DNA of 64,000 nt from Candidatus Woesearchaeota archaeon (GCA_038891615.1 JAWADY010000002.1:96001-160000), one strand, 5' to 3'; shown: positions 1 through 64,000, counted from the first letter of the stretch. Notes: generated by a model not told the origin, from the sequence alone. Translations and numbers: made by a program.

Positions 1-2
1 GG

Positions 3-1391
3 CGGAAAGAGATTTTTAAGTCAATAAAACCAGGCAAGGTAGGCTTCTACACCTGTGGTCCAACGGTTTATGATTATCCTCATATTGGAAACTATCGCGC
101 CTTCATATTTGCAGATATCTTAAAGCGCTATCTGACCTACAAGGGATATGCAGTAAAGCATGTCATGAACATCACTGATGTTGATGACAAAACCATAAGT
201 CGTTCAAGGCAGGAAGGTGTAACACTAAAGCAACTGACAACCAAATACGCCAATGCCTTCTTTGAAGAACTTGCACTACTCAACATAAAGCCAGCAACTG
301 TTTATCCACGTGCAACAGAGCACATTCCCGAAATGGTTGCAATGATAAAAGCTCTTATGGCAGCCGGACTTGCGTACACCGCATCTGATAACTGCATTTA
401 TTATTCGATATCAAAATTCAAGGACTACGGGAAGCTTGCTGGAATTCGAATGGAAAAACTCCGGCCCGGAGCTTCTGGCAGAGTGGTGAGGGATGAGTAT
501 GAAAAGGAGCGCGTGGAGGATTTTGCGCTTTGGAAGGCATGGCGTCCTGAGGATGGTGATGTTTTCTGGGAAACTGAATTAGGAAAAGGAAGGCCTGGTT
601 GGCATATCGAATGTTCGGCCATGTCAACAAAATACCTGGGTTGCCCATTTGACATACACTCTGGAGGCGTGGATCTCATCTTTCCACATCATCAGAATGA
701 GATAGCACAAAGTGAAGGGGCTGGATGTAAAAAGTTTGTAAACTATTGGCTGCACAACGAATGGTTGCTTGTTGAAGGGAAAAAGATGTCAAAAAGTCTT
801 GGCAATTTCTACACCCTCAGAGATTTGCTTGCAAAGGGTTATGACCCAAAGGCAATAAGATATATCCTTCTTGCCACACATTACAGACAAAAGTTAAATT
901 TCACTTTCAAAGGCCTTGAGGCTGCTGAGAGGTCTCTTCAAAGGATATGGGATTTCGTGGCAAGGCTTGACAGCCAGCCTCTTTCTGTGAAGAAACCAGC
1001 AGCCATAGATGGCATTATTTCCAGGACAAAGGCAGCCTTTGAGGCAGCGATGGATGATGACCTCGATATATCAAAAGCACTGGCAGCAATCTATGCTCTT
1101 ATAACAAAGACAAACAAGCTCATCGATGACCAGAGGCTTGCAAGAGAGGACTGCCAAAAAATAAAAAAATTTTTGATAACAATTGACAGCATTCTTGGGA
1201 TTCTTATACCGCCGCCACAGGACGAGCTTGCGCCAGAACTTAAAGCTCTCATTGAAAAGCGTGAGGCAGCAAGGGCGGCTGGAGACTGGGCAAAGGCTGA
1301 TGCGATACGCCAGGAGCTAGCTCAAAAAGGAATTCTTCTAGAAGACACTCCACAAGGAGTGCGCTGGAAAAAGGTCAAAGCACTATCCTGA
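3..1391 (+). CDS. cysS: Cysteinyl-tRNA synthetase (5' end runs off the window)
   Basis: Frame is open from base 3 (…FYTCGPTVYDYPHIGN, HIGH-like motif). Also has GRPGWHIECSAM, DIHSGGVDLIFPHH and KMSKS. The ORF-track start at 165 is internal. Confidence 0.97.
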   Translation, partial: RKEIFKSIKPGKVGFYTCGPTVYDYPHIGNYRAFIFADILKRYLTYKGYAVKHVMNITDVDDKTISRSRQEGVTLKQLTTKYANAFFEELALLNIKPATVYPRATEHIPEMVAMIKALMAAGLAYTASDNCIYYSISKFKDYGKLAGIRMEKLRPGASGRVVRDEYEKERVEDFALWKAWRPEDGDVFWETELGKGRPGWHIECSAMSTKYLGCPFDIHSGGVDLIFPHHQNEIAQSEGAGCKKFVNYWLHNEWLLVEGKKMSKSLGNFYTLRDLLAKGYDPKAIRYILLATHYRQKLNFTFKGLEAAERSLQRIWDFVARLDSQPLSVKKPAAIDGIISRTKAAFEAAMDDDLDISKALAAIYALITKTNKLIDDQRLAREDCQKIKKFLITIDSILGILIPPPQDELAPELKALIEKREAARAAGDWAKADAIRQELAQKGILLEDTPQGVRWKKVKALS

Positions 1392-3786
1392 GCTCTTTCC
1401 CAAACCTTATTTCTGTAATGTTGTGCGTCTGCTGGAGCTCTTTTTCAGCAGGAGCGAGGCTTTCCGGAAACACAGCCAATTTTACAGAACTTTTGAGACT
1501 TAAGCCTTTTTCCTTTTTTGCCTTCCATATCGCGCTGTTTACAGAAAGAAGATCTTTGGTCGCTAAAGCAGGTTTTGCAAGAATTTTGGCTTTTGGAAAT
1601 TTTTCTGTATGTATCTCTTTTCCTGTCAGTCTCTCATAGATTGTGCTTGTTATCATTGGAATGACTGGTGCGAGGAGCTTGAGAAGCGTTTCAAGGCAGT
1701 GATTTAGTGTTTGGATTGCTCCTGCCTGCTCAGCAATGCTCCAGCTTTGATTACTATTATATGCACGACCTTTTACAAGCTCAAGGTAATTCGACGCAAA
1801 AGTTTCCCATATGAAATGTCTGATGGCAATTACAGGTTGATGGAAATCGTAGTTTTGATAGCGCTCGTTTGCAAGCTTCACTAGCTCGTTAAGTTCAAAC
1901 AAAATCCATTTATCTAACTCCCGCAACTTTGGTTTTTCTCTTTTGCTCTTAAGCTCTGGAAGCTCAAACATTGAAATAAATCTGGCAATATTCCAAAGTT
2001 TTGTCAGTGTTTTTCCAGCCGCTTCAATACGCTCAAAGTTACACCTGAAATCACCCTTTTCCAAGTTTCCTTCAACAGCAGCCCATAGTCTAAATGGCTC
2101 TGCACCAAAACGGTCAAGTACCTCTTTAGGCTCTATGACATTTCCTGCAGACTTCGACATCTTCTTGCCGGACTCATCAACTACATGATAATTTATCCAG
2201 ACATCTCTGAATATTGGTTTCCCAGTCAAGAGATAGCACTTTAGCAAAGTGTAATAAAGCCATGTGCGTACTATCTCTTTGCCTTGGGGCCTTAGTGAGC
2301 ATGGTGCTGCTTTTTCAAAAAAATCTTGAGCTCTTGACCACTTTAGAATGTACAATGGGCTGTTTGAGCTGTCAAACCATGTATCTAAAACCCTTTCCTC
2401 TCCTTTGAAACTCTTGCCTTTGCACTTTGGGCAAGCGTCGATTGGTGGCCCCTCCTTCCATGGTTGATAATACCTTGGTCTTTTTTCAATCGGTGGAACA
2501 ACTCTGTAACCACAGCCAGTGCATTGCCAAAGTGGAATTTCTGTTGCATAATATCTTCGACGTGATATCGGCCAATCAAGCGATACAGACTTAATCCAAT
2601 CTAAAAGAAGCTGTCTTGACTCTGGAGAAAAAAATCTCAGCGCATGAGCTATCTTTTCCATCCTCGATTTATACTCGACCTGTTTTAGGTAAAACTCTTC
2701 CATTTCTATGAACTCAATAGGATCTTTCGAGCGCTCACAAACAGGGCTCCTGTGAAGGATCTTTCGTTGTTTCACAAGAAGCCCCTCACCTTTCAAACGC
2801 TCAATCATGGCCTTTCTCGCAACATCAACAGGGAGCCCAGCCAAAAACTGAGCGTGCTCATTCATCGTGCCATCCTTGTTTATTGCAATGACTGGCTTCA
2901 ATCCCATCTCTCTAAAGAACCTGATGTCACTCAAATCTCCTGCTGAGCACATCATGACAAGGCCAGTCCCTTTTGTTGGGTCGGCAAGTGGATGAGCCTT
3001 TATCGGAACCTCTTTATTAAAAATTGGAGTTATTGCTGTCTTGCCCTCAAGGTGGCTGTACCTCTTGTCTTCAGGATTATATATGACCATCGCACAAGTG
3101 CATATTAATTCTGGCCTGGTTGTTCCAACAATAATTTTTTCTCCACTCTCCTTTACTGTAAAAACTATGTCGTTAAAATCAGTTTCTTTGAGCTCGTACT
3201 CTATTTCAGCATCTGCAAGAGTTGTTTGACAACCAGGACACCAGTTGCTTATCCTTTTGTCCTCATAAATAAGCCCTTTGTTCCACAGCCTAATGAATGT
3301 CTCCTGTGTCAAAGCCCTATAGTCTGGACTGTCGGTTGAATATGCATCACCAATCTTGTCGCCTTCATTCCAGGAATTAAAGCTTATACCGCATCTCAAA
3401 AAATAGTTGATGGATGCCGTTGATGCCTTTTCAAGAATTTTTTTGCAAAGCTCGAGTGCTTTTCCCCTTGGAATTGAGTTGAGTTTCACCTTGAATTCCT
3501 TTTCAGCAGCCATTTCAATAGGCAAACCATTCTTGTCAAGGCCAAGCGGGAAAAGTACGGCATCCCCTACCATTCTATGGTAGCGTGCGAACATATCCAT
3601 CAAGACATAAGTAGTTAGTTGGCCGATATGAATAGGGGTATTAACATATGGAGGTGGAGTGTCTATGCTGAAAACCTTTTGTCCCCTTTTTTTCTTGAAA
3701 GCATAAATTCCAGAATCCTTCCACTTATTGTACCTATCAGCTTCAAGTGCCTTGCTCCAAGCTGTTTCTTTTAGCTTAGTCGCCAT
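1375..3786 (-). CDS. valS: Valyl-tRNA synthetase, archaeal type
   Basis: IDTPPPY…HIGQ, GTGLVM editing domain, DWPISRRR, DTWFDS and KMSKS. Short archaeal-type C-terminus. Confidence 0.93.
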   Translation of the reverse strand: MATKLKETAWSKALEADRYNKWKDSGIYAFKKKRGQKVFSIDTPPPYVNTPIHIGQLTTYVLMDMFARYHRMVGDAVLFPLGLDKNGLPIEMAAEKEFKVKLNSIPRGKALELCKKILEKASTASINYFLRCGISFNSWNEGDKIGDAYSTDSPDYRALTQETFIRLWNKGLIYEDKRISNWCPGCQTTLADAEIEYELKETDFNDIVFTVKESGEKIIVGTTRPELICTCAMVIYNPEDKRYSHLEGKTAITPIFNKEVPIKAHPLADPTKGTGLVMMCSAGDLSDIRFFREMGLKPVIAINKDGTMNEHAQFLAGLPVDVARKAMIERLKGEGLLVKQRKILHRSPVCERSKDPIEFIEMEEFYLKQVEYKSRMEKIAHALRFFSPESRQLLLDWIKSVSLDWPISRRRYYATEIPLWQCTGCGYRVVPPIEKRPRYYQPWKEGPPIDACPKCKGKSFKGEERVLDTWFDSSNSPLYILKWSRAQDFFEKAAPCSLRPQGKEIVRTWLYYTLLKCYLLTGKPIFRDVWINYHVVDESGKKMSKSAGNVIEPKEVLDRFGAEPFRLWAAVEGNLEKGDFRCNFERIEAAGKTLTKLWNIARFISMFELPELKSKREKPKLRELDKWILFELNELVKLANERYQNYDFHQPVIAIRHFIWETFASNYLELVKGRAYNSNQSWSIAEQAGAIQTLNHCLETLLKLLAPVIPMITSTIYERLTGKEIHTEKFPKAKILAKPALATKDLLSVNSAIWKAKKEKGLSLKSSVKLAVFPESLAPAEKELQQTHNITEIRFGKELRIVL

Positions 3787-4185
3787 TCAAAACACCAAAG
3801 ACATTCCTTTTATACTCTTTTCAATTTCATAATAGCTAAGGCGCCCAAGCTTTGCACTCCTTGCCCTCTCACAAATGCTGGAAAAGAACCGCGTCATCTT
3901 TTCTTCAAGTTCCTCAATGTCGTTGCTTGTTCGTACGACAACAGTCCCTGCAAGAGGGCCTTCATCTTCCACAAAGCTAATTCCAGAATCAGCCTTTTTA
4001 GCCTTATTTCTTATTTCCGAAATGACCTCTTTTGTTAGGATGGCAGGCTCGATGATTTTACATCTTTTGACAAATGCCTTTTCCTTGCCTGCCGAATTGA
4101 CGATGACCCTGAAACTTACCTCTTCAGTCCTTGGATCAAACTGCTCAACCTCAATTTTTTTGTAGCTTATATCGACGAACTGCAT
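3787..4185 (-). CDS. Hypothetical protein directly upstream of valS
   Basis: 132-aa ORF whose stop abuts the valS start. TATA-like TTATAAA upstream on the minus strand. Confidence 0.75.
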   Translation of the reverse strand: MQFVDISYKKIEVEQFDPRTEEVSFRVIVNSAGKEKAFVKRCKIIEPAILTKEVISEIRNKAKKADSGISFVEDEGPLAGTVVVRTSNDIEELEEKMTRFFSSICERARSAKLGRLSYYEIEKSIKGMSLVF

Positions 4186-4397
4186 GAGATGGCATTTTGG
4201 ATTTTATTTTATAAGTCTTTCGCAAAAGGTTGTCATGAAGCAGGCTCAGCTTTGGACTTCAAAAGCTATTTTTCATTTACTTTAAGCCCCTTTTTGCATT
4301 TTCTCTGACAAAAATATCTGTATGATTGCGCTTAAGTTTTCAAAATTTGAATTCCGCGAGCGTTAGTTTAATAAATTCACAGCCCTAGAATGTGCAA

Positions 4398-5621
4398 ATG
4401 GCATTATTGATTGAGAGATACGCTCCTCAAAGCCTTGCACAGATACCGCAGCCAGGGATTTCAGTTTTGCGCAACTGTGTAAAAAAACAGCTTGAAGGCA
4501 AGCTCAGTGGCAAGGCAGTTTTTATTTACGGGCCAACCGGTTGTGGAAAAACAACTGCTGTCAAATGTCTTGCAAGAGAGCTTGGACTTGAGCTTTTTGA
4601 ACTAAATGCCTCTGATTTCAGGTCTTCAAAAGACCTAGAAGTGACGCTGATGCCAGCAGTTAGTCAATCGAGTCTTTGGGCTGCCAGCCGGTTGATACTT
4701 CTTGATGAGCTTGATGGCCTTGACCCCTCAGAAGATGGAGGCGCGGTTGGCACAATTTTAGCAGCGATAAAGCTTTCAAAACATCCAATTGTGCTTGTTG
4801 CAAACGAGCCGTGGACAGCTCAGCTGGCTCCGCTCCGCGAAAAGGCAATTCTCATCGAGTTTCAAAAAATACCAATTAAAATTATTTTCAACACCCTCAA
4901 GAACATTTGTCAGAAAGAAGGAACGGCTTATGATATGCAGGCACTTGCATTGCTTGCCCAAAAGTCATCGGGGGATCTTAGGTCAGCACTCGTGGATCTT
5001 GAGCTTTTGTTGCCTAGAGGCGTGGCGCTAAAAGATGTTCAAGAGCTTGCATCAAGAGATGCATCCAAACAAATGAGCGAAGCCCTTTTTACAATCTTTA
5101 AGCAGACAGACCCAAATGCGGTTGTTGGTGCTTTTGACAAGACAGGCGAGGAACTAACTACTTCAATGCTTTGGCTGGATGAAAATCTTCCTCGAGAGTA
5201 CCTTAATCCAGCAGACCTTGCGCGGGCTTATGAAGCCCTAAGCAGAGCAGATGTTCATCTTGGAAGGATAAGACGCTCCCAACATTGGAGGCTGCTTAAC
5301 TATGCAGGCATCATGATGACCTCAGGCGTTGCTGTTGCCAAGTCAAGTGTCAATGCTTACGCGAACAGATACACAAAAACAAAAAGGCTTTTCAGGCATT
5401 GGCAACTCAACAGGCAAAATAGTATTGCAAAATCAATAGCCAGCAAGTTTTCTGCTTTAAGCCATCTGTCAACAAGAAGAGCATTTCAGACATTGCCTTT
5501 TTTGAAAAGGCTGCTTTCTAGTGCTTTTGGGGATGCTGTCGCAAAAGATGTTGGTTTAACAGATGAAGAGGTTGGCTGGCTTTTAGGAAAGGCAAAGGCA
5601 AACGGGCTGTACTTACAGTAG
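4398..5621 (+). CDS. rfcL: Replication factor C large subunit
   Basis: ERYAP (RFC box II), GPTGCGKT Walker A, ELNASD, LLDELD, GDLRSA and WLDEN collar motif. Confidence 0.92.
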   Translation: MALLIERYAPQSLAQIPQPGISVLRNCVKKQLEGKLSGKAVFIYGPTGCGKTTAVKCLARELGLELFELNASDFRSSKDLEVTLMPAVSQSSLWAASRLILLDELDGLDPSEDGGAVGTILAAIKLSKHPIVLVANEPWTAQLAPLREKAILIEFQKIPIKIIFNTLKNICQKEGTAYDMQALALLAQKSSGDLRSALVDLELLLPRGVALKDVQELASRDASKQMSEALFTIFKQTDPNAVVGAFDKTGEELTTSMLWLDENLPREYLNPADLARAYEALSRADVHLGRIRRSQHWRLLNYAGIMMTSGVAVAKSSVNAYANRYTKTKRLFRHWQLNRQNSIAKSIASKFSALSHLSTRRAFQTLPFLKRLLSSAFGDAVAKDVGLTDEEVGWLLGKAKANGLYLQ

Positions 5622-5660
5622 CGTTAGTTATTTAAAGCACACCAAGCTTTTGCACATAAA

Positions 5661-7145
5661 ATGAAATACGAGGATGTCATCAATCTTGCACTTAGAAGGG
5701 GAATCTTTTTCCTCTCTTCAGAGATTTATGCAAACGCACCAGCAGGCTTTTATGATTATGGTCCTTATGGTGCTGCAATAAAGCGAAAAATCATTGAGCT
5801 CTGGCGTAAGCAATTCGTTCAGAAAGAAGAGATGCTCGAGATTGATGGTTCTGTGCTAATGCCCGAAGAAGTTTTTATCTCTTCGGGCCATCTAAGAAGT
5901 TTTGCAGACCCTATAACAAAATGCACTAAGTGCAGTTCAACTTTCAGAGCGGATACTCTTTTAGAAGAAGAGGGCAAGCTAAAGCTAAAAGAAGGGGCAA
6001 GCGTTGAAGAGCTGACAGCCGCGCTAAAAAAGCTTGGTCTTCTCTGTAAGAAGTGTAAAGGTCAGTTGTCAGATGTCTTTCGTTCAAGTCTCATGGTCAA
6101 GGCAGAAGTTGGAATAGCAAAAAAGTCTCCACTTTATCTTCGGCCAGAAACATGTCAAAGCATTTTTTGCGACTGGGCCAGGCTGCTAAAAACAATGAGG
6201 ATTTCACTTCCAAAAGGGATTGCACAAACAGGCAGAGCTTTCAGAAACGAGATTTCACCAAGGCAGACTCTTCTTAGACAGGTAGAATTTTCTCAGATGG
6301 AAGCAGAGATTTTCTTTGACCCAGAAAAGATAAACGAATTTGGACGTTTTGAGGAGCTTGAAAACTACGAGTTGCGTCTCTTACGCATTGGCAAGAAGAC
6401 TGTTGAGAATGTCTCTTGTCGAGATGCTGTTAACAAGGGGCTTGTTTCAGGAAAGCTCATAGCATATTTCCTTGCAAGGCTTCAACAGCTGTATACAAGC
6501 TTTGGCTTGCCACTCCATTCAATGCGCTTTCGTGAGATTGACAAAGATGAAAGACCTTTTTATTCTAAAGAGACTTGGGATTTTGAGGTTGAAACTTCTC
6601 TTGGGTGGCTCGAGCTCGTTGCGAACAATTACCGAACGGACTACGACCTCAAAGGTCATGCAGCCGGTTCTGGTAAAGATCTCAGCTTTGTTGACGAGAA
6701 AGGAAGAAAGTTCATTCCGCATATTTGGGAGGTTTCAGCAGGGCTTGACAGAACCTTTTATGCAATACTTGAACACGCGTACAAAAAAGAAGGCGAAAGG
6801 ACACTTCTCACTCTAGCTCCAAAGATTGCTCCGCTTCACGCAGCAGTCTTTCCTCTTCTCTCAAACAAGCCAGAGCTAATAACAAAGGCTCAAACGGTTT
6901 ATAGGAAACTTCTTGAAAGCGGCTTTGAGGTTGTTTACGATGAGACAGGAAGCATAGGCAAAAGGTACGCAAGGATGGATGAAATCGGCTGTCCCGTCTG
7001 CATAACGATTGACTTTGAAAGCCTTACAGCAGAAGATGTGACAATTCGCGATCGCGATACTACAAAGCAAAAACGCATAAAGATTGCCAATCTTCCAAAT
7101 GCGCTCGCGAGCATTACCTCAGGAACACCATTTGAAAAGATTTAA
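5661..7145 (+). CDS. glyS: Glycyl-tRNA synthetase (archaeal/eukaryotic alpha2 type)
   Basis: GFYDYGPYG, SGHL…F.DP, LRPETCQ, FRNEISPR and anticodon domain GSIGKRYARMDEIG. Confidence 0.96.
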   Translation: MKYEDVINLALRRGIFFLSSEIYANAPAGFYDYGPYGAAIKRKIIELWRKQFVQKEEMLEIDGSVLMPEEVFISSGHLRSFADPITKCTKCSSTFRADTLLEEEGKLKLKEGASVEELTAALKKLGLLCKKCKGQLSDVFRSSLMVKAEVGIAKKSPLYLRPETCQSIFCDWARLLKTMRISLPKGIAQTGRAFRNEISPRQTLLRQVEFSQMEAEIFFDPEKINEFGRFEELENYELRLLRIGKKTVENVSCRDAVNKGLVSGKLIAYFLARLQQLYTSFGLPLHSMRFREIDKDERPFYSKETWDFEVETSLGWLELVANNYRTDYDLKGHAAGSGKDLSFVDEKGRKFIPHIWEVSAGLDRTFYAILEHAYKKEGERTLLTLAPKIAPLHAAVFPLLSNKPELITKAQTVYRKLLESGFEVVYDETGSIGKRYARMDEIGCPVCITIDFESLTAEDVTIRDRDTTKQKRIKIANLPNALASITSGTPFEKI

Positions 7146-7183
7146 AAGGTCAGCGCTCTCGACTTTTTTTCGCCGGGGTTAAA

Positions 7184-7257
7184 GGGGCAGTAACTCAGCC
7201 CGGGAGAGTGCACGGCTGAAGACCGTGGTGTCGCCGGTTCAAATCCGGCCTGCCCCA
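7184..7257 (+). tRNA. tRNA-Phe(GAA)
   Basis: Acceptor GGGGCAG/CTGCCCC, anticodon arm CACGG-CTGAAGA-CCGTG, T-loop TTCAAAT. G37 present. No encoded CCA. Confidence 0.97.
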
Positions 7258-9447
7258 TTAGCCAAATCTAAGGGTTGCTGCCATTATTCTTAGGGCAATA
7301 AAGTTGAAAAGCAGAATCACAAATAGTGCAACGATGGTGTAAAGTGCTGTGCTTCTTATAAGATTCCTTCCAAGCACATAACGCTCGCCAAGCTTGTCAG
7401 CGCCGTTTTCTATGCCGTTTGCAAGGATAGTGAGTATTGCAATAATTTCAACAACATAGATGCCAACAACGAGCTGGAAATAATAAGTCGGTATACCATC
7501 GCCAAGCAAGCTTGCAATTGAACTAAGCTTTTCTCCAACATCAGGAGTCTGGAGCTTTGAGAATTGGTGTGACAATGCGCCAATGATTGTTGTTATCATT
7601 GATGTTATCCCAATAACTATCCCTGCGATGGTGGGTGCAAGGAAGTTTATTTGTGATTTCATGTCTGCAATTATGTCAGCCATAAGGTCCTTTAGACGCT
7701 CATTAACCCTGTGTATCTCTTTTATGTACCTAGAGACATTCATGAGTGCTTGAGCAGCTATCTTTGGACCTTTCTTTATGCTTTCAACAAGCACCTTCAT
7801 TGAACTTTCCACTACTGCGCTCGGGAAGTATGTTAGTGCACCAATCCGTGGATGAAATATTGCGTCTCTCAATCCAAGTCCAAGCTTTCTTATGTTCGTG
7901 GAGATGACGGCAAAGAAATTTCCTGAAACAGTTTCTCCCATAACCTCCGCAACGTTACCAACTGCCATTTCGGCAGGAATTCCATCACCAAGTCTATTTC
8001 CAAGTTGGAAAAGGGCAGATGCAAACTCTTCTTCAAGCCTTTTTGTTCGTTCTCTTATTTTTATCACATTGCTGCTTCTCATCCTAAAGTATATGCCAAA
8101 CCCTAACCCAAGCGCAAGTGGGAAAAGAAGAGATATGACAGAAGCACCAAGCCCATAAGGTCCGAGCTTTTTACCTACCAACCTTATCGAATCCCTGTAT
8201 TCGAGAAGGCAGATAAGTCTTTTACATGTTGTTGTTTCTGTTTCAGCACCAAAACCCATATCAAATTCTGGTGAAAAGGCGTGAATAAGTAGCGGTGACA
8301 TTGCGCCGATGAAGAGAACGCCTGCTATAACTACTGCTACAATTGCGGGATTAATTGTAAGTTCTGTTCTTCCAATCTTCAAAATAATGTTTTTGTACCT
8401 TTTCAGCTCTGGATTTATTTCTGAGATGTCGACATCTCCATATCCAGTTGGCCTTGTTGAAAGAATGTTTGTGCCCAGATGATAAACTCCAAGTGGCAGC
8501 AGTATGTTGTACAGAATGGCAACGTGATACCACTTTACTCCTTCGATAAAGCTTACAAGGAGAGGGAGTATAACAAGTCCAAGAACTGGAAGGATTATTC
8601 CTAACATATGAAGGGTTGTTATTGGGCTCTTAAGATTATGGGCATAGTGCAGCATCTTTTCATAAGTCTCCTCAAGAATAACATCGAGGCTTTTGTCAAG
8701 GAGAGCCAGTCTTGCCTCTTCAGTAGGCTCGTAAAGCGAACCTTCAATAAGATGGAATGCTTCTACAAACTCTCTGTTCCAGTTTTTCCAGCCTTCAAGA
8801 TAAACATCAAGGCTTTCCTTTACTGTATCATAAATTCCTGATTCTACATTCCACAAGACTTTCTTAAGGTCTAGAGAAAGAGGAGGCGCAAGGTGTTCTG
8901 AAGCAAATTGCAATGCAAGCTCGAGGTTCGAGGTATGCCGCATGTAGGTAACAACATAGAAAATGCATAGCACCATCTGATTTGATGCACGCATTCTCCA
9001 GGTATTCGCAATTGTATATGGAAGATTTCCGAGAAGTGGAAAAAGCAGTATGCCAACAATAGTGCTCAGCATCGCGAAGAAGAACGAACCAAGAAGTATT
9101 GATATTAAAATTCCAAAAAGCATAACTGCAAGCGGTGCAACCGTTGAAAAGGCAACAGCCTCTTCAGGCCTTATTTCAAGGTGTGCAGTCTCGATAGCCT
9201 CTTTTAGCTTCTCAAGCCTTTCTGTTTTGAGCCTAAGTCTTATCAGCTTTCCAGAGAACCTGCAGAGCTTTTCATAAAATGTCAGAGGTCTGGGAAACAT
9301 TTCCTCCTTAAATTCCCTATACTCTCTTGTGATTATCCTTCTTGGAATTTGAGGAGGGCTCTGACCTAACTCCTGCTCAAGTCTTTCTTTGTATTTTTGA
9401 ACGAGAGACTTAACTTCTTCTTTTGCTCCTGGAGAGAGGTTGTTCAC
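7258..9447 (-). CDS. Type IV pilus/T2SS-F (TadC/FlaJ-like) polytopic platform protein with two F-like halves
   Basis: Several TM segments. Two F-domain-like regions (TSNLELAL…PLSLDLKKV; FASALFQLGNRLGDGIPAE). Directly downstream of a secretion ATPase. GAGGTGG SD before the GTG start. Confidence 0.75.
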   Translation of the reverse strand: MNNLSPGAKEEVKSLVQKYKERLEQELGQSPPQIPRRIITREYREFKEEMFPRPLTFYEKLCRFSGKLIRLRLKTERLEKLKEAIETAHLEIRPEEAVAFSTVAPLAVMLFGILISILLGSFFFAMLSTIVGILLFPLLGNLPYTIANTWRMRASNQMVLCIFYVVTYMRHTSNLELALQFASEHLAPPLSLDLKKVLWNVESGIYDTVKESLDVYLEGWKNWNREFVEAFHLIEGSLYEPTEEARLALLDKSLDVILEETYEKMLHYAHNLKSPITTLHMLGIILPVLGLVILPLLVSFIEGVKWYHVAILYNILLPLGVYHLGTNILSTRPTGYGDVDISEINPELKRYKNIILKIGRTELTINPAIVAVVIAGVLFIGAMSPLLIHAFSPEFDMGFGAETETTTCKRLICLLEYRDSIRLVGKKLGPYGLGASVISLLFPLALGLGFGIYFRMRSSNVIKIRERTKRLEEEFASALFQLGNRLGDGIPAEMAVGNVAEVMGETVSGNFFAVISTNIRKLGLGLRDAIFHPRIGALTYFPSAVVESSMKVLVESIKKGPKIAAQALMNVSRYIKEIHRVNERLKDLMADIIADMKSQINFLAPTIAGIVIGITSMITTIIGALSHQFSKLQTPDVGEKLSSIASLLGDGIPTYYFQLVVGIYVVEIIAILTILANGIENGADKLGERYVLGRNLIRSTALYTIVALFVILLFNFIALRIMAATLRFG

Positions 9448-9475
9448 TAGTCCACCTCTTTTTGCAATTTAGCCC

Positions 9476-11746
9476 TTATCCAATCGCGAATTCCTTTTTA
9501 ATACTCCTCTTGAGCCACTCATTCCATTCGAAAAATATTCTTTCTGTATCAAGCCTTCCAACTTCCTCAAGTATCTTATCCGAGATGTTGTGGAAGGCAT
9601 CATTTGCAGTTATAACAAACTTTGCCTCAAGAATGTCTGGTCTTTTGAGAGCTCTGGCTGTCTCAACCAGCGTTTCTTTGATTCTTGCTCTTAAGTTTAT
9701 GTTCTCCCACACTGCATCCCAGTTGCCAGCCCATTCTTTTACATTTGAAGCAATTGCCTTTAGCACATCGCTGTCGCCAGCAAGAAGGTCTTGTGTTGGC
9801 TGCAGCGTGTCTGTGCGCACATCGTATCTCATCAAATCAACGAAACCTTTCTCTGCAAGAGGGTCTTCTTCCCAAAACTTTCTTACTTCTGTGATTTGGG
9901 TTATCCTTCTCCACCTATGCAGGCCATCTGGACTTCTTATCGGATTTGCCACAACAATGAGATCTGTCGCCTTAAAGGATGTTCTTGGAACACCAAGGTC
10001 ATTAACAACTCTATCAAAGACACCGTACGGGCTGTCGCCGTGAATCGTTCCAGCAACGACATTTGCGAGGGCACCAACTCTCATTGCTTCGTAGAGCGCG
10101 CGAGCCTCAACAGACCTTACTTCTCCTATGATAAGGCTGCTGTCTCCCAGCCTAAGTGTTGTACGCAAGCCTTCTTCTGCAGGCACTTCTGTTGTTCCAC
10201 GGGTCAATGCGCTGGCTACCTTCATAGATTGAATGTTGTAGCCAAGCTCGCGCAGAGAGCTAACTGGTAACTCAAGTGTATCTTCTATGGTCAATACTCT
10301 TATCCTGCGCATTATCTCTGTCATAAGCGATGCCAGAAAAGATGTTTTTCCTGCAGATCTTGTACCTGCGATTAGCATTGTTCGCGCGCCATCGATGCAA
10401 AAGCTCAGAATGCCTGCGCCAAGAGGGCTAATCATTCTGTTTTCTATGAAAAGTGGAAGAGTCCATGGCTTGTCGCGATGCCTCCTGAAGCTATACGCAA
10501 TACCTGTTGGGTTCAATGGAGCTGTTATTGCCGCAATCCTTGCACGCGCTCTTGGTATAATAAGTTCTGTATCAAGAATTGGATTTGCCTCATCAAAAGG
10601 CCTATTCGAGAGAAGTCTCAGCTTTGAGGCCCAGCTTTCAGCCTCGCTTGCTGTTGGCACAATGTTTGTCATGCAGTCAGCATAATCAGCCTGTACAACA
10701 AATATTGGAATCCTGCCCATGGGACTGTTAACCGAGATATCCTGTATTTTTTCATCCTGAAGAAGAACTTCAACAAGTCCAAAGCCAACTGTGTACCTCA
10801 CTAGGATGTTTGCAAGCTCCTGCAGTTCTTTTTCTCGAAGTTTCAGGCCGCGATACTCCGCAAGTTCCTCAAGAAGGTCAGAACCAATCCGCTCAAAAAC
10901 CTGCCTCATACGCTCCGGGTCTACGAACTCTGAGCGTTTTGGCTTGTGTTCTACGATAATATTTCTCGCAGAATCAAGGAGCTCATACTTCTCCTCACTA
11001 AGCTTGAATTCTGGAGGAATAATATGATAAAGGTATTGTACCGTGTTCGGTAGGGAAAAGATGTTGACTTCTGTTCCATTTACAATGTAGCTCTCAAGCA
11101 GCTCTGCATCCGGCGGAAAGCTTGACATTAGTTTGGTAAACATAAAGTCTGGCTTTATTGTCGGCGAAAATATTCTTCTATAAATGTCCCTCTCGCCAAC
11201 CTTGTATCCTGCTAATTGCTCTTTTGCAAGCTTGATGAGTGTTGTTTGTTGGAGTAAGCCAAGTGCGTCCTCCACTGCCTTAAGATAGCGCTGCAGGCAC
11301 CTCTGGCCTTCGGGAGAGGCATGCTTAAGATATTCTCTTTCTCGTCTTGCAATGCGCTCCAGCTCAACATAAGCTCCCACAGGATCGCTTTTTAGCATTG
11401 TATGTAGGATTGACTGCAGCTCTGTGTATCTCCTTGTTAACCATTTCAAGCACGTCATATCAGATAAGAAGCCATACGCCAATCTTCTGCGTAGCAGCTC
11501 CTTGTACGCAATTGCTATCTCATTAAGTATTGCTGTTTGAGTGCCATCATATTCATAATCGCGCTTTTGCACAAAAACAATTCTTGTAACTGTGCCAACC
11601 TCTGCAAGAATGTCAATTGTCATTGACATTGTTTTTGGAGAATCTTCAATTGAGGGAAAAAATGTGCAGGCCTCTGCATCTATTCTAAGAATTATCTCCT
11701 CACCTTCTCTTATAATCTCGTAGCTGAAACAACCTCTATCAGGCAT
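9476..11746 (-). CDS. Type II/IV secretion (VirB11/CpaF/FlaI family) ATPase with long N-terminal extension
   Basis: GTRSAGKTS Walker A, TIEDTLEL Asp box, LIIGEVR Walker B, GTIHG His box, RRITQITE. GGAGG SD before ATG 11746. Confidence 0.92.
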   Translation of the reverse strand: MPDRGCFSYEIIREGEEIILRIDAEACTFFPSIEDSPKTMSMTIDILAEVGTVTRIVFVQKRDYEYDGTQTAILNEIAIAYKELLRRRLAYGFLSDMTCLKWLTRRYTELQSILHTMLKSDPVGAYVELERIARREREYLKHASPEGQRCLQRYLKAVEDALGLLQQTTLIKLAKEQLAGYKVGERDIYRRIFSPTIKPDFMFTKLMSSFPPDAELLESYIVNGTEVNIFSLPNTVQYLYHIIPPEFKLSEEKYELLDSARNIIVEHKPKRSEFVDPERMRQVFERIGSDLLEELAEYRGLKLREKELQELANILVRYTVGFGLVEVLLQDEKIQDISVNSPMGRIPIFVVQADYADCMTNIVPTASEAESWASKLRLLSNRPFDEANPILDTELIIPRARARIAAITAPLNPTGIAYSFRRHRDKPWTLPLFIENRMISPLGAGILSFCIDGARTMLIAGTRSAGKTSFLASLMTEIMRRIRVLTIEDTLELPVSSLRELGYNIQSMKVASALTRGTTEVPAEEGLRTTLRLGDSSLIIGEVRSVEARALYEAMRVGALANVVAGTIHGDSPYGVFDRVVNDLGVPRTSFKATDLIVVANPIRSPDGLHRWRRITQITEVRKFWEEDPLAEKGFVDLMRYDVRTDTLQPTQDLLAGDSDVLKAIASNVKEWAGNWDAVWENINLRARIKETLVETARALKRPDILEAKFVITANDAFHNISDKILEEVGRLDTERIFFEWNEWLKRSIKKEFAIG

Positions 11747-11860
11747 GTGAAGTCCTCCCACCTCTTTGAGCAAAGGTTTTTAGCACTTTGACATGGTTAC
11801 ACAATTTATTATCCTGCTAAGCAAAACCTTATTAAAGCAAATTTATAAGCTTTTGCAAAA

Positions 11861-12361
11861 ATGCCTGAAGAACTGCTGCCGCCGATAGGAACTAATATCG
11901 CGCCTGAACCCGCAAGCCAAGCTACAGAGCCATCCCAACAGCCAAAGCGCCTTTTCAAGTCAAAAATGCCAGAAACGACAGAGCTTTCATCGCTGCGTGA
12001 GGAACTTCTATCACTCAGCACCCGTCTAAGAGTGTCCGAAGAGCGCTATGTTGACTTTCGAAGAAAGCTTCAACTTCTAGAGCAAAACCTTCTTTCAAAC
12101 CACAAACGGGTAATGGAAGAAATAAAGCTCCTGCTCTCAGAAACAACAGAGCTAAAAAAGAAGATTGATGAGATTGAAAACAAACTCCTTCTTATTGTAA
12201 AGGAATTACAACTCACAGCAAAAAGAGAAGATGTGGAAGTAATGAAAAAGTATTTTGAACTTTGGAGCCCAGTTAGTTTTGCAACAATTTCTCAGGTTGA
12301 GAAAATGATTGCAGAAGCGCTACAGGAACGGCAAGGAGATGCCGAAGAAGAAAAGACATGA
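11861..12361 (+). CDS. Coiled-coil hypothetical protein with Pro-rich N-terminus
   Basis: Heptad-rich central region. Divergent from the secretion ATPase. TTTATAA upstream. Confidence 0.8.
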   Translation: MPEELLPPIGTNIAPEPASQATEPSQQPKRLFKSKMPETTELSSLREELLSLSTRLRVSEERYVDFRRKLQLLEQNLLSNHKRVMEEIKLLLSETTELKKKIDEIENKLLLIVKELQLTAKREDVEVMKKYFELWSPVSFATISQVEKMIAEALQERQGDAEEEKT

Positions 12362-12463
12362 TGACTTGCCCTAGAGCAGCTTCTCACTCCAATCTTCAAA
12401 CCAGAAACCTTTATAAAAGCCACATTCCAAATTCGTTCAAGAGCAAGCTTAAAAGAGGAAAAG

Positions 12464-13177
12464 ATGCCTTTGTTCGGCCTTTTTGGTAAAAAAAAGGAAA
12501 CCCCTCCTTCGCCTTTTGAAGGGCTTAAGCAAGAGCTTGCACCTCCCCTTGTTCAACGAGTCATTTCGCTTCAGCAACAAGGCCTTTCAAACAGCCAAAT
12601 CATCGAGGCTCTCCAAAGAGAGGGCTTTGCTCTTGACAAAATTGTGGAAGCATTGAATCAAGCCGCTGCACCTCCGCCTGCTGGGCCCATTCCTACGGAG
12701 ATGCCACAAGCCCCTCCACCAACTCCACCGTCAGAGCTTCCTCAAGCTCCTCAACCAGTGCCTGCACCGCCTGCAATGTATCCTGCTGAATATCCTGAAT
12801 ATACCTATCCAGCTTACCCAGCCTATCCTGCTGAAGAAATACTTTCCCGAGAGAATGTTGAGGCAATTGCTGAGTCGATAGTTGAGGAGCGTTGGAAGGA
12901 GGCTACAAAAGAGCTTACAAAGTTGAGTGAATGGAAGGAAGCTTCAACAAGAAGACTTGACAAGCTTGAGCAGTCTCTTACGGACCTTAAAGCTGACATT
13001 GATAACCTTCACAAAGCACTCGTTGCAAAAATAAGCGAATACGACAAGAGTCTCATTGATGTTGGCGTAGAACTTAAGGCGATGGAAAAGGTTTTTCAGA
13101 AAGTGCTTCCAAGCCTAACAGAATCTGTTTCAGAACTATCACGAATTACGCAGCGGGTAAAAAAGGCAAAGAAGTAA
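12464..13177 (+). CDS. Pro-rich and coiled-coil hypothetical protein
   Basis: N-terminal small helical domain (QQGLSNSQIIEALQREGF), Pro/Tyr-rich linker with YPA repeats, and a long C-terminal coiled coil. Confidence 0.82.
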   Translation: MPLFGLFGKKKETPPSPFEGLKQELAPPLVQRVISLQQQGLSNSQIIEALQREGFALDKIVEALNQAAAPPPAGPIPTEMPQAPPPTPPSELPQAPQPVPAPPAMYPAEYPEYTYPAYPAYPAEEILSRENVEAIAESIVEERWKEATKELTKLSEWKEASTRRLDKLEQSLTDLKADIDNLHKALVAKISEYDKSLIDVGVELKAMEKVFQKVLPSLTESVSELSRITQRVKKAKK

Positions 13178-13305
13178 CTTCATAGTGCATTTCGTTGGGC
13201 ACTTTTGCGCCCAAATCATTGCAGCTTATCTAAATTTTTATGAGATTTTAATTTTTAAAGGCGAGAACAGTTATATTTTTAAACAGCCTCCATCTCTTTT
13301 GTTGA

Positions 13306-14499
13306 ATGCTAATTGGTCTTGTTGGTAAGCCTTCTGCTGGCAAAAGCACTTTCTTTAAGGCACTAACTCTCGCGGAAGTTGCCATTGCACCGTATCCTTT
13401 CACCACGATAAAACCAAATGAGGGCGTTGGTTTTGTTCGAGTTGATTGTGTTGAAAAGGAATTTGGGGTTGCCTGCAATCCTCGCGAGGGTTATTGTAGC
13501 AATGGCATTCGTTTTGTTCCAATCAAATTGATGGATGTTGCCGGGCTTGTGCCAGGCGCGCATCTTGGGAAAGGACTTGGGCTTCAATTTCTTGACGACC
13601 TTAGGCAGGCAGAATGCCTTATACATATTGTTGATGCTTCTGGAAGCACGAATGAAAAAGGCGAGGTTGTTGCTCCAGGGAGCTACGACCCTTCATATGA
13701 CATAAAATTTCTTGAGCATGAGCTTGACATGTGGTTTCTTGAAATCATAAAGCGTGGTTGGGAAAAGGTTGCCAAGCTATCTCAACAGACAAAAAAAGAA
13801 GTTTCTACAATTCTTGCAAGACAACTCTCTGGTTTGAATGTGAGTGAAGAGCTTGTCAGGGAACTTATATCAAAACTTGGTCTAGACCCTCTTTCTCCCA
13901 TGTCCTGGAGCGAAGAAGTTCTTCACAGCCTTGCTATTGATCTTCGTAAAAGGACAAAACCCCTACTCATCGCAGCAAACAAGGCAGACATTCCTGAATC
14001 TGAAAAGAATATAAAGAGGATGGTTGAGCTCTTTCCAGATAAGGAAGTGGTTCCATGCTCTGCAGAAGCAGAGCTCGCGCTCAAAGAAGCAGCAAAGGCA
14101 GGTTTAATAAAATACTTGCCAGGCAGCAGTGATTTTGAAGTTGTTGGAAAGCTTAACGATAAACAGGCCGCTGCACTTGAATTTATTAGACAGAATGTGC
14201 TTAAAAAGTACGGAAGTACGGGTGTACAACAAACTCTTGATGATGCTGTATTCAAACTTCTTGGTTACATTGCAGTATTTCCTGGTGGTGTAAACAAACT
14301 TGCAGACCAATTTGGGCGTGTTCTTCCGGATTGTTTTCTCATGCCAAAAAACAGCACAGCACTTGACTTTGCATTCAGAATTCATACAGATCTTGGAAAG
14401 GCGTTTGTAAGAGCAGTTGATGTGCGCTCGAAAAAAACAATTGGTAAAGACTATTTGCTAAAGCACAGGGATGTCATTGAGATTGTTGCAAAGGCATAG
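13306..14499 (+). CDS. ychF: Obg-family YchF-like ATPase/GTPase, archaeal type, with TGS domain
   Basis: GKPSAGKST, YPFTTI, DVAGLVPGAH.GKGLG, NKAD and C-terminal TGS (IHTDL). Confidence 0.93.
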   Translation: MLIGLVGKPSAGKSTFFKALTLAEVAIAPYPFTTIKPNEGVGFVRVDCVEKEFGVACNPREGYCSNGIRFVPIKLMDVAGLVPGAHLGKGLGLQFLDDLRQAECLIHIVDASGSTNEKGEVVAPGSYDPSYDIKFLEHELDMWFLEIIKRGWEKVAKLSQQTKKEVSTILARQLSGLNVSEELVRELISKLGLDPLSPMSWSEEVLHSLAIDLRKRTKPLLIAANKADIPESEKNIKRMVELFPDKEVVPCSAEAELALKEAAKAGLIKYLPGSSDFEVVGKLNDKQAAALEFIRQNVLKKYGSTGVQQTLDDAVFKLLGYIAVFPGGVNKLADQFGRVLPDCFLMPKNSTALDFAFRIHTDLGKAFVRAVDVRSKKTIGKDYLLKHRDVIEIVAKA

Positions 14500-14543
14500 T
14501 TGCAAAACTTTCAGCCCCTTCAAAACGCATTTGTCAGACCCAT

Positions 14544-15665
14544 CTAAACTTTGAAAAGCCTTTCATGCAGCTTGCTAAAAGCTTTTAATCGCTCAAGAAA
14601 TCGGTGCCATGCGCGCCTAGGAATACGCGCTCCCGCTGCCGGGATGTGGCCTCCAGCTGCTGCTTGAGCAATCCCTCGCACAGCCCGGTCAAGGAGTGCA
14701 TTAACCTTTACTTTTTTGTCACTCCTTCTTCCGCTGACATCCCACCAGCCATCAGCACGCCGATAAACGATGAGCGTACGGTGAGGGTGCCTAAAGGCTG
14801 CTATTGTGCTAAGCGTAGAAGAGATTTTGAGTGGTGAACTTGCATCATAAAAAACTATTTCTCCAGGAGGAGTATTTCTCACAGCAATGTCAAACCTTTT
14901 TAAGTGGCCCTTCAACTCATCATTCATTTTCTTTGTAATGAGTTTGAATGCGTTTATAATCTCCAAAGGGCTCTTTGCATCATAGACAACCTTCCAACAT
15001 TTTTTTACACCATCTTTGCTGTACTTTATTGCTGATTGGATTGCATTGGCCGCCTTTCCAAAAGCACTCCTCCACACATCCTTTCCAATCCTAAGTCTTT
15101 TTTTGGCCGCAGCCTTTTGAACAAAGCCCTTCCAACAATTATAACCTGCATCCGCAACAATTCCTATTGCTGCAATCCAATCAAACGAAGAAATGTCAGC
15201 AACGGTCATTCCAAAATCGTATGCAAGTTTTGAGCTGCAATAGCTCGCAGCCTCTTTTGTTGAGAAAAGCTGCGGTTTTATCAAAAGACCATTTTTAATT
15301 GTTTTTGAGTACAAAGGGTGATGGTCAAGGATAAGAAGCCTTGCAAAACTTGAGATGCTTTTTACGATATTCTTTAGTTGATCAAGCGCAAGGTCTGTTG
15401 TTATAACCATGCTAATCCTTGCTCTTTTTAGTTTTGAAATTGTTGCTTTGTTTGGTCTTCGTTCAGGTTCTGAAATAACAAGTTCTGGTGACCTTCCCCT
15501 CACCGCTTCAATGAGTTTCGAAATGATTACTGCAGAGCACAGCCCATCAGGGTCTGCATCATGAATTATTGCAACCCTTCTTCCTCGTGTTGAAGCAAGG
15601 AATCTTACAAAGCTACTCTCCAGCCTTTCACGAACCTTTTCAAGCGATTTATGCTTTCTTGTCAT
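14544..15665 (-). CDS. DHH/DHHA1 family phosphoesterase (RecJ/NrnA-like)
   Basis: HDADPDG, TDL, LDHH, GIVAD and GGHIPAAGA motifs. Confidence 0.9.
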   Translation of the reverse strand: MTRKHKSLEKVRERLESSFVRFLASTRGRRVAIIHDADPDGLCSAVIISKLIEAVRGRSPELVISEPERRPNKATISKLKRARISMVITTDLALDQLKNIVKSISSFARLLILDHHPLYSKTIKNGLLIKPQLFSTKEAASYCSSKLAYDFGMTVADISSFDWIAAIGIVADAGYNCWKGFVQKAAAKKRLRIGKDVWRSAFGKAANAIQSAIKYSKDGVKKCWKVVYDAKSPLEIINAFKLITKKMNDELKGHLKRFDIAVRNTPPGEIVFYDASSPLKISSTLSTIAAFRHPHRTLIVYRRADGWWDVSGRRSDKKVKVNALLDRAVRGIAQAAAGGHIPAAGARIPRRAWHRFLERLKAFSKLHERLFKV

Positions 15666-15729
15666 ATCCTCTCTTGCGTTTGAACGCAAATATGCCAAAA
15701 TGACAGCTTGTCAACTCTTGGCAGTGCTT

Positions 15730-16116
15730 TCAAGAATCACTGCCTTTTTTTCTCATACGCTCAAAAGTCGCAGCGATATCAATTATGTACTTCCCATCAG
15801 CAACTTTAAATATCAATGGCTCATTTTTAAAAAGCCTTACGAGGTCTAGTTCGTACTTTCCTGGCTTCAGAACATTAATGCTCTCCAAGTCAAGCACAAC
15901 TGGTTTTTCTGGCTCTTCAAGTCCTATAATTTTGAAGATGTCAGATTCGATTTCTTTCTTTTCCTTTTCTGAAAGAGGGCTCGCTGGCCCTTCTGGTTGC
16001 TTCAGCTTTTCTTTCTTTATGAAAAAGAAAAGCTTCCCACCACAGGAACAACCCTTTAGTATCGCAGAAGAGCCATCATCGTAGAACGTATTGCACCGTA
16101 CGCATTGGTGTGGCAT
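15730..16116 (-). CDS. Zn-ribbon protein, DUF2072 (OapC/ArvC-like)
   Basis: MPHQCVRC…ILKGCSCGGKLFFF and ESINVLKPGKYELDL. Third gene of the GTPase trio. Confidence 0.88.
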   Translation of the reverse strand: MPHQCVRCNTFYDDGSSAILKGCSCGGKLFFFIKKEKLKQPEGPASPLSEKEKKEIESDIFKIIGLEEPEKPVVLDLESINVLKPGKYELDLVRLFKNEPLIFKVADGKYIIDIAATFERMRKKGSDS

Positions 16117-16119
16117 TTG

Positions 16120-16500
16120 CTATCTTTTTTTCCTCTTTTCTTGTGTAAAAAGTTCAATTTTGTGAGGGTCTTTCTTTATCTTCTTGACTATGCTGGCTGG
16201 CCCGATTATGGTCATTCCCTGCCTGTTTCCCAAAAGAAAGCTAAGGACGTTTTCGCGGAATTTCTTAATTCCTGAGAAGTTGCCTTGTTGAGGATTTATA
16301 ACTGCAAGCTCTATCCCTTTGAAATCCTTATTTATCTCTTCCATTGTTGCTTTTATAAGTTCAGCCTCTTCGTCCTTCGATAATCTCCCCTGAAAAAGAA
16401 CTATCTTGTCTTCTTTTGCGACATTTAACAACTTTCTTATTCTTCCAACAGAGCTAAGCTGTTCAAGCTCACTATATGGAATGAATTGCAGGGTCACCAT
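16120..16500 (-). CDS. DUF2073 family protein (OapB/ArvB-like)
   Basis: EEAELIKATMEEI…FKGIE and GMTIIGPA signature. Lies between the GTPase and the Zn-ribbon gene. Confidence 0.88.
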   Translation of the reverse strand: MVTLQFIPYSELEQLSSVGRIRKLLNVAKEDKIVLFQGRLSKDEEAELIKATMEEINKDFKGIELAVINPQQGNFSGIKKFRENVLSFLLGNRQGMTIIGPASIVKKIKKDPHKIELFTQEKRKKR

Positions 16501-16501
16501 C

Positions 16502-17140
16502 TTATTTTCTCAGAAGCTCGTATAATTTTTCATAAAACTCGTTAATGTTCTTGCCATATTTTGCAGATATGCCAATAACATCGTATTGAGGAAAGGCTGT
16601 CTGAACCCTTTTCAGCTTGGCACGCTTGAGGTCTATCTTGTTTGCAGCGATTAGCACAGGTATTTTTCGAGCAGCAAGGTTCCCAACTATTGTTATGTTA
16701 ACTTGTGAATAAGGGTCCTGAGTTGCATCTAATACGAGTACAACCCCGTCAACATCATCCAGCCACTTTATTGCTTCTATCACTCCTTTTGTTGCTTCGC
16801 GCGCCCTGCGCTTCGCTTTTGATTCAGGCAGCCCACTTTTGATGAAATCCTCATAATCTATTCTTGTTGCAATCCCTGGCGTATCAACAAGACTAAATTG
16901 CAGTTCCTTGCCCTTCTTTAGTTTTATTACAATTCGCTCTTTTACATTGACCTCTCTTGTTTCGTGCGGAACTGGACTGACCTTTCCCATTTCTTTGCCA
17001 ATCCAGTCCAAGCATATCTTGTTCGCAAGAGTTGTTTTCCCTGAATTTGGAGGACCATAAAGGCCAAGTTTAAGGGACTGTCTTCTTTTGAAAAGCTCGC
17101 CAAAAAGACCTCCGAAAACGCTCTTCAACAGCTTTAACAT
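16502..17140 (-). CDS. Small Era-like GTPase (OapA/ArvA-like)
   Basis: GPPNSGKTTLAN, PHETR, DTPG, ANKIDL and ISAK. Amphipathic N-terminal helix. Confidence 0.9.
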   Translation of the reverse strand: MLKLLKSVFGGLFGELFKRRQSLKLGLYGPPNSGKTTLANKICLDWIGKEMGKVSPVPHETREVNVKERIVIKLKKGKELQFSLVDTPGIATRIDYEDFIKSGLPESKAKRRAREATKGVIEAIKWLDDVDGVVLVLDATQDPYSQVNITIVGNLAARKIPVLIAANKIDLKRAKLKRVQTAFPQYDVIGISAKYGKNINEFYEKLYELLRK

Positions 17141-17236
17141 CTCTGCACCGCTTTTGCAATAAACAAAATAGGTTTTTATTTAAAACTTTCTAAAGAGAAA
17201 AATAAAAACTCAAGGCAAGAGAAGAAGTCAAATGCT

Positions 17237-17464
17237 TTAGCGACCCCGCGCCATCTTTGCCCTTGAGATATCTCCCTTTTTGTCAATGAAATAAAGATAA
17301 CCTGGCTCTTTTTTGACTCCAACTTTCGCGACAAGCTCAGGCTTTCCTCCACGCCCCTTCCTGCCCCGTGCCATCTTGACCCTACTGACATTTCCCTTTT
17401 TGTCAACAAAATAAAGATATCCTTCTGCTTTTTTGACACCAACTTTTGCAACCTTTTCAGCCAT
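17237..17464 (-). CDS. Small basic protein made of two tandem near-identical repeats (putative nucleic-acid-binding)
   Basis: VAKVGVKKxxGYLYF(V/I)DKKG(N/D)(V/I)SRxKMARGR occurs twice. The duplication is also visible in the DNA. GGGGGTTG SD upstream. Confidence 0.85.
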   Translation of the reverse strand: MAEKVAKVGVKKAEGYLYFVDKKGNVSRVKMARGRKGRGGKPELVAKVGVKKEPGYLYFIDKKGDISRAKMARGR

Positions 17465-17555
17465 TTTCAACCCCCTTTAATTTTCTTTTCAAATCGACGA
17501 TAAAAGCGTCTTTGAAGCAAGAAACAGTTCTAGTTTATAAAGTTTGCGTCTTTCT

Positions 17556-17780
17556 TCATCCCTTACTTTTGCGTGCTTTCATTCGTGGTTTTAGGTGGGC
17601 TATTTTGTGCCTCTCTTTTCCAAGGTACCATACAGGTCTCAAAAGCTTCTGAAGTTTTGCAGCAGTTTCGAGAGATTCTGTATACTCTCTAAATATTTTC
17701 TTTCTACTATGTGGTATAAGTGGTTCTATCTTTTTTGCTTCTGCAAGTGCCAACTCAACGATAGACCTCTTTTTTGCCAT
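17556..17780 (-). CDS. Small basic hypothetical protein
   Basis: 74-aa ORF with TTTTTATA and GAGG upstream. Confidence 0.6.
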   Translation of the reverse strand: MAKKRSIVELALAEAKKIEPLIPHSRKKIFREYTESLETAAKLQKLLRPVWYLGKERHKIAHLKPRMKARKSKG

Positions 17781-17868
17781 TTCCTCAAATCTTAGCCTTG
17801 TATCTTTTGTATAAAAATGCTTCGGCGAAAGGCATTTATATCCTCCAGCCGTTCTTGAGGTGGGGAAA

Positions 17869-19059
17869 ATGAAATTTGCACATCTTGCAGACTGTCATAT
17901 CGGTGGATGGCGTGAGCCTGTTCTCCGTGAACTGAACAACAGAGCATTTTCAGAAGCTGTTGCGCGATGCCTTGCAGAAAAGGTCGACTTTGTACTCATA
18001 GCAGGAGACCTTTTTAACACCTCACTGCCTGCACTTGATAGTCTTAGGAGCGCTGTTGCTGGCCTTCGCGAACTGAAGGAAGCTGGAATTCCAGTTTATG
18101 CAGTTCCTGGTAGCCATGACTATAGCCCAAGTGGCAGGACGATTGTTGATGTGCTTGAGAGTGCAGGGTTGCTTGTCAATGTTGTAAACGAAGAAGCAAA
18201 TTTTGTCGTAGATAAAAAGACTGGAGCAAAGCTCATAGGACTTCCTGGTTGGAAGGGTGGGCTTGACCAATCACTCTTCTCTTCAATTGACAAAAGTGCA
18301 CTTGAGGCTGAAAAAGGTTTCAAGATCTTCCTATTCCACACGACGGTGAAGGAGCTGATAACAAAAGATTTTGAAATGATTCCATCTGTGCCAGCTTCAG
18401 CTTTTCCAGAAGGGTTTGACTATTATGCAGGTGGTCACATTCACATTGTCAGCAGGCACAGGTTTGGGAAGGGGTTTATGGTCTATCCAGGGCCGCTCTT
18501 TCCGAACAACTTTTCAGAGCTTGAGAAGCTGGGAGCGGGAGGATTTTTCGTATATGAAGATGGCAAGCTTGAGCATGTAAGACTCGAGCTCTGTCCTGTT
18601 CGGCCTTTAGTCTTGGATTGCAATCACAAACGGCCAGCTGAGATTTGCCAGGAGATTGCACACAGGATAGACCAGCTTGAGCTTAAAGGGGCCTTGCTGC
18701 TTGTCAGGCTTTATGGAAGCCTGGCTGGGAAATCTACAGAGATTCCTTTTAACGAGTTGTTTGCACGCGCATACGAGAAGGGTGCACTCTTTGTTCTCAA
18801 GAATTCTCATCAGCTCATAAACGAAGAACTTGCAAAGACCGAAACTGTTTCGGGAACTGTTGAGGAAATAGAACAGAGTGTGATTGAAAGCTTTTCAGGA
18901 AAAGGCCCTTTTACAAAGGAAAAAGAACGCCAGCTTCTTGCCGCCATTATGCAGGTGCTTTCTGCTGAAAAAGCCGAGGGTGAAACTACTGTTGATTTTG
19001 AGACAAGACTGAAAAAAGCCGTTGCAGGGGTCTTAGGCATAACACAGGAGGCACACTAA
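17869..19059 (+). CDS. mre11: Mre11/SbcD-family DNA repair exonuclease
   Basis: ADCHIG, AGDLFN, PGSHD, FHT, DYYAGGHIH and YPGP metallophosphoesterase motifs. Confidence 0.88.
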   Translation: MKFAHLADCHIGGWREPVLRELNNRAFSEAVARCLAEKVDFVLIAGDLFNTSLPALDSLRSAVAGLRELKEAGIPVYAVPGSHDYSPSGRTIVDVLESAGLLVNVVNEEANFVVDKKTGAKLIGLPGWKGGLDQSLFSSIDKSALEAEKGFKIFLFHTTVKELITKDFEMIPSVPASAFPEGFDYYAGGHIHIVSRHRFGKGFMVYPGPLFPNNFSELEKLGAGGFFVYEDGKLEHVRLELCPVRPLVLDCNHKRPAEICQEIAHRIDQLELKGALLLVRLYGSLAGKSTEIPFNELFARAYEKGALFVLKNSHQLINEELAKTETVSGTVEEIEQSVIESFSGKGPFTKEKERQLLAAIMQVLSAEKAEGETTVDFETRLKKAVAGVLGITQEAH

Positions 19060-19067
19060 GAAAATTT

Positions 19068-20378
19068 CTATGGGCTTTTTCTAAGCATTGTTCGTGGAAA
19101 GGGTATTGCATCTTTTATGTTGTCAAGTCCACAAATCCACGATATGACGCGCTCGATGCCCATCCCAAATCCAGAATGTGGAACAGAGCCATAGCGTCTT
19201 GTGTCAAAATACCATTCGTAATGTTCTGGATGTTCGCCGCTCTTTTTTAGCGCTTCTTTCATTGCATTGATGTCAAGGTCTCGTTGCGAGCCTCCAATTA
19301 TCTCGCCGTACCCTTCAGGCGCGAGCATGTCAAAACAGAGTGCCGTCTTAGGATCTCTTGGGTCTGCTGGCTTATAAAATGCCATTATCTCCTTTGGATA
19401 GTTCGTTACGATGAGAGGCCTGTCAAAATGCTTCATTATTTTGTTCTCTTCAATTGTCCTCAAGTCCTTGCCCCACTGCACTACCAATCCTTCTTTTTTC
19501 TTCAAAAGCTCAAGGACTTGTGTATATGTAAGCCTAGGAAAAGGTGTTTTTACCTTTTTGAGCTTCGACAGTTCTTGCCCAAGCTGTGTTAGTTCTGAGC
19601 TGTTTTCCTTTAACACAGCCTTTACAACGTGCTCAACGAGCTCTTCGGCTTGTTTAATAGCTCCGTCCAAGTCCTGCCACGCTGTTTCGACCTCTGCCAT
19701 CCAGAACTCTGCAAGGTGTCTCGAGGTTTTGCTCCGTTCTGCTCTAAAGCATGGACTAATTGTGAATATCTTTTCAAGTCCAAAAATTCCTGCCTCTGCA
19801 TAAAGCTGCCAACTTTGAGTAAGGTATGCAATGTCGTCAAAGTATTTTAGCTGGAAAAGGGTTGCTCCCCCTTCGCAAGCAACTGGGGTTATTATAGGTG
19901 GAGACCATTCGTAGTAGCCTCGCTCATAGAAATAATCTCGTACCGCCTTGAGGATGGTTGAGCGAATCTTAAGGATGTTTGTTAGCTTTCTACTTCTTAA
20001 CCAAAGATGCCTCACATCGAGGAGAAACTCCTGACTAAGATCCTTTGCTATTGGGAATCTCTCTGCAATATGAACAATTTTCAGGTCTGAAACTTTTAGC
20101 TCGTATCCTGTTGGAGCCCTTTCATCTTTTACAAGCTCGCCCTCAACAATAAGCGAGCTTTCCATTGTTACCTTTTCCGCATTACTGAATAACTCCTTTG
20201 GCACATTTTCTTTCTTGACAACACATTGTATGATGTTGGAGCTATCTCTTAAAACAATAAACACTTTGTCCGCAAACTTCCTTTCGCGATAGCACCAGCC
20301 TCTAAGCCTAACCTTTCCTTTACCTTTTTCAAGTGCTTCTTGTATCGAAATAATGCCGTCTTTTTCAGCTACTGCCAT
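19068..20378 (-). CDS. asnS: Asparaginyl-tRNA synthetase
   Basis: OB fold, RHLWLRS, YLTQSWQLY, FRAERSKTSRHLAEFWM, GEIIGGSQR and YGSVPHSGFGMG. Confidence 0.94.
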   Translation of the reverse strand: MAVAEKDGIISIQEALEKGKGKVRLRGWCYRERKFADKVFIVLRDSSNIIQCVVKKENVPKELFSNAEKVTMESSLIVEGELVKDERAPTGYELKVSDLKIVHIAERFPIAKDLSQEFLLDVRHLWLRSRKLTNILKIRSTILKAVRDYFYERGYYEWSPPIITPVACEGGATLFQLKYFDDIAYLTQSWQLYAEAGIFGLEKIFTISPCFRAERSKTSRHLAEFWMAEVETAWQDLDGAIKQAEELVEHVVKAVLKENSSELTQLGQELSKLKKVKTPFPRLTYTQVLELLKKKEGLVVQWGKDLRTIEENKIMKHFDRPLIVTNYPKEIMAFYKPADPRDPKTALCFDMLAPEGYGEIIGGSQRDLDINAMKEALKKSGEHPEHYEWYFDTRRYGSVPHSGFGMGIERVISWICGLDNIKDAIPFPRTMLRKSP

Positions 20379-20424
20379 TTTTCCTTTAAATTAAAGAACT
20401 CTTTTAAAGTTTTCCAGTCGTTCG

Positions 20425-21732
20425 TCAGGGCACAACTCGTTCTGGGTCCCTTGGAAATAGCACTCCTTCTCGGATGTTTCCAAGCCCAAGTATGTTTTTT
20501 ACAAGTCTGTCAATGCCAAGCCCGAAACCGCCATGTGGAGGCATGCCATAGCGGAATGCTTCTAGATAAAATGCAAAATCCTTCGGGTCTAGCCCTTTAC
20601 CTTTCATCTGCTCAACAAGCTGGATGTAGCGATGTTCGCGTTGCCCTCCTGAAGCAAGCTCCTCTCCACCATACTCGAAGTCAAAGCTCCGTGACAGTCC
20701 ATTCTCTGCCATTATGTAGAAAGGTTTTATCTTGAATGGAAACTTTGTGATAAAGTACGCCTTTGTGCCGTACCTTTTTTTCACAAGTTCTCCCAAAAGC
20801 TTTTCGTCTTCTGCCCCTATGTCCTCGTCTTCTTTTATCTTTGAGCCAGCTTCCTTGAGCATGTCCAAGGCTTCGCTGTACCTTATCCTTGGAAATGGAA
20901 GCTGAGGAGGCTCCAAGTGAATATCAAAAAGGCCCAGCTCACGCGCGAATTCAGATTTTATTTTTCCAATAACAAAAACAAACAACCTTTCAAGAAGTCT
21001 TAGCACATCCTCTTCATCTTTTATGAATGCCATTTCGAGGTCAAAATGCGTGAACTCTGTGAGATGTCTCGTTGTATGCGATTTTTCTGCCCTAAAGCTT
21101 GGCCCTATCTCAAAGACCTTGTCAAAGCCCGAAGCAAGCACAGCCTGTTTGTACAGCTGCTGGCTTTGACTCAGAAAAACTTTTTTGCCATAGTAATTTA
21201 CTTGGAAAAGGGTTGCTCCTCCCTCTGCCCCTGCACTTATGAGTTTTGGCGTTTGTATTTCAATAAAACCCTCTGAGTTAAGGAAAGCGCGGATTGCAGC
21301 ATTTAGTCCTGAACGTATTTTAAAAATTGCCAGGTTTTTTCGGTTTCTTAGATCAAGTAGTCTGTTGTCAAGCCTTTTGTCAAGGCCAGTAGGAATCTTC
21401 CCGGAGAAGTCGATTGGAAGCACTGGTTCGCTTTTACTTATTACCTCAAACTTTTCAAGAACAAGCTCTTTTTCTCCAGATTTGAGCTTTGACTCAGCCA
21501 TTTTCCCCTCTGCAACGATTACAGATTCCTTTGGGATCTTTTCAAGCTCAGACATTTTTTCAAAATCTGGAAGAGCTGTTAGCTGAATCTCCCCTTCCCT
21601 ATCACGGAGCCTGACAAAAGCAATCTTTCCAATGCGTTTTATGTCAGCCGCCCACCCTGCTACTACAACTCGTGTTCCAGCAGCCTTTTTCAGCGCCTCG
21701 CTTGAATAAATCCTTCTTGCTAGATCTATCAT
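20425..21732 (-). CDS. aspS: Aspartyl-tRNA synthetase, archaeal type
   Basis: RLDNRLLDLR, EGGA, QSQQLYKQ, FRAEKSHTTRHLTEF, ELASGGQREH and YGMPPHGGFGLG. Confidence 0.94.
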   Translation of the reverse strand: MIDLARRIYSSEALKKAAGTRVVVAGWAADIKRIGKIAFVRLRDREGEIQLTALPDFEKMSELEKIPKESVIVAEGKMAESKLKSGEKELVLEKFEVISKSEPVLPIDFSGKIPTGLDKRLDNRLLDLRNRKNLAIFKIRSGLNAAIRAFLNSEGFIEIQTPKLISAGAEGGATLFQVNYYGKKVFLSQSQQLYKQAVLASGFDKVFEIGPSFRAEKSHTTRHLTEFTHFDLEMAFIKDEEDVLRLLERLFVFVIGKIKSEFARELGLFDIHLEPPQLPFPRIRYSEALDMLKEAGSKIKEDEDIGAEDEKLLGELVKKRYGTKAYFITKFPFKIKPFYIMAENGLSRSFDFEYGGEELASGGQREHRYIQLVEQMKGKGLDPKDFAFYLEAFRYGMPPHGGFGLGIDRLVKNILGLGNIREGVLFPRDPERVVP

Positions 21733-22325
21733 TTTTTCCGTCCTCTGCTTCTGCCTTTGAGCCTGAGCTTCAATGCAAGGTCTTCAAGTTTTTCCAGCCC
21801 ATATTTCAGGCTATCAAACTTTTTTCTTAAAGGTTGGTTTCTAAAATCAAATAGGGTCAGTTGTTCATGAATCCCTTCAACAAATGCCTTTATCTCAAGC
21901 GCAGACCTTTCATTGCCTTTTATCACAGAATTTATGGCTTTTCGCACAAGCTCGCCCACCATATCACAAAGTCCTAGAAGATATATATCTATGTCAACGC
22001 CAAGTTCTTTGGGAGAGAAAAGTCGCTTCTCACTCGCCCAGCCATAGTAGCAGGAAGCCTCAACATACTCTTCCAGAGCCTCTGCATAAGCACCAATCAT
22101 TGCAAGATGTTTGTCACCCTTTACAAGGCTTTCTGCCTCTTTTATTCTGCTTTTTGCAACCCTTAGTGCAGCTGCTGCCGAAGCGAGGTCTTCTCTATGA
22201 AGTGCATAAATTGCCTTTTTGCTTTCCTTTAGAATATCTCTTGATTTCTTTATAAGCTCTTCGCGGGCATAATCAAAAGCCTCTAGCTTCTGCCTCATGA
22301 GCTCAAAAGTCTTTTTGTCAATCAT
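21729..22325 (-). CDS. Translin/TRAX (C3PO) family protein
   Basis: REELIKKSRD, EEYVEA, YLLGLCDMVGELVR and LRKKFDSLKY. Confidence 0.9.
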   Translation of the reverse strand: MIDKKTFELMRQKLEAFDYAREELIKKSRDILKESKKAIYALHREDLASAAAALRVAKSRIKEAESLVKGDKHLAMIGAYAEALEEYVEASCYYGWASEKRLFSPKELGVDIDIYLLGLCDMVGELVRKAINSVIKGNERSALEIKAFVEGIHEQLTLFDFRNQPLRKKFDSLKYGLEKLEDLALKLRLKGRSRGRKK

Positions 22326-22444
22326 TACTGTAGTTTGTGAGCGCAGCCCTTTTAAATCTATTGCCACGCACTGCTCTGAAACAAAGAAAAGGTTTATATA
22401 CTCTCATTCTTCAAAAAAGCAAAAAAGAGAGGTTAAAAAACCTG

Positions 22445-22996
22445 ATGGCCGCGACTGTTCTTGGAAATGTCATTGAGTTTTTTAATAGAATAGGAATTTA
22501 CGATGTCGTGCTACCCTTTCTTCTCGTTTTCACAATTGTTTTTGCAATCTTTGAGAGAACAAAGGTTCTTGGAACAGAAAAGATTGATGGGGAAGTTGTT
22601 ACAAAAAAGAACCTTAATGCAATGGCTGCCTTTGTAATTGCATTTTTTGTAGTAGCTTCAGGCCAGGTTGTGGAGACAATCACAAAGGTTTCTGCAAACA
22701 TGGTTGTTCTTCTCTTTCTTGTGATATTCTTCCTAATGCTTGTTGGCACACTTTACAAAGAAGGAGAATTTGTTGAAAAGGGACTTGAAGGCTGGCCAAG
22801 AAATGTCTTTATTATAGTTCTTACCCTTGGAATCATTCTTGTTTTCCTAGACGGAATAAAAGCAGCTGACGGTCGGAGTTGGTTACAGGTTGCAACAGAT
22901 TACCTTCAGCTGAACTGGTCCTCACCTGCTGTTGCCTCAGTAGTGCTCATCCTTCTCGTCATATTCATAATAAACTGGCTAACAAAGGGTAAGTAG
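22445..22996 (+). CDS. Uncharacterised membrane protein, paralog M1
   Basis: About five hydrophobic segments. N-terminal motif DVVLPFLLVFTIVFAIF…KVLG…NAMAAFVIA. Confidence 0.85.
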   Translation: MAATVLGNVIEFFNRIGIYDVVLPFLLVFTIVFAIFERTKVLGTEKIDGEVVTKKNLNAMAAFVIAFFVVASGQVVETITKVSANMVVLLFLVIFFLMLVGTLYKEGEFVEKGLEGWPRNVFIIVLTLGIILVFLDGIKAADGRSWLQVATDYLQLNWSSPAVASVVLILLVIFIINWLTKGK

Positions 22997-23005
22997 GTGA
23001 TGCAA

Positions 23006-23572
23006 ATGATTTTTCGGCTTCAATTTGGGCCTTATGGCATAGGTTTTAGGGACCTTTTTTATAGACTGCAGGTTTTGGGCGTGTTTGATGTTCTGATACC
23101 TTTTGTTCTAATCTTCACCATTCTTTATGCAGTCCTTCAGAAAGTAGGAGTGTTCAAAGAGAAGAAGTTCAATATTCTCATCTCGCTTGCAATAGCTCTT
23201 CTCGTAGTTGTCCCTCATGTTGTTGGAGGCTATCCTGCTGGCTTTGATGTAGTTGAAATCATAAACCGCTCGCTCCCGCAAATAGCCTTCCTCCTCATAG
23301 CTTTTGTTCTTTTTCTCATAATGGTTGGGCTTGTCTGGAAGCCACAGAAGGGAACGGAACTTGTGTTTCAAGGGGCTCTTGTTCCAATCATTGTTGCGCT
23401 TATTCTCTTTTTCATCTTTAGCAGTGCGATTTATCAGCAAGCCATTCCGAACTGGCTTTGGTGGATTCTTGATCCAACCTTGCAGATGTTCGTTGTGATT
23501 TTGCTGATATTCGGGCTTGTTGTGTGGTTTGTGACAAGCGGAGCAAAGGAAGAAAAAGAGGGAAAAGATTAA
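23006..23572 (+). CDS. Uncharacterised membrane protein, paralog M2
   Basis: DVLIPFVLIFTILYAVL…KFNILISLAIA. GGTGA SD overlaps the M1 stop. Confidence 0.85.
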   Translation: MIFRLQFGPYGIGFRDLFYRLQVLGVFDVLIPFVLIFTILYAVLQKVGVFKEKKFNILISLAIALLVVVPHVVGGYPAGFDVVEIINRSLPQIAFLLIAFVLFLIMVGLVWKPQKGTELVFQGALVPIIVALILFFIFSSAIYQQAIPNWLWWILDPTLQMFVVILLIFGLVVWFVTSGAKEEKEGKD

Positions 23573-23587
23573 AAGAGCTAGTGAAAT

Positions 23588-24151
23588 ATGGCAACCCTGC
23601 TTGACCTAGGCCTTGTGAGAACTTTTGACGCCCTGTTTCCTTTCCTTTTTGTCTTTGTTGTTGTTTATGGCGTCCTAAGCTACACAAAACTTCTTGGCGA
23701 GAACAAAAGTGTACATGCAATAATTGCATTTATACTTGCCATAGCCGCCCTATTCTCCCGCATTGCTCTAAAGACAATAACCCTCATGGCCCCATGGTTC
23801 GTTATTCTTTTTGTTTTCGCGATATTTGCAATAATGACTTATCAGCTCTTTGGTGTTAAAGAGGAAGAGATATCTGGACTTTGGAAAAAGTGGACAGCTG
23901 GTGGTAGCACCATCTTCTATTGGTTATTGGCACTCATACTTATGATAGGACTTGGCTCGTTGTTCACTGTCCTGCGCGAAGAAAGGGCACCACCTTTTTT
24001 CATCCAAAATGCCACTGTTACTCCAGGCATTCCAGAAGCCCGGATTAGCTTTTGGTCAACAGTATTCCATCCAAAAGTTCTTGGAGCCGCACTTCTTTTC
24101 TTGATAGCATTGTTCGCCATAAAGAGCCTCACAGAGCTTCCAAAGAAATAA
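23588..24151 (+). CDS. Uncharacterised membrane protein, paralog M3
   Basis: DALFPFLFVFVVVYGVL…KLLGENKSVHAIIAFILA. Confidence 0.85.
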   Translation: MATLLDLGLVRTFDALFPFLFVFVVVYGVLSYTKLLGENKSVHAIIAFILAIAALFSRIALKTITLMAPWFVILFVFAIFAIMTYQLFGVKEEEISGLWKKWTAGGSTIFYWLLALILMIGLGSLFTVLREERAPPFFIQNATVTPGIPEARISFWSTVFHPKVLGAALLFLIALFAIKSLTELPKK

Positions 24152-24166
24152 CCTTAAATTGTGAAA

Positions 24167-24772
24167 ATGGTAGAAATAATAGATCGGTATTCTCGTTTTG
24201 GCAAAAATCTCTTAAAAATCACAAGTTTTGTATTGGGCTACAAGGATGTTTTTTCTTTAGAAAAACTAATCACTCTTATTCACGAGTGGCTCGTTGAGGA
24301 AGGCTATGCAACACGGGATGATGAGAAGTTTGGTGAGGTGTTTTATTTGCAAAAGGACAACCCTGTTGCAGGCAATGAGTACTGGATTCGTTGGAGGCTT
24401 GAGAAAACCCCCTTTCAAACAAAGCTTTGGAAATATCTTCTTGATATCGATATACACGTTCTTGGATTAAAAAAAGTTGAGCTTGTTGCCGGAGGGAAAA
24501 AGCTTGAAGCAGATAAGGGAAAGGTTGAGATTGCTGCAGACTTTGGCTTACTTCTTGACCCACAAAATTTGCTTGAGGCTCCGGTTATTAAACCATTTAA
24601 AATGCTTGTGCTAAAGGGCTTTCTTAAGGCGCAGTTTTCAAAGCACAAAGAAGCAGTCTTCACTGATGCTCAAAGGCTTCAAGATATGTTAAAATCCTAT
24701 CTCCGTCTTGAGACCTACTTGACTGAAAAAGGGCTTCCGGAATTCCTTGGCAAAAGGCCGGAGGCAAGATAA
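24167..24772 (+). CDS. Uncharacterised soluble alpha/beta protein, paralog S1
   Basis: YKDVF…W…GY…E…KKVELV.GGKK…GKVEI…LLLD pattern, shared with S2 and S3. Confidence 0.85.
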   Translation: MVEIIDRYSRFGKNLLKITSFVLGYKDVFSLEKLITLIHEWLVEEGYATRDDEKFGEVFYLQKDNPVAGNEYWIRWRLEKTPFQTKLWKYLLDIDIHVLGLKKVELVAGGKKLEADKGKVEIAADFGLLLDPQNLLEAPVIKPFKMLVLKGFLKAQFSKHKEAVFTDAQRLQDMLKSYLRLETYLTEKGLPEFLGKRPEAR

Positions 24773-25273
24773 ATGGTAGTGAAGATAGACATACCAGTTT
24801 CAATTATACGCTATGCTGGGCTTTTTCAAAAGGAAAAACTGCTTAGAACAGTTCGTGGCTGGCTTCTTTCAGAGCGCTATCTCTTTAGTGAGCCAAAGCA
24901 TAAGTACAGCAGCTCTCCAACTGGTGCAACATTAGAGGTGCGGTTTGAAGGCGATAGAAAGGTAACAAGCTATGTGCGCTTCAAAATTGTTGTAGATATT
25001 CTGATTAATGAAATGAAGGATGTACAAGTTGTCAAGGATGGCATTCAAACAGTCCTTCAAGAAGGAAAAATACTTATCGAAACAAAGGGCACTTTGGAAT
25101 TGGATTGGCAAAATCGTTTTGGAGGTTCAAAATTTCTTCAGGGCTTACACGACTTTTATCTAAAGTACATAATAAAGAAAAAAATTGATGAAGTATGGTG
25201 GGGAGCTCTTTATTCCAAAATATTTAAATTGAACTCAGTCATTAGAGAAGCAATAGGCTTTGAAACAGTCTGA
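24773..25273 (+). CDS. Uncharacterised soluble alpha/beta protein, paralog S2
   Basis: YAGLF…W…Y…EPKH…KDVQVVKDG…GKILI…GTLELDWQNRF. Start abuts the S1 stop. Confidence 0.85.
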   Translation: MVVKIDIPVSIIRYAGLFQKEKLLRTVRGWLLSERYLFSEPKHKYSSSPTGATLEVRFEGDRKVTSYVRFKIVVDILINEMKDVQVVKDGIQTVLQEGKILIETKGTLELDWQNRFGGSKFLQGLHDFYLKYIIKKKIDEVWWGALYSKIFKLNSVIREAIGFETV

Positions 25274-25283
25274 GGTCGCTCTG

Positions 25284-25799
25284 ATGCCAGAACGCGAGAC
25301 AATTGTTGACAAAGAACGGTTAGAGTATGAAGGACCATTTGAGCTTTCTGCTTTTTATCAGCTTCTCCAGAGCACAATTGCTGAGCTTGGTTATGGCGTA
25401 AGGGAAAGAAAGCATTCCGAAGCGGTTTCGAAGGAAGGAAAGCTAATCTATCTTGAGCTAGAGTGTAGAAAGGTGCTATCAGAGGACTATGCTAGAGCTC
25501 TTATTCTGCTAAATGTTCAGCTTATAAATGTCAAAGACATCGTTGTTGAGGGCAAAAAATATCAGACAGGAAAGATTAGCATTGTTCTTGATGGCATCCT
25601 TGAAACAGACTATGAAGGAAGATGGGAGGAAAAGCCGCTTCTTCTCTTTCTCAGGACTCTTTATGACAAATTTATTTTTAAAACAATAACTGGTGGATAC
25701 GATAGAATAATCCGAGAAGATGCAAATAGGCTGAAAGACATTGTCAGTGCATTCTTTAACATTTCTGCCTTTAGGGTGCCTCAACGTGCCTCTGCCTAA
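25284..25799 (+). CDS. Uncharacterised soluble alpha/beta protein, paralog S3
   Basis: YEGPF…GY…ERKH…KDIVVEGKK…GKISI…GILETDYEGRW. GAGGT SD. Confidence 0.85.
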   Translation: MPERETIVDKERLEYEGPFELSAFYQLLQSTIAELGYGVRERKHSEAVSKEGKLIYLELECRKVLSEDYARALILLNVQLINVKDIVVEGKKYQTGKISIVLDGILETDYEGRWEEKPLLLFLRTLYDKFIFKTITGGYDRIIREDANRLKDIVSAFFNISAFRVPQRASA

Positions 25800-25868
25800 A
25801 CTCTTGGAAATGTTTTTAAACAGTTGTTTTAGAAAGCTATTCTGAGATAGAGCTGCCTAAAAGCTGAC

Positions 25869-25952
25869 GCCTCCGTAGCTCAGTAGTGGAGCGACTGCCT
25901 TGTATCTGTGCAAGAAAGCAGTAGGTCAGGGGTGCGAATCCCCTCGGAGGCT
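25869..25952 (+). tRNA. tRNA-Thr(TGT) with a 12-nt intron at the canonical 37/38 position (25905-25916)
   Basis: Acceptor GCCTCCG/CGGAGGC. Removing TCTGTGCAAGAA restores ACTGC-CTTGTAA-GCAGT. T-loop variant TGCGAAT. Confidence 0.9.
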
Positions 25953-26051
25953 TCATTCTTATTTAACCAGCCGCAGGAAAACTTCATATTCTCTTTAAGC
26001 TTTGCTAAGCTTTCAAAATGTTTATATAACAAAAGAGGTGCTCAATATTTT

Positions 26052-26705
26052 ATGGAAACAAGCAAATGCGGCAGGTTTATTGTTCTTGATGGCATTGATG
26101 GTTCTGGAAAGAGCATGCAAGCAAAGGCACTCGCTTGTTACCTTTTTGACAAATCAAAAGAGTACAATGTCCTTCTCACGCGCGAGCCTTTTAATTCAGA
26201 CTATTGTGCTGAAATTCGTAGGCTACTCAAGGAAGGAAAAACTCCTTATGAAAACGCCGAGAAGCTCACAGAACTTTTTGTTGCTGACAGAAAACTTCAT
26301 GCTGGCCTGATAGCAAAGTGCCTTTCTGCAGGCGTTCATGTTGTGTCGGACAGGTATAAGTATTCAACCTTTGCGTACCAACAAGCGCAAGGCTTAAACC
26401 TAGACCGCCTGATTGAAATGCACGCTTCTTTGCTTGTTCCTGACATTGCAATAATTATTGATATTCCTGCCAAAGTTGCACTCGAGCGCATCAAGGACAG
26501 CCCTAAAAGGTCATATTACGAGGTTTTTGAAGCTCTTTCCTTTCAAGAGGTCCTACGGCAGAACTTTCTATCACTTCGCAAGAGCTTACCAAATGAGCGG
26601 ATTGTGATTATTGATGGAAACAAGCCTGCAGTTGAGGTCTTTGAATCGATAAGGAAGGAAGTGGACAAGCTGTATGGCTCTTGTGGTCAAAAGAAACTTT
26701 TATAA
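26052..26705 (+). CDS. tmk: Thymidylate kinase
   Basis: DGIDGSGKS, TREP, LFVADR, SDRY.YST.AYQ. Start moved to ATG 26052 because the longer ORF overlaps the tRNA. Confidence 0.94.
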   Translation: METSKCGRFIVLDGIDGSGKSMQAKALACYLFDKSKEYNVLLTREPFNSDYCAEIRRLLKEGKTPYENAEKLTELFVADRKLHAGLIAKCLSAGVHVVSDRYKYSTFAYQQAQGLNLDRLIEMHASLLVPDIAIIIDIPAKVALERIKDSPKRSYYEVFEALSFQEVLRQNFLSLRKSLPNERIVIIDGNKPAVEVFESIRKEVDKLYGSCGQKKLL

Positions 26706-26802
26706 AAAAGCTATTGCTTCGTTGCTTAAAAGAGGAAAATACTTTTGTTTGTCAAAAAGAACTACTGATGCGAACAGTGTCTGATTGGTTGAGGTGATTG
26801 TG

Positions 26803-27279
26803 ATGGAAATAAAAGAAGCCTATGAACGCTTGCGAAAACGTTATCCTGAACTCCCTCCATTCCAACAGCTTGATTTTGAATTTGAGCTTTCAACGATTGA
26901 AAAGGAGAGATTTGAAGAGCCTTTCATTCTTAGGCTTATCTGCAGTAGGATAAGCGAAAAAGTAAGCCCGCTGAAGGATTTTTTTGATCAGCTCCTTCAG
27001 CCAGAAGCTACATCCTTTAGCAGCATCTACGAATCACGCTGTTTCACAGAAGCTGAGAAACATGAAATTCTCGATGTCTACAAAAAATATATGCTTTTTG
27101 TCAGAGCACTTGATGAAGCCCTTCTTATGCTCGATGATAAAAAATATGTGGAAGTCGTTAAACTCTCCTTGTCAGAGTGGCCTGATGTGAGAAAAGCAGT
27201 CCTACCTTTTCTGAAGAAGCTTCGTGAATGCTGGAAGACGCCGTTTGAAAAGAAAAGAATTCTTGAATATCTTGGTTAA
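26803..27279 (+). CDS. Hypothetical helical protein
   Basis: GAGGTGA SD before ATG 26803. Runs into adk. Confidence 0.78.
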   Translation: MEIKEAYERLRKRYPELPPFQQLDFEFELSTIEKERFEEPFILRLICSRISEKVSPLKDFFDQLLQPEATSFSSIYESRCFTEAEKHEILDVYKKYMLFVRALDEALLMLDDKKYVEVVKLSLSEWPDVRKAVLPFLKKLRECWKTPFEKKRILEYLG

Positions 27280-27287
27280 ACTTGCGC

Positions 27288-27923
27288 ATGAAAATAATCT
27301 TGTTCGGTCCACAAGGCTCTGGAAAAGGAACGCAGGGCAGACTCCTTAGTCAAGCTTTTGGTATTCCACATATTGATGTTGGAGAGCTTTTGCGCAAGGA
27401 ACTTGAAAAGGGAACAGAGCTTGGCATGCGGGCAAAGAAAGTTCTTGAGCATGGAGGCTTTGTAGAGGATGGTGAGATTTTCAAACTTGTGAAGTCAAAG
27501 CTGTTAAGCAGCGAGTCCGAAAAAGGGTGGATTCTTGATGGTTTTCCAAGGACGCTAGAACAGGCAGACTTTCTTGAACAGGTTGCAAAACCTGATATTG
27601 CTATACTTTTGAAGATTCCTGACCGTATTGCAATCAAAAGACTTTCCAGCAGAAGACAATGCCCAAAGTGCGGAAGGGTATACGGCTTAGATATTCCCCC
27701 AAAAAAGCGAGGGAGGTGTGATGAGTGCGGGGAAAGACTTCTTAGGCGCAAGGATGACAGTCCTGCAGCAATAAGAAAGCGGCTTAGACTTTATCACAAA
27801 GTTACAGAACCAATACTTAGGCGTTACAAGAAGCAAAGGCTTGTTTACGAAGTTGATGCCTCAGGGGCTATTGAAGAAGTTTTTAAGGAGCTTTGTTCTG
27901 TTGTTAGAGAGTTCTCTGAGTAA
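27288..27923 (+). CDS. adk: Adenylate kinase (bacterial-type, Zn-binding LID)
   Basis: GPQGSGKGTQ, GWILDGFPRT and LID CPKC…CDEC…RKDD. Confidence 0.93.
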   Translation: MKIILFGPQGSGKGTQGRLLSQAFGIPHIDVGELLRKELEKGTELGMRAKKVLEHGGFVEDGEIFKLVKSKLLSSESEKGWILDGFPRTLEQADFLEQVAKPDIAILLKIPDRIAIKRLSSRRQCPKCGRVYGLDIPPKKRGRCDECGERLLRRKDDSPAAIRKRLRLYHKVTEPILRRYKKQRLVYEVDASGAIEEVFKELCSVVREFSE

Positions 27924-28888
27924 CGATAAAATTTATTATTAAAGAGTTGCCTAATAAACTCTGTTGCGTAGCTTCCTTTTGGAAGGTCAAAATTTAGCTG
28001 TAACTTCTTTTTGCCAGGATTAAGCTCGTCTGGTTTTGGCCCTTGAACCACAAGCCCCTGCGCTTCTATCCAAACTTTCCGTGTGCTTCCTTCACAGCTT
28101 AGCTCTGGGAATTGCTTGATTATAAAATCCTTTGTTGTCAGACTCTCCCTTTTCAAAATGTTCTTTACAAGTGGCTCTTCTGAAGTATCAAAGCCAATTA
28201 TTGGAAGTACGGCTTCAGGTTCAATGTCTTGTGCCTGCCTTAAATATTCTTTTGCCATCTCATTCCACAGCCAGCTTTGGTAGCTTGCCACAAAAAACTT
28301 TAACAGCTTTAGATGCACTTGCTTGAGAGCACCAATTGGATCAGAAGGAACTTCTTTTAACCGCTGCTTAACAGCAGGGTATTTTTTAGCAGCAAGTTCA
28401 GCAGCCTTTGCCCATTCTTGATGTAGAATTGCCCTACCTATTTCGAGTCCGTCGCCCCTAAACCTTTGCTCCCCGAAAAAGTTCACAAAGTACTTTTTTA
28501 TCTCCGGCATAGAATCAATGCCGCGCACAACAATTTCAAACCGATTTCCAACATTGCTTCCAAGCGAGATTGGTTTTTTTCCCCGACCAAGAAAGGTTAG
28601 CTCGATGCCCTGGCCTAATAATCTGGCTCCAACTTTTTCCAATCTTTCTTTTCCTATTCCTTTAACAGAACAAATCTGCTCTGTGATTGCTCTTTTATCT
28701 TTATTTCCAGCCCATCCAAACATGCGAAGCCGAAGCCCTAGCTTTTCAGCAATCACCTGCAACGCCTTGAGGGTTGTCCAATTCCTCTTTTTCAACACAA
28801 AGTATGCAAATTTACCATCCTTTTTTGGCTTAAGGTTCATAAGTTCTTTTACTACAAAGTCCTCTGGAATTTGCTTTAATTTGAACAT
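27845..28888 (-). CDS. truD: tRNA pseudouridine-13 synthase TruD
   Basis: KQIPEDFVV.E, catalytic AGNKDKRAITEQ, GNRFEI, NFFGEQRF and LPKGSYAT. 3' end overlaps adk. Confidence 0.93.
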   Translation of the reverse strand: MFKLKQIPEDFVVKELMNLKPKKDGKFAYFVLKKRNWTTLKALQVIAEKLGLRLRMFGWAGNKDKRAITEQICSVKGIGKERLEKVGARLLGQGIELTFLGRGKKPISLGSNVGNRFEIVVRGIDSMPEIKKYFVNFFGEQRFRGDGLEIGRAILHQEWAKAAELAAKKYPAVKQRLKEVPSDPIGALKQVHLKLLKFFVASYQSWLWNEMAKEYLRQAQDIEPEAVLPIIGFDTSEEPLVKNILKRESLTTKDFIIKQFPELSCEGSTRKVWIEAQGLVVQGPKPDELNPGKKKLQLNFDLPKGSYATEFIRQLFNNKFYRYSENSLTTEQSSLKTSSIAPEASTS

Positions 28889-28920
28889 GATGCTCCCTCT
28901 CGAATGTAATTAAAGGCAAA

Positions 28921-29025
28921 CGCGCCCGGGAGGATTTGAACCCCCGATCTCCAGGTTAGGAACCTGTCGCTCTATTTGTCCGAGCAGAAAAGTGCTTTCT
29001 GCCCACCAGACTGAGCTACGGGCGC
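28921..29025 (-). tRNA. tRNA-Arg(CCT) with a 30-nt intron in the D-loop (28976-29005)
   Basis: Minus strand: GCGCCCG TA GCTCAGTCTGG[intron]ATAGAGC, anticodon loop TTCCTAA, GGTTCAAATCC. Intron forms a BHB (GTCT/GGAC helix, GGT and AAA bulges). Confidence 0.9.
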
Positions 29026-29105
29026 ATTGAAAGGAAAGCTCTTTTAGTGTTTTTAAATATTCTCACCAGCTGTCAGTGCCTTCTTAGCCCTTGCCAAATA
29101 GCTGC

Positions 29106-30962
29106 TCAAGATGAGCTGCCAAGCATTCTTTTCAAAAGCTCTGCAATCTTTTGGCCAGGTGCCTTTCCTCGAAGCTTTGACATAGCAATGCCCATTACAG
29201 CATTGAAACCAAGTCCTGCCTTTTCAGCAACAAGCGCCTTTAGTTCCTTTTCCAATTCCTTTTCAGAAAGCTGCCTAAACTGGCCAAGCACTTCTTTAAC
29301 AGGCTTTGCGGTTGCAAGGATTGGCAAAATGGCTTCTTTTGAAATCTCGCCCTTCTCAAGCGCAGAGAAAATGCTTTCAAAATCCTCTTCGCTAAGCCAA
29401 ATCTCAAGATTGAACTCTGCTTTAACCTTCTTTTCAACCGTCATGAGCAGCTCAGCTATGTATGCTGGCTTGAGGGTTTTGAACTTATTAACAAACCTTT
29501 CAAAAATGTCTATACGGTCACTTTTTGCAACTAACTCAGCAAGGTCTTTTGAAAGTCCGAGCTTTCTATACCTTGCAATCTTTTGTTCAATGAGCTCCGG
29601 AAGGGCTATGCCGGAAAGCATCTCTTTTGTAATTGTGATAGGAGGAATGTCTGTTTCTGGATACATTCGCGCAGCCCCTGGCATAGGTCTAAGGTAGCTT
29701 GTGCTTCCATCAGCATTTGCTTTTCTAACTTCTTTCGGAACCCCTTCAAAAGCCTCAAGCGCACGTTGTCTTACAGCCTCCAGCGCAGAGAACGCCTGTT
29801 GCCTATGACCTGCTACGACAATCACAAAGCCATCTCCTTTCCCGCATCCAAGAGCTTTTGCAACCTTTGCCTTTTCCTCACTGCTTATACCATATCCAGG
29901 CAATTCGTCCGAATGCAGTATTCCTCCAACCCCTGCTGCAACAGCAGCCCTTTCTGAAAGTTCTGTTCCAAAACGCCTGCCAGGTTGAAGCTCCTTGCCA
30001 AAAATTCCTTCAAACAATGGCAACTTAAGTGCAAAAGCGCTTCCATTGCTTTGAATTGTTGACTGAATGAGCTTTGATTTTGTGCCTTCCAACAATGCTC
30101 TGACATCGACAGGTACGACCTTTTTGATTGCCTCTGCCTTTGCGCCCCTTAACTTAAGTTCATCCTTAATAGCAAGCAGACCAAGTTGGCGTCTTACTTC
30201 GTTCTCAACAAGCACAGGTATCATCCCAAGTTCCTGGCATCCTTTTATCTCTATTCTCTCACCACCAGTTATGGAAACATTTACATCCTGCCTTATTGTC
30301 CCAATCCCGCGCTTTACACTTCCTGTGCTCCTAAGTAGCAGCCCTAGTTTCTCAGCAGCCTCTTTTGCCTGTTCTGGACTTTTTATGTCAGCTGCGGTTC
30401 CTATCTCAATCAAAGGGATGCCGAGCCTGTCAAGCCTATAAATGATATGCTTGTGACCTCTTTCCTCTTTTATTATCCTCGCAGAATCCTCTTCTAAGCA
30501 AATTGTTTTTATTCCAATCCTTCCTTGGCTTGTTTCAATCTCGCCATCGAGTCCAACAAGAGCTGTTCTTTGGAAGCCTGTCGTGTTTGAGCCGTCAATA
30601 ACAATCTTTCTCATCACCCTAACTTGGTCAACAGGTCTTGCCTTTAAAAGAAGGCTTACTTGCAGTGCAGTTCTAAGAGCAGTTTCATTAAAGCTTTCCG
30701 GAGGGCTCTCATCAAGTTCAACCAGGCAACTGACATCTCTATGCACTTCGTAGATAAAGCTTAACCCTTTCATTTGCTCAGCAAGTGCCGCGAGGTCAAC
30801 TTCTCCAACCTCTCCTGGCAGGGCCCTAAGCTTTCGCAAAATTGTGAAGTCAGGGCTGCTTTCTTTAATTATTGTAGGGCATTTACAAAACAGTTTTTTG
30901 CCTTCGAGCTGTTGATGGACCTCAAGCCCTACCCTAAGACCAAGCTTTGAATAGTCTGCCAT
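29106..30962 (-). CDS. gatE: Glu-tRNA(Gln) amidotransferase subunit E
   Basis: GLEVHQQL…KLFC, MRKIVIDGSNTTGFQRT, LDRLGIPLIEI, IRQDVNVSI and RPMPGAARMYPETD. Confidence 0.97.
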   Translation of the reverse strand: MADYSKLGLRVGLEVHQQLEGKKLFCKCPTIIKESSPDFTILRKLRALPGEVGEVDLAALAEQMKGLSFIYEVHRDVSCLVELDESPPESFNETALRTALQVSLLLKARPVDQVRVMRKIVIDGSNTTGFQRTALVGLDGEIETSQGRIGIKTICLEEDSARIIKEERGHKHIIYRLDRLGIPLIEIGTAADIKSPEQAKEAAEKLGLLLRSTGSVKRGIGTIRQDVNVSITGGERIEIKGCQELGMIPVLVENEVRRQLGLLAIKDELKLRGAKAEAIKKVVPVDVRALLEGTKSKLIQSTIQSNGSAFALKLPLFEGIFGKELQPGRRFGTELSERAAVAAGVGGILHSDELPGYGISSEEKAKVAKALGCGKGDGFVIVVAGHRQQAFSALEAVRQRALEAFEGVPKEVRKANADGSTSYLRPMPGAARMYPETDIPPITITKEMLSGIALPELIEQKIARYRKLGLSKDLAELVAKSDRIDIFERFVNKFKTLKPAYIAELLMTVEKKVKAEFNLEIWLSEEDFESIFSALEKGEISKEAILPILATAKPVKEVLGQFRQLSEKELEKELKALVAEKAGLGFNAVMGIAMSKLRGKAPGQKIAELLKRMLGSSS

Positions 30963-31078
30963 ATTAGCTAACCTTCAAACAGGGCGCTCATTCACTTCTT
31001 GAAATTCCTTGGCTATAAAAAGCTGATGCCGCAAGCTTTTTAAGCACAGCATTTTTAGCTATTAAAAAGAGGGAAATA

Positions 31079-31468
31079 ATGGTTTTTATTTCGTCGTTTG
31101 GTGTGGCAGAGGCGCTTTGGCTAGCGTTTATGGCTCTTATTGGAACTCTGCTTCTTATGCTGACTGCAAAGGTGTTTAAGCTCAACGCGAGCTTTGAGCA
31201 GGCACTCCCTGTTTCTATTCTCTCATTTGCTATTGTTTGGGTTGCAGCACTTCTTTTTTCACAACTTGACTTACTTGGTGTTGTGCTAAGCTGGTTTACA
31301 AGTGTAGTAAGTAGCATATTACTGGTCAAGTGGAGATACAAGCTTGGCTTAGGCTGGTCTGCCGCAGTATGGCTTGTTTGGGCAATGCTAAGTTTTGTTG
31401 TTGGATTTGCGCTCGGACTTATAGCACCAATTTTCTTTCCAAAATCTTTCTTAGTGCAGCCACTTTAA
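31079..31468 (+). CDS. Hydrophobic membrane protein (about 4 TM)
   Basis: Almost entirely hydrophobic 129-aa ORF with GAGG SD. Confidence 0.72.
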   Translation: MVFISSFGVAEALWLAFMALIGTLLLMLTAKVFKLNASFEQALPVSILSFAIVWVAALLFSQLDLLGVVLSWFTSVVSSILLVKWRYKLGLGWSAAVWLVWAMLSFVVGFALGLIAPIFFPKSFLVQPL

Positions 31469-31749
31469 TCCTTATTCCTGCTGATAAGAGCGATGAGTGA
31501 AGCAACAATCGTTAGCCCCAGAATCGATTCAAGAAAAGTTTTCACAACTTCTGTACTGCCATATTTGCTGTACAATATATAAGCCGCTCCAAACCCAACA
31601 AAAAGGGGTATTGGGAGGTATTTACGAGTCAGCTTCTCAAAATATCCTCTCTTCAATCTCGCCTTGTATTGCTGAAGCTTGATTTTCTCAGCAAGCTTTG
31701 GATTCTTTTCAAGAGCTTTTTTTATTGCTGCTTCCCACTCTTGACTCAT
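31465..31749 (-). CDS. Small membrane protein (2 TM)
   Basis: MSQEWEAA… with two C-terminal hydrophobic segments. Confidence 0.6.
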   Translation of the reverse strand: MSQEWEAAIKKALEKNPKLAEKIKLQQYKARLKRGYFEKLTRKYLPIPLFVGFGAAYILYSKYGSTEVVKTFLESILGLTIVASLIALISRNKD

Positions 31750-31802
31750 TTCGTTTTTGGAAAAAAGCAACAAATATAAAATTTTTGTGGATGTTTTTTG
31801 TC

Positions 31803-32036
31803 TCAACGCTTCCAAACAACAGCTCCCCTTTTATGGACCTCCTTCACCCTGTGCAAAGGTATTTCAGCTTCTTTGCCTTCACGCTCAATCACAACAAAAT
31901 TTCCCTCAATGCGCTTGATTGAAGTATATGGAAGCTCAACAAGCCTGCCAAGGTCGATGAAGCAAAAAGAGTACTCCTCAGGCCTTTCCTTTGGGTCCCA
32001 CTTGATTTTATTAAAAAGTTCTTTTATTGTTTTCAT
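31803..32036 (-). CDS. DUF504 / MJ1316-like RNA repair-associated domain protein
   Basis: NKIKWDP…IPLHRV…G.VVWKR signature. Confidence 0.88.
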   Translation of the reverse strand: MKTIKELFNKIKWDPKERPEEYSFCFIDLGRLVELPYTSIKRIEGNFVVIEREGKEAEIPLHRVKEVHKRGAVVWKR

Positions 32037-32076
32037 GAGTGCTTATCTTAGCAAAATCACATAGGTGCAACGCTTT

Positions 32077-33378
32077 CTAATCTATTTTTTCAAGCCTTTC
32101 TGAGACTTCCCCAACAATGCTTTTTTGAAAAAGCTCTTCTATCATATCCTTTGGATAGTTTGAGAGCAACCATGCAAGCTTAACAAAAGCAGTCTCTGGG
32201 CTCATATCTGTGTGATTACCAATAACCCCGAGCTTCTGGAGTCTTCGTCCTGTTGAATAGACATCAAGGTCTATTCTACCATAAATTGTTTGAGAAGCCA
32301 TTGCCACAACAGTACCAGAGCTCACAAGCCTTGAAATTGCCTCTGCAATCTTTGAGTGTTCTTTCGTTGCAACATCGCTCTCATTTATTGGTGCATGGCC
32401 AAGACCCGTGCCTTCAATGACAAGTCCATCATAGCCCTTGAAGGCAAGAAACTCCTCAGCAGACATGTTTGGATGAACTTTCAGCAGCCCAACTTTTACA
32501 GCCTCGTTTATATATGTTAGCTTTGGTTCACGCTTTGACCTTCTCTCATAGTCTTCTCTCAAAAATTCAATTTTTCGTGATGAAAAATCTACCTTTGCCC
32601 ACGGAATTGTTCCAATTGCCTTAAAGGCATCCCTTCTGCTTGAGTGCATCTTTCTACATTTAGTTGCTGGAAGCACAATACAACTTTTGTCTTCAATGCT
32701 TTCGTGCATGCAGACAACCACGCCTGCGAAATCCGCTCTTGCAGCAAAAAGGCAGGCAGAGAGAAGGTTTAGTGCTGCATCAGTAGATGGTCTATCAGAG
32801 CTTCTTTGGCTGCCAACTAGAACAACAGGAATTGGTAAGTTCTGAAGCATGAATGAAAGCGCTGCAGAAGTGTAGTGCAGTGTGTCAGTGCCATGGGTTA
32901 TCACTATTCCCCGTGCACCAGCCTTTATTTCTTTTACAATTTCCTGAGCAAGAATGTTCCAGTGATGAAAACGCATGTCCTCTGAAAAGATGTTCATCAC
33001 AAGCCTGGAACTAACATTAGCAATTTCCCAAATCTCAGGAAACTGGGCGAGAAGCTCTTCTGGGCTGAATCTTGCAACAACAGCCCCGGTGGCATAATCA
33101 ACTTTCGAGGCGATGGTTCCTCCTGTGTGAAGTATGCTGATCGTTGGCAGCCCTTTCTTTGGAATCTTTACTTTAGCTGCTTGAAGTTCTCTCTTTTTTT
33201 CAATAAGGTTGATTGAAAGAACATTTCCTTTTGCTATGCCTATGTTATAGCCAGAATCCAACTTTAGCACAAGAAATCCTTCCTCTTCGGGCATGAGCAG
33301 CCCTTCATAAGAGGCATCTGTTGTTTCAATCCTTACCCTGTCGCCGGCCGCTGCCTTAACCTCTTTTGCCACAAACAC
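32077..33378 (-). CDS. gatD: Glu-tRNA(Gln) amidotransferase subunit D
   Basis: KLDSGYNIG, HTGGTIASKVDY, HGTDT, GSQRSSDRPS and KMHSSRRDAF. Confidence 0.96.
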   Translation of the reverse strand: MFVAKEVKAAAGDRVRIETTDASYEGLLMPEEEGFLVLKLDSGYNIGIAKGNVLSINLIEKKRELQAAKVKIPKKGLPTISILHTGGTIASKVDYATGAVVARFSPEELLAQFPEIWEIANVSSRLVMNIFSEDMRFHHWNILAQEIVKEIKAGARGIVITHGTDTLHYTSAALSFMLQNLPIPVVLVGSQRSSDRPSTDAALNLLSACLFAARADFAGVVVCMHESIEDKSCIVLPATKCRKMHSSRRDAFKAIGTIPWAKVDFSSRKIEFLREDYERRSKREPKLTYINEAVKVGLLKVHPNMSAEEFLAFKGYDGLVIEGTGLGHAPINESDVATKEHSKIAEAISRLVSSGTVVAMASQTIYGRIDLDVYSTGRRLQKLGVIGNHTDMSPETAFVKLAWLLSNYPKDMIEELFQKSIVGEVSERLEKID

Positions 33379-33399
33379 CCTTCCCCTTTTTGTCAGTTT

Positions 33400-35691
33400 T
33401 CAGCCAAAGTAAACAGGCTTTTCTTCTTCCATCGCCTTTGCCCTTGCAGACCTGAATTTGTTGAGGAGCTTTGCATAAGCATCTTCAATATCTTTGGTTA
33501 CAGATGGAGGGACCTTCTTAAGGGCTTCTGCAAAATGTTTTGATGTTACGCCACTTGCTGCAATGTTTTCACGCAGCGCAAGTATTGCTGCTTCTCTACA
33601 AACTGCTTCGATGTCCGCTCCAACATATCCTTGTGTCTTCTTTGCAAGCTCTTCCAAGTCAACATCCTTCAATGGCATTCCTTTTGTGTGCACTTTGAAA
33701 ATTTCAAGCCTTGCCTTCTCGTCTGGTACAGGCGTTAGAATTATTCGATCAAATCGCCCTGGCCTTAATAGTGCTGTATCCAACATGTCAGGCCTGTTAG
33801 TTGCTCCAATGACCACAACATCATGCAGCTCTTCCAGCCCATCTATTTCGGTTAGCATTTGGTTCACAACTCTCTCTGTGACGTGGCTGTCAGAACTGAT
33901 ACCTCTTCTTGGGCATAGGCTATCTATTTCATCAAAAAATATTATTGTTGGAGCTGTCTGTCTTGCCTTCTTGAAAACATCTCGAACAGCCTTTTCCGAT
34001 TCTCCAACAAACTTTGATAGCAGCTCTGGCCCTTTCACAAGTATGAAGTTTGCTTCACTTTCTGTTGCAACAGCTTTTGCGAGCAGAGTTTTCCCTGTTC
34101 CAGGCGCACCATAAAGCAGTATTCCTTTTGGAGGCTTCACTCCAAGCCTTTTGAAGGAGTCTGGATACTTCAGTGGCCATTCAACAGCCTCCTTTAGCTC
34201 TTGCTTAACCCCTTCAAGTCCGCCTATGCTCTCCCAGCGAACATTCGGCTTTTCAACGAACACTTCACGCAAGGCACTTGGACGTACAACCTTAAGTGCC
34301 TCTTTGAAGTCGGCTTTGGTTACCTTGAGTTTTTCAAGAACTTCTTTTGGAACAGTCTCGTCATACTTAAGGTCAGGCATTACCCTTCTAAGAACTATCA
34401 TCGCAGCCTCTTTTGCCAGCGCTGCAAGGTCTGCTCCAACAAAGCCATGCGTTATTGCTGCAAGTTCCTTTAGGTCCACATCCTTTGCGAGAGGCATATT
34501 TCTTGTGTGAATTTTCAAAATGTTTAGCCTGCCCTCAAGGTTTGGTACGCCTATTTCAAGCTCTCTGTCAAACCTTCCAGGCCTTCTCAGCGCTGGGTCG
34601 AGCATATTTGGAACATTTGTTGCTGCGATGACAACAATTTTACCCCTTGATTTCAAGCCGTCCATGAGTGAAAGAAGTTGTGCAACCATTCTTCGTTCCA
34701 CTTCTCCCCTCGTTTCTTCACGCTTTGGAGCTATTGCATCAATCTCATCAATGAATATGATTGCAGGGGCATTTTTTTCAGCTTCTTCAAACTTTTTCCT
34801 TATGTTTGCCTCGCTCTCGCCATAAAACTTGCTAACAATTTCAGGACCATTTATTACAATGAATGCCGCATTTGTTTCGTTTGCTATCGCCTTTGCAAGT
34901 AACGTTTTTCCAGTTCCAGGCGGACCGTGAAGGAGAACCCCCTTTGGAGGCTCTATTCCAAGTTTTTCAAAAACCTCTGGATGTTTAAGAGGAACCTCAA
35001 TCATTTCTCTCAATTTTTTAAGTTCCTCATCAAGTCCGCCAATATCTTCATATGTAACCTCAGGAACAGATTCTTCTTCTATCTTAATCGCTTCTGGATT
35101 TAGCAGTATCTCTGTACTTTCTGTTACAATTACTGGGCTTTTTGGAGGGCTTACTTCTGCAACAGCAAATTTGAGGTCTCCAAAGCCCCCAAAAGCAAGT
35201 TCTGGCTCAAAATCAAAAAGAGTGTCAGTGAGCTGCTTGAAAATTTCATCATAGAAAGGGTTACCAACCATCATTGTTTTCCTTCGTCTTGTCCCACCAA
35301 GCGCGATTATGTCTCCCTTCACAACTGCCCTGCCAAGCAGCGCTTGGCTGAATATATCTGGTGAAGCCTTTACGACAACACCTTCCTTTGCAGGGGCTAT
35401 GACTATTCTTTTAGCCACCTTTACATCCGCCTTTCTTATCTTGACAGCCTCACCAACAGATGTTTTGGCATTCTTTCTTGTAAGGCCATCCATTCGAATT
35501 ATTTTGAGTCCAATGTCTGCAGGAAATGCGCGGTCGACAACAGCAACAGTCCTTCTTCCACCTTCTATTTCAACAACATCTCCTGCTCTTAGACCAAGCT
35601 CTTTCATAATGCTTGAATCAATTCTTACAATTCCTTTGTATGCATCATCATATACTGCTTCTGCAACCCTTAGCCTTATTTCTTTGTTCAT
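33400..35691 (-). CDS. cdc48: CDC48/VCP family AAA+ ATPase
   Basis: N-domain plus two AAA modules (GPPGTGKT…DEID; GAPGTGKT…DEID), RPGRFDR twice, C-terminal …YFG. Confidence 0.96.
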
Positions 35692-36152
35692 TTTGACTTC
35701 ACTCCTTTTTCCCTAGCCTTTTTCTTTCCAGCCTTTAGGACAGATTCTTCTTTGCCTTTTTCAGCCTTTCCTTTATTAATGAAGAATAGACTTATCTTTC
35801 CAGGCTGTTCAAGGCAAAGCCTCACCATCCTGTCCATTCGCTCCTTCATCCTAGCAAACCTTTCAAAATGGCTTGCCATCTCCTGCTCAAGTTCATTGTG
35901 AAAATCGATTATTTCTCTTGGTATGGAAACTGCCCAACTATTGCCAACCATTCGAAGTTTTACAGAAAACTCGCGCTGTCTTAGCTTATTAAAGTCTTCA
36001 TACTCCTTTAAATCAGAAGGGTGATACCACTGCCTACCGCATTCTGGGCATTTCCAGTATCGAAGTTGGAAGCCTTCTTTCATTGCAACTCCTCTTTCAG
36101 TCTTTTTTTCACAATCCTCACAAAGTATGGTAGCATCAAAGATGTCTCCCAT
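35688..36152 (-). CDS. Zn-ribbon plus AbrB/MazE-like DNA-binding domain protein
   Basis: CEDC…CPECG followed by [17 protein letters not shown] (AbrB swapped-hairpin motif). Stop overlaps the cdc48 start. Confidence 0.8.
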
Positions 36153-36364
36153 TTGTATCAACCCTTAGTATATACAGGAGAAATATACAATTGGTATATA
36201 AAGCTTTCGGTCTGTGCTTTTGTTAGGTAGAAATTAAGAAAATGATTGCCTTTTACACAGACGTGGCTATATGCCGTATAAATTATTTATACTAAATTTA
36301 TTTAAGTACCGTTAAAGGGTATATTTGCTTCACTCCTCTAAAACAATATTTATTTCGGAATTAA

Positions 36365-36838
36365 ATTTCTCTATTTTTCCTTGGGAAAAATATACTGCAT
36401 GTTTTTTTATATCCAGAAAAAAACTGGGAGAGCAATTTTAAAAGTACTTTACTTCACGAATTTGCTCATTGTATTCAACCTTATTACTCTTATAGAATGA
36501 ATGTTTTTGAACATTTAATTGCCGATGGTCTAGCTGAACACTTTCAAATGGCCTTTACCAAAAAAAGAAATCCTTGGACAAGAGCTATAAGTAAAAAAGA
36601 TGCGATTAAGATATTTAAGGGACTAATTGATAATATAAATAAAAGTATGGAAAAAAATTATTCTTTTCATACAGCCCTATTCTTTGGAAATAACAAATAT
36701 CCTTTGTGGAGTGGGTACACAATCGGATTTTATTTAGCAAAGGACATATTAAAGGGAAATAAAAAAATAAACTGGAGAGCAGTATTAAAAAAGAGTCCTT
36801 TTAGCTTCAAAAATAAATTAAAGAAGTGGTTCTATTAG
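36365..36838 (+). pseudogene. 5'-decayed DUF2268-like Zn-dependent protease remnant, AT-rich
   Basis: In frame upstream of the track ORF is …LLHEFAHC (HExxH), followed by DGLAEHF and YPLWSGYTIGFYL. In-frame TAA at 36362 with no ATG before the motif. Confidence 0.72.
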
Positions 36839-36883
36839 GTAAGCACTTCCATCTCCTCATGTGAGGTCTACTGCCCTGTTGTC

Positions 36884-37300
36884 TTACTTCTTTTCTTTTG
36901 CCACAACCTTCGGCAGCTGGATTGAAGGAGGCAAACCCATCTCCTTGCCAAGAAGAAGCGCCTCCACCGAACATTGTGTGAGGCAGTGATTAAGAACTTC
37001 TGTCATTACCTCTTCAGGAATCTTTTTTTCGCTCTTCCATCCTTTTTCTATTTCTTCAATTCGTTCAGGTTTGTCAAAGTAAACAAGTTCACCATTGAGC
37101 GATATAAGAGCTATTTTTGGCTCATAAGCTGCCTTGAACTCAAACGAAAACTTTGCTCCCTTGCCTTTTGCAGGGCCAAGGGATAAATCTATTTTTTCAA
37201 CTCCAGTTATACTGATGTTGTTGGATATGCTTATTTTTCCTCTCACAGGCGCGTTCTTCTCAACAACAATTTTGTTAAATCCAAAACCAATGATTGCCAT
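36884..37300 (-). CDS. Conserved archaeal hypothetical protein (possible SecB-like fold)
   Basis: MAIIGFGFNKI…FEFKAAYEP…I.L.G…LPPSIQLP. Start moved to ATG 37300. Confidence 0.75.
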   Translation of the reverse strand: MAIIGFGFNKIVVEKNAPVRGKISISNNISITGVEKIDLSLGPAKGKGAKFSFEFKAAYEPKIALISLNGELVYFDKPERIEEIEKGWKSEKKIPEEVMTEVLNHCLTQCSVEALLLGKEMGLPPSIQLPKVVAKEKK

Positions 37301-37412
37301 TTTTATTGTGTTTTTTGAAGAATATTTAAAGGCTTCGATTCTGCAAGCAACAACTGCTTTAAATTGAGTACCGACCGCAACCATTTTATACCCACCCAAC
37401 GAGCCTTCTAAA

Positions 37413-38366
37413 ATGGCGGCTGAACCCTTTCTTCTAAACATAACTGTGCTTCTTGCAAGCCTCTTTCTACTTTTCAAGGCTGCAGACCTAATTGTTTATG
37501 GCATTAGCGATTACGCAAGAAGGCTAGGTCTCTCAGATTACATAATCGGGCTTATTGTTGTTGCGTTTTCACTCTCGGCTCCAGAGCTCATCTCTTCACT
37601 TTTCGGCTTTATGCTTGGCAAGACTGAGCTTTTTCTTGGGATAATTCTTGGTGCAAACATGGTTCATTTTGCACTTTCAATCGGGCTTCTGTTGGTTGTT
37701 GGAAAGAAGCTTAGGTTTGACAATCCGATTCTTGGCAAACAAAAGCTTTTTGCGTGGCTACTGCTCATGCTACCATTTCTTCTTATGATAGATGGTGAGC
37801 TGTCAAGGTTTAATGGTGCAATCCTTCTTGCAGCTTTTTTTGTTTATCTTGGTGTGCTATGGATACAAGAGGGTAGGCTTGGTAAGTTGAAGAAAAGGAT
37901 AGCACTTAGGACAATCTGGCGTGATGCGATAATCTTTCTCGGAAGCCTTGTTGCACTCCTTCTTGCAGGAAGATGGCTTGTCTTCAGCACAATCAATCTT
38001 TCAGCCATTACAGGAATAACTCCTTATCTTCTTTCTGTTACCATTATGGGCATTGCAACAACAATCCCTGATTTCGTTGTCCAACTTCGTTCAATCATCA
38101 AAGGTCATACTGATATTGGCATTGGTGATGCCATTGGAAGCGCCATTATAGAGTTGGTGCTTTTTTTTGGCTTGGTTGCGCTCATAAAGCCTTTTAAAAT
38201 CGCTTTTGCCGAGATTGGTACAACCCTTCTATTCCTTGCACTTTCTATCAGCACAATCTTTCTCCTCACGAACAAGAAAGAAGGAACCTGGAAGCATGGC
38301 ATTCTTCTCATCGCGCTCTATGTTCTTTTTGTCCTCATCGAGCTTGCCAAGATTCAAGTGCTCTAA
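37413..38366 (+). CDS. Na+/Ca2+ antiporter family (YrbG/CaCA) protein
   Basis: Two alpha-repeats (GLIVVAFSLSAPE…GAN; MGIATTIPD…GDAIGS). About 10 TM. Confidence 0.88.
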   Translation: MAAEPFLLNITVLLASLFLLFKAADLIVYGISDYARRLGLSDYIIGLIVVAFSLSAPELISSLFGFMLGKTELFLGIILGANMVHFALSIGLLLVVGKKLRFDNPILGKQKLFAWLLLMLPFLLMIDGELSRFNGAILLAAFFVYLGVLWIQEGRLGKLKKRIALRTIWRDAIIFLGSLVALLLAGRWLVFSTINLSAITGITPYLLSVTIMGIATTIPDFVVQLRSIIKGHTDIGIGDAIGSAIIELVLFFGLVALIKPFKIAFAEIGTTLLFLALSISTIFLLTNKKEGTWKHGILLIALYVLFVLIELAKIQVL

Positions 38367-38378
38367 GGAGTAAACAAA

Positions 38379-39365
38379 CTAACTACCATGAATCCATACA
38401 TGTGCAAGAAGTGGAAAGACAAGAGTTGCTTCTGCATCGATTGCAACAGAATTTTTAGAACTTTTTAGTTTGTTCCAGCTCACCGCTTCCTTTGGCTTTG
38501 CTCCTGAAAGACTGCCATCATACTCATTACCCGTACTTATATAGATTGCATAGTCAAGGCCATCTCGCAGGATTGCAGCACCAATTAAGTGATGCTTAGC
38601 AATTCCCCCTCCTAAAATAACCGCGCCGATCCTCTTTGGCTCAAGAATAAGTTTGTAGAACTTTGTTAGGTCTGCTGCGGCATCAATGATGAGCTTTTCA
38701 TCAGCATGTCTTTTTTCGTTAAAGATAAAAAAATGGTCTCCGAGCGCGCCATCGACAAAGCCTGGGCAGAAAATCGGAACTTCGTTTTTTGCAGCCCAAT
38801 AAAGCACAGACCTTTTGTCACTTAATTTTTTTCCAATCTCTGCTATGTATTCGCTTGGCACAATCGTCCTGCTCTTAAGGCAAAAGTCTTTCAGAAAGTC
38901 ATTGTGCCATTTTTCAAGCGCTATGTAACTTTCATCGGATACAAATATGTTTCCTATTCTATTAAGCTTGTTTGCCTTTACTTCGTTGTCATCCACATCA
39001 AAACTTCCTAGCAGGAATGGTGATAAGGTCTTTATGACATCCTCTTCGACAAATGCAGTTGTTGCAACAATTCCCTTAACAAGCTTTAGCTTTACAAGCT
39101 GTGCAACAATCTCCCGCAGGCCAGAGCTTATGATGTTTGCGCTGCATGAAAGAAAGATGGATGCCTCTTCTTTTTTCATCCTTTCAAGAAGTTCTGCTGC
39201 CCTGCCCAGTTGACTTGCCTGAAATCCAAGATTTTTATATCTCTTAACAAGCGAGGTAACATCTAATCCTTTCTCGAGCTCAAAACCTGTTATTTTCTCA
39301 AGGCTGCCAGCATCAATGCTGTTCTCGCTTCTTCTTCTCCTAAATAAGCGATTTTCTATCTCCAC
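38379..39365 (-). CDS. dys: Deoxyhypusine synthase
   Basis: GFQAS, ANIISSGLR, NRIGN, GGGIAKHH and YDGSLSGAKPKEAVSWNK (catalytic Lys retained). Confidence 0.94.
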   Translation of the reverse strand: MEIENRLFRRRRSENSIDAGSLEKITGFELEKGLDVTSLVKRYKNLGFQASQLGRAAELLERMKKEEASIFLSCSANIISSGLREIVAQLVKLKLVKGIVATTAFVEEDVIKTLSPFLLGSFDVDDNEVKANKLNRIGNIFVSDESYIALEKWHNDFLKDFCLKSRTIVPSEYIAEIGKKLSDKRSVLYWAAKNEVPIFCPGFVDGALGDHFFIFNEKRHADEKLIIDAAADLTKFYKLILEPKRIGAVILGGGIAKHHLIGAAILRDGLDYAIYISTGNEYDGSLSGAKPKEAVSWNKLKSSKNSVAIDAEATLVFPLLAHVWIHGS

Positions 39366-39415
39366 CCTATTTTATCAGCAAGAAAGGGATTTTTAAAGCT
39401 TTTCCAACTAGCTGT

Positions 39416-42400
39416 TTATTGCCCGCACCCGCCTACCCTTTCACCGCAATTTTCACACTCATAGCAATTCGAAGAAACCTGTCTTAGTAGGGCTCCACAA
39501 ATCCTACAAGAGACTCCTTTAGTGTTTGTGCCATTATACTTTTTGCTTTGCTTCGAAGCAGGTTTTTCTTGAGAAGGCTGGATAAAGCCTCCAACTTCTG
39601 GATCATTTAGCACAAACTGGATATCCCAATCCCAATCAGCAATTGACATTTTTCTGTAAGTCCTGAATGCTCCGTTTTTGAATCCTCGAAGTTCCTCAAC
39701 TTTTACATCCTCAGGATTCGTAGCGAACTCTTTCTTGCCAAGGTACTCCAGCAGCAAAAGCTTTGCTGCAAAATCCAATGGCGAGGTCGCGGTCTTGATA
39801 TAGGCATGTCCAGAAACAATTCCATGTGGTTCAAATTTGTGACCCAACCATCCATCGAGAGCCTCTTCCAAACTAACACCACGCTTTAATGCCTTTGAGA
39901 TTGTTATGCCATTTATAGAGAGAAGTGTTGGAACCTCATGCCCAGACTTGTAGGAAAGCAGAACAATCTGCCCTGGCCTGCCATCCGGATATTCTCTAAC
40001 ATTGACATGAAAAGGCACACCACCAATCTTTACTTCCCATTCATGAGCCACACTATCTGAAGGTAAATCTTCCTTTTCCCCTCGCTTTAACTCTACATAA
40101 CTTTTGTTTCCAAAGTTAAGGGGACTTATTGGTTTGCTGTTGTTTCTAAAGATTGCAAGTGCTTTTAATCCAAGCTTGTAACCAAGGATATAGCCATCAT
40201 AGATTTCTTTCACCGTTGCGGTCTCGGGTAGGTTGTTTGTCTTTGATATTGCGCCTGAAATAAATTTCTGTACTGCGCCAACCATTCGAACATGCCCTTC
40301 AAAACTTATCGCACCTTCGCCCTTCTCATTGCCAAAGGCAGTTGCAAAAACTCCATAATGGCTTGGACTGAGATGCGGCGCTCCAATCACTGTGTTCCTT
40401 TCCTTTATGTAGTTAGAAATGTCTGTTATTTGGGATTGGCTATAACCAAGATTCGTGAGTGCGTTTAAAACCTCTCTGTTTACAATGACCACAGTTCCTC
40501 CGCCAGCAAGGTCTTTTTGTATTCTTAGCGCAATCGCAGGCTCTATACCTGTTGTATCACAATCCATTAAGTAAGATATTGTTCCTGTTGGTGCCAAGAC
40601 TGTTACTTGAGCGTTTCTGAAGCCGTACTCCTCTCCTTTCTTAACAACCTTTTCCCACGTATCATATACAGCACTCTTCAAAGCTTTCTCTTCAGAAATC
40701 TCATCCCAAGCTATGTCATCCAGGTACTTGGCGTGTCTTTTTAAAACCTCAAGCATTGGCTTTTTGTTGAACTCGTAGTGAACAAAGCTCCCAAGCTCTT
40801 TTGCCATCTCTGCAGACATCTCATACGCGCTTCCAGTCATCAAAGCAGCAATCGCAGCAGCAAAAGCCCTTCCCTTTTCTGAGTCGTATGGTATTCCTTT
40901 TCTCATCAAAAGCGCGCCAAGGTTTGCATATCCAATCCCAATAGTCCTAAACTCTGGACTTGTCTCTGCAATGTCCCGTATGGGGTAAGAAGCTGCATCA
41001 TTTATTATATCGAGTGCTATTGCTATTAGCTTGTTTGCCCTCTTAAACTTTTCAACATCAAAATTTCCCTTTTCGTCAGCAAATGCAAGAAGGTTTGTTG
41101 AAGCAAGATTGCAAGAGGTGTCATTCAGAAACATATATTCGGAACAGGGATTGCTTGAGTTTATCCTTCCTGAGTTCTTGCATGTGTGCATCCTCTGTAT
41201 TTCAGTTTCATACTGCACGCCAGGATCTCCAACCCTCCAGCTTCCAAAAGCAATTGCTTTGAGTAGGTAATCTGCAGGAATTTTTTCAACAACCTTGCCA
41301 TCTGTTACCCTTTTGAGTTCTATTTCCTCGCCTCTCTCTAGCTTTTTAAAGAATTCCTCATCGAGCCTTATCGATATGTTTGTATTTTGAAAAGCTACCG
41401 TCGTATAAGCTTCTCCATCCATGCCAGGAGAATAGCCATTTTTCATCAAAACTAATGCCTTTTTATCTTCCAATGTTTTGCACATAATAAACTTCATAAC
41501 ATCTGGATGGTTATATCTTATTGTTGTCATCCTTGCAGCTCTTCTTGATTTTCCTCCAGACTTTATTGTACCTGCACAATTGTCATATATCTTAAAGAAA
41601 GAAAGAGGTCCTGAGGCACTCCCCCCTCCTGACAGTGGCTCTCCCTCTGCCCGTATGTTGCTAAGGTCCTGTCCTATGCCTGAGCCTGCAGAAAAAATTG
41701 CTCCCTCATCTCGCACATGCTGCATAAGGCTCTCTAAGTCATCCCGTGGCCCTTTTATGAAACATGCATGACATTGCGGTCTCAAGTATTCCCCCTCAAC
41801 TATCTCAACAACATTTCCATTTATTGGGTTGCGCCAGAAGCTCTTCCCCCCGCTTCCCTTTATTCCATACTCAGTGTAAAGTCCTGCGTTGAATTGCACA
41901 GGAGAATTGAAGGCGAACATCCTATGAAGTTGCATCCATTTTAGTTCTTCCGCAAATGCTTTCTTGTCCTCTTCGCTCTTAAAATAACCGAACTCAAATC
42001 CAGCTTCTGCTATGAAATTTGTAACCCTATTTATTAAGTGCTTTAGTGAAAACTCGTAATCTCTGACTTTTAGTTTTTCCTTAATTTTCTCTTTCCACAG
42101 CTCATTTTTTGGTTTGAAGAAATACTTTTGAGCAACTATTGCGGCAGCCACGTCGCTCCAGCCCTTTGGAAATTCTGCATCCATTGAAAAAATGACCTTG
42201 CCAGAGGAATCTTTAATCTCAAGCTTTTTGATTTCGTATTCCACAGTGTCAAATGGATCTTTTTTACCATCCGTAAAATAACGTTCTATTTTCAATCCAG
42301 CCATATTGGCTTTTTGCGCATAAACCCTTCCAATATCGAGCCTGTCAAGAAATTTTTCTCCTTTGAATTCGTACACCTTCAGAAGACCTTGCTCTATGGC

Positions 42401-42589
42401 ATTTTTGAGCTTTTCCACCTCTAGCCCTGCTTCTGATACAAGACTATGCGCATTATCCATACTTATATGCCTCTCCCTGTCATAGCAGCTGAGGGCAGTC
42501 TTTGTGTAACTTGAAAGAAGAACGCTTTCAAGCCCATCCTTGCCTTTCATTACATCGGCAAACCCTACAACACTGTTAGTGTTTTCCAA
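39416..42589 (-). CDS. nrdJ: Class II (B12-dependent) ribonucleotide reductase with TSCPD domain and C-terminal Zn ribbon
   Basis: FNSP, QCHACFI, SGGKSRRAA, SNPCSEY (N-x-C-x-E), SCNLAS, APTGTIS, GAISKT, EYPDGRPGQI and terminal CxxC…CxxC…GC. Confidence 0.95.
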   Translation of the reverse strand: MENTNSVVGFADVMKGKDGLESVLLSSYTKTALSCYDRERHISMDNAHSLVSEAGLEVEKLKNAIEQGLLKVYEFKGEKFLDRLDIGRVYAQKANMAGLKIERYFTDGKKDPFDTVEYEIKKLEIKDSSGKVIFSMDAEFPKGWSDVAAAIVAQKYFFKPKNELWKEKIKEKLKVRDYEFSLKHLINRVTNFIAEAGFEFGYFKSEEDKKAFAEELKWMQLHRMFAFNSPVQFNAGLYTEYGIKGSGGKSFWRNPINGNVVEIVEGEYLRPQCHACFIKGPRDDLESLMQHVRDEGAIFSAGSGIGQDLSNIRAEGEPLSGGGSASGPLSFFKIYDNCAGTIKSGGKSRRAARMTTIRYNHPDVMKFIMCKTLEDKKALVLMKNGYSPGMDGEAYTTVAFQNTNISIRLDEEFFKKLERGEEIELKRVTDGKVVEKIPADYLLKAIAFGSWRVGDPGVQYETEIQRMHTCKNSGRINSSNPCSEYMFLNDTSCNLASTNLLAFADEKGNFDVEKFKRANKLIAIALDIINDAASYPIRDIAETSPEFRTIGIGYANLGALLMRKGIPYDSEKGRAFAAAIAALMTGSAYEMSAEMAKELGSFVHYEFNKKPMLEVLKRHAKYLDDIAWDEISEEKALKSAVYDTWEKVVKKGEEYGFRNAQVTVLAPTGTISYLMDCDTTGIEPAIALRIQKDLAGGGTVVIVNREVLNALTNLGYSQSQITDISNYIKERNTVIGAPHLSPSHYGVFATAFGNEKGEGAISFEGHVRMVGAVQKFISGAISKTNNLPETATVKEIYDGYILGYKLGLKALAIFRNNSKPISPLNFGNKSYVELKRGEKEDLPSDSVAHEWEVKIGGVPFHVNVREYPDGRPGQIVLLSYKSGHEVPTLLSINGITISKALKRGVSLEEALDGWLGHKFEPHGIVSGHAYIKTATSPLDFAAKLLLLEYLGKKEFATNPEDVKVEELRGFKNGAFRTYRKMSIADWDWDIQFVLNDPEVGGFIQPSQEKPASKQSKKYNGTNTKGVSCRICGALLRQVSSNCYECENCGERVGGCGQ

Positions 42590-42822
42590 TTTTCATCAAC
42601 CCAACTTCAGCCCAAGTCCTAAGCGCTGTCCTTAAATCAGTGGTTTTTGAGCTCATGCAGCGCATTTTTTGCAACCCAAAGCGATTTTCCAACTTTATAA
42701 GAATTGTTATTCTTTGGAATGTATTCTGCAAAAATTATTTTGTCATTAAGTGGTGTTGGTCAAACAAACCTTTGACGAATGCAACCACAACATTTTAAAA
42801 CTGCTCATGCAAGCCACATCTC

Positions 42823-43620
42823 ATGCAGCTTGTTGATGTTCATTGTCATCTTGACAGCGAGCGCCTCAAACCAGACCTTGAAGGTGTACTTGCAAGGGCA
42901 AAGGCATCAGGAATCAAGGTCATTCTGAGCTCAGGAGTTAATCCGCCAAGCAATCGTGCTGTTCTAGAACTTGCAAAAAAGCACGAGCTCATAAGGGCTT
43001 CTTTCGGAATCTATCCTCTAGACGCTCTTGGCATACAGCCTGAAGGAATTGAAACTTACCTTCCTCGGCAGATTGTGCCAATCGATGTTGATGCCGAACT
43101 CGAATGGATTTTCCAGCACAAGGATGAGACTGCTGCTATTGGTGAAGTTGGGCTTGACTACAAATGGGTAAAGGATGCCGAGCTTCAAGCGCGCGAGCGT
43201 GAAAACTTTAAAAAAATAATTGCAGCTGTTGAGAAACTAAAGAAGCCAATGATTGTTCATTCTAGACAAGCTGAGCTCGACTGCATTGAGATGCTTGAGT
43301 CAAGCACACTCAAAAAGATTATCTTTCATTCCTTCACTGGCAGAAAGCATCTTGTTGCAAGGATAGCAGACAATGGCTGGTTTTTTTCGATTCCTGTCAT
43401 TGTGATTAAGCTGCAACAGTTTCAGGACATTGTAAAAAATGTGCCGTTTGAACAGATTCTTACAGAAACAGATGCACCTTGGCTTGGTCCAGAGCTTGGA
43501 AAGCCAAACGAACCTGCAAACATCGTTCTATCTATTAAAAAGATTGCAGAGCTAAAAGGACTAACCCCAGAAGAAACAGCTAATTTGATATATATGAATT
43601 ATCAGAGGATATTTGAATGA
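42823..43620 (+). CDS. tatD: TatD family DNase/hydrolase
   Basis: DVHCHL, AIGEVGLDY, VHSR, FHSF and ETDAPWL. Confidence 0.93.
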   Translation: MQLVDVHCHLDSERLKPDLEGVLARAKASGIKVILSSGVNPPSNRAVLELAKKHELIRASFGIYPLDALGIQPEGIETYLPRQIVPIDVDAELEWIFQHKDETAAIGEVGLDYKWVKDAELQARERENFKKIIAAVEKLKKPMIVHSRQAELDCIEMLESSTLKKIIFHSFTGRKHLVARIADNGWFFSIPVIVIKLQQFQDIVKNVPFEQILTETDAPWLGPELGKPNEPANIVLSIKKIAELKGLTPEETANLIYMNYQRIFE

Positions 43621-43631
43621 GCCTTTTGTTT

Positions 43632-44093
43632 TTAACCAAGTTCTGCCAGAATCTCTCTGGCATGTCCCTTTGGCTTCACATCAGTCCATATTTTTGCAAT
43701 TCTTCCCTGCTCATTGATTAGAAATGTTGTTCTTCTTATTCCCATAAAACTTTTTCCCATGAAACTTTTCTTTCTCCACACACCATATAGCCTGCAGACC
43801 TTTTTTTCAGGGTCTGAAAGAAGTGGAAAGTTAAGTTTGTACTTTTTAGCAAACTTTCTGTGAAGTTCAGGGCTGTCAGCACTTACGCCAAGGACAGCAG
43901 CTCCTTTCTTTTTTATTGCCTCACTGGCGTCTCTAAACTCACAGGCTTCAATTGTACATCCTGGCGTCAGGTCCTTTGGATAAAAATAAAGCACGACCTT
44001 TCTACCTTTAAAGTCTGACAACCTGAATGTCCTGTTCTCAGCATCTTTTAACTCAAAATCCGGTGCCTTCTGACCTTCCTTTGGCGATGTCAT
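43632..44093 (-). CDS. bcp: Bcp/PrxQ peroxiredoxin
   Basis: YFYPKDLTPGCTIEAC, FPLLSD and RTTFLI. Confidence 0.95.
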   Translation of the reverse strand: MTSPKEGQKAPDFELKDAENRTFRLSDFKGRKVVLYFYPKDLTPGCTIEACEFRDASEAIKKKGAAVLGVSADSPELHRKFAKKYKLNFPLLSDPEKKVCRLYGVWRKKSFMGKSFMGIRRTTFLINEQGRIAKIWTDVKPKGHAREILAELG

Positions 44094-44393
44094 TTAAATC
44101 AGTTGCTCCCCTGTCTCAAGGTCTATTATGTGGATTACATTAACAGGGCACGCCTCTGCAGCTTCCTTTGCGCGTTTAAACTCCTCTTCAGTTATCTCTT
44201 TTTCAAACACCATCCTGTCCTTAACAGCCTTTCCTCCTTTGAGTTCTGCCTTTCCATCAGAAGCCATTTCAAAATCATCAGGATCAACTGCAGCGCACGC
44301 GGCAGCCCCAATACAGTTTTCTCTGTCGTAAACTATTTTGTAGCGCTTTTTTCCTCCTTCCTTTAAGTTGACGACAACAAAACGTTCAATCAT
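44094..44393 (-). CDS. Ferredoxin, monocluster (probably 3Fe-4S)
   Basis: CIGAAAC…ACPVNVI. The second Cys of CxxCxxC is replaced by Ala. Confidence 0.85.
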   Translation of the reverse strand: MIERFVVVNLKEGGKKRYKIVYDRENCIGAAACAAVDPDDFEMASDGKAELKGGKAVKDRMVFEKEITEEEFKRAKEAAEACPVNVIHIIDLETGEQLI

Positions 44394-44394
44394 T

Positions 44395-44526
44395 TTAAGT
44401 TTCTCCATAAAAGCTTTGCCAACTAGCCCCACACTTTGGACATCGAAGGGGTGGATAAGAAAGCTTGATGTTCCAGCCGCACTTTGAGCATACCCACTTG
44501 AGGAACTTTTTGAGCTTTTCTGGCAC
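44395..44526 (-). CDS. Rubredoxin-like/Zn-ribbon mini-protein (43 aa, GTG start)
   Basis: WVCSKCGW…PPLRCPKCGASWQSF, typical of rubrerythrin-type rubredoxin domains. Confidence 0.65.
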   Translation of the reverse strand: MPEKLKKFLKWVCSKCGWNIKLSYPPLRCPKCGASWQSFYGET

Positions 44527-44718
44527 ATTGCTAGGTTTGATGACTCTTTTTTTCACTTGCATCTTGTGCCAGGCTTCTTTTGTTATCATCAAAATCAATG
44601 CCTTTCGCGTACTATAAAAATTTTTGCTCAACAAAAGGTTTTTTAAGTCGCTTTGTAACAAATATGGAGTTTGTTGTGAAAGTCGTCAAGCGTGGTTGTT
44701 CACTGTAGTATAATCCGA

Positions 44719-44791
44719 GGGCCTGTGGTCTAGTGGCTATGACACTGCTCTCACACGGCAGAGGTCGGGAGTTCGAGTCTCCCCGGGCCCA
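44719..44791 (+). tRNA. tRNA-Val(CAC)
   Basis: GGGCCTG/CGGGCCC acceptor, CTGCT-CTCACAC-GGCAG anticodon arm, GTTCGAGT T-loop. Confidence 0.95.
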
Positions 44792-44805
44792 TTGCTTTTC
44801 AAAAA

Positions 44806-45711
44806 TCATTTTGAAAAATAGCCAAATATTCGTTTTATCAAGAAATAGCTACTCTTTGAGAATTGCCTTTTTTGCAATTCTTTCTTATTTTCCTTGATAT
44901 CTATCCACTTTTTTTCTTGAACTTTTTGTTTGAGTTGGTCGTACCACTCAGATGGATAAATTTGAAGCTTGGATTCTAAGGACTGCTCATAGCTTTTACC
45001 ATTGTTCTTTTCCATGCCTTTTAGTGCTTCGTAATGTAGCAGTGCTGCAACTGCATCTTTAGTTCGTTCAACCAACAATGGCCATCTTCTTTCAAATTCT
45101 TCCCTTATTTCGCGATCGCAAAGATACTGCTTTGAGATTGTGTATGCAAGCCAGAAAGGACTTTTTACTTCCAATTTTCCGTTTTTCACGAATAGCTTTT
45201 CAAACTCATTCCAGTTGCGGACTGTTTCAAGCTTTTTTGCATACTCTTCAAAGCCTGGGTCGTACTCAGGCCTGTTTATGACGATGTCCGCAGCAAACCA
45301 TGGTTCGTGAATTGCCGCAACTTTGCTCTTCGCTGCAGAAGAATCTAACATATCAAGAAGTGATACGCTTTTTATCAAAGCGTATTCCCTTAGGTTCTCA
45401 CAAAGACATGGATAAAAAAGGCTGATGTCTTCAAGAAAAGCCGTTGCCGCATTTAGAAAGTTATCAAGAGACTCAAGATAATTGCTATTTTCGATTACCT
45501 CTTTTATAAAAATAATCTCTTTTAAAAGTTTTAGTTCATCCGAAACAAGGCTAGAATACTTTTCCGACCTTTTAGCATCTAAATAGCTTAAAACAGAGCT
45601 TATGTGACTAACTATGCCTTCACTCACTTTTCTCACCCTCTGCTTAAATTGTTTGTAAAGAAAAGGTCCAAAAAGAACCTTCTTTTTATACCTTTCGTTT
45701 TCAAAAATCAC
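44806..45711 (-). CDS. Hypothetical protein
   Basis: 301-aa ORF whose start overlaps the nreA stop. No recognised motifs. Confidence 0.7.
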   Translation of the reverse strand: MIFENERYKKKVLFGPFLYKQFKQRVRKVSEGIVSHISSVLSYLDAKRSEKYSSLVSDELKLLKEIIFIKEVIENSNYLESLDNFLNAATAFLEDISLFYPCLCENLREYALIKSVSLLDMLDSSAAKSKVAAIHEPWFAADIVINRPEYDPGFEEYAKKLETVRNWNEFEKLFVKNGKLEVKSPFWLAYTISKQYLCDREIREEFERRWPLLVERTKDAVAALLHYEALKGMEKNNGKSYEQSLESKLQIYPSEWYDQLKQKVQEKKWIDIKENKKELQKRQFSKSSYFLIKRIFGYFSK

Positions 45712-46849
45712 ATAAGGTTTTCTGAAAACTAGTGCTGTTTATAAGTTTCATCTCGGCTTTGTGTTTGGCAATCCCAAGCTTAAGTCTGGTGTTAAGGTAT
45801 TGCAAAGCCTCTTTCATTGTCTTAAAAGTTTTGGCATCTTGCCTAAGAGCTTGCTTTGTCAGTTCTCTGCAAAGCCATACACCTGTTGGTATGTACCCTT
45901 CGTAGACCTCTCGGAAAACAAAAGCCCCTGCTTGCTCCCCTTTTTTACTCAGGTGCTCTGCAACAACATTTCGCTGTGCATAATAACAACCGCCCATTTC
46001 AGAGTAAACCTTTCTGCCAAAATGTCCTTCAAAATCGCTAAAAGTGAAGGTTTTGTTAGGAATTACGTTGATAAAAGCTTCAATCGCTTCATATTGCCAT
46101 TTTCCTGGGGTTAGCAAAACTGCAAAATAGTTGTCCATGCCATATGATTCATAAATCCTGAACTCATTGATCGGTTCTAGTTCTCTTACTTCTGCAATTG
46201 CTGCCTTTCCAAGAATATCATCTGTTGCTGTGATGGACCAACGAGTTGGCACAATCCTACGTTTTTTTCGCAGTCCAAAGGCGCCTGTTGATAAAGCTCT
46301 TTGGATTGTGGTAAACTCCAACCCTTTCCTAGCAAGCTCAACAACCGCCTCCGCAGCCCTCATGTCAGTATCATAATGTGCCTTTTCTAGGTCTTTATGC
46401 CATTTTGCATTTTCAATTTCAATGCTTTTCAACTTTCCAGAAGGACCAAATGGTTGGTGGTCTTCACTAAAAGTTATTCCACGAGGCTTGTGTTCAAACT
46501 CAGCGTTTGCAAGTAAAGACCTTTTTGATAGAGCAATTTCTTGGAGTTTCTGTATAAGTTGATTGTCAACATCAGTCGCCTTTGTCCGCTGCATGCCTCT
46601 CACAAGCTTCAGCCTAAAATTTATTATTTCATCCTTACTAAATCTGCCAACCCACTTCTCAGGCGCATCATATATTTGGCTGTCAGTTTCTTGTGTTAGC
46701 ATTGGACCTGCAAACACGTTTGGATAGCCATCTCTTCCAATAAAAACAGATGGTGGTGAACTTCCCTCAAGCCTCTCTTTGTCAAGCAGGCTTTTAAGCT
46801 TGTATTTTTGTGCGGTCAGTCTTTGCAGAAATGCCCTTTTCCCAACCAT
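45701..46849 (-). CDS. nreA: Nre family DNA repair protein (DUF650/651) with C-terminal PIP box
   Basis: GSSPPSVFIGR.GYP, VPTRWSITATDD, GGCYYA, YIPTGVW and C-terminal QKTLCDF. Confidence 0.9.
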   Translation of the reverse strand: MVGKRAFLQRLTAQKYKLKSLLDKERLEGSSPPSVFIGRDGYPNVFAGPMLTQETDSQIYDAPEKWVGRFSKDEIINFRLKLVRGMQRTKATDVDNQLIQKLQEIALSKRSLLANAEFEHKPRGITFSEDHQPFGPSGKLKSIEIENAKWHKDLEKAHYDTDMRAAEAVVELARKGLEFTTIQRALSTGAFGLRKKRRIVPTRWSITATDDILGKAAIAEVRELEPINEFRIYESYGMDNYFAVLLTPGKWQYEAIEAFINVIPNKTFTFSDFEGHFGRKVYSEMGGCYYAQRNVVAEHLSKKGEQAGAFVFREVYEGYIPTGVWLCRELTKQALRQDAKTFKTMKEALQYLNTRLKLGIAKHKAEMKLINSTSFQKTLCDF

Positions 46850-46915
46850 CGTAAAGAACATGTGCTCAAAATTTAAAAGCATTACGACTGAATGTCCAGT
46901 GCGTTGTTGGCTAAA

Positions 46916-46923
46916 TTTATAAG
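46916..46923 (+). promoter_or_regulatory. TATA box of tRNA-Pro
   Basis: TTTATAAG about 23-30 nt upstream of the tRNA 5' end. Confidence 0.6.
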
Positions 46924-46945
46924 CCCTGAAAGCTTTTGGTTAAAA

Positions 46946-47019
46946 GGGGCTGTGGGCCAACTTGGCTAAGCTTCCAGGTTCGGGACCTGGCGATCTGGGT
47001 TCAAATCCCAGCAGCCCCA
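46946..47019 (+). tRNA. tRNA-Pro(CGG)
   Basis: GGGGCTG/CAGCCCC acceptor, CCAGG-TTCGGGA-CCTGG anticodon arm, GGTTCAAATCC. Confidence 0.95.
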
Positions 47020-47087
47020 CTTTTAGCAAAAGCTCAGAAAATTATTTAAAGCAGACTTCTGATTAATCAGTTGTCAAAAGAGGTAAA

Positions 47088-47339
47088 ATGCAAATAACAA
47101 TAGACACTAATAGGGATTCTCCAGAAGACATAAAAAAGGCAATAAAAGCCTTACTCGCAATTCTTGGCAGCCCTATTTCAGAAAGCCTTTCAAAAGTTCT
47201 AGAAAGCAGCAATCCGATTGATGCTCAGCAGGAAAACATCTTTGGAAACATCTTTGGTGATGAGGCTCCTCTTTCAGCTTCAGGAGAAGAGGTTAAGGCT
47301 ACTGGAGTTAATGGCGAATCAAAGGTTGAGGTGTACTAA
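47088..47339 (+). CDS. Small acidic hypothetical protein
   Basis: MQITIDT…DS…DIKKAI N-terminus. GAGGT SD. TAATG overlap with the next gene. Confidence 0.75.
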   Translation: MQITIDTNRDSPEDIKKAIKALLAILGSPISESLSKVLESSNPIDAQQENIFGNIFGDEAPLSASGEEVKATGVNGESKVEVY

Positions 47340-47818
47340 TGGCGCGTGCGCTTCAGCCAAGCCTTAAGCAGATTGCTTCAGATGTCAGGCTGATAAGGGA
47401 AGAAATGGTTGAGAAGGTTCCATCCCACTTTTCTCCAAGGCACATAACGAGTGCATTCTTCGGAGCGCTTTTTATTGGAATGATGTTTGTCATAAAAGGG
47501 TTGCTGCTTCAAGTTGCTTCTATTCTTACTTCACGTCATCTTTGGATAATTGCAGCTGCCACTTTTATCATTCTTACTGGAGAAATATATTTTGTAGGCT
47601 ACAGCAGGGTAAAGGACAAGTCCAAAAGACCCTTCGGTCAGTTTTGGTTTAAAAGAATTGTTTCATACTCCATTATTGCGGTGCTTGTGTCATACTTTCT
47701 TGTTTACATTTACGGGATAAATATCCTGGCCGGTGCGAACACATACAAGGTCATCGTTGCACTTTTATTGCCATGCGCAGTTGGTGCATCACTTGCAGAC
47801 CTTCTAAAGCAGTACTAA
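47339..47818 (+). CDS. DUF2391-like 4-TM membrane protein
   Basis: Four hydrophobic segments, AFFGALF and C-terminal GASLADLL. Confidence 0.7.
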   Translation: MARALQPSLKQIASDVRLIREEMVEKVPSHFSPRHITSAFFGALFIGMMFVIKGLLLQVASILTSRHLWIIAAATFIILTGEIYFVGYSRVKDKSKRPFGQFWFKRIVSYSIIAVLVSYFLVYIYGINILAGANTYKVIVALLLPCAVGASLADLLKQY

Positions 47819-47822
47819 GAGG

Positions 47823-48272
47823 TTGAAAGTGGTCGGTCAGAAAAAGAGTGTTAAGAAGAAATTCGAGTTTCTGCCGCATACCGCAGATGCAAAATTCAGG
47901 GCTTATGGCAAAAACATTGAGGAATGCTTTGTCAATGCAGCTCTAGCAGTTACTGCAATAATGTTTGACTATAGCCGCATAAAGCCATTGCTGAAGAAAG
48001 AGGTTTCTGTTAACGGAAGAGATTTGAAAGCCTTGCTCTATAATTGGATTGAGGAGCTGCTTTATCTTCTTGATGCAGAAGGCTTTGTCCTTGGAAGAAT
48101 TGAACAGCTTCAAATAAAAAAGAAGGAAGGAAATGGCTGGCTTCTAACAGCCGTACTTATCGGAGATACTGATCAAGGTAAGTATGAAGTGATTGGTCCT
48201 GTTGTGAAGGCTGCGACATATAACGAAATGGAAATTTCAGATGATTATGTTCAGGTTGTTGTTGACATTTAG
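47823..48272 (+). CDS. Archease
   Basis: EFLPHTAD…VKAATYNEM…VVVDI. Directly upstream of rtcB. Confidence 0.94.
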   Translation: MKVVGQKKSVKKKFEFLPHTADAKFRAYGKNIEECFVNAALAVTAIMFDYSRIKPLLKKEVSVNGRDLKALLYNWIEELLYLLDAEGFVLGRIEQLQIKKKEGNGWLLTAVLIGDTDQGKYEVIGPVVKAATYNEMEISDDYVQVVVDI

Positions 48273-48346
48273 ACCTGCTGTTTGAGAAGGAGGTTGCCAG
48301 CAACATTTTTAAAGATGCTTGAATGAAAATTTTTAGGTGGCTTTGT

Positions 48347-49768
48347 ATGAATATTACGCAAATTAAAGAAAACGTTTGGGAAATAAAAAAAGAAGGGCGA
48401 ATGAGGGTTCCAGCCATCATCTATGCCTCAGAAAAACTCATTGAAAAAATAAAGCTTGACAGGACTCTTCAGCAAGCCGCAAATGTAGCGCACCTGGCTG
48501 GAATACTAAGGGCTTCATATGTTATGCCTGATGCTCATGAGGGATACGGCTTTCCAATAGGCGGGGTCGCAGCTTTTGACATTGATGAAGGAATCATCTC
48601 TCCTGGCGGGGTTGGGTACGACATAAATTGTGGAGTACGGCTATTACGCACAGATTGGACAGAAAAGGACATTCACGACAAACGAAAAGAGTTGCTAACA
48701 GAACTGATGCGTGAGGTTCCTGCTGGGGTTGGAAAGGGAGGAATAACAAAGCTTTCAAAAGATGTCCTGACAGAGATTCTTGCCAAGGGCGCTCGTTGGG
48801 CTTATGAGAATGGCTATGGAACAAAAGAGGACTTAGATTGCACTGAGGAATATGGTTGGGCAAAGGATGCAGACCCTACCTTTGTTTCTTCAAAGGCTTA
48901 CTCAAGAGGGCTACCACAGCTTGGCACACTTGGTTCTGGAAATCACTTTCTTGAGTTGCAAAGGGTTGATAGAATTTTTGATGAAAAGGTCGCGAGGGCC
49001 TTTGGAATCGAGAAGGTAGGTCAAGTTACTGTCATGATTCATTGCGGCTCACGAGGCCTTGGGCATCAAATTGCTTCTGATTACATAAAAGTTATGGAAG
49101 AAAAGTATGGCCACGCCCATCTTCCTGATCGCGAGTTGATAAATGCGCCCATAAACTCAGAGCTGGGAAGGGCTTATTATAAGGCGATGTGTGCAGCAAT
49201 GAACTATGCTTTTGCAAACAGGCAGATGATTTGTCACTGGACTCGTGATGTTTTCAGAAAGGTTATGGGGACTTCCGAAGGCATGAAGCAGATTTATGAT
49301 GTTTGCCACAACATAGCAAAATTCGAGAAGCACGAAGTTGATGGCAAGAAAAGGCTTGTTTGTGTCCATAGAAAGGGCGCTACCAGAAGCTTTGGTCCTG
49401 GCAGAGAGGAAATTCCAGAAGCGTATAGAAAAATAGGCCAACCAGTATTAATACCTGGAAGCATGGGCACTGCAAGCTATCTCCTGGTTGGAACAAAGGA
49501 AGCAGAGGCAGTGAGCTGGGGGAGTACTGCGCATGGTGCTGGTCGTGAGGAATCACGAGCTGCAGCTCTTAAAAAATGGCGTGGGGAACAGGTAAAAGCA
49601 GACCTACAAAAGCGCGATATAGAAGTTGTTGCACTGTCATGGAAAGGAATCGCAGAAGAGGCACCAGAAGCTTATAAGGATGTTGATGAGGTTGTGCGTG
49701 TTTCACACGAGCTTGGAATTGGAAAAATGGTTGTGAGACTCACCCCACTCGGAGTGATGAAAGGATGA
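48347..49768 (+). CDS. rtcB: RtcB tRNA-splicing ligase
   Basis: MPDAHEGYGFPIGGV, GYDINCG, GSGNHF, HCGSRG, HNIAK, HRKGAT, HGAGR and EEAPEAYK. Confidence 0.97.
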   Translation: MNITQIKENVWEIKKEGRMRVPAIIYASEKLIEKIKLDRTLQQAANVAHLAGILRASYVMPDAHEGYGFPIGGVAAFDIDEGIISPGGVGYDINCGVRLLRTDWTEKDIHDKRKELLTELMREVPAGVGKGGITKLSKDVLTEILAKGARWAYENGYGTKEDLDCTEEYGWAKDADPTFVSSKAYSRGLPQLGTLGSGNHFLELQRVDRIFDEKVARAFGIEKVGQVTVMIHCGSRGLGHQIASDYIKVMEEKYGHAHLPDRELINAPINSELGRAYYKAMCAAMNYAFANRQMICHWTRDVFRKVMGTSEGMKQIYDVCHNIAKFEKHEVDGKKRLVCVHRKGATRSFGPGREEIPEAYRKIGQPVLIPGSMGTASYLLVGTKEAEAVSWGSTAHGAGREESRAAALKKWRGEQVKADLQKRDIEVVALSWKGIAEEAPEAYKDVDEVVRVSHELGIGKMVVRLTPLGVMKG

Positions 49769-49834
49769 CCCACTTTCTTGTAGCAAAGTATTGCATTCAA
49801 AAAATATTTAAACCCCTTTAACCGAAAAAAACCG

Positions 49835-50758
49835 ATGAACATCCTTGCGGCAGATGTTGGTGGAACAAAAACGCTCATTGGTGTTTATTCTGAGCATTTT
49901 CAGGAGCTTGCCAAAAGAAGCTACTTGAGCAAGGACTATCGCTCGCTGTACGAGCTTGTAAAGGATTTTCTCTCACATTTTGGAAAGGCAGTTGATGTTG
50001 CGGTGTTTGGTGTTCCTGGCCCTGTTGTTGATGGTAGGTGCCGGACAACGAATCTCCCATGGAAGGTTGATTCACAAGCCCTTGCAAAAATTGTCAGAGC
50101 CGAAGTGGCACTTCTTAACGACTTCGAACTCGCTGGTTGGGGTCTTGACCTTGTCAAGAAGGGCTCTTTGATTCCTTTAACCTCTTATGTTCCTGAGGAG
50201 CGTGGCACAAAAGTGCTCATTGGAGCAGGGACTGGGCTTGGTGAGGCAATAGTTTATTGGGATTGTGAGGAGGGATATTTTGTTCTTCCTTCTGAAGGTG
50301 GACACACTGACTTTGCACCGAAAAACGAAGTTGAGTTTAAACTGGCAAACTTTATCGCTAAATCTGAAGGCTTTGTGGAATGGGAATCTGTGCTTTCTGG
50401 CCCTGGCCTTTCAAGAATATACAAATTCTTTTCTGGGAAAAAGCTTCCTCCTGAAAAAATAACAGCAGCCTACAAGCACGATTCGGCTGCGAGAAAAGCT
50501 GTGCAGCTATTCCTCTCCTTTTATGCGCGAGAGGCAGCTAACCTTGCCCTTACTGCAAAAGCAACTGGAGGTGTCTATCTTGTTGGCACAATGATAAACA
50601 GCTTGGTTGACGTACTGAATAAGAAGGATTTTATAAGAGCTTTTGTTGGAAAAAGAAAGGTTTCTGCTCTACTCTCAAAAATTCCAATTTTTATAGTCAC
50701 TGACCAAGAACTAGGCCTAAAGGGCGCTGTGTCCTTTGCCAAAAAACTCGAGCATTGA
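49835..50758 (+). CDS. glk: Glucokinase, bacterial Glk type
   Basis: DVGGTK, GVPGPV, TNLPW, LNDF, GAGTGLGEA, PSEGGH.DFAP and E.VLSGPGL. Confidence 0.9.
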   Translation: MNILAADVGGTKTLIGVYSEHFQELAKRSYLSKDYRSLYELVKDFLSHFGKAVDVAVFGVPGPVVDGRCRTTNLPWKVDSQALAKIVRAEVALLNDFELAGWGLDLVKKGSLIPLTSYVPEERGTKVLIGAGTGLGEAIVYWDCEEGYFVLPSEGGHTDFAPKNEVEFKLANFIAKSEGFVEWESVLSGPGLSRIYKFFSGKKLPPEKITAAYKHDSAARKAVQLFLSFYAREAANLALTAKATGGVYLVGTMINSLVDVLNKKDFIRAFVGKRKVSALLSKIPIFIVTDQELGLKGAVSFAKKLEH

Positions 50759-50934
50759 ACTTGGCACTCTGGTTTAAATCAAAAGCTTTTTTTGAACAAA
50801 ATTAAAAAAACTCGCGAGGTTGGTCACTTTCTTCACTAGCGCTCTGGAACAAAGAGCTTCTGTCTTGTGTGCTGCGCCCAAAGTTCTCTCTTCAGCAAAG
50901 GTTTTTTATCAAGTCCTTATTCTGTTACTTCACC

Positions 50935-51099
50935 CTATGCAGCCAGCCAGCCAATCATGAATGCCTCTTCCTTGCTGCTTATAGCATCTTCCTCCATTGC
51001 GTGGTCAAGCCCTTCTTCTGAGTAGATGTCACAGGTGTGTCTTTCAAGCTCCTCAATTTCTTCACCCTCAATAACAATCTCGTCTTCAAACTCACTCAT
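50935..51099 (-). CDS. 54-aa highly acidic protein (not in ORF track)
   Basis: MSEFEDEIVIEGEEIEELERHTCDIYSEEGLDHAMEEDAISSKEEAFMIGWLAA. GAGGTGG SD upstream. Confidence 0.72.
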   Translation of the reverse strand: MSEFEDEIVIEGEEIEELERHTCDIYSEEGLDHAMEEDAISSKEEAFMIGWLAA

Positions 51100-51202
51100 T
51101 TTTGCCACCTCTTTTTTCTCTCAGCGCCTCACTTCTCAATGTAAGCAAGCTCACCTGTTGGAGGAAAAGCTTGTGTATTGTTTCAGTGCTGAGGTCAACC
51201 AA
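51092..51202 (-). CDS. 36-aa peptide overlapping the start of the acidic protein
   Basis: GGAGGTGG SD then TTG: MVDLSTETIHKLFLQQVSLLTLRSEALREKRGGKNE. Stop overlaps the next ATG (ATGAGTGA). Confidence 0.5.
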   Translation of the reverse strand: MVDLSTETIHKLFLQQVSLLTLRSEALREKRGGKNE

Positions 51203-51352
51203 CTTTACCACCTCCTTTTTGGAATTTTTCACCAAATTATTTTCAAATATTGATTTATATATGCCACGATAGGCTGTCCAGTGGGTGTGAGTCGGGATTT
51301 TTAGAGAAAAATATTTAAACACAAAAGCTCTTGCAACAAAAAAGGTGAGTTC

Positions 51353-52138
51353 ATGAAATTTTGGGTCGCTTTAGTGACTAGTTTGTTTGTCATGCTTCTT
51401 TTGGGCTGTGCTCCAACACAAACAATCATACCAACACAGCCTGCGCCAACTCCAGCCAAAGCACAACAAGTTGAAGAACCAAAAGTAAAAGAACCAGTTC
51501 CAACAATAAACATTCTATTTGCACCAAAAAGTGCAAAGGTCGGGGAGCCTTTTCAAATATCTTGGAAAATTGATGGGCCAAAAAGGACAATCACACACAC
51601 TGCTGTACATTATGATTACAGCTCTCATCCAGGAGTTTTTGGAACAGAGATTGGTCCTGCTGAAAGCGGGTATCGGTTTATTACCCAAAAGTACGCAAGC
51701 GGGAGTTTTGACATTCCTGGAACTTTTACTACAACAATAACTCCAACCACAACAGGCACGCTTTATTTCAGAGTACACACAATCATTGATGACAAACATT
51801 ACTGGACTGATGAGCAGCAACTTGTTGTTGAGCCAGTTACAGAACAGCAAGCCCAGTTAAAGGAGTTCGTAATAGAAGCTGATGACAGCGGTTTTACCCC
51901 TTCTAGTCAGCTTTTTGTCAACAAAAACACCAGGGTAAAGATAACTTTTAAGGTTAGAAGCAGTGGTGTTTACTACGGAGGGCTTGAGTTCAAGTCACCT
52001 GCATGGGGGACAACTGGCACAATAAAGCCTGGCGAGAGCAAGAGTGTTGAGTTCACTGCCACTCAAACAATTCAATTCACTGCATTCTGGCCTGCAAGCA
52101 GCATTGAAAAGTGGACAGCACAGATTGTAGTAGGATGA
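51353..52138 (+). CDS. Lipoprotein with Ig-like domain and C-terminal cupredoxin-like domain
   Basis: Signal peptide with LLLGC lipobox, Pro/Thr linker, and GFTPS…VKITFKV…IKPGESKSVEFT. Confidence 0.75.
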   Translation: MKFWVALVTSLFVMLLLGCAPTQTIIPTQPAPTPAKAQQVEEPKVKEPVPTINILFAPKSAKVGEPFQISWKIDGPKRTITHTAVHYDYSSHPGVFGTEIGPAESGYRFITQKYASGSFDIPGTFTTTITPTTTGTLYFRVHTIIDDKHYWTDEQQLVVEPVTEQQAQLKEFVIEADDSGFTPSSQLFVNKNTRVKITFKVRSSGVYYGGLEFKSPAWGTTGTIKPGESKSVEFTATQTIQFTAFWPASSIEKWTAQIVVG

Positions 52139-52144
52139 TTTGGC

Positions 52145-52492
52145 ATGGCAAAAGCAAATTTAGCAAAGGTTCTTCTAAGACTTAGCCTTGCCTTTTCCTT
52201 TGTTTATGCAGCAATCGCCTCATTCCTACAGCCAACTGCTTGGCTTGGCTTTTTTCCAAAAGTACTAACAGCCATAATTCCTGCAAAGCTGCTTCTAGAG
52301 CTTTTTTCTGTTTATGAGCTCCTGCTGGCTGGTTGGTTGCTATCCGGTAAGAAGGCTGCTTATGCAGCCCTTTTCTCAGCACTCACACTCGCAGGAATTG
52401 TTCTGTTTAACACCTCTCAGATGTACATTCTTTTCAGAGATGTTTCTCTTTTCTTTGCTGCACTTGCGCTTGTAGTAATGGAGATTGCGTAA
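52145..52492 (+). CDS. DoxX family membrane protein
   Basis: LLRLSLAFSFVYAA, YELLLA.WLLSG and ILFRDVSL. Confidence 0.8.
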   Translation: MAKANLAKVLLRLSLAFSFVYAAIASFLQPTAWLGFFPKVLTAIIPAKLLLELFSVYELLLAGWLLSGKKAAYAALFSALTLAGIVLFNTSQMYILFRDVSLFFAALALVVMEIA

Positions 52493-52524
52493 AAGTTATA
52501 AAAGGCTTAGATGCCAATCTTTGC

Positions 52525-53658
52525 ATGGAAGGAGCACTAATTCAAAAGCCAAAGGAAGTAATTACTGAACATCTACAAAGCCAGCTTCCTGAATGGAAGC
52601 GTGAACGCCTCGAGAACCAGCAGTATAGGCTTGTTGGAAGACATTCTGCAGTTAAGATTTGCTATTGGTGCAAGAAGTCAATACGTGGCCAAGCAGACTG
52701 TTACAAGAATGACTTTTATGGCATTCCAAGCCATCAATGTCTTGAGATGTCTCCAGCAATCACTTGCAACAAACGCTGCCGTCATTGCTGGCGAGACACA
52801 AGTGTTTATTCAACTGGATGGGTTGGCCCTGTTGATGAGCCAAAAGAAATTGTAGAAGGCTGTATAAAGGAAAGGATGAAGTTGCTCTCAGGCTTTAAGG
52901 GCAACCTCAAAGTTGACAGGACAAAAGCATTAGCCTCTTTTTTGCCAAGACATGCAGCAATTTCCCTAACAGGTGAACCAATGATGTACCCAAGGTTTTC
53001 CGAACTCGTCAAAGAGTTTTATAGCCACGACTTTGAGACTGTTTTTGTTGTTACATCCGGGACAGTTCCCTCAACAATTAATGCCCTTTTGTCTTCTGGA
53101 ATCCTGCCAACTAATCTTTATATCTCTGTTGAAGCATGGGAACCTGAGATGTACAAGAAGCTTTGCATTCCTGTCATTCCGAATGCATGGGAATTGTTTC
53201 TTGAATCAGCATCCTTGCTAAAATATGTGCCAGCAAGGACTATCATGAGAATAACCTGTATGAAAGGATTAAACATGCATTCGCCTGAGAGTTTTGCATG
53301 GCTCGTCAAGGCAGGCAATCCTGATATTGTTGAATGCAAGGCATATGCGTGGATGGGCTATTCGAGGCAGAGAATGTCTCCTGAGAACGTGCCCAATCAC
53401 GCTGAAGTTTTGGCTTTTGCAAAGGCGCTTGGCTTAGCAACTGGTTATGAGTTACTAATGTCAAAGGCTGGAAGCGATGTTGCCCTATTGAGGCGTCCAT
53501 CTTATAGGAACGTTAATGGAGAAGAATTTATTTATGATGGGCTCGAAGCTGAAAGGCGGTTTCAAATTGCACGCTTAGCCAAAATTAGAAAAGTTGTTGA
53601 AAGATGCAACTGCATGCCACAAATTCTTAATGAATTATTTCAGAATAAAATATATTAG
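52525..53658 (+). CDS. taw1: Radical SAM 4-demethylwyosine synthase (Taw1/TYW1)
   Basis: HSAVKICYWC, CYK..FYGI.SHQC, CNKRCRHCWR, HAAISLTGEP and ECKAY…GYSR. Confidence 0.94.
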   Translation: MEGALIQKPKEVITEHLQSQLPEWKRERLENQQYRLVGRHSAVKICYWCKKSIRGQADCYKNDFYGIPSHQCLEMSPAITCNKRCRHCWRDTSVYSTGWVGPVDEPKEIVEGCIKERMKLLSGFKGNLKVDRTKALASFLPRHAAISLTGEPMMYPRFSELVKEFYSHDFETVFVVTSGTVPSTINALLSSGILPTNLYISVEAWEPEMYKKLCIPVIPNAWELFLESASLLKYVPARTIMRITCMKGLNMHSPESFAWLVKAGNPDIVECKAYAWMGYSRQRMSPENVPNHAEVLAFAKALGLATGYELLMSKAGSDVALLRRPSYRNVNGEEFIYDGLEAERRFQIARLAKIRKVVERCNCMPQILNELFQNKIY

Positions 53659-53733
53659 CCAGCCTATAAGGATGAGTAGGATTGCTCCAATAGCCACTGC
53701 TGTTCCAATCACCCTCTTCACTGCACGTTCCAT
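53635..53733 (-). CDS. 32-aa single-TM microprotein downstream of cdc6 (not in ORF track)
   Basis: MERAVKRVIGTAVAIGAILLILIGWLIYFILK. GAAGGT SD. Overlaps the taw1 3' end. Confidence 0.5.
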   Translation of the reverse strand: MERAVKRVIGTAVAIGAILLILIGWLIYFILK

Positions 53734-53748
53734 TTTACCTTCATTGGC

Positions 53749-54822
53749 TCATGAAAATTCATCAAGCTTTTTCGTTCTTGCATAGCTAACAATTGTTGTA
53801 TTGCCCTCGCTTCCGCCACATGTTTTTGCAGTCTCCACAAAACCTCCTTGTGCAAGCTTTTCAATCCTTCTTTGAAATGTTTTATAGCTTGAGCCTCCAC
53901 CTGCTCTTTTGTAGAGCTCAAATAGCTCACCAATCCTTTTGCCAGAATTTTGCTTTATCAGCTCAAGTATAGCTCTTGTGTCAGGCTCAAGTTCTTCAGA
54001 GTTTTTTATTGTGAATTCTGCAAGCTTTGCTATGGCTGAAAGTGCATGAGCAATCTCAACCTTTCGCGAGCTCTGCTCTTCTGCTGCAAGCCCTGCCTCG
54101 CGAAGGAGATAAATCCCTACCCTAACATCTCCGCGCTCTGCTGCCTTCTCAGCTATGGCTTTTAACGCTTCTTGTCCAAAACATCCAGGAACAAAAGCAT
54201 ATTCGACCCTTTGTTTCAGTATTTCATATGTCTCTTCCTTGTTGTATGGCGCGAACTCTATCAATTCAGCAGTTAGCCTCGACCTTATCCTTTCATCTAA
54301 ACCTTCAAATGAGCTCTTGTAGTTTGTTATCAGAAGGACGGACTTCTTCCAAATGTCATTAAGAATAGAATAAATAATCCAGGGCTCTTCAAGCTTGTCA
54401 ACCTCGTCTAGAACAAAAACAGCTTGCTTCTTGTTAAGTATCTGTTTCACGACTTCGAAAAGCTCTTCTGTGCGCTTGTTTTGTACAAAAGAATAGCCAA
54501 TTTGCTCGCAAATCTCGAGTATTACCCTATGACTTGTGTTCCTTTGCCAGCAGTTTATATAGATTGGAATGACTTCGTCAGTGCTTTCTTCAAGGTCTCT
54601 AAGAACCCATTTGCAGGCAGCTGTTTTGCCAACACCCGGCTTGCCAAAGATGAGAGCATTTCTTCCATTTCGCTTCTCAAGCAGTGGTGCTATACAACTC
54701 GCGATTGCCCTTTGCTGGTTTTCTCTGAATGGAAGGAGCTTTGGCACAAACTCAAAGTCAAGTGCATCTTCGTTCTTGAATAAGCTTTCCCCGGCTCCTA
54801 GAATTTTATTGAACAAAGGCAT
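53749..54822 (-). CDS. cdc6: Orc1/Cdc6 replication initiator
   Basis: P..LPFRE, GKPGVGKT, YINC, LDEVD, LDERIRSRL, F.PY…IL..R, GDVR and C-terminal winged helix. Confidence 0.93.
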   Translation of the reverse strand: MPLFNKILGAGESLFKNEDALDFEFVPKLLPFRENQQRAIASCIAPLLEKRNGRNALIFGKPGVGKTAACKWVLRDLEESTDEVIPIYINCWQRNTSHRVILEICEQIGYSFVQNKRTEELFEVVKQILNKKQAVFVLDEVDKLEEPWIIYSILNDIWKKSVLLITNYKSSFEGLDERIRSRLTAELIEFAPYNKEETYEILKQRVEYAFVPGCFGQEALKAIAEKAAERGDVRVGIYLLREAGLAAEEQSSRKVEIAHALSAIAKLAEFTIKNSEELEPDTRAILELIKQNSGKRIGELFELYKRAGGGSSYKTFQRRIEKLAQGGFVETAKTCGGSEGNTTIVSYARTKKLDEFS

Positions 54823-54882
54823 AGAAAAGGCGTGGCTAAAGAGATTTATAAAGCTATCCGCGCTTTTTAAGCACAGCACTGT

Positions 54883-55188
54883 TCATCTAATCTTTAAGCC
54901 GCATCTGCTGCAGAAATATGCATCGCTTGTAACATGATTTCCACATCTTGGGCAAAACCTTATCAAGCTGTAGGGATGAGCCGGCACCACGCCTGCCCTA
55001 ACATTCATCTGCTCTTCTTTTGCCTTTGGTTCACGGATGACATAGCTCACAAGAAGCTTTGCTAGACCTATTGTCCCAAAAATGAGTCCTATCCAAAAGA
55101 AAGCCTCAACGCGTCCGCCAACAGTCTTTGAGACAATGATGATTGCAAGTCCTGACAAGAGCCAAAGCCAGGTTGGGATTTGCGCCAT
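54883..55188 (-). CDS. Membrane-anchored zinc-ribbon protein
   Basis: Two N-terminal TM segments and FCPRCG…FCSRCG. Confidence 0.8.
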   Translation of the reverse strand: MAQIPTWLWLLSGLAIIIVSKTVGGRVEAFFWIGLIFGTIGLAKLLVSYVIREPKAKEEQMNVRAGVVPAHPYSLIRFCPRCGNHVTSDAYFCSRCGLKIR

Positions 55189-55324
55189 TTTTAGCCTGCA
55201 GTGAACAAACCGCAGGCACTCCTTTTAAAATTTCTGCTTCGCAGCCTTAATGGGCTTATGGCTATTTGGCTTTTTTGAAAACATCGCAAAACTTTTATAT
55301 ACAGCACCTGTTTCAATCATCAAA

Positions 55325-55741
55325 ATGAAATCAGGCAATCGCCTATTATTTATTTTAGCATTTCTTGGAATCATATTACTGAGTGGTTGCGCTAAATACT
55401 CTGGCCAACCAGCACAACCAAGCACGCCATCACAGATAGTAGAAAAAACTAATGTCATAGAAATCACTGAATCTGGATTTAGCCCCCGCACACTGTCAAT
55501 TAGAGCTGGCGAAACAGTTGTTTTTGTAAACAAAGACATAAACCCTCACTGGCCTGCCTCAGCAGTGCATCCAACGCACACAGTCTACCCAGAAAGCGGA
55601 GGCTGCATAGGAAGTAAGTTTGATGCATGCAGGGGATTAGCTCAGGGCGAAACTTTCTCATTTAAATTTGACAAAATTGGTCGCTGGAAATACCACGACC
55701 ATCTAAACCCAAGCTTGACAGGCGAAATAGTTGTTGAATGA
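55325..55741 (+). CDS. Cupredoxin/plastocyanin-like lipoprotein (HDH type)
   Basis: LLSGC lipobox, GFSPRTLSIRAGETVVFVN, HWPASAVHPTH and WKYHDHLNP. Confidence 0.85.
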   Translation: MKSGNRLLFILAFLGIILLSGCAKYSGQPAQPSTPSQIVEKTNVIEITESGFSPRTLSIRAGETVVFVNKDINPHWPASAVHPTHTVYPESGGCIGSKFDACRGLAQGETFSFKFDKIGRWKYHDHLNPSLTGEIVVE

Positions 55742-55750
55742 GTTTTGTAG

Positions 55751-57025
55751 CTATGGAATCTTCTTAAAGCCAGTAAACTTTTGTAGAACTTTTGGCACGC
55801 TCACGCTTCCATCCTTTTCCTGAAAGTTCTCAAGAATGGCAACAATTGCCCTACCTGTAGCAATTGCAGTTGCATTAAGCGTATGTACATAATCCCTTTT
55901 TTGTTCCTTACCGTGCTGATATCTTATGTTAAGCCCGACTGCTTGATAGTCTGTGCAGTTCGATGCGGATGTAACTTCAGCATATTTTCCTTGCCTTGGG
56001 AACCATGCCTCAATATCATAGCGCTTTGCAGCAACCATTCCAAGATCTCCTGTACAACAGTTTACAACCCTAAAAGGAATCTCTAGTGACTCAAAGAGCT
56101 CTTCTGCATTTCTTTGCATTTCCTCGTGAAGGTGCCAGCTTTCTTCTGGCTTTGAGATAATAACCTGCTCGACCTTATTGAATTGATGAACCCTGAAAAG
56201 CCCTCTTGTGTCAACCCCATGACTTCCAATCTCTTTCCTGAAGCAGGCACTTAAGCCGCAGAGCCTAATAGGAAGCTCACGCTCATCAAGAACCTCGTCA
56301 AGAAATTGAGCAACAAGTGGATGTTCTGAAGTCGCGATTGCATAAAGGTCTTCGCCCTCAATTTTGTACATTACATTCTCAAAATCTGCAATGCTTACAA
56401 CCCCTTCGTAAGGCTTCCTTCTCATCATCATCGGTGGCATGACAAAGGTATAACCCTTTTTTAGCAACTTTTGGATTGCAAATTGTTGAAGTGCCAGGTC
56501 TAGTAGGGCTATCTTTCCTTTGATGAACTGGAAACCAGCACCTGAAATCTTTGCACCGCGCCTAAAATCACCAAGAGCCCATTGCTCCAGAAGTTCTCCA
56601 TGACTTTTGAGCTCAAAATCAGGCTTTTTTGGGATTCCCCATCTTCTCATCTCAACATTTTCTGAAGAATCCATTCCTACTGGTACTGATTCATGAGCAA
56701 TGTTTGGAAGTCTTTGAAGGTTCCAAATTATTTTTTCTTCAAGCCTTTTAAGCTCTTCTTCTGTTGCTTTTATGCGCGCAGGTAACTCTGCTGCTTCTTT
56801 TATCAGTTTGCTTATGTCCAACCCAGCCTTTTTTGCAGCATTAATCTCTTCAGAAATGCTGTTCCTTCTTTGCCTGAAGCTGTCACACTCTTGTTTCAGA
56901 ACCCTCCACTCTTTGTCAAGCCTTATAAGCTCATCAACAAGTCTAACCTTGTCATGCTCATGCCTCTTTTCAAGATTTGCCTTAACAATTTCAGGATACG
57001 CTCTTACGAATTTGATGTCAAGCAT
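55751..57025 (-). CDS. serS: Seryl-tRNA synthetase
   Basis: MLDIKFVR, N-terminal coiled coil, ATSEHPL, FRKEIGSHG.DTRGLFRVHQFNKVEQ and HTLNAT. Confidence 0.97.
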   Translation of the reverse strand: MLDIKFVRAYPEIVKANLEKRHEHDKVRLVDELIRLDKEWRVLKQECDSFRQRRNSISEEINAAKKAGLDISKLIKEAAELPARIKATEEELKRLEEKIIWNLQRLPNIAHESVPVGMDSSENVEMRRWGIPKKPDFELKSHGELLEQWALGDFRRGAKISGAGFQFIKGKIALLDLALQQFAIQKLLKKGYTFVMPPMMMRRKPYEGVVSIADFENVMYKIEGEDLYAIATSEHPLVAQFLDEVLDERELPIRLCGLSACFRKEIGSHGVDTRGLFRVHQFNKVEQVIISKPEESWHLHEEMQRNAEELFESLEIPFRVVNCCTGDLGMVAAKRYDIEAWFPRQGKYAEVTSASNCTDYQAVGLNIRYQHGKEQKRDYVHTLNATAIATGRAIVAILENFQEKDGSVSVPKVLQKFTGFKKIP

Positions 57026-57070
57026 TAATGAAAATTCAGCGCGCACATATTTAATACTTGCGTTAGAATT

Positions 57071-58918
57071 TCAAAAAGCAGGACTGCTCAAAAACAGCGA
57101 AATCCGCTCACCTGCCTCAAGCGCATCTATTAGAACCTTTCCAAGCTTATTGTTTCGTCTTATCTTTATCACACCTTTCTTGCCGACTGCAAGAGTTGCA
57201 AGATAGCCCTCGTTTATATAGATACTGACATCATTCCCTTGAAGAGCTGGGCTAACAAATAGGCTTAAATAATTACCGCGAATATCTGTGCTAAACTCTA
57301 TCTGCTTTCCAGCTGGCTTTTCTTTTATTTCCTCCTCAAGAGGTCTCACATCAATTCCAATTCCAAGCTCTTTTTCAATAGCCTCAATGTTTCTTCCTTC
57401 TTTTCCAATTATGTTTGCTATGTATTTCTCAGGAACATAAACCGTTGCCTTACCCTCACTGACTATATCGACCTTTATTTTTTCAGAATATTTTTGTAAC
57501 GCGCGCGCAATTGCCTTTGCTGCAAGAGCCTTTATCCCTTTCACACTTTCTTCCTTCCCAACTGGGACAACAACAGTCTGCTCGCCATAGCTATAGATTT
57601 CTGCAACAGGCTTTCCGCTCTCAAAGTCAGAAACAACAACAGTTGGTCTTGCAAGGTCTGCTTCTGTCATTCCATATGGAACCTTGACAACCATCTCTAT
57701 TGAAAGGACCTTGTCGATGCCACCGTTCTTTATGAATACGACTGTATCAATAACATGTGGTATGACACCAAGTTCTATCCTTCCAATGAAGCGTTGTATT
57801 GCATCGATTGGCTTAGTTGCATGTACCACTCCAACCATTCCAACTCCGGCAAGTCTGAGGTCTGCAAAAAGACCAAAATCAGGCGTGTTTCTCATCTCGT
57901 CAAAAATGGTGTAGTCGGGCCTTGAAAGGAGAAGGATATCATGAATTTCTTCATGGCTTCCACGTGAAACAGCAAGCTGAGTTATGCTATCTGAGAGCAC
58001 GAGATCACGCGGGGCTTCAACTGTCTTAACAACTTTTCCTTTTGCCGCAAAATGCTCTGCAAGTGCTTGTGCAAATGTGCTCTTGCCATGCCCTGGCGAG
58101 CCTGCAATAACAAGCCCTTCTGCTTGTTCGGCAATCCTTGCTTTTAGCTTCTCACTAAGCTTGTAATCCTCAAGTGTAAGCCTTTTGACTGGTCTTACAG
58201 CTGTTATCTCCCACCCATCTGAAAATGGTGGCCTGGTTGTTACAGTCCTATAAATCCCCAGCTGGACTATTGTGCTTCCTTCTCGCTCAATCTCAACAAA
58301 GCTGTCTGCCCGAGAATTTGCCTCTTCAATAATCTCACTTGAGATACTTTTTATCTCTTCAGCAGTCAGTGGCTTCTTTCCAACTGGGACAAATTCCCAC
58401 GCACCTGGCATTCCTTTTTTTGCCATTGCTACAACACCTTCGCGCAAGTGCACAGACATGGTTTTTTCGTCAAAGAACTCTTCAATCTTGAGCTTTTTCA
58501 GCCTTGGCTGCTTTGGTACAAGGATTGTTGGAATGCCTTTTGCCTCAGCAACCCTTGCCTGAATGTGATCTGCAGTGATAAGTGTTGCACCTTCTTCCCA
58601 GGCAAGCTGTCGGATGAGCGCATCTATTTCACCCAGTCCTGCATATCGAATTTCACCAGCAGTTGGGCGTCTTCCTACAAAGGAAAGCTCAAACAGGCCC
58701 TGTTTTGCAAGTTTCTGTATCTTTTTTAGTTCATCAAGCCCTATAAAGCCTATTGCTCTACCTTTATTTGCTTGATGCTCTAGCTCTGCCAAAACAGCCT
58801 CGTGGATGAGTATCTTTTCTACAGCAAGCTCGCCTCTTTCTGCCTTAAGGCTTAAAAGTCCTTCGATTATCACAGAGCTATCAGGCACAAGCTTCTCTAT
58901 TTTTGCATTTAAGGTCAT
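57071..58918 (-). CDS. PIN-domain / ATPase / KH protein (PINA family)
   Basis: N-terminal PIN (VPDSSVII…ELE…D…TAD), GSPGHGKST, DEMR, GVVHAT and KH motif IIGKEGRNI. Confidence 0.9.
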   Translation of the reverse strand: MTLNAKIEKLVPDSSVIIEGLLSLKAERGELAVEKILIHEAVLAELEHQANKGRAIGFIGLDELKKIQKLAKQGLFELSFVGRRPTAGEIRYAGLGEIDALIRQLAWEEGATLITADHIQARVAEAKGIPTILVPKQPRLKKLKIEEFFDEKTMSVHLREGVVAMAKKGMPGAWEFVPVGKKPLTAEEIKSISSEIIEEANSRADSFVEIEREGSTIVQLGIYRTVTTRPPFSDGWEITAVRPVKRLTLEDYKLSEKLKARIAEQAEGLVIAGSPGHGKSTFAQALAEHFAAKGKVVKTVEAPRDLVLSDSITQLAVSRGSHEEIHDILLLSRPDYTIFDEMRNTPDFGLFADLRLAGVGMVGVVHATKPIDAIQRFIGRIELGVIPHVIDTVVFIKNGGIDKVLSIEMVVKVPYGMTEADLARPTVVVSDFESGKPVAEIYSYGEQTVVVPVGKEESVKGIKALAAKAIARALQKYSEKIKVDIVSEGKATVYVPEKYIANIIGKEGRNIEAIEKELGIGIDVRPLEEEIKEKPAGKQIEFSTDIRGNYLSLFVSPALQGNDVSIYINEGYLATLAVGKKGVIKIRRNNKLGKVLIDALEAGERISLFLSSPAF

Positions 58919-58990
58919 GTTTTTTTATTCAAGAAAGAGCTTTATAAACTTTTGTAAAGGCAGACCTTCTTGCAAGCCAGATTAAGAAGA

Positions 58991-59093
58991 CGCCGCCGCC
59001 CGGATTTGAACCGGGGAACCCTTTCGGGAACAGGGTTAGCAACCCTGCGCAGTCTCCTGTTCTTTTGAGAATACCAGGCTGTGCCACGGCGGC
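58991..59093 (-). tRNA. tRNA-Ser(GCT) with a 19-nt intron in the D-loop (59054-59072)
   Basis: Minus strand: GCCGCCG…GCACAGCCTGGT[ATTCTCAAAAGAACAGGAG]ACTGCG, CAGGG-TTGCTAA-CCCTG, long variable arm CCCGAAAGGG. BHB helix CCTG/CAGG. Confidence 0.9.
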
Positions 59094-59162
59094 ATGATGT
59101 TAGGCTTGAAAAAGGTTATTTAAATATTTCTTACTTTTGGCTTTATGCAATTCTGAGAATGA

Positions 59163-59690
59163 CTAACTCCTTTGTTTCTTGTGAGCCTTCAGTAGTCCAA
59201 GGTGTGCTGCGTGCAAGCGCAGTGCAATCAGCCTAATCCCTCGCTGAGCAAGCCTTAGGAGTCTAATAAAGGGTCTTGCTTCGCGAAGTGACAGCTCTGC
59301 TTCTTTTATAAACTGTGCTTCGCGAAGAAGCTTTGTCTCACGCAAAAGGATGCTTTCATGAAGGATTTTTTGAGCCTCTTCACCAGCCTTAATGAACTCG
59401 TTGACAAAAAGGTATGCTCTAAAGATTAGAAAAAAAGGGAAAACAGCAAGTATGTCAATCCAATACAACTTAACAAACGTGCGAAATTTACGAACATGAC
59501 GCCACTTTAACAAAAGGTCAGCAACAAAAAATCCTATAATTACCCAATCAGCGATCCCAACCCAAGGCTGGTAGTGTTCGATGTCTGTAACAAAACCCGC
59601 AATTATTAGCACTGCAAGAATTATAATCATCAAAGGAATCATCCTGTCAACAAAGCGTTCAAGCCGCTCAATCTTTCCCCTTTTTCGCAT
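59163..59690 (-). CDS. Voltage-sensor-like (ion transport S1-S4) membrane protein lacking a pore domain
   Basis: S2-like FFVADLLLKW, S3-like YWIDILAVFPF and S4-like RPFIRLLRLAQRGIR. No GYG pore. Confidence 0.68.
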   Translation of the reverse strand: MRKRGKIERLERFVDRMIPLMIIILAVLIIAGFVTDIEHYQPWVGIADWVIIGFFVADLLLKWRHVRKFRTFVKLYWIDILAVFPFFLIFRAYLFVNEFIKAGEEAQKILHESILLRETKLLREAQFIKEAELSLREARPFIRLLRLAQRGIRLIALRLHAAHLGLLKAHKKQRS

Positions 59691-59711
59691 ATAATTAGCC
59701 TGCAGCAAAGC

Positions 59712-59719
59712 TTTATAAA
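59712..59719. promoter_or_regulatory. Palindromic TATA box probably shared by tRNA-iMet and the divergent CDS
   Basis: TTTATAAA lies about 24 nt from the tRNA start and about 22 nt from the divergent ATG. Confidence 0.6.
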
Positions 59720-59742
59720 TGCTTTGCACCTCAATCATTAAT

Positions 59743-59817
59743 AGCGGGATGGAGCAGTCTGGAGTGCTCGATGGGCTCATAACCCATAGGTCGCTGGTTC
59801 AAATCCAGCTCCCGCTA
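59743..59817 (+). tRNA. Initiator tRNA-Met(CAT)
   Basis: A1-U72 pair (AGCGGGA/TCCCGCT) and three G-C pairs in the anticodon stem (ATGGG-CTCATAA-CCCAT). Confidence 0.95.
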
Positions 59818-59846
59818 TTTTTGTTCAAAATTCTAAGAAAAAGCTG

Positions 59847-60209
59847 CTAACCATAAGGCTTTGGTCTTGTGACATCTGTTCTAAAAATATGAACAATCTG
59901 CTGCCTTACATCTTTGAAAGCCTTGTGTATTGCCCTTGAGAACTCCCAGTCATCGGCATTGCAGCTTTCTATGACCTTTGTTGGCGCACCAACCCTTACA
60001 TGAAGGCTGTATTTCTTTCTCCTGCCTTCTTTCTCATAGCATTTGACATGCACAGTAACTCCAATAAGGTTTGGAAGGTCCCGCTTTATCTTTTCATAGT
60101 ATTCTGTTGAGAGCCTGTGAAGCACTTCCTGTTCTTCTGGTTCAAGCTCTCTTATTCCGACAAACTGCAGAACTTCCTTGACTCCAAACTTTGGAACCTC
60201 TTTTGGCAT
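59847..60209 (-). CDS. Stand-alone HPF/RaiA-like protein (putative ribosome hibernation factor)
   Basis: beta-alpha-beta-beta-beta-alpha pattern: KIKR…VTVHVK…KYSLHVRV…DDWEFSRAIHKAF. Confidence 0.6.
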   Translation of the reverse strand: MPKEVPKFGVKEVLQFVGIRELEPEEQEVLHRLSTEYYEKIKRDLPNLIGVTVHVKCYEKEGRRKKYSLHVRVGAPTKVIESCNADDWEFSRAIHKAFKDVRQQIVHIFRTDVTRPKPYG

Positions 60210-60259
60210 TTTAGAAAGATTTTGACGGCAAATTTATAAAGTTTGCTGAAGAGAACACT

Positions 60260-60919
60260 TTGATGACAACAATCTGCGGCATTGACGAGGCAGGGCGTGG
60301 GCCAATAATTGGGCCAATGATTATTTGCGGCATTCTTGTCGATAAAAGGCAGTTGCCAATTCTCGAAAAGCTGAAAGTGAAGGATTCAAAAGCTCTGACC
60401 ACGCCCCAGCGGGAAAAGATTTCTGTTGAATTAAAAAAGCGTTTTAAATACAAGCTTATATCTGTTTCTCCTCAAGAGATTGATGCAGTTGTGCTTGCGG
60501 ATAGCAAAGATGTCAATCTCAATTGGCTTGAAGCAGAAAAGGCAGTTGAACTTATTGATGCTCTAAAGCCAGACGAAGTAATAATGGATTGTCCCAGCCC
60601 TAACATAAAGGCATTCACATCTTTTATAATGCAAAGGATAAAGCGCAAGTGTGCGCTACTATGCGCCCATCATGCTGATGCAAAGTATCCTGTTGTTTCG
60701 GCAGCATCCATTCTTGCAAAAACAGCCAGGGATGAAGCTGTTGAAAAGATAAAAAGAAAAATTGGTATTGATTTTGGTTCTGGCTATGTGGCAGATCCAA
60801 GAACAAAGGAGTTTTTGGAGAAACACTGGAATGATTATCCTGAAATATTTAGGCATTCTTGGGCCCCATATCGCAAGGAGTCTGAGCTACAGAAACAAAA
60901 AAGGCTCGGCGAGTTTTAG
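60260..60919 (+). CDS. rnhB: Ribonuclease HII with C-terminal PIP box
   Basis: GIDEAGRGP, DSK, ADAKYPVVSAASILAK, GSGY..DP and C-terminal QKRLGEF. Confidence 0.96.
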   Translation: MMTTICGIDEAGRGPIIGPMIICGILVDKRQLPILEKLKVKDSKALTTPQREKISVELKKRFKYKLISVSPQEIDAVVLADSKDVNLNWLEAEKAVELIDALKPDEVIMDCPSPNIKAFTSFIMQRIKRKCALLCAHHADAKYPVVSAASILAKTARDEAVEKIKRKIGIDFGSGYVADPRTKEFLEKHWNDYPEIFRHSWAPYRKESELQKQKRLGEF

Positions 60920-60984
60920 CATGTATTGTTACACCTACGGGCGTTTTCAATAGTTTTATAAAGAATCTTAAACAACCTCTTATT

Positions 60985-61701
60985 ATGAACAAGAAAAAGT
61001 CAATCCCTTCTTCGATTGAAATTGTTAAGGAAGCTGAGAAAACTAATCCAAAAGCTGATATAAATAAACTACATTCTAAAACTTTTGAATTACTCAAAAA
61101 ATATAGAGAAGAGTATTATGAGAATAAAGTAAACACTCTATTCTCTAGAAAGAATTTAGCAAATATTCCAAAAGAAATAGGAATTAAGATTAAAAAAGAG
61201 TTATTAAAACCAATAAAAGTTGACGATAAAATATATAGTAATTTTATGGAGGAAGCATCAAGGAGGATTAGTCAGACATTTCAAGTTATTTCCGGCAATA
61301 TTGCAGAATTGTGTGTCGAAAGAGAGTTAATAAAAATTGGATTGAAGCTGGGTATACATTATGTTAAGAAAAAAGAAGGGGCAGATTTTATAATTTATTA
61401 TCCTCAAAAAAACGGTTTTAAGAAAAAACATAGGATTGAAGTAAAAAATATTAAATTGAGAGAAAGAGGAATAAGAGGTTTAGCATTTGATGGTGATACA
61501 ATGATAGGATTCTTTAACCAACCCTCAGAATTTACTGCTTCAAATATTGAAGTTATAGATAACCATTGTAAGAAGACTAATGGATATTGCTATATCCCTC
61601 CAAAAACCTTAAAATCGATTAAACATAAAACTTCAAGATTTAAATCAAATATAGAGTTTGCTAAGGATATGAAAAACTTTGTTGAAACTGGTTCTATTTA
61701 G
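60985..61701 (+). CDS. Putative type II restriction endonuclease (PD-(D/E)xK, R-E-R motif)
   Basis: SGNIAE…ADFII…IEVKNIKLRER. AT-rich. Convergent with and overlapping a DNA methyltransferase. Confidence 0.75.
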   Translation: MNKKKSIPSSIEIVKEAEKTNPKADINKLHSKTFELLKKYREEYYENKVNTLFSRKNLANIPKEIGIKIKKELLKPIKVDDKIYSNFMEEASRRISQTFQVISGNIAELCVERELIKIGLKLGIHYVKKKEGADFIIYYPQKNGFKKKHRIEVKNIKLRERGIRGLAFDGDTMIGFFNQPSEFTASNIEVIDNHCKKTNGYCYIPPKTLKSIKHKTSRFKSNIEFAKDMKNFVETGSI

Positions 61702-62566
61702 GCGGCCTCCAAAAATCTAAGATATATTCAAAGGTAGTTCCTAATGTTATATAATTACTTGGCCACCCAAATATTCCTGCCCCATTTATTAAATTCCTTC
61801 TATCCCAAATTATGATATTTCTTAATTCATATCCTGCTTTTTTCATTGCTTCTATAACATAAATGTGAATGGGTATTCTCTTATTTTCCCACCATAAATC
61901 AGTTATATTAATGACACAATGAGCTTTTGGTTTTAATATGGGAAGAATTTTCTTGTAAATTTTACCTAATTCTTCTGTATATTGTTCGGGTTCCATAGTT
62001 CCTAAATCTCTTGGATTATTAGAGTATTGTTGCACTTTCATAAATTGACTATTTAGCCTTTTATCACCTCTTAGGCTCTTATTTAGTCTTGGTCTATTAA
62101 GCATATTTGCATATGGTGGAGAGGTCACACATAAAGAAACAGTTTCTTTTTCTAAATAATCTGGAATGTTTATTGCATCATCGCAAATCATTATTTGTTT
62201 AGTTTCATTTGTTAGACTTTGTTGCGATAACCTTTTTTGTGCAAAATCAACATATTTTTTATTCAAATCAAACCCGACAGCATTTCTACAAACATCTTTA
62301 GCGGCTACTAATGTTGTGCCTATACCTGCAAATGGGTCTAATACCAATTCTCCCTTATGAGTAAATAATTCTATACATTTTTTAGGTAATGCTATTGGGA
62401 AAACAGCAGGGTGTATTTCTTTATCTCTTATATCTCTTGTTTCATAAAAAAATTCCCAGATTGCAACCTGATTCTTTAGCCATTCTTTTGGAGTTAAGCA
62501 ATTAATATGAGTCTCGCCACATTTACAAGTTCTATTACAATTTATATCTAACTTTTTACTTATCAT
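61694..62566 (-). CDS. Amino (probably N4-cytosine) DNA methyltransferase
   Basis: HPAVFP, VLDPFAGIGTT (SAM binding) preceding TSPPY (catalytic), FEYIL.F. Confidence 0.92.
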   Translation of the reverse strand: MISKKLDINCNRTCKCGETHINCLTPKEWLKNQVAIWEFFYETRDIRDKEIHPAVFPIALPKKCIELFTHKGELVLDPFAGIGTTLVAAKDVCRNAVGFDLNKKYVDFAQKRLSQQSLTNETKQIMICDDAINIPDYLEKETVSLCVTSPPYANMLNRPRLNKSLRGDKRLNSQFMKVQQYSNNPRDLGTMEPEQYTEELGKIYKKILPILKPKAHCVINITDLWWENKRIPIHIYVIEAMKKAGYELRNIIIWDRRNLINGAGIFGWPSNYITLGTTFEYILDFWRPPK

Positions 62567-62573
62567 TCTATAT

Positions 62574-62723
62574 TCACGTTTTATTATTTTTATTTAACGG
62601 TTTATCCCAATAAGGGCTTTTACATTTTGGGCATACAGTAGGAACATCTTCGCTTCTTGTTATCCATTCATGCCCGCATCTTTCACATTTGCACTCGTAA
62701 ACTTTGATCTCCTTTTTAGCCAT
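62574..62723 (-). CDS. 49-aa Zn-ribbon protein upstream of the methyltransferase (not in ORF track)
   Basis: MAKKEIKVYECKCERCGHEWITRSEDVPTVCPKCKSPYWDKPLNKNNKT. TTTAAA upstream. Confidence 0.75.
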   Translation of the reverse strand: MAKKEIKVYECKCERCGHEWITRSEDVPTVCPKCKSPYWDKPLNKNNKT

Positions 62724-62991
62724 ATAAGATTAATTAACTTTATTCTTTAAATATTTTACTATAATCATATATCATAGCCTAAAGATTTAAATAAATACTT
62801 TGGATAATATCACCCGTCCAAGATGTTAAGGATGTCTATTAAGAAAAATGGCATTAGGATTAATTAGATTGAGCAAAACGAAGAAAATTTAATTTTTTAT
62901 TTAAATTAGCTCCCGACAACGCAACAATACAGTTTTACCAAAAGGTTTAAATATGAGTGTTGCGTAATAGTTTCTAGTTGGTGGTGACAAA

Positions 62992-64000
62992 ATGGGTCTT
63001 GTCGAACGCGTGAGAAGACTTGTAAATGAAAGTGCAAATAGGTTCGGTAACAAGCTTGTTCCTGGTTTTGGCGACTTTCTTACAAGGGATGTTTCTAGTT
63101 TGAAAAGGGAATTGATGATGGCTGCTGCTACTCCTTTACTTGCTGCTTCAATGATTTTTTCTAATGGCTGCTTTGAAGGTGGGGGTGGCACAAGCACTGT
63201 TTTTGATGGCGGAGGTTCTGGTGGTGGCAATGGTGGCGGTGGCGGCTCTGGTGGCGGAGGTTCTGGTGGTGGCAGTGGTGGCAGCTCTGGTGGTGGCAGT
63301 GGTCAGCAAGGAAACTACAAGCTTTTTGTTCAAAACCCCCCTGCACCTGTAAAAGGCGCTAAGGTTACTGTTTGGCCAGCTGCACTTTACAATGTTGAGG
63401 ATGGCACTGGTATTGAGCCTGTTGCCGACCCAAACACGCCTTATGTTACTGGTGATGATGGAACTGTTTTGCTCAATCTCGATGGACCTTCGCACATAGT
63501 TGTTTCTAAAGAAGGCTATCCTGATGTTGTGCAGTTTAATGTCAAGCCGCTTCAGACAACATCAGCGAATCAGCCAAGATGTCTTGAGTATCTTCTTACG
63601 AGCAGTGACAGTGATATAGACTTTTGCAGGCCAGTAGGCCTTAGAAGACCTATAGGTGAAGAGTGCCAAGGAGTGAACTTTCAGGGTCACATAAAGCATG
63701 ATGGAGAGGTTGTTGGGAATCAGTATGTGAAAGGCGAGTTTGTAAGCATTATCCTGCGTGGCGAGGTTTCTAACAATAGTCCTTTGCCAGAGACATCTGC
63801 GAGTTTTCTTGTGATGTATACTGGAACTACTCCTGATCCTAATACCGAGGAGCTTGTTTATCAGGGGCTTGGAGACCCTAGTAAGACTTTGAACATTGTT
63901 CGTGGTGAGAAAAAAGCTAAAAATTTCCTATATCAGATTCCTTTGGATGCTCGTGAAGGCTGGTACAGGATTTATGTGAGCAATGGTTGTTATGCGAATT
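62992..64000 (+). CDS. Secreted/surface protein with Gly-Ser linker and carboxypeptidase-regulatory-like domain (runs off the window; not in ORF track)
   Basis: GGTGGTGA SD then ATG 62992, open to the window end. Hydrophobic stretch ending SNGC, a (GGGS)n tract, then PVKGAKVTV…VTGDDG…VSKEGY. Confidence 0.82.
   Translation, partial: MGLVERVRRLVNESANRFGNKLVPGFGDFLTRDVSSLKRELMMAAATPLLAASMIFSNGCFEGGGGTSTVFDGGGSGGGNGGGGGSGGGGSGGGSGGSSGGGSGQQGNYKLFVQNPPAPVKGAKVTVWPAALYNVEDGTGIEPVADPNTPYVTGDDGTVLLNLDGPSHIVVSKEGYPDVVQFNVKPLQTTSANQPRCLEYLLTSSDSDIDFCRPVGLRRPIGEECQGVNFQGHIKHDGEVVGNQYVKGEFVSIILRGEVSNNSPLPETSASFLVMYTGTTPDPNTEELVYQGLGDPSKTLNIVRGEKKAKNFLYQIPLDAREGWYRIYVSNGCYAN
63178..63303 (+). repeat. Low-complexity GGT/GGC/TCT repeat encoding the Gly-Ser linker
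   Basis: Repeated GGCGGAGGTTCTGGTGGTGGC-type units. Confidence 0.8.

Follow-up and report, generated by a model that had tools for sequence, protein, structure and literature searches.

Two paralogous gene triplets in a Candidatus Woesearchaeota archaeon probably form separate conserved modules, one beside type IV filament genes and one with ties to a CBS-pair gene

Six co-oriented genes in a 64,000-nt stretch of a Candidatus Woesearchaeota archaeon genome (JAWADY010000002.1:96001-160000, hereafter the window) are probably two independent conserved modules that were joined by an inversion. One module comprises three membrane proteins (M1-M3) and would be of pilus type, while the other comprises three soluble proteins (S1-S3) and would be of CBS type. 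Each triplet has its own, different and deeply conserved partner genes, and both families are near-universal among the genomes sampled from the phylum. The first-pass annotation had proposed the six genes as a single membrane machine encoded by one operon. The cluster and its flanks are laid out as follows:

21729-22367, minus strand: translin-family gene, divergent from M1 (PF01997, 4.1e-30)
22393-22400, plus strand: TATA-like element TTTATATA, 45 nt 5' of the M1 ATG, putative promoter
22445-22996, plus strand: M1 (P0001), 183 aa, five predicted TM segments
22997-23572, plus strand: M2 (P0002), 191 aa, five predicted TM segments
23588-24151, plus strand: M3 (P0003), 187 aa, five predicted TM segments, conserved N-terminus MAT.LD
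24161-24772, plus strand: S1 (P0004), 203 aa, soluble
24773-25273, plus strand: S2 (P0005), 166 aa, soluble
25260-25799, plus strand: S3 (P0006), soluble, probable true start at ATG 25284
25869-25952, plus strand: tRNA-Thr(UGU), Rfam RF00005 57.7 bits, 14-nt insertion 3' of the anticodon

The successive gaps in the M1 to S3 run are 0, 15, 9 and 0 nt, and S3 overlaps S2 by 14 nt if its TTG start is used. Ortholog N-termini favour the ATG at 24167 for S1 and the ATG at 25284 for S3, the latter leaving a 10-nt gap after S2. The picture drawn at first pass, of six closely spaced genes on one strand behind a promoter at about 22393 that diverges from translin and ending before tRNA-Thr, agrees with these coordinates. 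ARAGORN missed the tRNA at 25869-25952, the anticodon loop of which we read as UGU. M and S may be co-transcribed in the source genome. Translin adjoins M1 in 8 of 14 order-level loci and in none of 12 loci from other orders, and this synteny is thus order-level only. Contigs of four hot-spring metagenome runs from two studies, which possibly include the source sample, span the interval 21700-26000 and the M3/S1 junction within it without a break or a single difference, so the M3/S1 arrangement is no assembly artefact.

The suggested paralogy within each triplet was borne out by profile-profile tests, well beyond chance. In hhalign, M1-M3 scored 99.6% (E 2.1e-23 over 170 columns) and M2-M3 99.5% (E 2e-22), and BLASTP linked M1 to M2 at 1.7e-10. 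S1-S2, S1-S3 and S2-S3 scored 99.3, 99.1 and 99.8%, respectively, compared with 0.1% for the control of M against S profiles. Judged by their sequences, M1-M3 and S1-S3 are true, diverged paralog sets. The shared motifs described earlier are real in ortholog alignments: the proline of the M motif LPF is invariant in 35 M1 orthologs and its flanking L and F are each conserved in at least 90%, while G98 and D111 are nearly invariant in the S alignment. None of the six proteins matches a Pfam or NCBIfam model at its cut-off, and both families are hypothetical proteins of Woesearchaeota/Nanobdellota, as first suggested. M proteins have no match to PDB sequences below E 0.07. S proteins have no sequence match to a solved START protein, KA1 domain or AMPK.

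Of 201 genomes sampled from the phylum, 198 have the M family and 199 the S family (about 99% each), mostly with three matches each. Hetero-oligomeric assembly would fit this near-universal retention of three copies. The exceptions are G073 and G212, which have M without an S match, and G121, which has S without an M match; contig breaks may explain all of them. M1 is the most conserved member of its triplet, with best matches of 36-60% identity in 40 relatives, and is kept even in genomes of 0.5-0.7 Mb.

The partners of the M triplet are genes of a probable type IV filament module, which in the window lies at some distance from the cluster:

7258-9447, minus strand: platform (P0019), 729-aa polytopic protein directly 3' of the ATPase, putative diverged TadC/ArlJ/PilC-type (T2SSF)
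9476-11773, minus strand: secretion ATPase of FlaI/GspE/CpaF (T2SSE/VirB11) type, 765 aa, N-terminal extension of about 245 aa
11861-12361, plus strand: cc166 (P0020), 166-aa cytoplasmic coiled-coil protein, no TM segment
12464-13177, plus strand: cc237 (P0021), small N-terminal helical domain, Pro-rich linker, C-terminal coiled coil

The ATPase matches PF00437 (1.5e-12, 47.3 bits over a cut-off of 24.9 bits), which by sequence places it in the T2SSE/VirB11 superfamily, and it is the only match in the genome above that Pfam cut-off. Its PDB matches are 2oap (5.5e-24), CpaF (1e-19) and FlaI (1.3e-10), and its NCBIfam matches are the TadA family (9.7e-32) and FlaI (7.1e-31), both under their equivalog cut-offs. 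The platform protein of the window has no Pfam match, and PF00482 gave no match anywhere in the genome with an E of up to 0.1. PF00482 (T2SSF) is matched by 6 of 13 platform orthologs with a best E of 8.3e-5, all below or near the cut-off, and is the only family matched by more than two of them. Position and topology fit a T2SSF role. Of the 12 loci from other orders, 11 have the platform next to the ATPase, and the twelfth sequence begins just short of the expected site. Orthologs of cc166 gave only weak matches to coiled-coil families. The genome also encodes a class III signal peptidase (PF01478, 3.5e-17, 61.9 bits over a cut-off of 26.5 bits; G000:C1:230751-231077), and a scan by regular expression and hydrophobicity alone returned many candidate ORFs with pilin-like N-termini, for example at G000:C2:77537-84863.

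Across orders, the M triplet lies 0.1-2.6 kb from the FlaI/CpaF-like ATPase in 38 of 44 genomes (34 of 39 plus 4 of 5). Of 39 relatives that have both, 22 carry them on one contig within 6 kb of each other (21 of 37 if the unpublished G009 and G024 are left out); the other 17 are fragmented assemblies in which the two fall on separate contigs. When 24 window genes were queried in twelve 20-kb loci from other orders, only seven were found, namely the platform, the ATPase, cc166, cc237, M3, M2 and M1. The platform and ATPase genes of this module are divergent from cc166 and cc237, which converge on M3-M2-M1. By tblastn, cc166 is syntenic with the ATPase and the M triplet in 8 of the 12 loci. The 3' end of cc237 abuts that of M3 in relatives, the two genes being convergent in G001 and G004 and in 10 of the 12 other-order loci. 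Because the M triplet forms a transcription unit of its own, convergent with that of the coiled-coil genes and not transcribed together with it, its link to the pilus genes is one of conserved neighbourhood only. The M triplet is not adjacent to the ATPase in G030, G039 and G020, the flanks of which are long enough to show this, and the module is scattered in the 0.5-Mb genome G092. The best reading of M1-M3 is that they may be an undescribed membrane part of a type IV filament machine. As proposed at first pass, the M triplet seems to belong to a membrane machine; its union with S is unsupported.

Several known classes were considered for the M proteins and rejected. As a known accessory or pilin family of type IV filaments, they lack a Pfam or NCBIfam match at cut-off and a PDB sequence match below E 0.07; fold searches listed no match either, which by itself would say little. 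Pilins have a class III signal peptide and a single N-terminal hydrophobic helix, whereas the M proteins have five hydrophobic segments and a [KR]-G/A cleavage motif is not conserved in them, and as platform homologs their profile reaches 1.2% probability against the platform. Five TM segments together with an acidic amino acid at TM1 brought peptidase A24 (prepilin peptidase) into consideration, which has two catalytic Asp residues, the second of them in a GxGD-type motif; however, M1-M3 have no PF01478 match, we saw no GxGD-type motif in the alignment, M3 orthologs lack the acidic residue, and a separate bona fide A24 gene exists.

A rather unlikely alternative is that the neighbourhoods carry no meaning, the M proteins being a housekeeping membrane complex (such as a transporter, an insertase-like factor or a complex that handles lipids or ions) that happens to sit by pilus genes and the S proteins being unrelated to CBS. 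The separate, convergent transcription unit and the lack of a match to any known pilus accessory family agree with such a complex, and the M1 identity and its retention in the smallest genomes are as expected of a core function. Fold searches with the M1 AF2 model (pLDDT 91.4, pTM 0.67) gave no match to solved structures and therefore no structural tie to any pilus component, and G038 keeps four M genes while no orthologous ATPase or platform was found in its assembly, which is 89% complete. Against this, the seven genes persist where other synteny between orders is lost, which is unusual for unrelated genes, and the neighbourhood of CBS and S persists across orders as well.

ArlX of crenarchaea and ArlC/D/E of euryarchaea are coiled-coil proteins that are encoded with an ATPase and a platform and presumably encircle the motor as a ring; of these, ArlX has a membrane anchor. 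Unlike ArlX, neither cc166 nor cc237 has a TM segment, and their sequences show no detectable similarity to named families; by analogy M1-M3 might supply their membrane anchor in trans. In gene content, rather than by ATPase phylogeny, the module resembles archaeal type IV filament subclade 4F as far as the published text describes it: a VirB11/FlaI-type ATPase lies beside a TadC-like platform and cytoplasmic coiled-coil genes, and peptidase and pilin candidates are encoded away from the module. According to the text on subclade 4F, its loci encode an intracellular coiled-coil protein, and its ATPase also occurs in nanoarchaea, in which the cognate pilins were unidentified (Makarova, Koonin and Albers 2016, PMC4858521). 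A triplet of 5-TM proteins, here as constant a neighbour of the module as the coiled-coil genes, is not described as a component in the relevant passages of PMC4858521 and PMC13705601, although S10 Fig and the S4/S5 tables of the latter may show such loci.

The S triplet has a different partner. In other orders, 24 genomes have both the S genes and a gene encoding one CBS pair (PF00571, 2.3e-28); the CBS gene lies within 1 kb of S in 20 of these and precedes S on the same strand in 19. The arrangement recurs in two of four further genomes and five of 30 relatives. Within the window's own family the CBS gene never adjoins S, and in G000 it is on another contig. The best reading of S1-S3 is that they may be partners of a CBS sensor.

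The AF2 model of S2 (pLDDT 90.1, pTM 0.83) has strands at 3-18, 37-48, 51-63, 68-88 and 91-110 and helices at 20-33 and 120-161, a predicted beta-alpha-beta4-alpha topology that, with both helices on one face of the sheet, matches the KA1/TBP-like fold. Its best VIA-align match is the KA1 domain 5iri_B (Z 10.3, rmsd 2.3 Å, 92 of 105 target residues), followed at Z 9.4 by the KA1 domain of Chk1 and at Z 9.3 by 2y8l_A, an AMPK alpha C-terminal domain. These matches are middling: best Z values of 7-8 are typical for models without a clear match, SRPBCC/START proteins reach Z 7-8.5, and Foldseek TM-scores are low (0.27-0.42). We take the KA1/TBP-like likeness as a predicted resemblance of fold only, as no sequence relationship was found.

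Two features of the S module recall the AMPK/SNF1 core, namely alignment of the S2 model to KA1 and AMPK/SNF1 alpha C-terminal domains (Z 7.8-10.3) and the position of the S genes after a CBS-pair gene in most other-order genomes, the gamma subunit of that core having CBS repeats. Unlike AMPK/SNF1, the module has no kinase and no sequence similarity to it, its CBS protein has one pair instead of two, and it has three KA1-like proteins where AMPK/SNF1 has one alpha and one beta domain. On the evidence of the model, this is a resemblance of parts and not membership.

It is quite improbable that S1-S3 are instead SRPBCC/START-like (helix-grip) proteins that bind or transfer lipids in a symbiont taking host lipids. 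The S2 model shares with the SRPBCC/START/Bet v 1 fold an antiparallel sheet and a long C-terminal helix; Foldseek ranks PYL/START/Bet v 1 structures first, with a probability of up to 0.97 and E 8.7e-5, and VIA-align matches polyketide cyclases (Z 7-8.5), Ups1-Mdm35 (7.9), SLMO1-TRIAP1 (7.6) and Aster domains (7.1-7.2). Geometric agreement in those Foldseek rows is low, however (TM 0.17-0.31, rmsd 14-17 Å), KA1 and AMPK-alpha C-terminal domains score higher, no family or solved START sequence is matched, and the conserved partner is a CBS-pair protein and not a membrane or lipid enzyme.

The adjacency of the two triplets in the window is explained by a single inversion. In G001:C7 and G004:C1 the genes run in the order ProRS, platform, ATPase, cc166 and cc237, then M3, M2, M1, translin, an aaRS and onwards to a GTPase, and then S1, S2 and S3. 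Exactly the segment from M3 to the GTPase, between cc237 and S1, is inverted in the window, with the following boundaries:

13178-13305, no strand: left inversion junction, interval between cc237 and the Obg-like GTPase, placed by gene order relative to G001:C7 and G004:C1
13306-14499, plus strand: YGR210/Obg-like GTPase (PF08438, 6e-38), first gene of the inverted segment
24152-24160, no strand: right inversion junction, 9 nt from the M3 stop to the S1 start

This one inversion of about 10.8 kb (13306-24151) placed M and S head to tail in the 661-kb genome. The GTPase is divergent from S1 in relatives of the same family. It adjoins S1 in G001, G004, G007 and G011, an adjacency confirmed by tblastn in G001 and G004, and is two genes from S1 in G002. 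The former upstream region of S1-S3 was lost at the right junction.

The two triplets are adjacent in only 3 of the 39 relatives holding both (G000, G003 and G020) and in none of 44 other-order genomes. The distance between them is 17-24 kb in G001, G004, G006 and G009, 84 kb in G011 and 486 kb in G040. In 39 other-order genomes they never share a contig, and in five further genomes they are no closer than 54 kb. M genes were absent from all 12 S loci whose flanks extend over several kb, and S genes from all 12 of the 20-kb other-order M loci. The conserved linkage of M and S genes, on which the proposal of one 3+3 unit turned, is thus absent.

G020 has the same co-oriented layout as the window, and in G003 S and M are divergent from each other. 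Three genomes, all of one family, have brought M and S side by side in at least two layouts, which could hint at an advantage of proximity.

One 3+3 machine with a membrane ring and a cytosolic S scaffold could draw on the 9 nt between M3 and S1 behind one TATA-like element, on the G020 and G003 layouts and on two triplicated, near-universal families, but is very improbable given the scarce linkage, the separate loci, a window layout derived by inversion and the genomes with one family only (contig breaks aside).

As to the physical assembly and role of the two modules, we infer that the cell's only type IV filament (pilus-like) machine would include a hetero-oligomeric membrane collar made of M1-M3. 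Most plausibly, and much like the membrane-anchored ArlX scaffold of the crenarchaeal archaellum, this collar would tether the coiled-coil proteins, which lack TM segments, to the membrane around the platform. S1-S3, with a predicted KA1/TBP-like alpha+beta fold and an ancestral operon headed by the CBS-pair gene, would form with the CBS protein a cytosolic, adenosyl-ligand-responsive regulatory complex that has no link to M. In its most specific form, which taken as a whole is unlikely, a Nanobdellota filament machine would have a new class of component, a 15-helix collar, and CBS with S would be a kinase-less prokaryotic counterpart of the AMPK/SNF1 core. The collar in that joint reading would be a heterotrimer of M1, M2 and M3 with a conserved acidic-residue/LPF motif at the start of TM1, holding the two TM-less coiled-coil proteins at the platform. 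If it is true, the M collar could serve as a stator or a gate for the filament with which these symbionts reach their hosts, and a CBS protein with three KA1-like S proteins would make a long-standing question, the origin of the AMPK/SNF1 sensing core, testable.

Six co-oriented open reading frames were identified between positions 22445 and 25799 of the window and translated as P0001-P0006. M1-M3 encode proteins of 183-191 aa with five hydrophobic segments each according to a Kyte-Doolittle scan, with which the helices of the M1 model agree, and S1-S3 encode proteins of 166-203 aa without hydrophobic segments. From M1 to S3 the genes are separated by 0, 15, 9, and 0 nt, followed by a 14-nt overlap; with the ATG at 25284 as the S3 start, which its orthologs suggest, this overlap turns into a gap of 10 nt. 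The arrangement reported by the first-pass annotation, with translin diverging upstream and tRNA-Thr downstream of the six genes, was confirmed by ORF, Pfam, and tRNA analysis. The following features flank the row:

TTTATATA, 45 nt 5' of the M1 ATG
Translin gene, divergent from M1
25869-25952, tRNA downstream of the six genes, read as Thr(UGU); 14 nt are inserted behind the anticodon, and ARAGORN did not detect the gene

The longest version of a thymidylate-kinase ORF (25908-26705, start at 25908) overlaps this tRNA; as its Pfam match starts at residue 60, the true start is probably near 26050. Two adjoining class II Asp/Asn/Lys-type tRNA synthetase paralogs are located at 19068-20378 and 20425-21732, both mapping best to one locus of the relative G001 (32 and 62% identity; 30 kb searched).

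BLASTP within a six-sequence database paired M1 with M2 (1.7e-10) and M3 with M1 (2.7e-8), as well as S2 with S3 (3.8e-8), S1 with S2 (1e-5), and S1 with S3 (8.5e-5). That the genes form two paralogous triplets, as first proposed, was settled by hhalign of ortholog-built profiles, with probabilities of 99.6% for M1-M3, 99.5% for M2-M3, 99.3% for S1-S2, 99.1% for S1-S3, and 99.8% for S2-S3 (99.1-99.8% within sets) compared to 0.1% for the control of M against S. The motifs described for each set are visible in the ortholog alignments. In line with the reported lack of ATPase, catalytic, or known transporter motifs, no Pfam or NCBIfam model reached its cut-off in the six proteins, where sub-threshold noise only (EamA, MprF, FliL, sliding clamp, and others) was returned. 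In profile searches of the PDB, no hit was better than E 0.07 for M (NuoJ, cytochrome oxidase subunit 2) or E 0.96 for S. The M1 model is locally confident (pLDDT 91.4, pTM 0.67); Foldseek found no match for it at E 0.001 or better, and VIA-align recovered a helical hairpin only (residues 73-138, Z 7.1 or less), with no solved fold matched. The ESM Atlas search returned only Woesearchaeota/Nanobdellota clusters without a family name, and its structural rows (CitMHS, presenilin, MFS, and similar) reached TM 0.34-0.38. A positive-inside loop 1 and K/E-rich C-tails, judged by eye on the alignment, suggest an N-out/C-in topology for M.

The first-pass annotation had further read the row as a candidate 3+3 membrane machine. 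This machine is not supported, and linkage of M and S is not conserved among the examined genomes. Among 41 genomes (the source genome and 40 relatives), 39 hold both M and S, and the two are adjacent in three of these 39: the source genome, G020, and G003. They are co-oriented in G020, where a different gene lies upstream of M1, and divergent in G003, where the coiled-coil genes and the ATPase described below are still next to M. Distances of 17-24 kb separate M from S in G001, G004, G006, and G009, and in the rest they are further apart or on separate contigs. Twelve S loci with several kb of flanking sequence contained no M gene. In other orders, 39 out of 42 genomes hold both triplets, in no case on one contig (0/39), and in five additional other-order genomes the nearest M-S pair was 54 kb apart.

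Comparison of 24 window genes by tblastn with G001:C7:1-30000 and G004:C1:197000-230000 revealed an identical gene order in both relatives. ProRS, platform, ATPase, cc166, and cc237 are followed by a segment of M3, M2, and M1 (opposite strand), translin, aaRS, metallophosphoesterase, GTPase2, OapB, OapC, DHH, and the Obg-like GTPase, and then by S1, S2, and S3. Exactly this middle segment is inverted in the window, at 13306-24151 (10.8 kb), the corresponding segment being 18-21 kb long in the relatives. The features concerned are:

7258-9447, putative platform (729-aa polytopic protein, TadC/ArlJ-like), following the ATPase
9476-11773, ATPase of the FlaI/GspE/CpaF type
11861-12361, cc166, cytoplasmic coiled-coil protein
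12464-13177, cc237, cytoplasmic coiled-coil protein
13178-13305 and 24152-24160, inversion junctions

Judged by gene order, the row of six genes arose by rearrangement. With one junction falling at M3/S1, the S genes are left without their former own upstream region, and their transcription in the source genome would have to start at the M promoter or at signals within M3. Contigs of four metagenome runs (two studies, possibly including the source sample) span 21700-26000 without difference, so the M3/S1 junction is not an assembly artefact. The inverted segment also holds the OapC and OapB genes (PF09845 and PF09846) at 15730-16500; given these genes, a replication origin may lie nearby, which could bear on why the segment inverts.

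M3 is convergent in relatives, 3' end to 3' end, with a ~230-aa coiled-coil gene. A ~150-aa coiled-coil gene precedes the latter, and this pair is divergent from the ~765-aa ATPase. Of 39 relatives with both, 22 have the M triplet no more than 6 kb from the ATPase, and the remainder have them on separate contigs; in other-order genomes the distance is 0.1-2.6 kb in 38 out of 44. Of the window genes, twelve 20-kb other-order loci yielded only platform, ATPase, cc166, cc237, M3, M2, and M1, and none of translin, the tRNA synthetases, the GTPases, or S1-S3. Exceptions to this neighbourhood were G030, G039, G020, G056/G170, G215 (7.9 kb), and G092, in which the module is scattered. M seemed to be missing from G052 and G079, and the ATPase from G095, but each time at a contig end. 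Co-loss of M and ATPase in G121 was dropped as support, because the platform is present there (C14:4806-6947) and the absent neighbours may lie past the contig end. In nine genomes (G066, G079, G090, G167, G169, G174, G184, G197, and G022) the ATPase match falls into two parts inside open frames of 1265-1966 aa, a pattern that resembles intein-type insertions at one or two positions.

The ATPase is the sole match above the Pfam cut-off in the source genome. A weak second T2SSE-like match (19.8 bits, below cut-off) lies at 57785-58150 on the minus strand in a 617-aa frame, possibly a P-loop ATPase of that superfamily. The window's platform protein has no match, and 6 out of 13 of its orthologs match T2SSF. 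The genome also encodes a class III signal peptidase and, according to our own pattern scan, many ORFs with pilin-like N-termini. By this pattern only, candidate class III signal peptide pilin runs, with short charged N-termini and then a hydrophobic helix, occur in the source genome at C2:77537-84863 (11-18 kb before the window start), C2:60961-73847, and C1:69732-90311.

Three identities for M were rejected: prepilin peptidase, as M1-M3 have no PF01478 match and no GxGD-type motif was seen in the alignment; pilins, given five hydrophobic segments and no conserved [KR]-G/A cleavage motif; and a piece of the platform (hhalign probability 1.2%). Conservation of the seven-gene block points to M1-M3 working with the type IV filament machine, and their orthologous order and constant three copies argue for a hetero-oligomer. 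As the coiled-coil proteins have no TM segments, a collar anchoring them at the membrane would be a reasonable role for M1-M3. On this reading, the M triplet belongs with the pilus-type machine, the most likely tool for host contact.

Within the window's family, the Obg-like GTPase and S1 are divergently oriented; elsewhere, the constant S neighbour is a ~186-aa CBS-pair gene, which in the source genome lies on contig 1. It is adjacent to S in 5 out of 30 relatives with both and in two of four genomes looked at by hand. In other orders, it lies within 1 kb of S in 20 out of 24 genomes with both, upstream and co-oriented in 19 of these. S1-S3 most likely function together with the CBS protein.

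The S2 model (pLDDT 90.1, pTM 0.83) has a beta-alpha-beta4-alpha topology. Foldseek listed PYL/START proteins with poor geometry. For DUF1499/DUF6054, TM was 0.53. VIA-align ranked KA1 domains (Z 10.3 and 9.4) and the spermine synthase N-domain (Z 10.2) highest, followed by the AMPK alpha C-terminal domain (Z 9.3), the phosphoglucomutase C-domain (Z 9.1), and SRPBCC proteins (~Z 8), all values moderately above the tool's stated background. The KA1-like model and the CBS-pair neighbour recall parts of the AMPK core, a likeness we treat as a lead rather than a result. A ~625-aa protein with a lysine-rich N-terminus and a nucleotidyltransferase domain (PF01909, 1.2e-5) lies just upstream of CBS-S, or of S itself, in G028, G039, and G031. 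It was seen in three families of the order, at L021:3207-5093, L020:2877-4787, and L016:6264-8147. KA1 domains accompany nucleotidyltransferases in TUT1, and this neighbour may therefore be a further lead for S.

Two surveys of archaeal type IV filaments (2016 and 2026) do not list the M triplet in their accessible portions, and neither triplet is described in those of PMC13705601, PMC6393860, PMC4858521, and PMC9258230, whose supplements may hold locus figures or tables. The system treated in section 3.2 of PMC5898192 is a different one. In the accessible text of Makarova et al. 2016 (PMC4858521), a coiled-coil protein is placed in subclade 4F, the ATPase of which occurs in nanoarchaea without identified pilins. 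The four DPANN-specific dark-matter families in that of Makarova et al. 2019 (PMC6393860) were not mappable to M or S.

The source genome comprises 661,270 bases in five contigs at 97.9% completeness, the window being 96001-160000 of contig 2; the window stretch was also found in hot-spring metagenome runs. In a phylum sample of 201 genomes, source genome included, the M profile matched 198 and the S profile 199, most with three matches each. A large protein collection contained at least 1746 M proteins among the 8000 candidates listed and 52 S proteins, both without Pfam domains and nameless or 'hypothetical'. Most titles of related records name Candidatus Woesearchaeota, Nanoarchaeota, or Nanobdellota. 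In three relatives (L032 of G015, L033 of G014, and L041 of G038), M2 is duplicated in tandem to give a fourth M gene, so the triplet number is not strictly fixed. The most divergent genome sampled, G092 (0.5 Mb, single contig), has M-like genes at 194, 221, and 246 kb; its platform gene is at 257 kb and its ATPase gene at 373 kb, and a single weak S match (4.6e-6) was found.

Woesearchaeota and related lineages are abundant archaea that are uncultured and depend on hosts, and for most of their conserved genes no function is known. A puzzling 'operon' is here split into two families, each present in ~99% of the 201 sampled phylum genomes. Each of these uncharacterised, phylum-wide triplets now has a conserved partner system, a pilus-type machine for M and a CBS sensor protein for S. 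In very small genomes, a tight gene row sharing a promoter can, as this case shows, be the product of recent rearrangement and not a functional unit.
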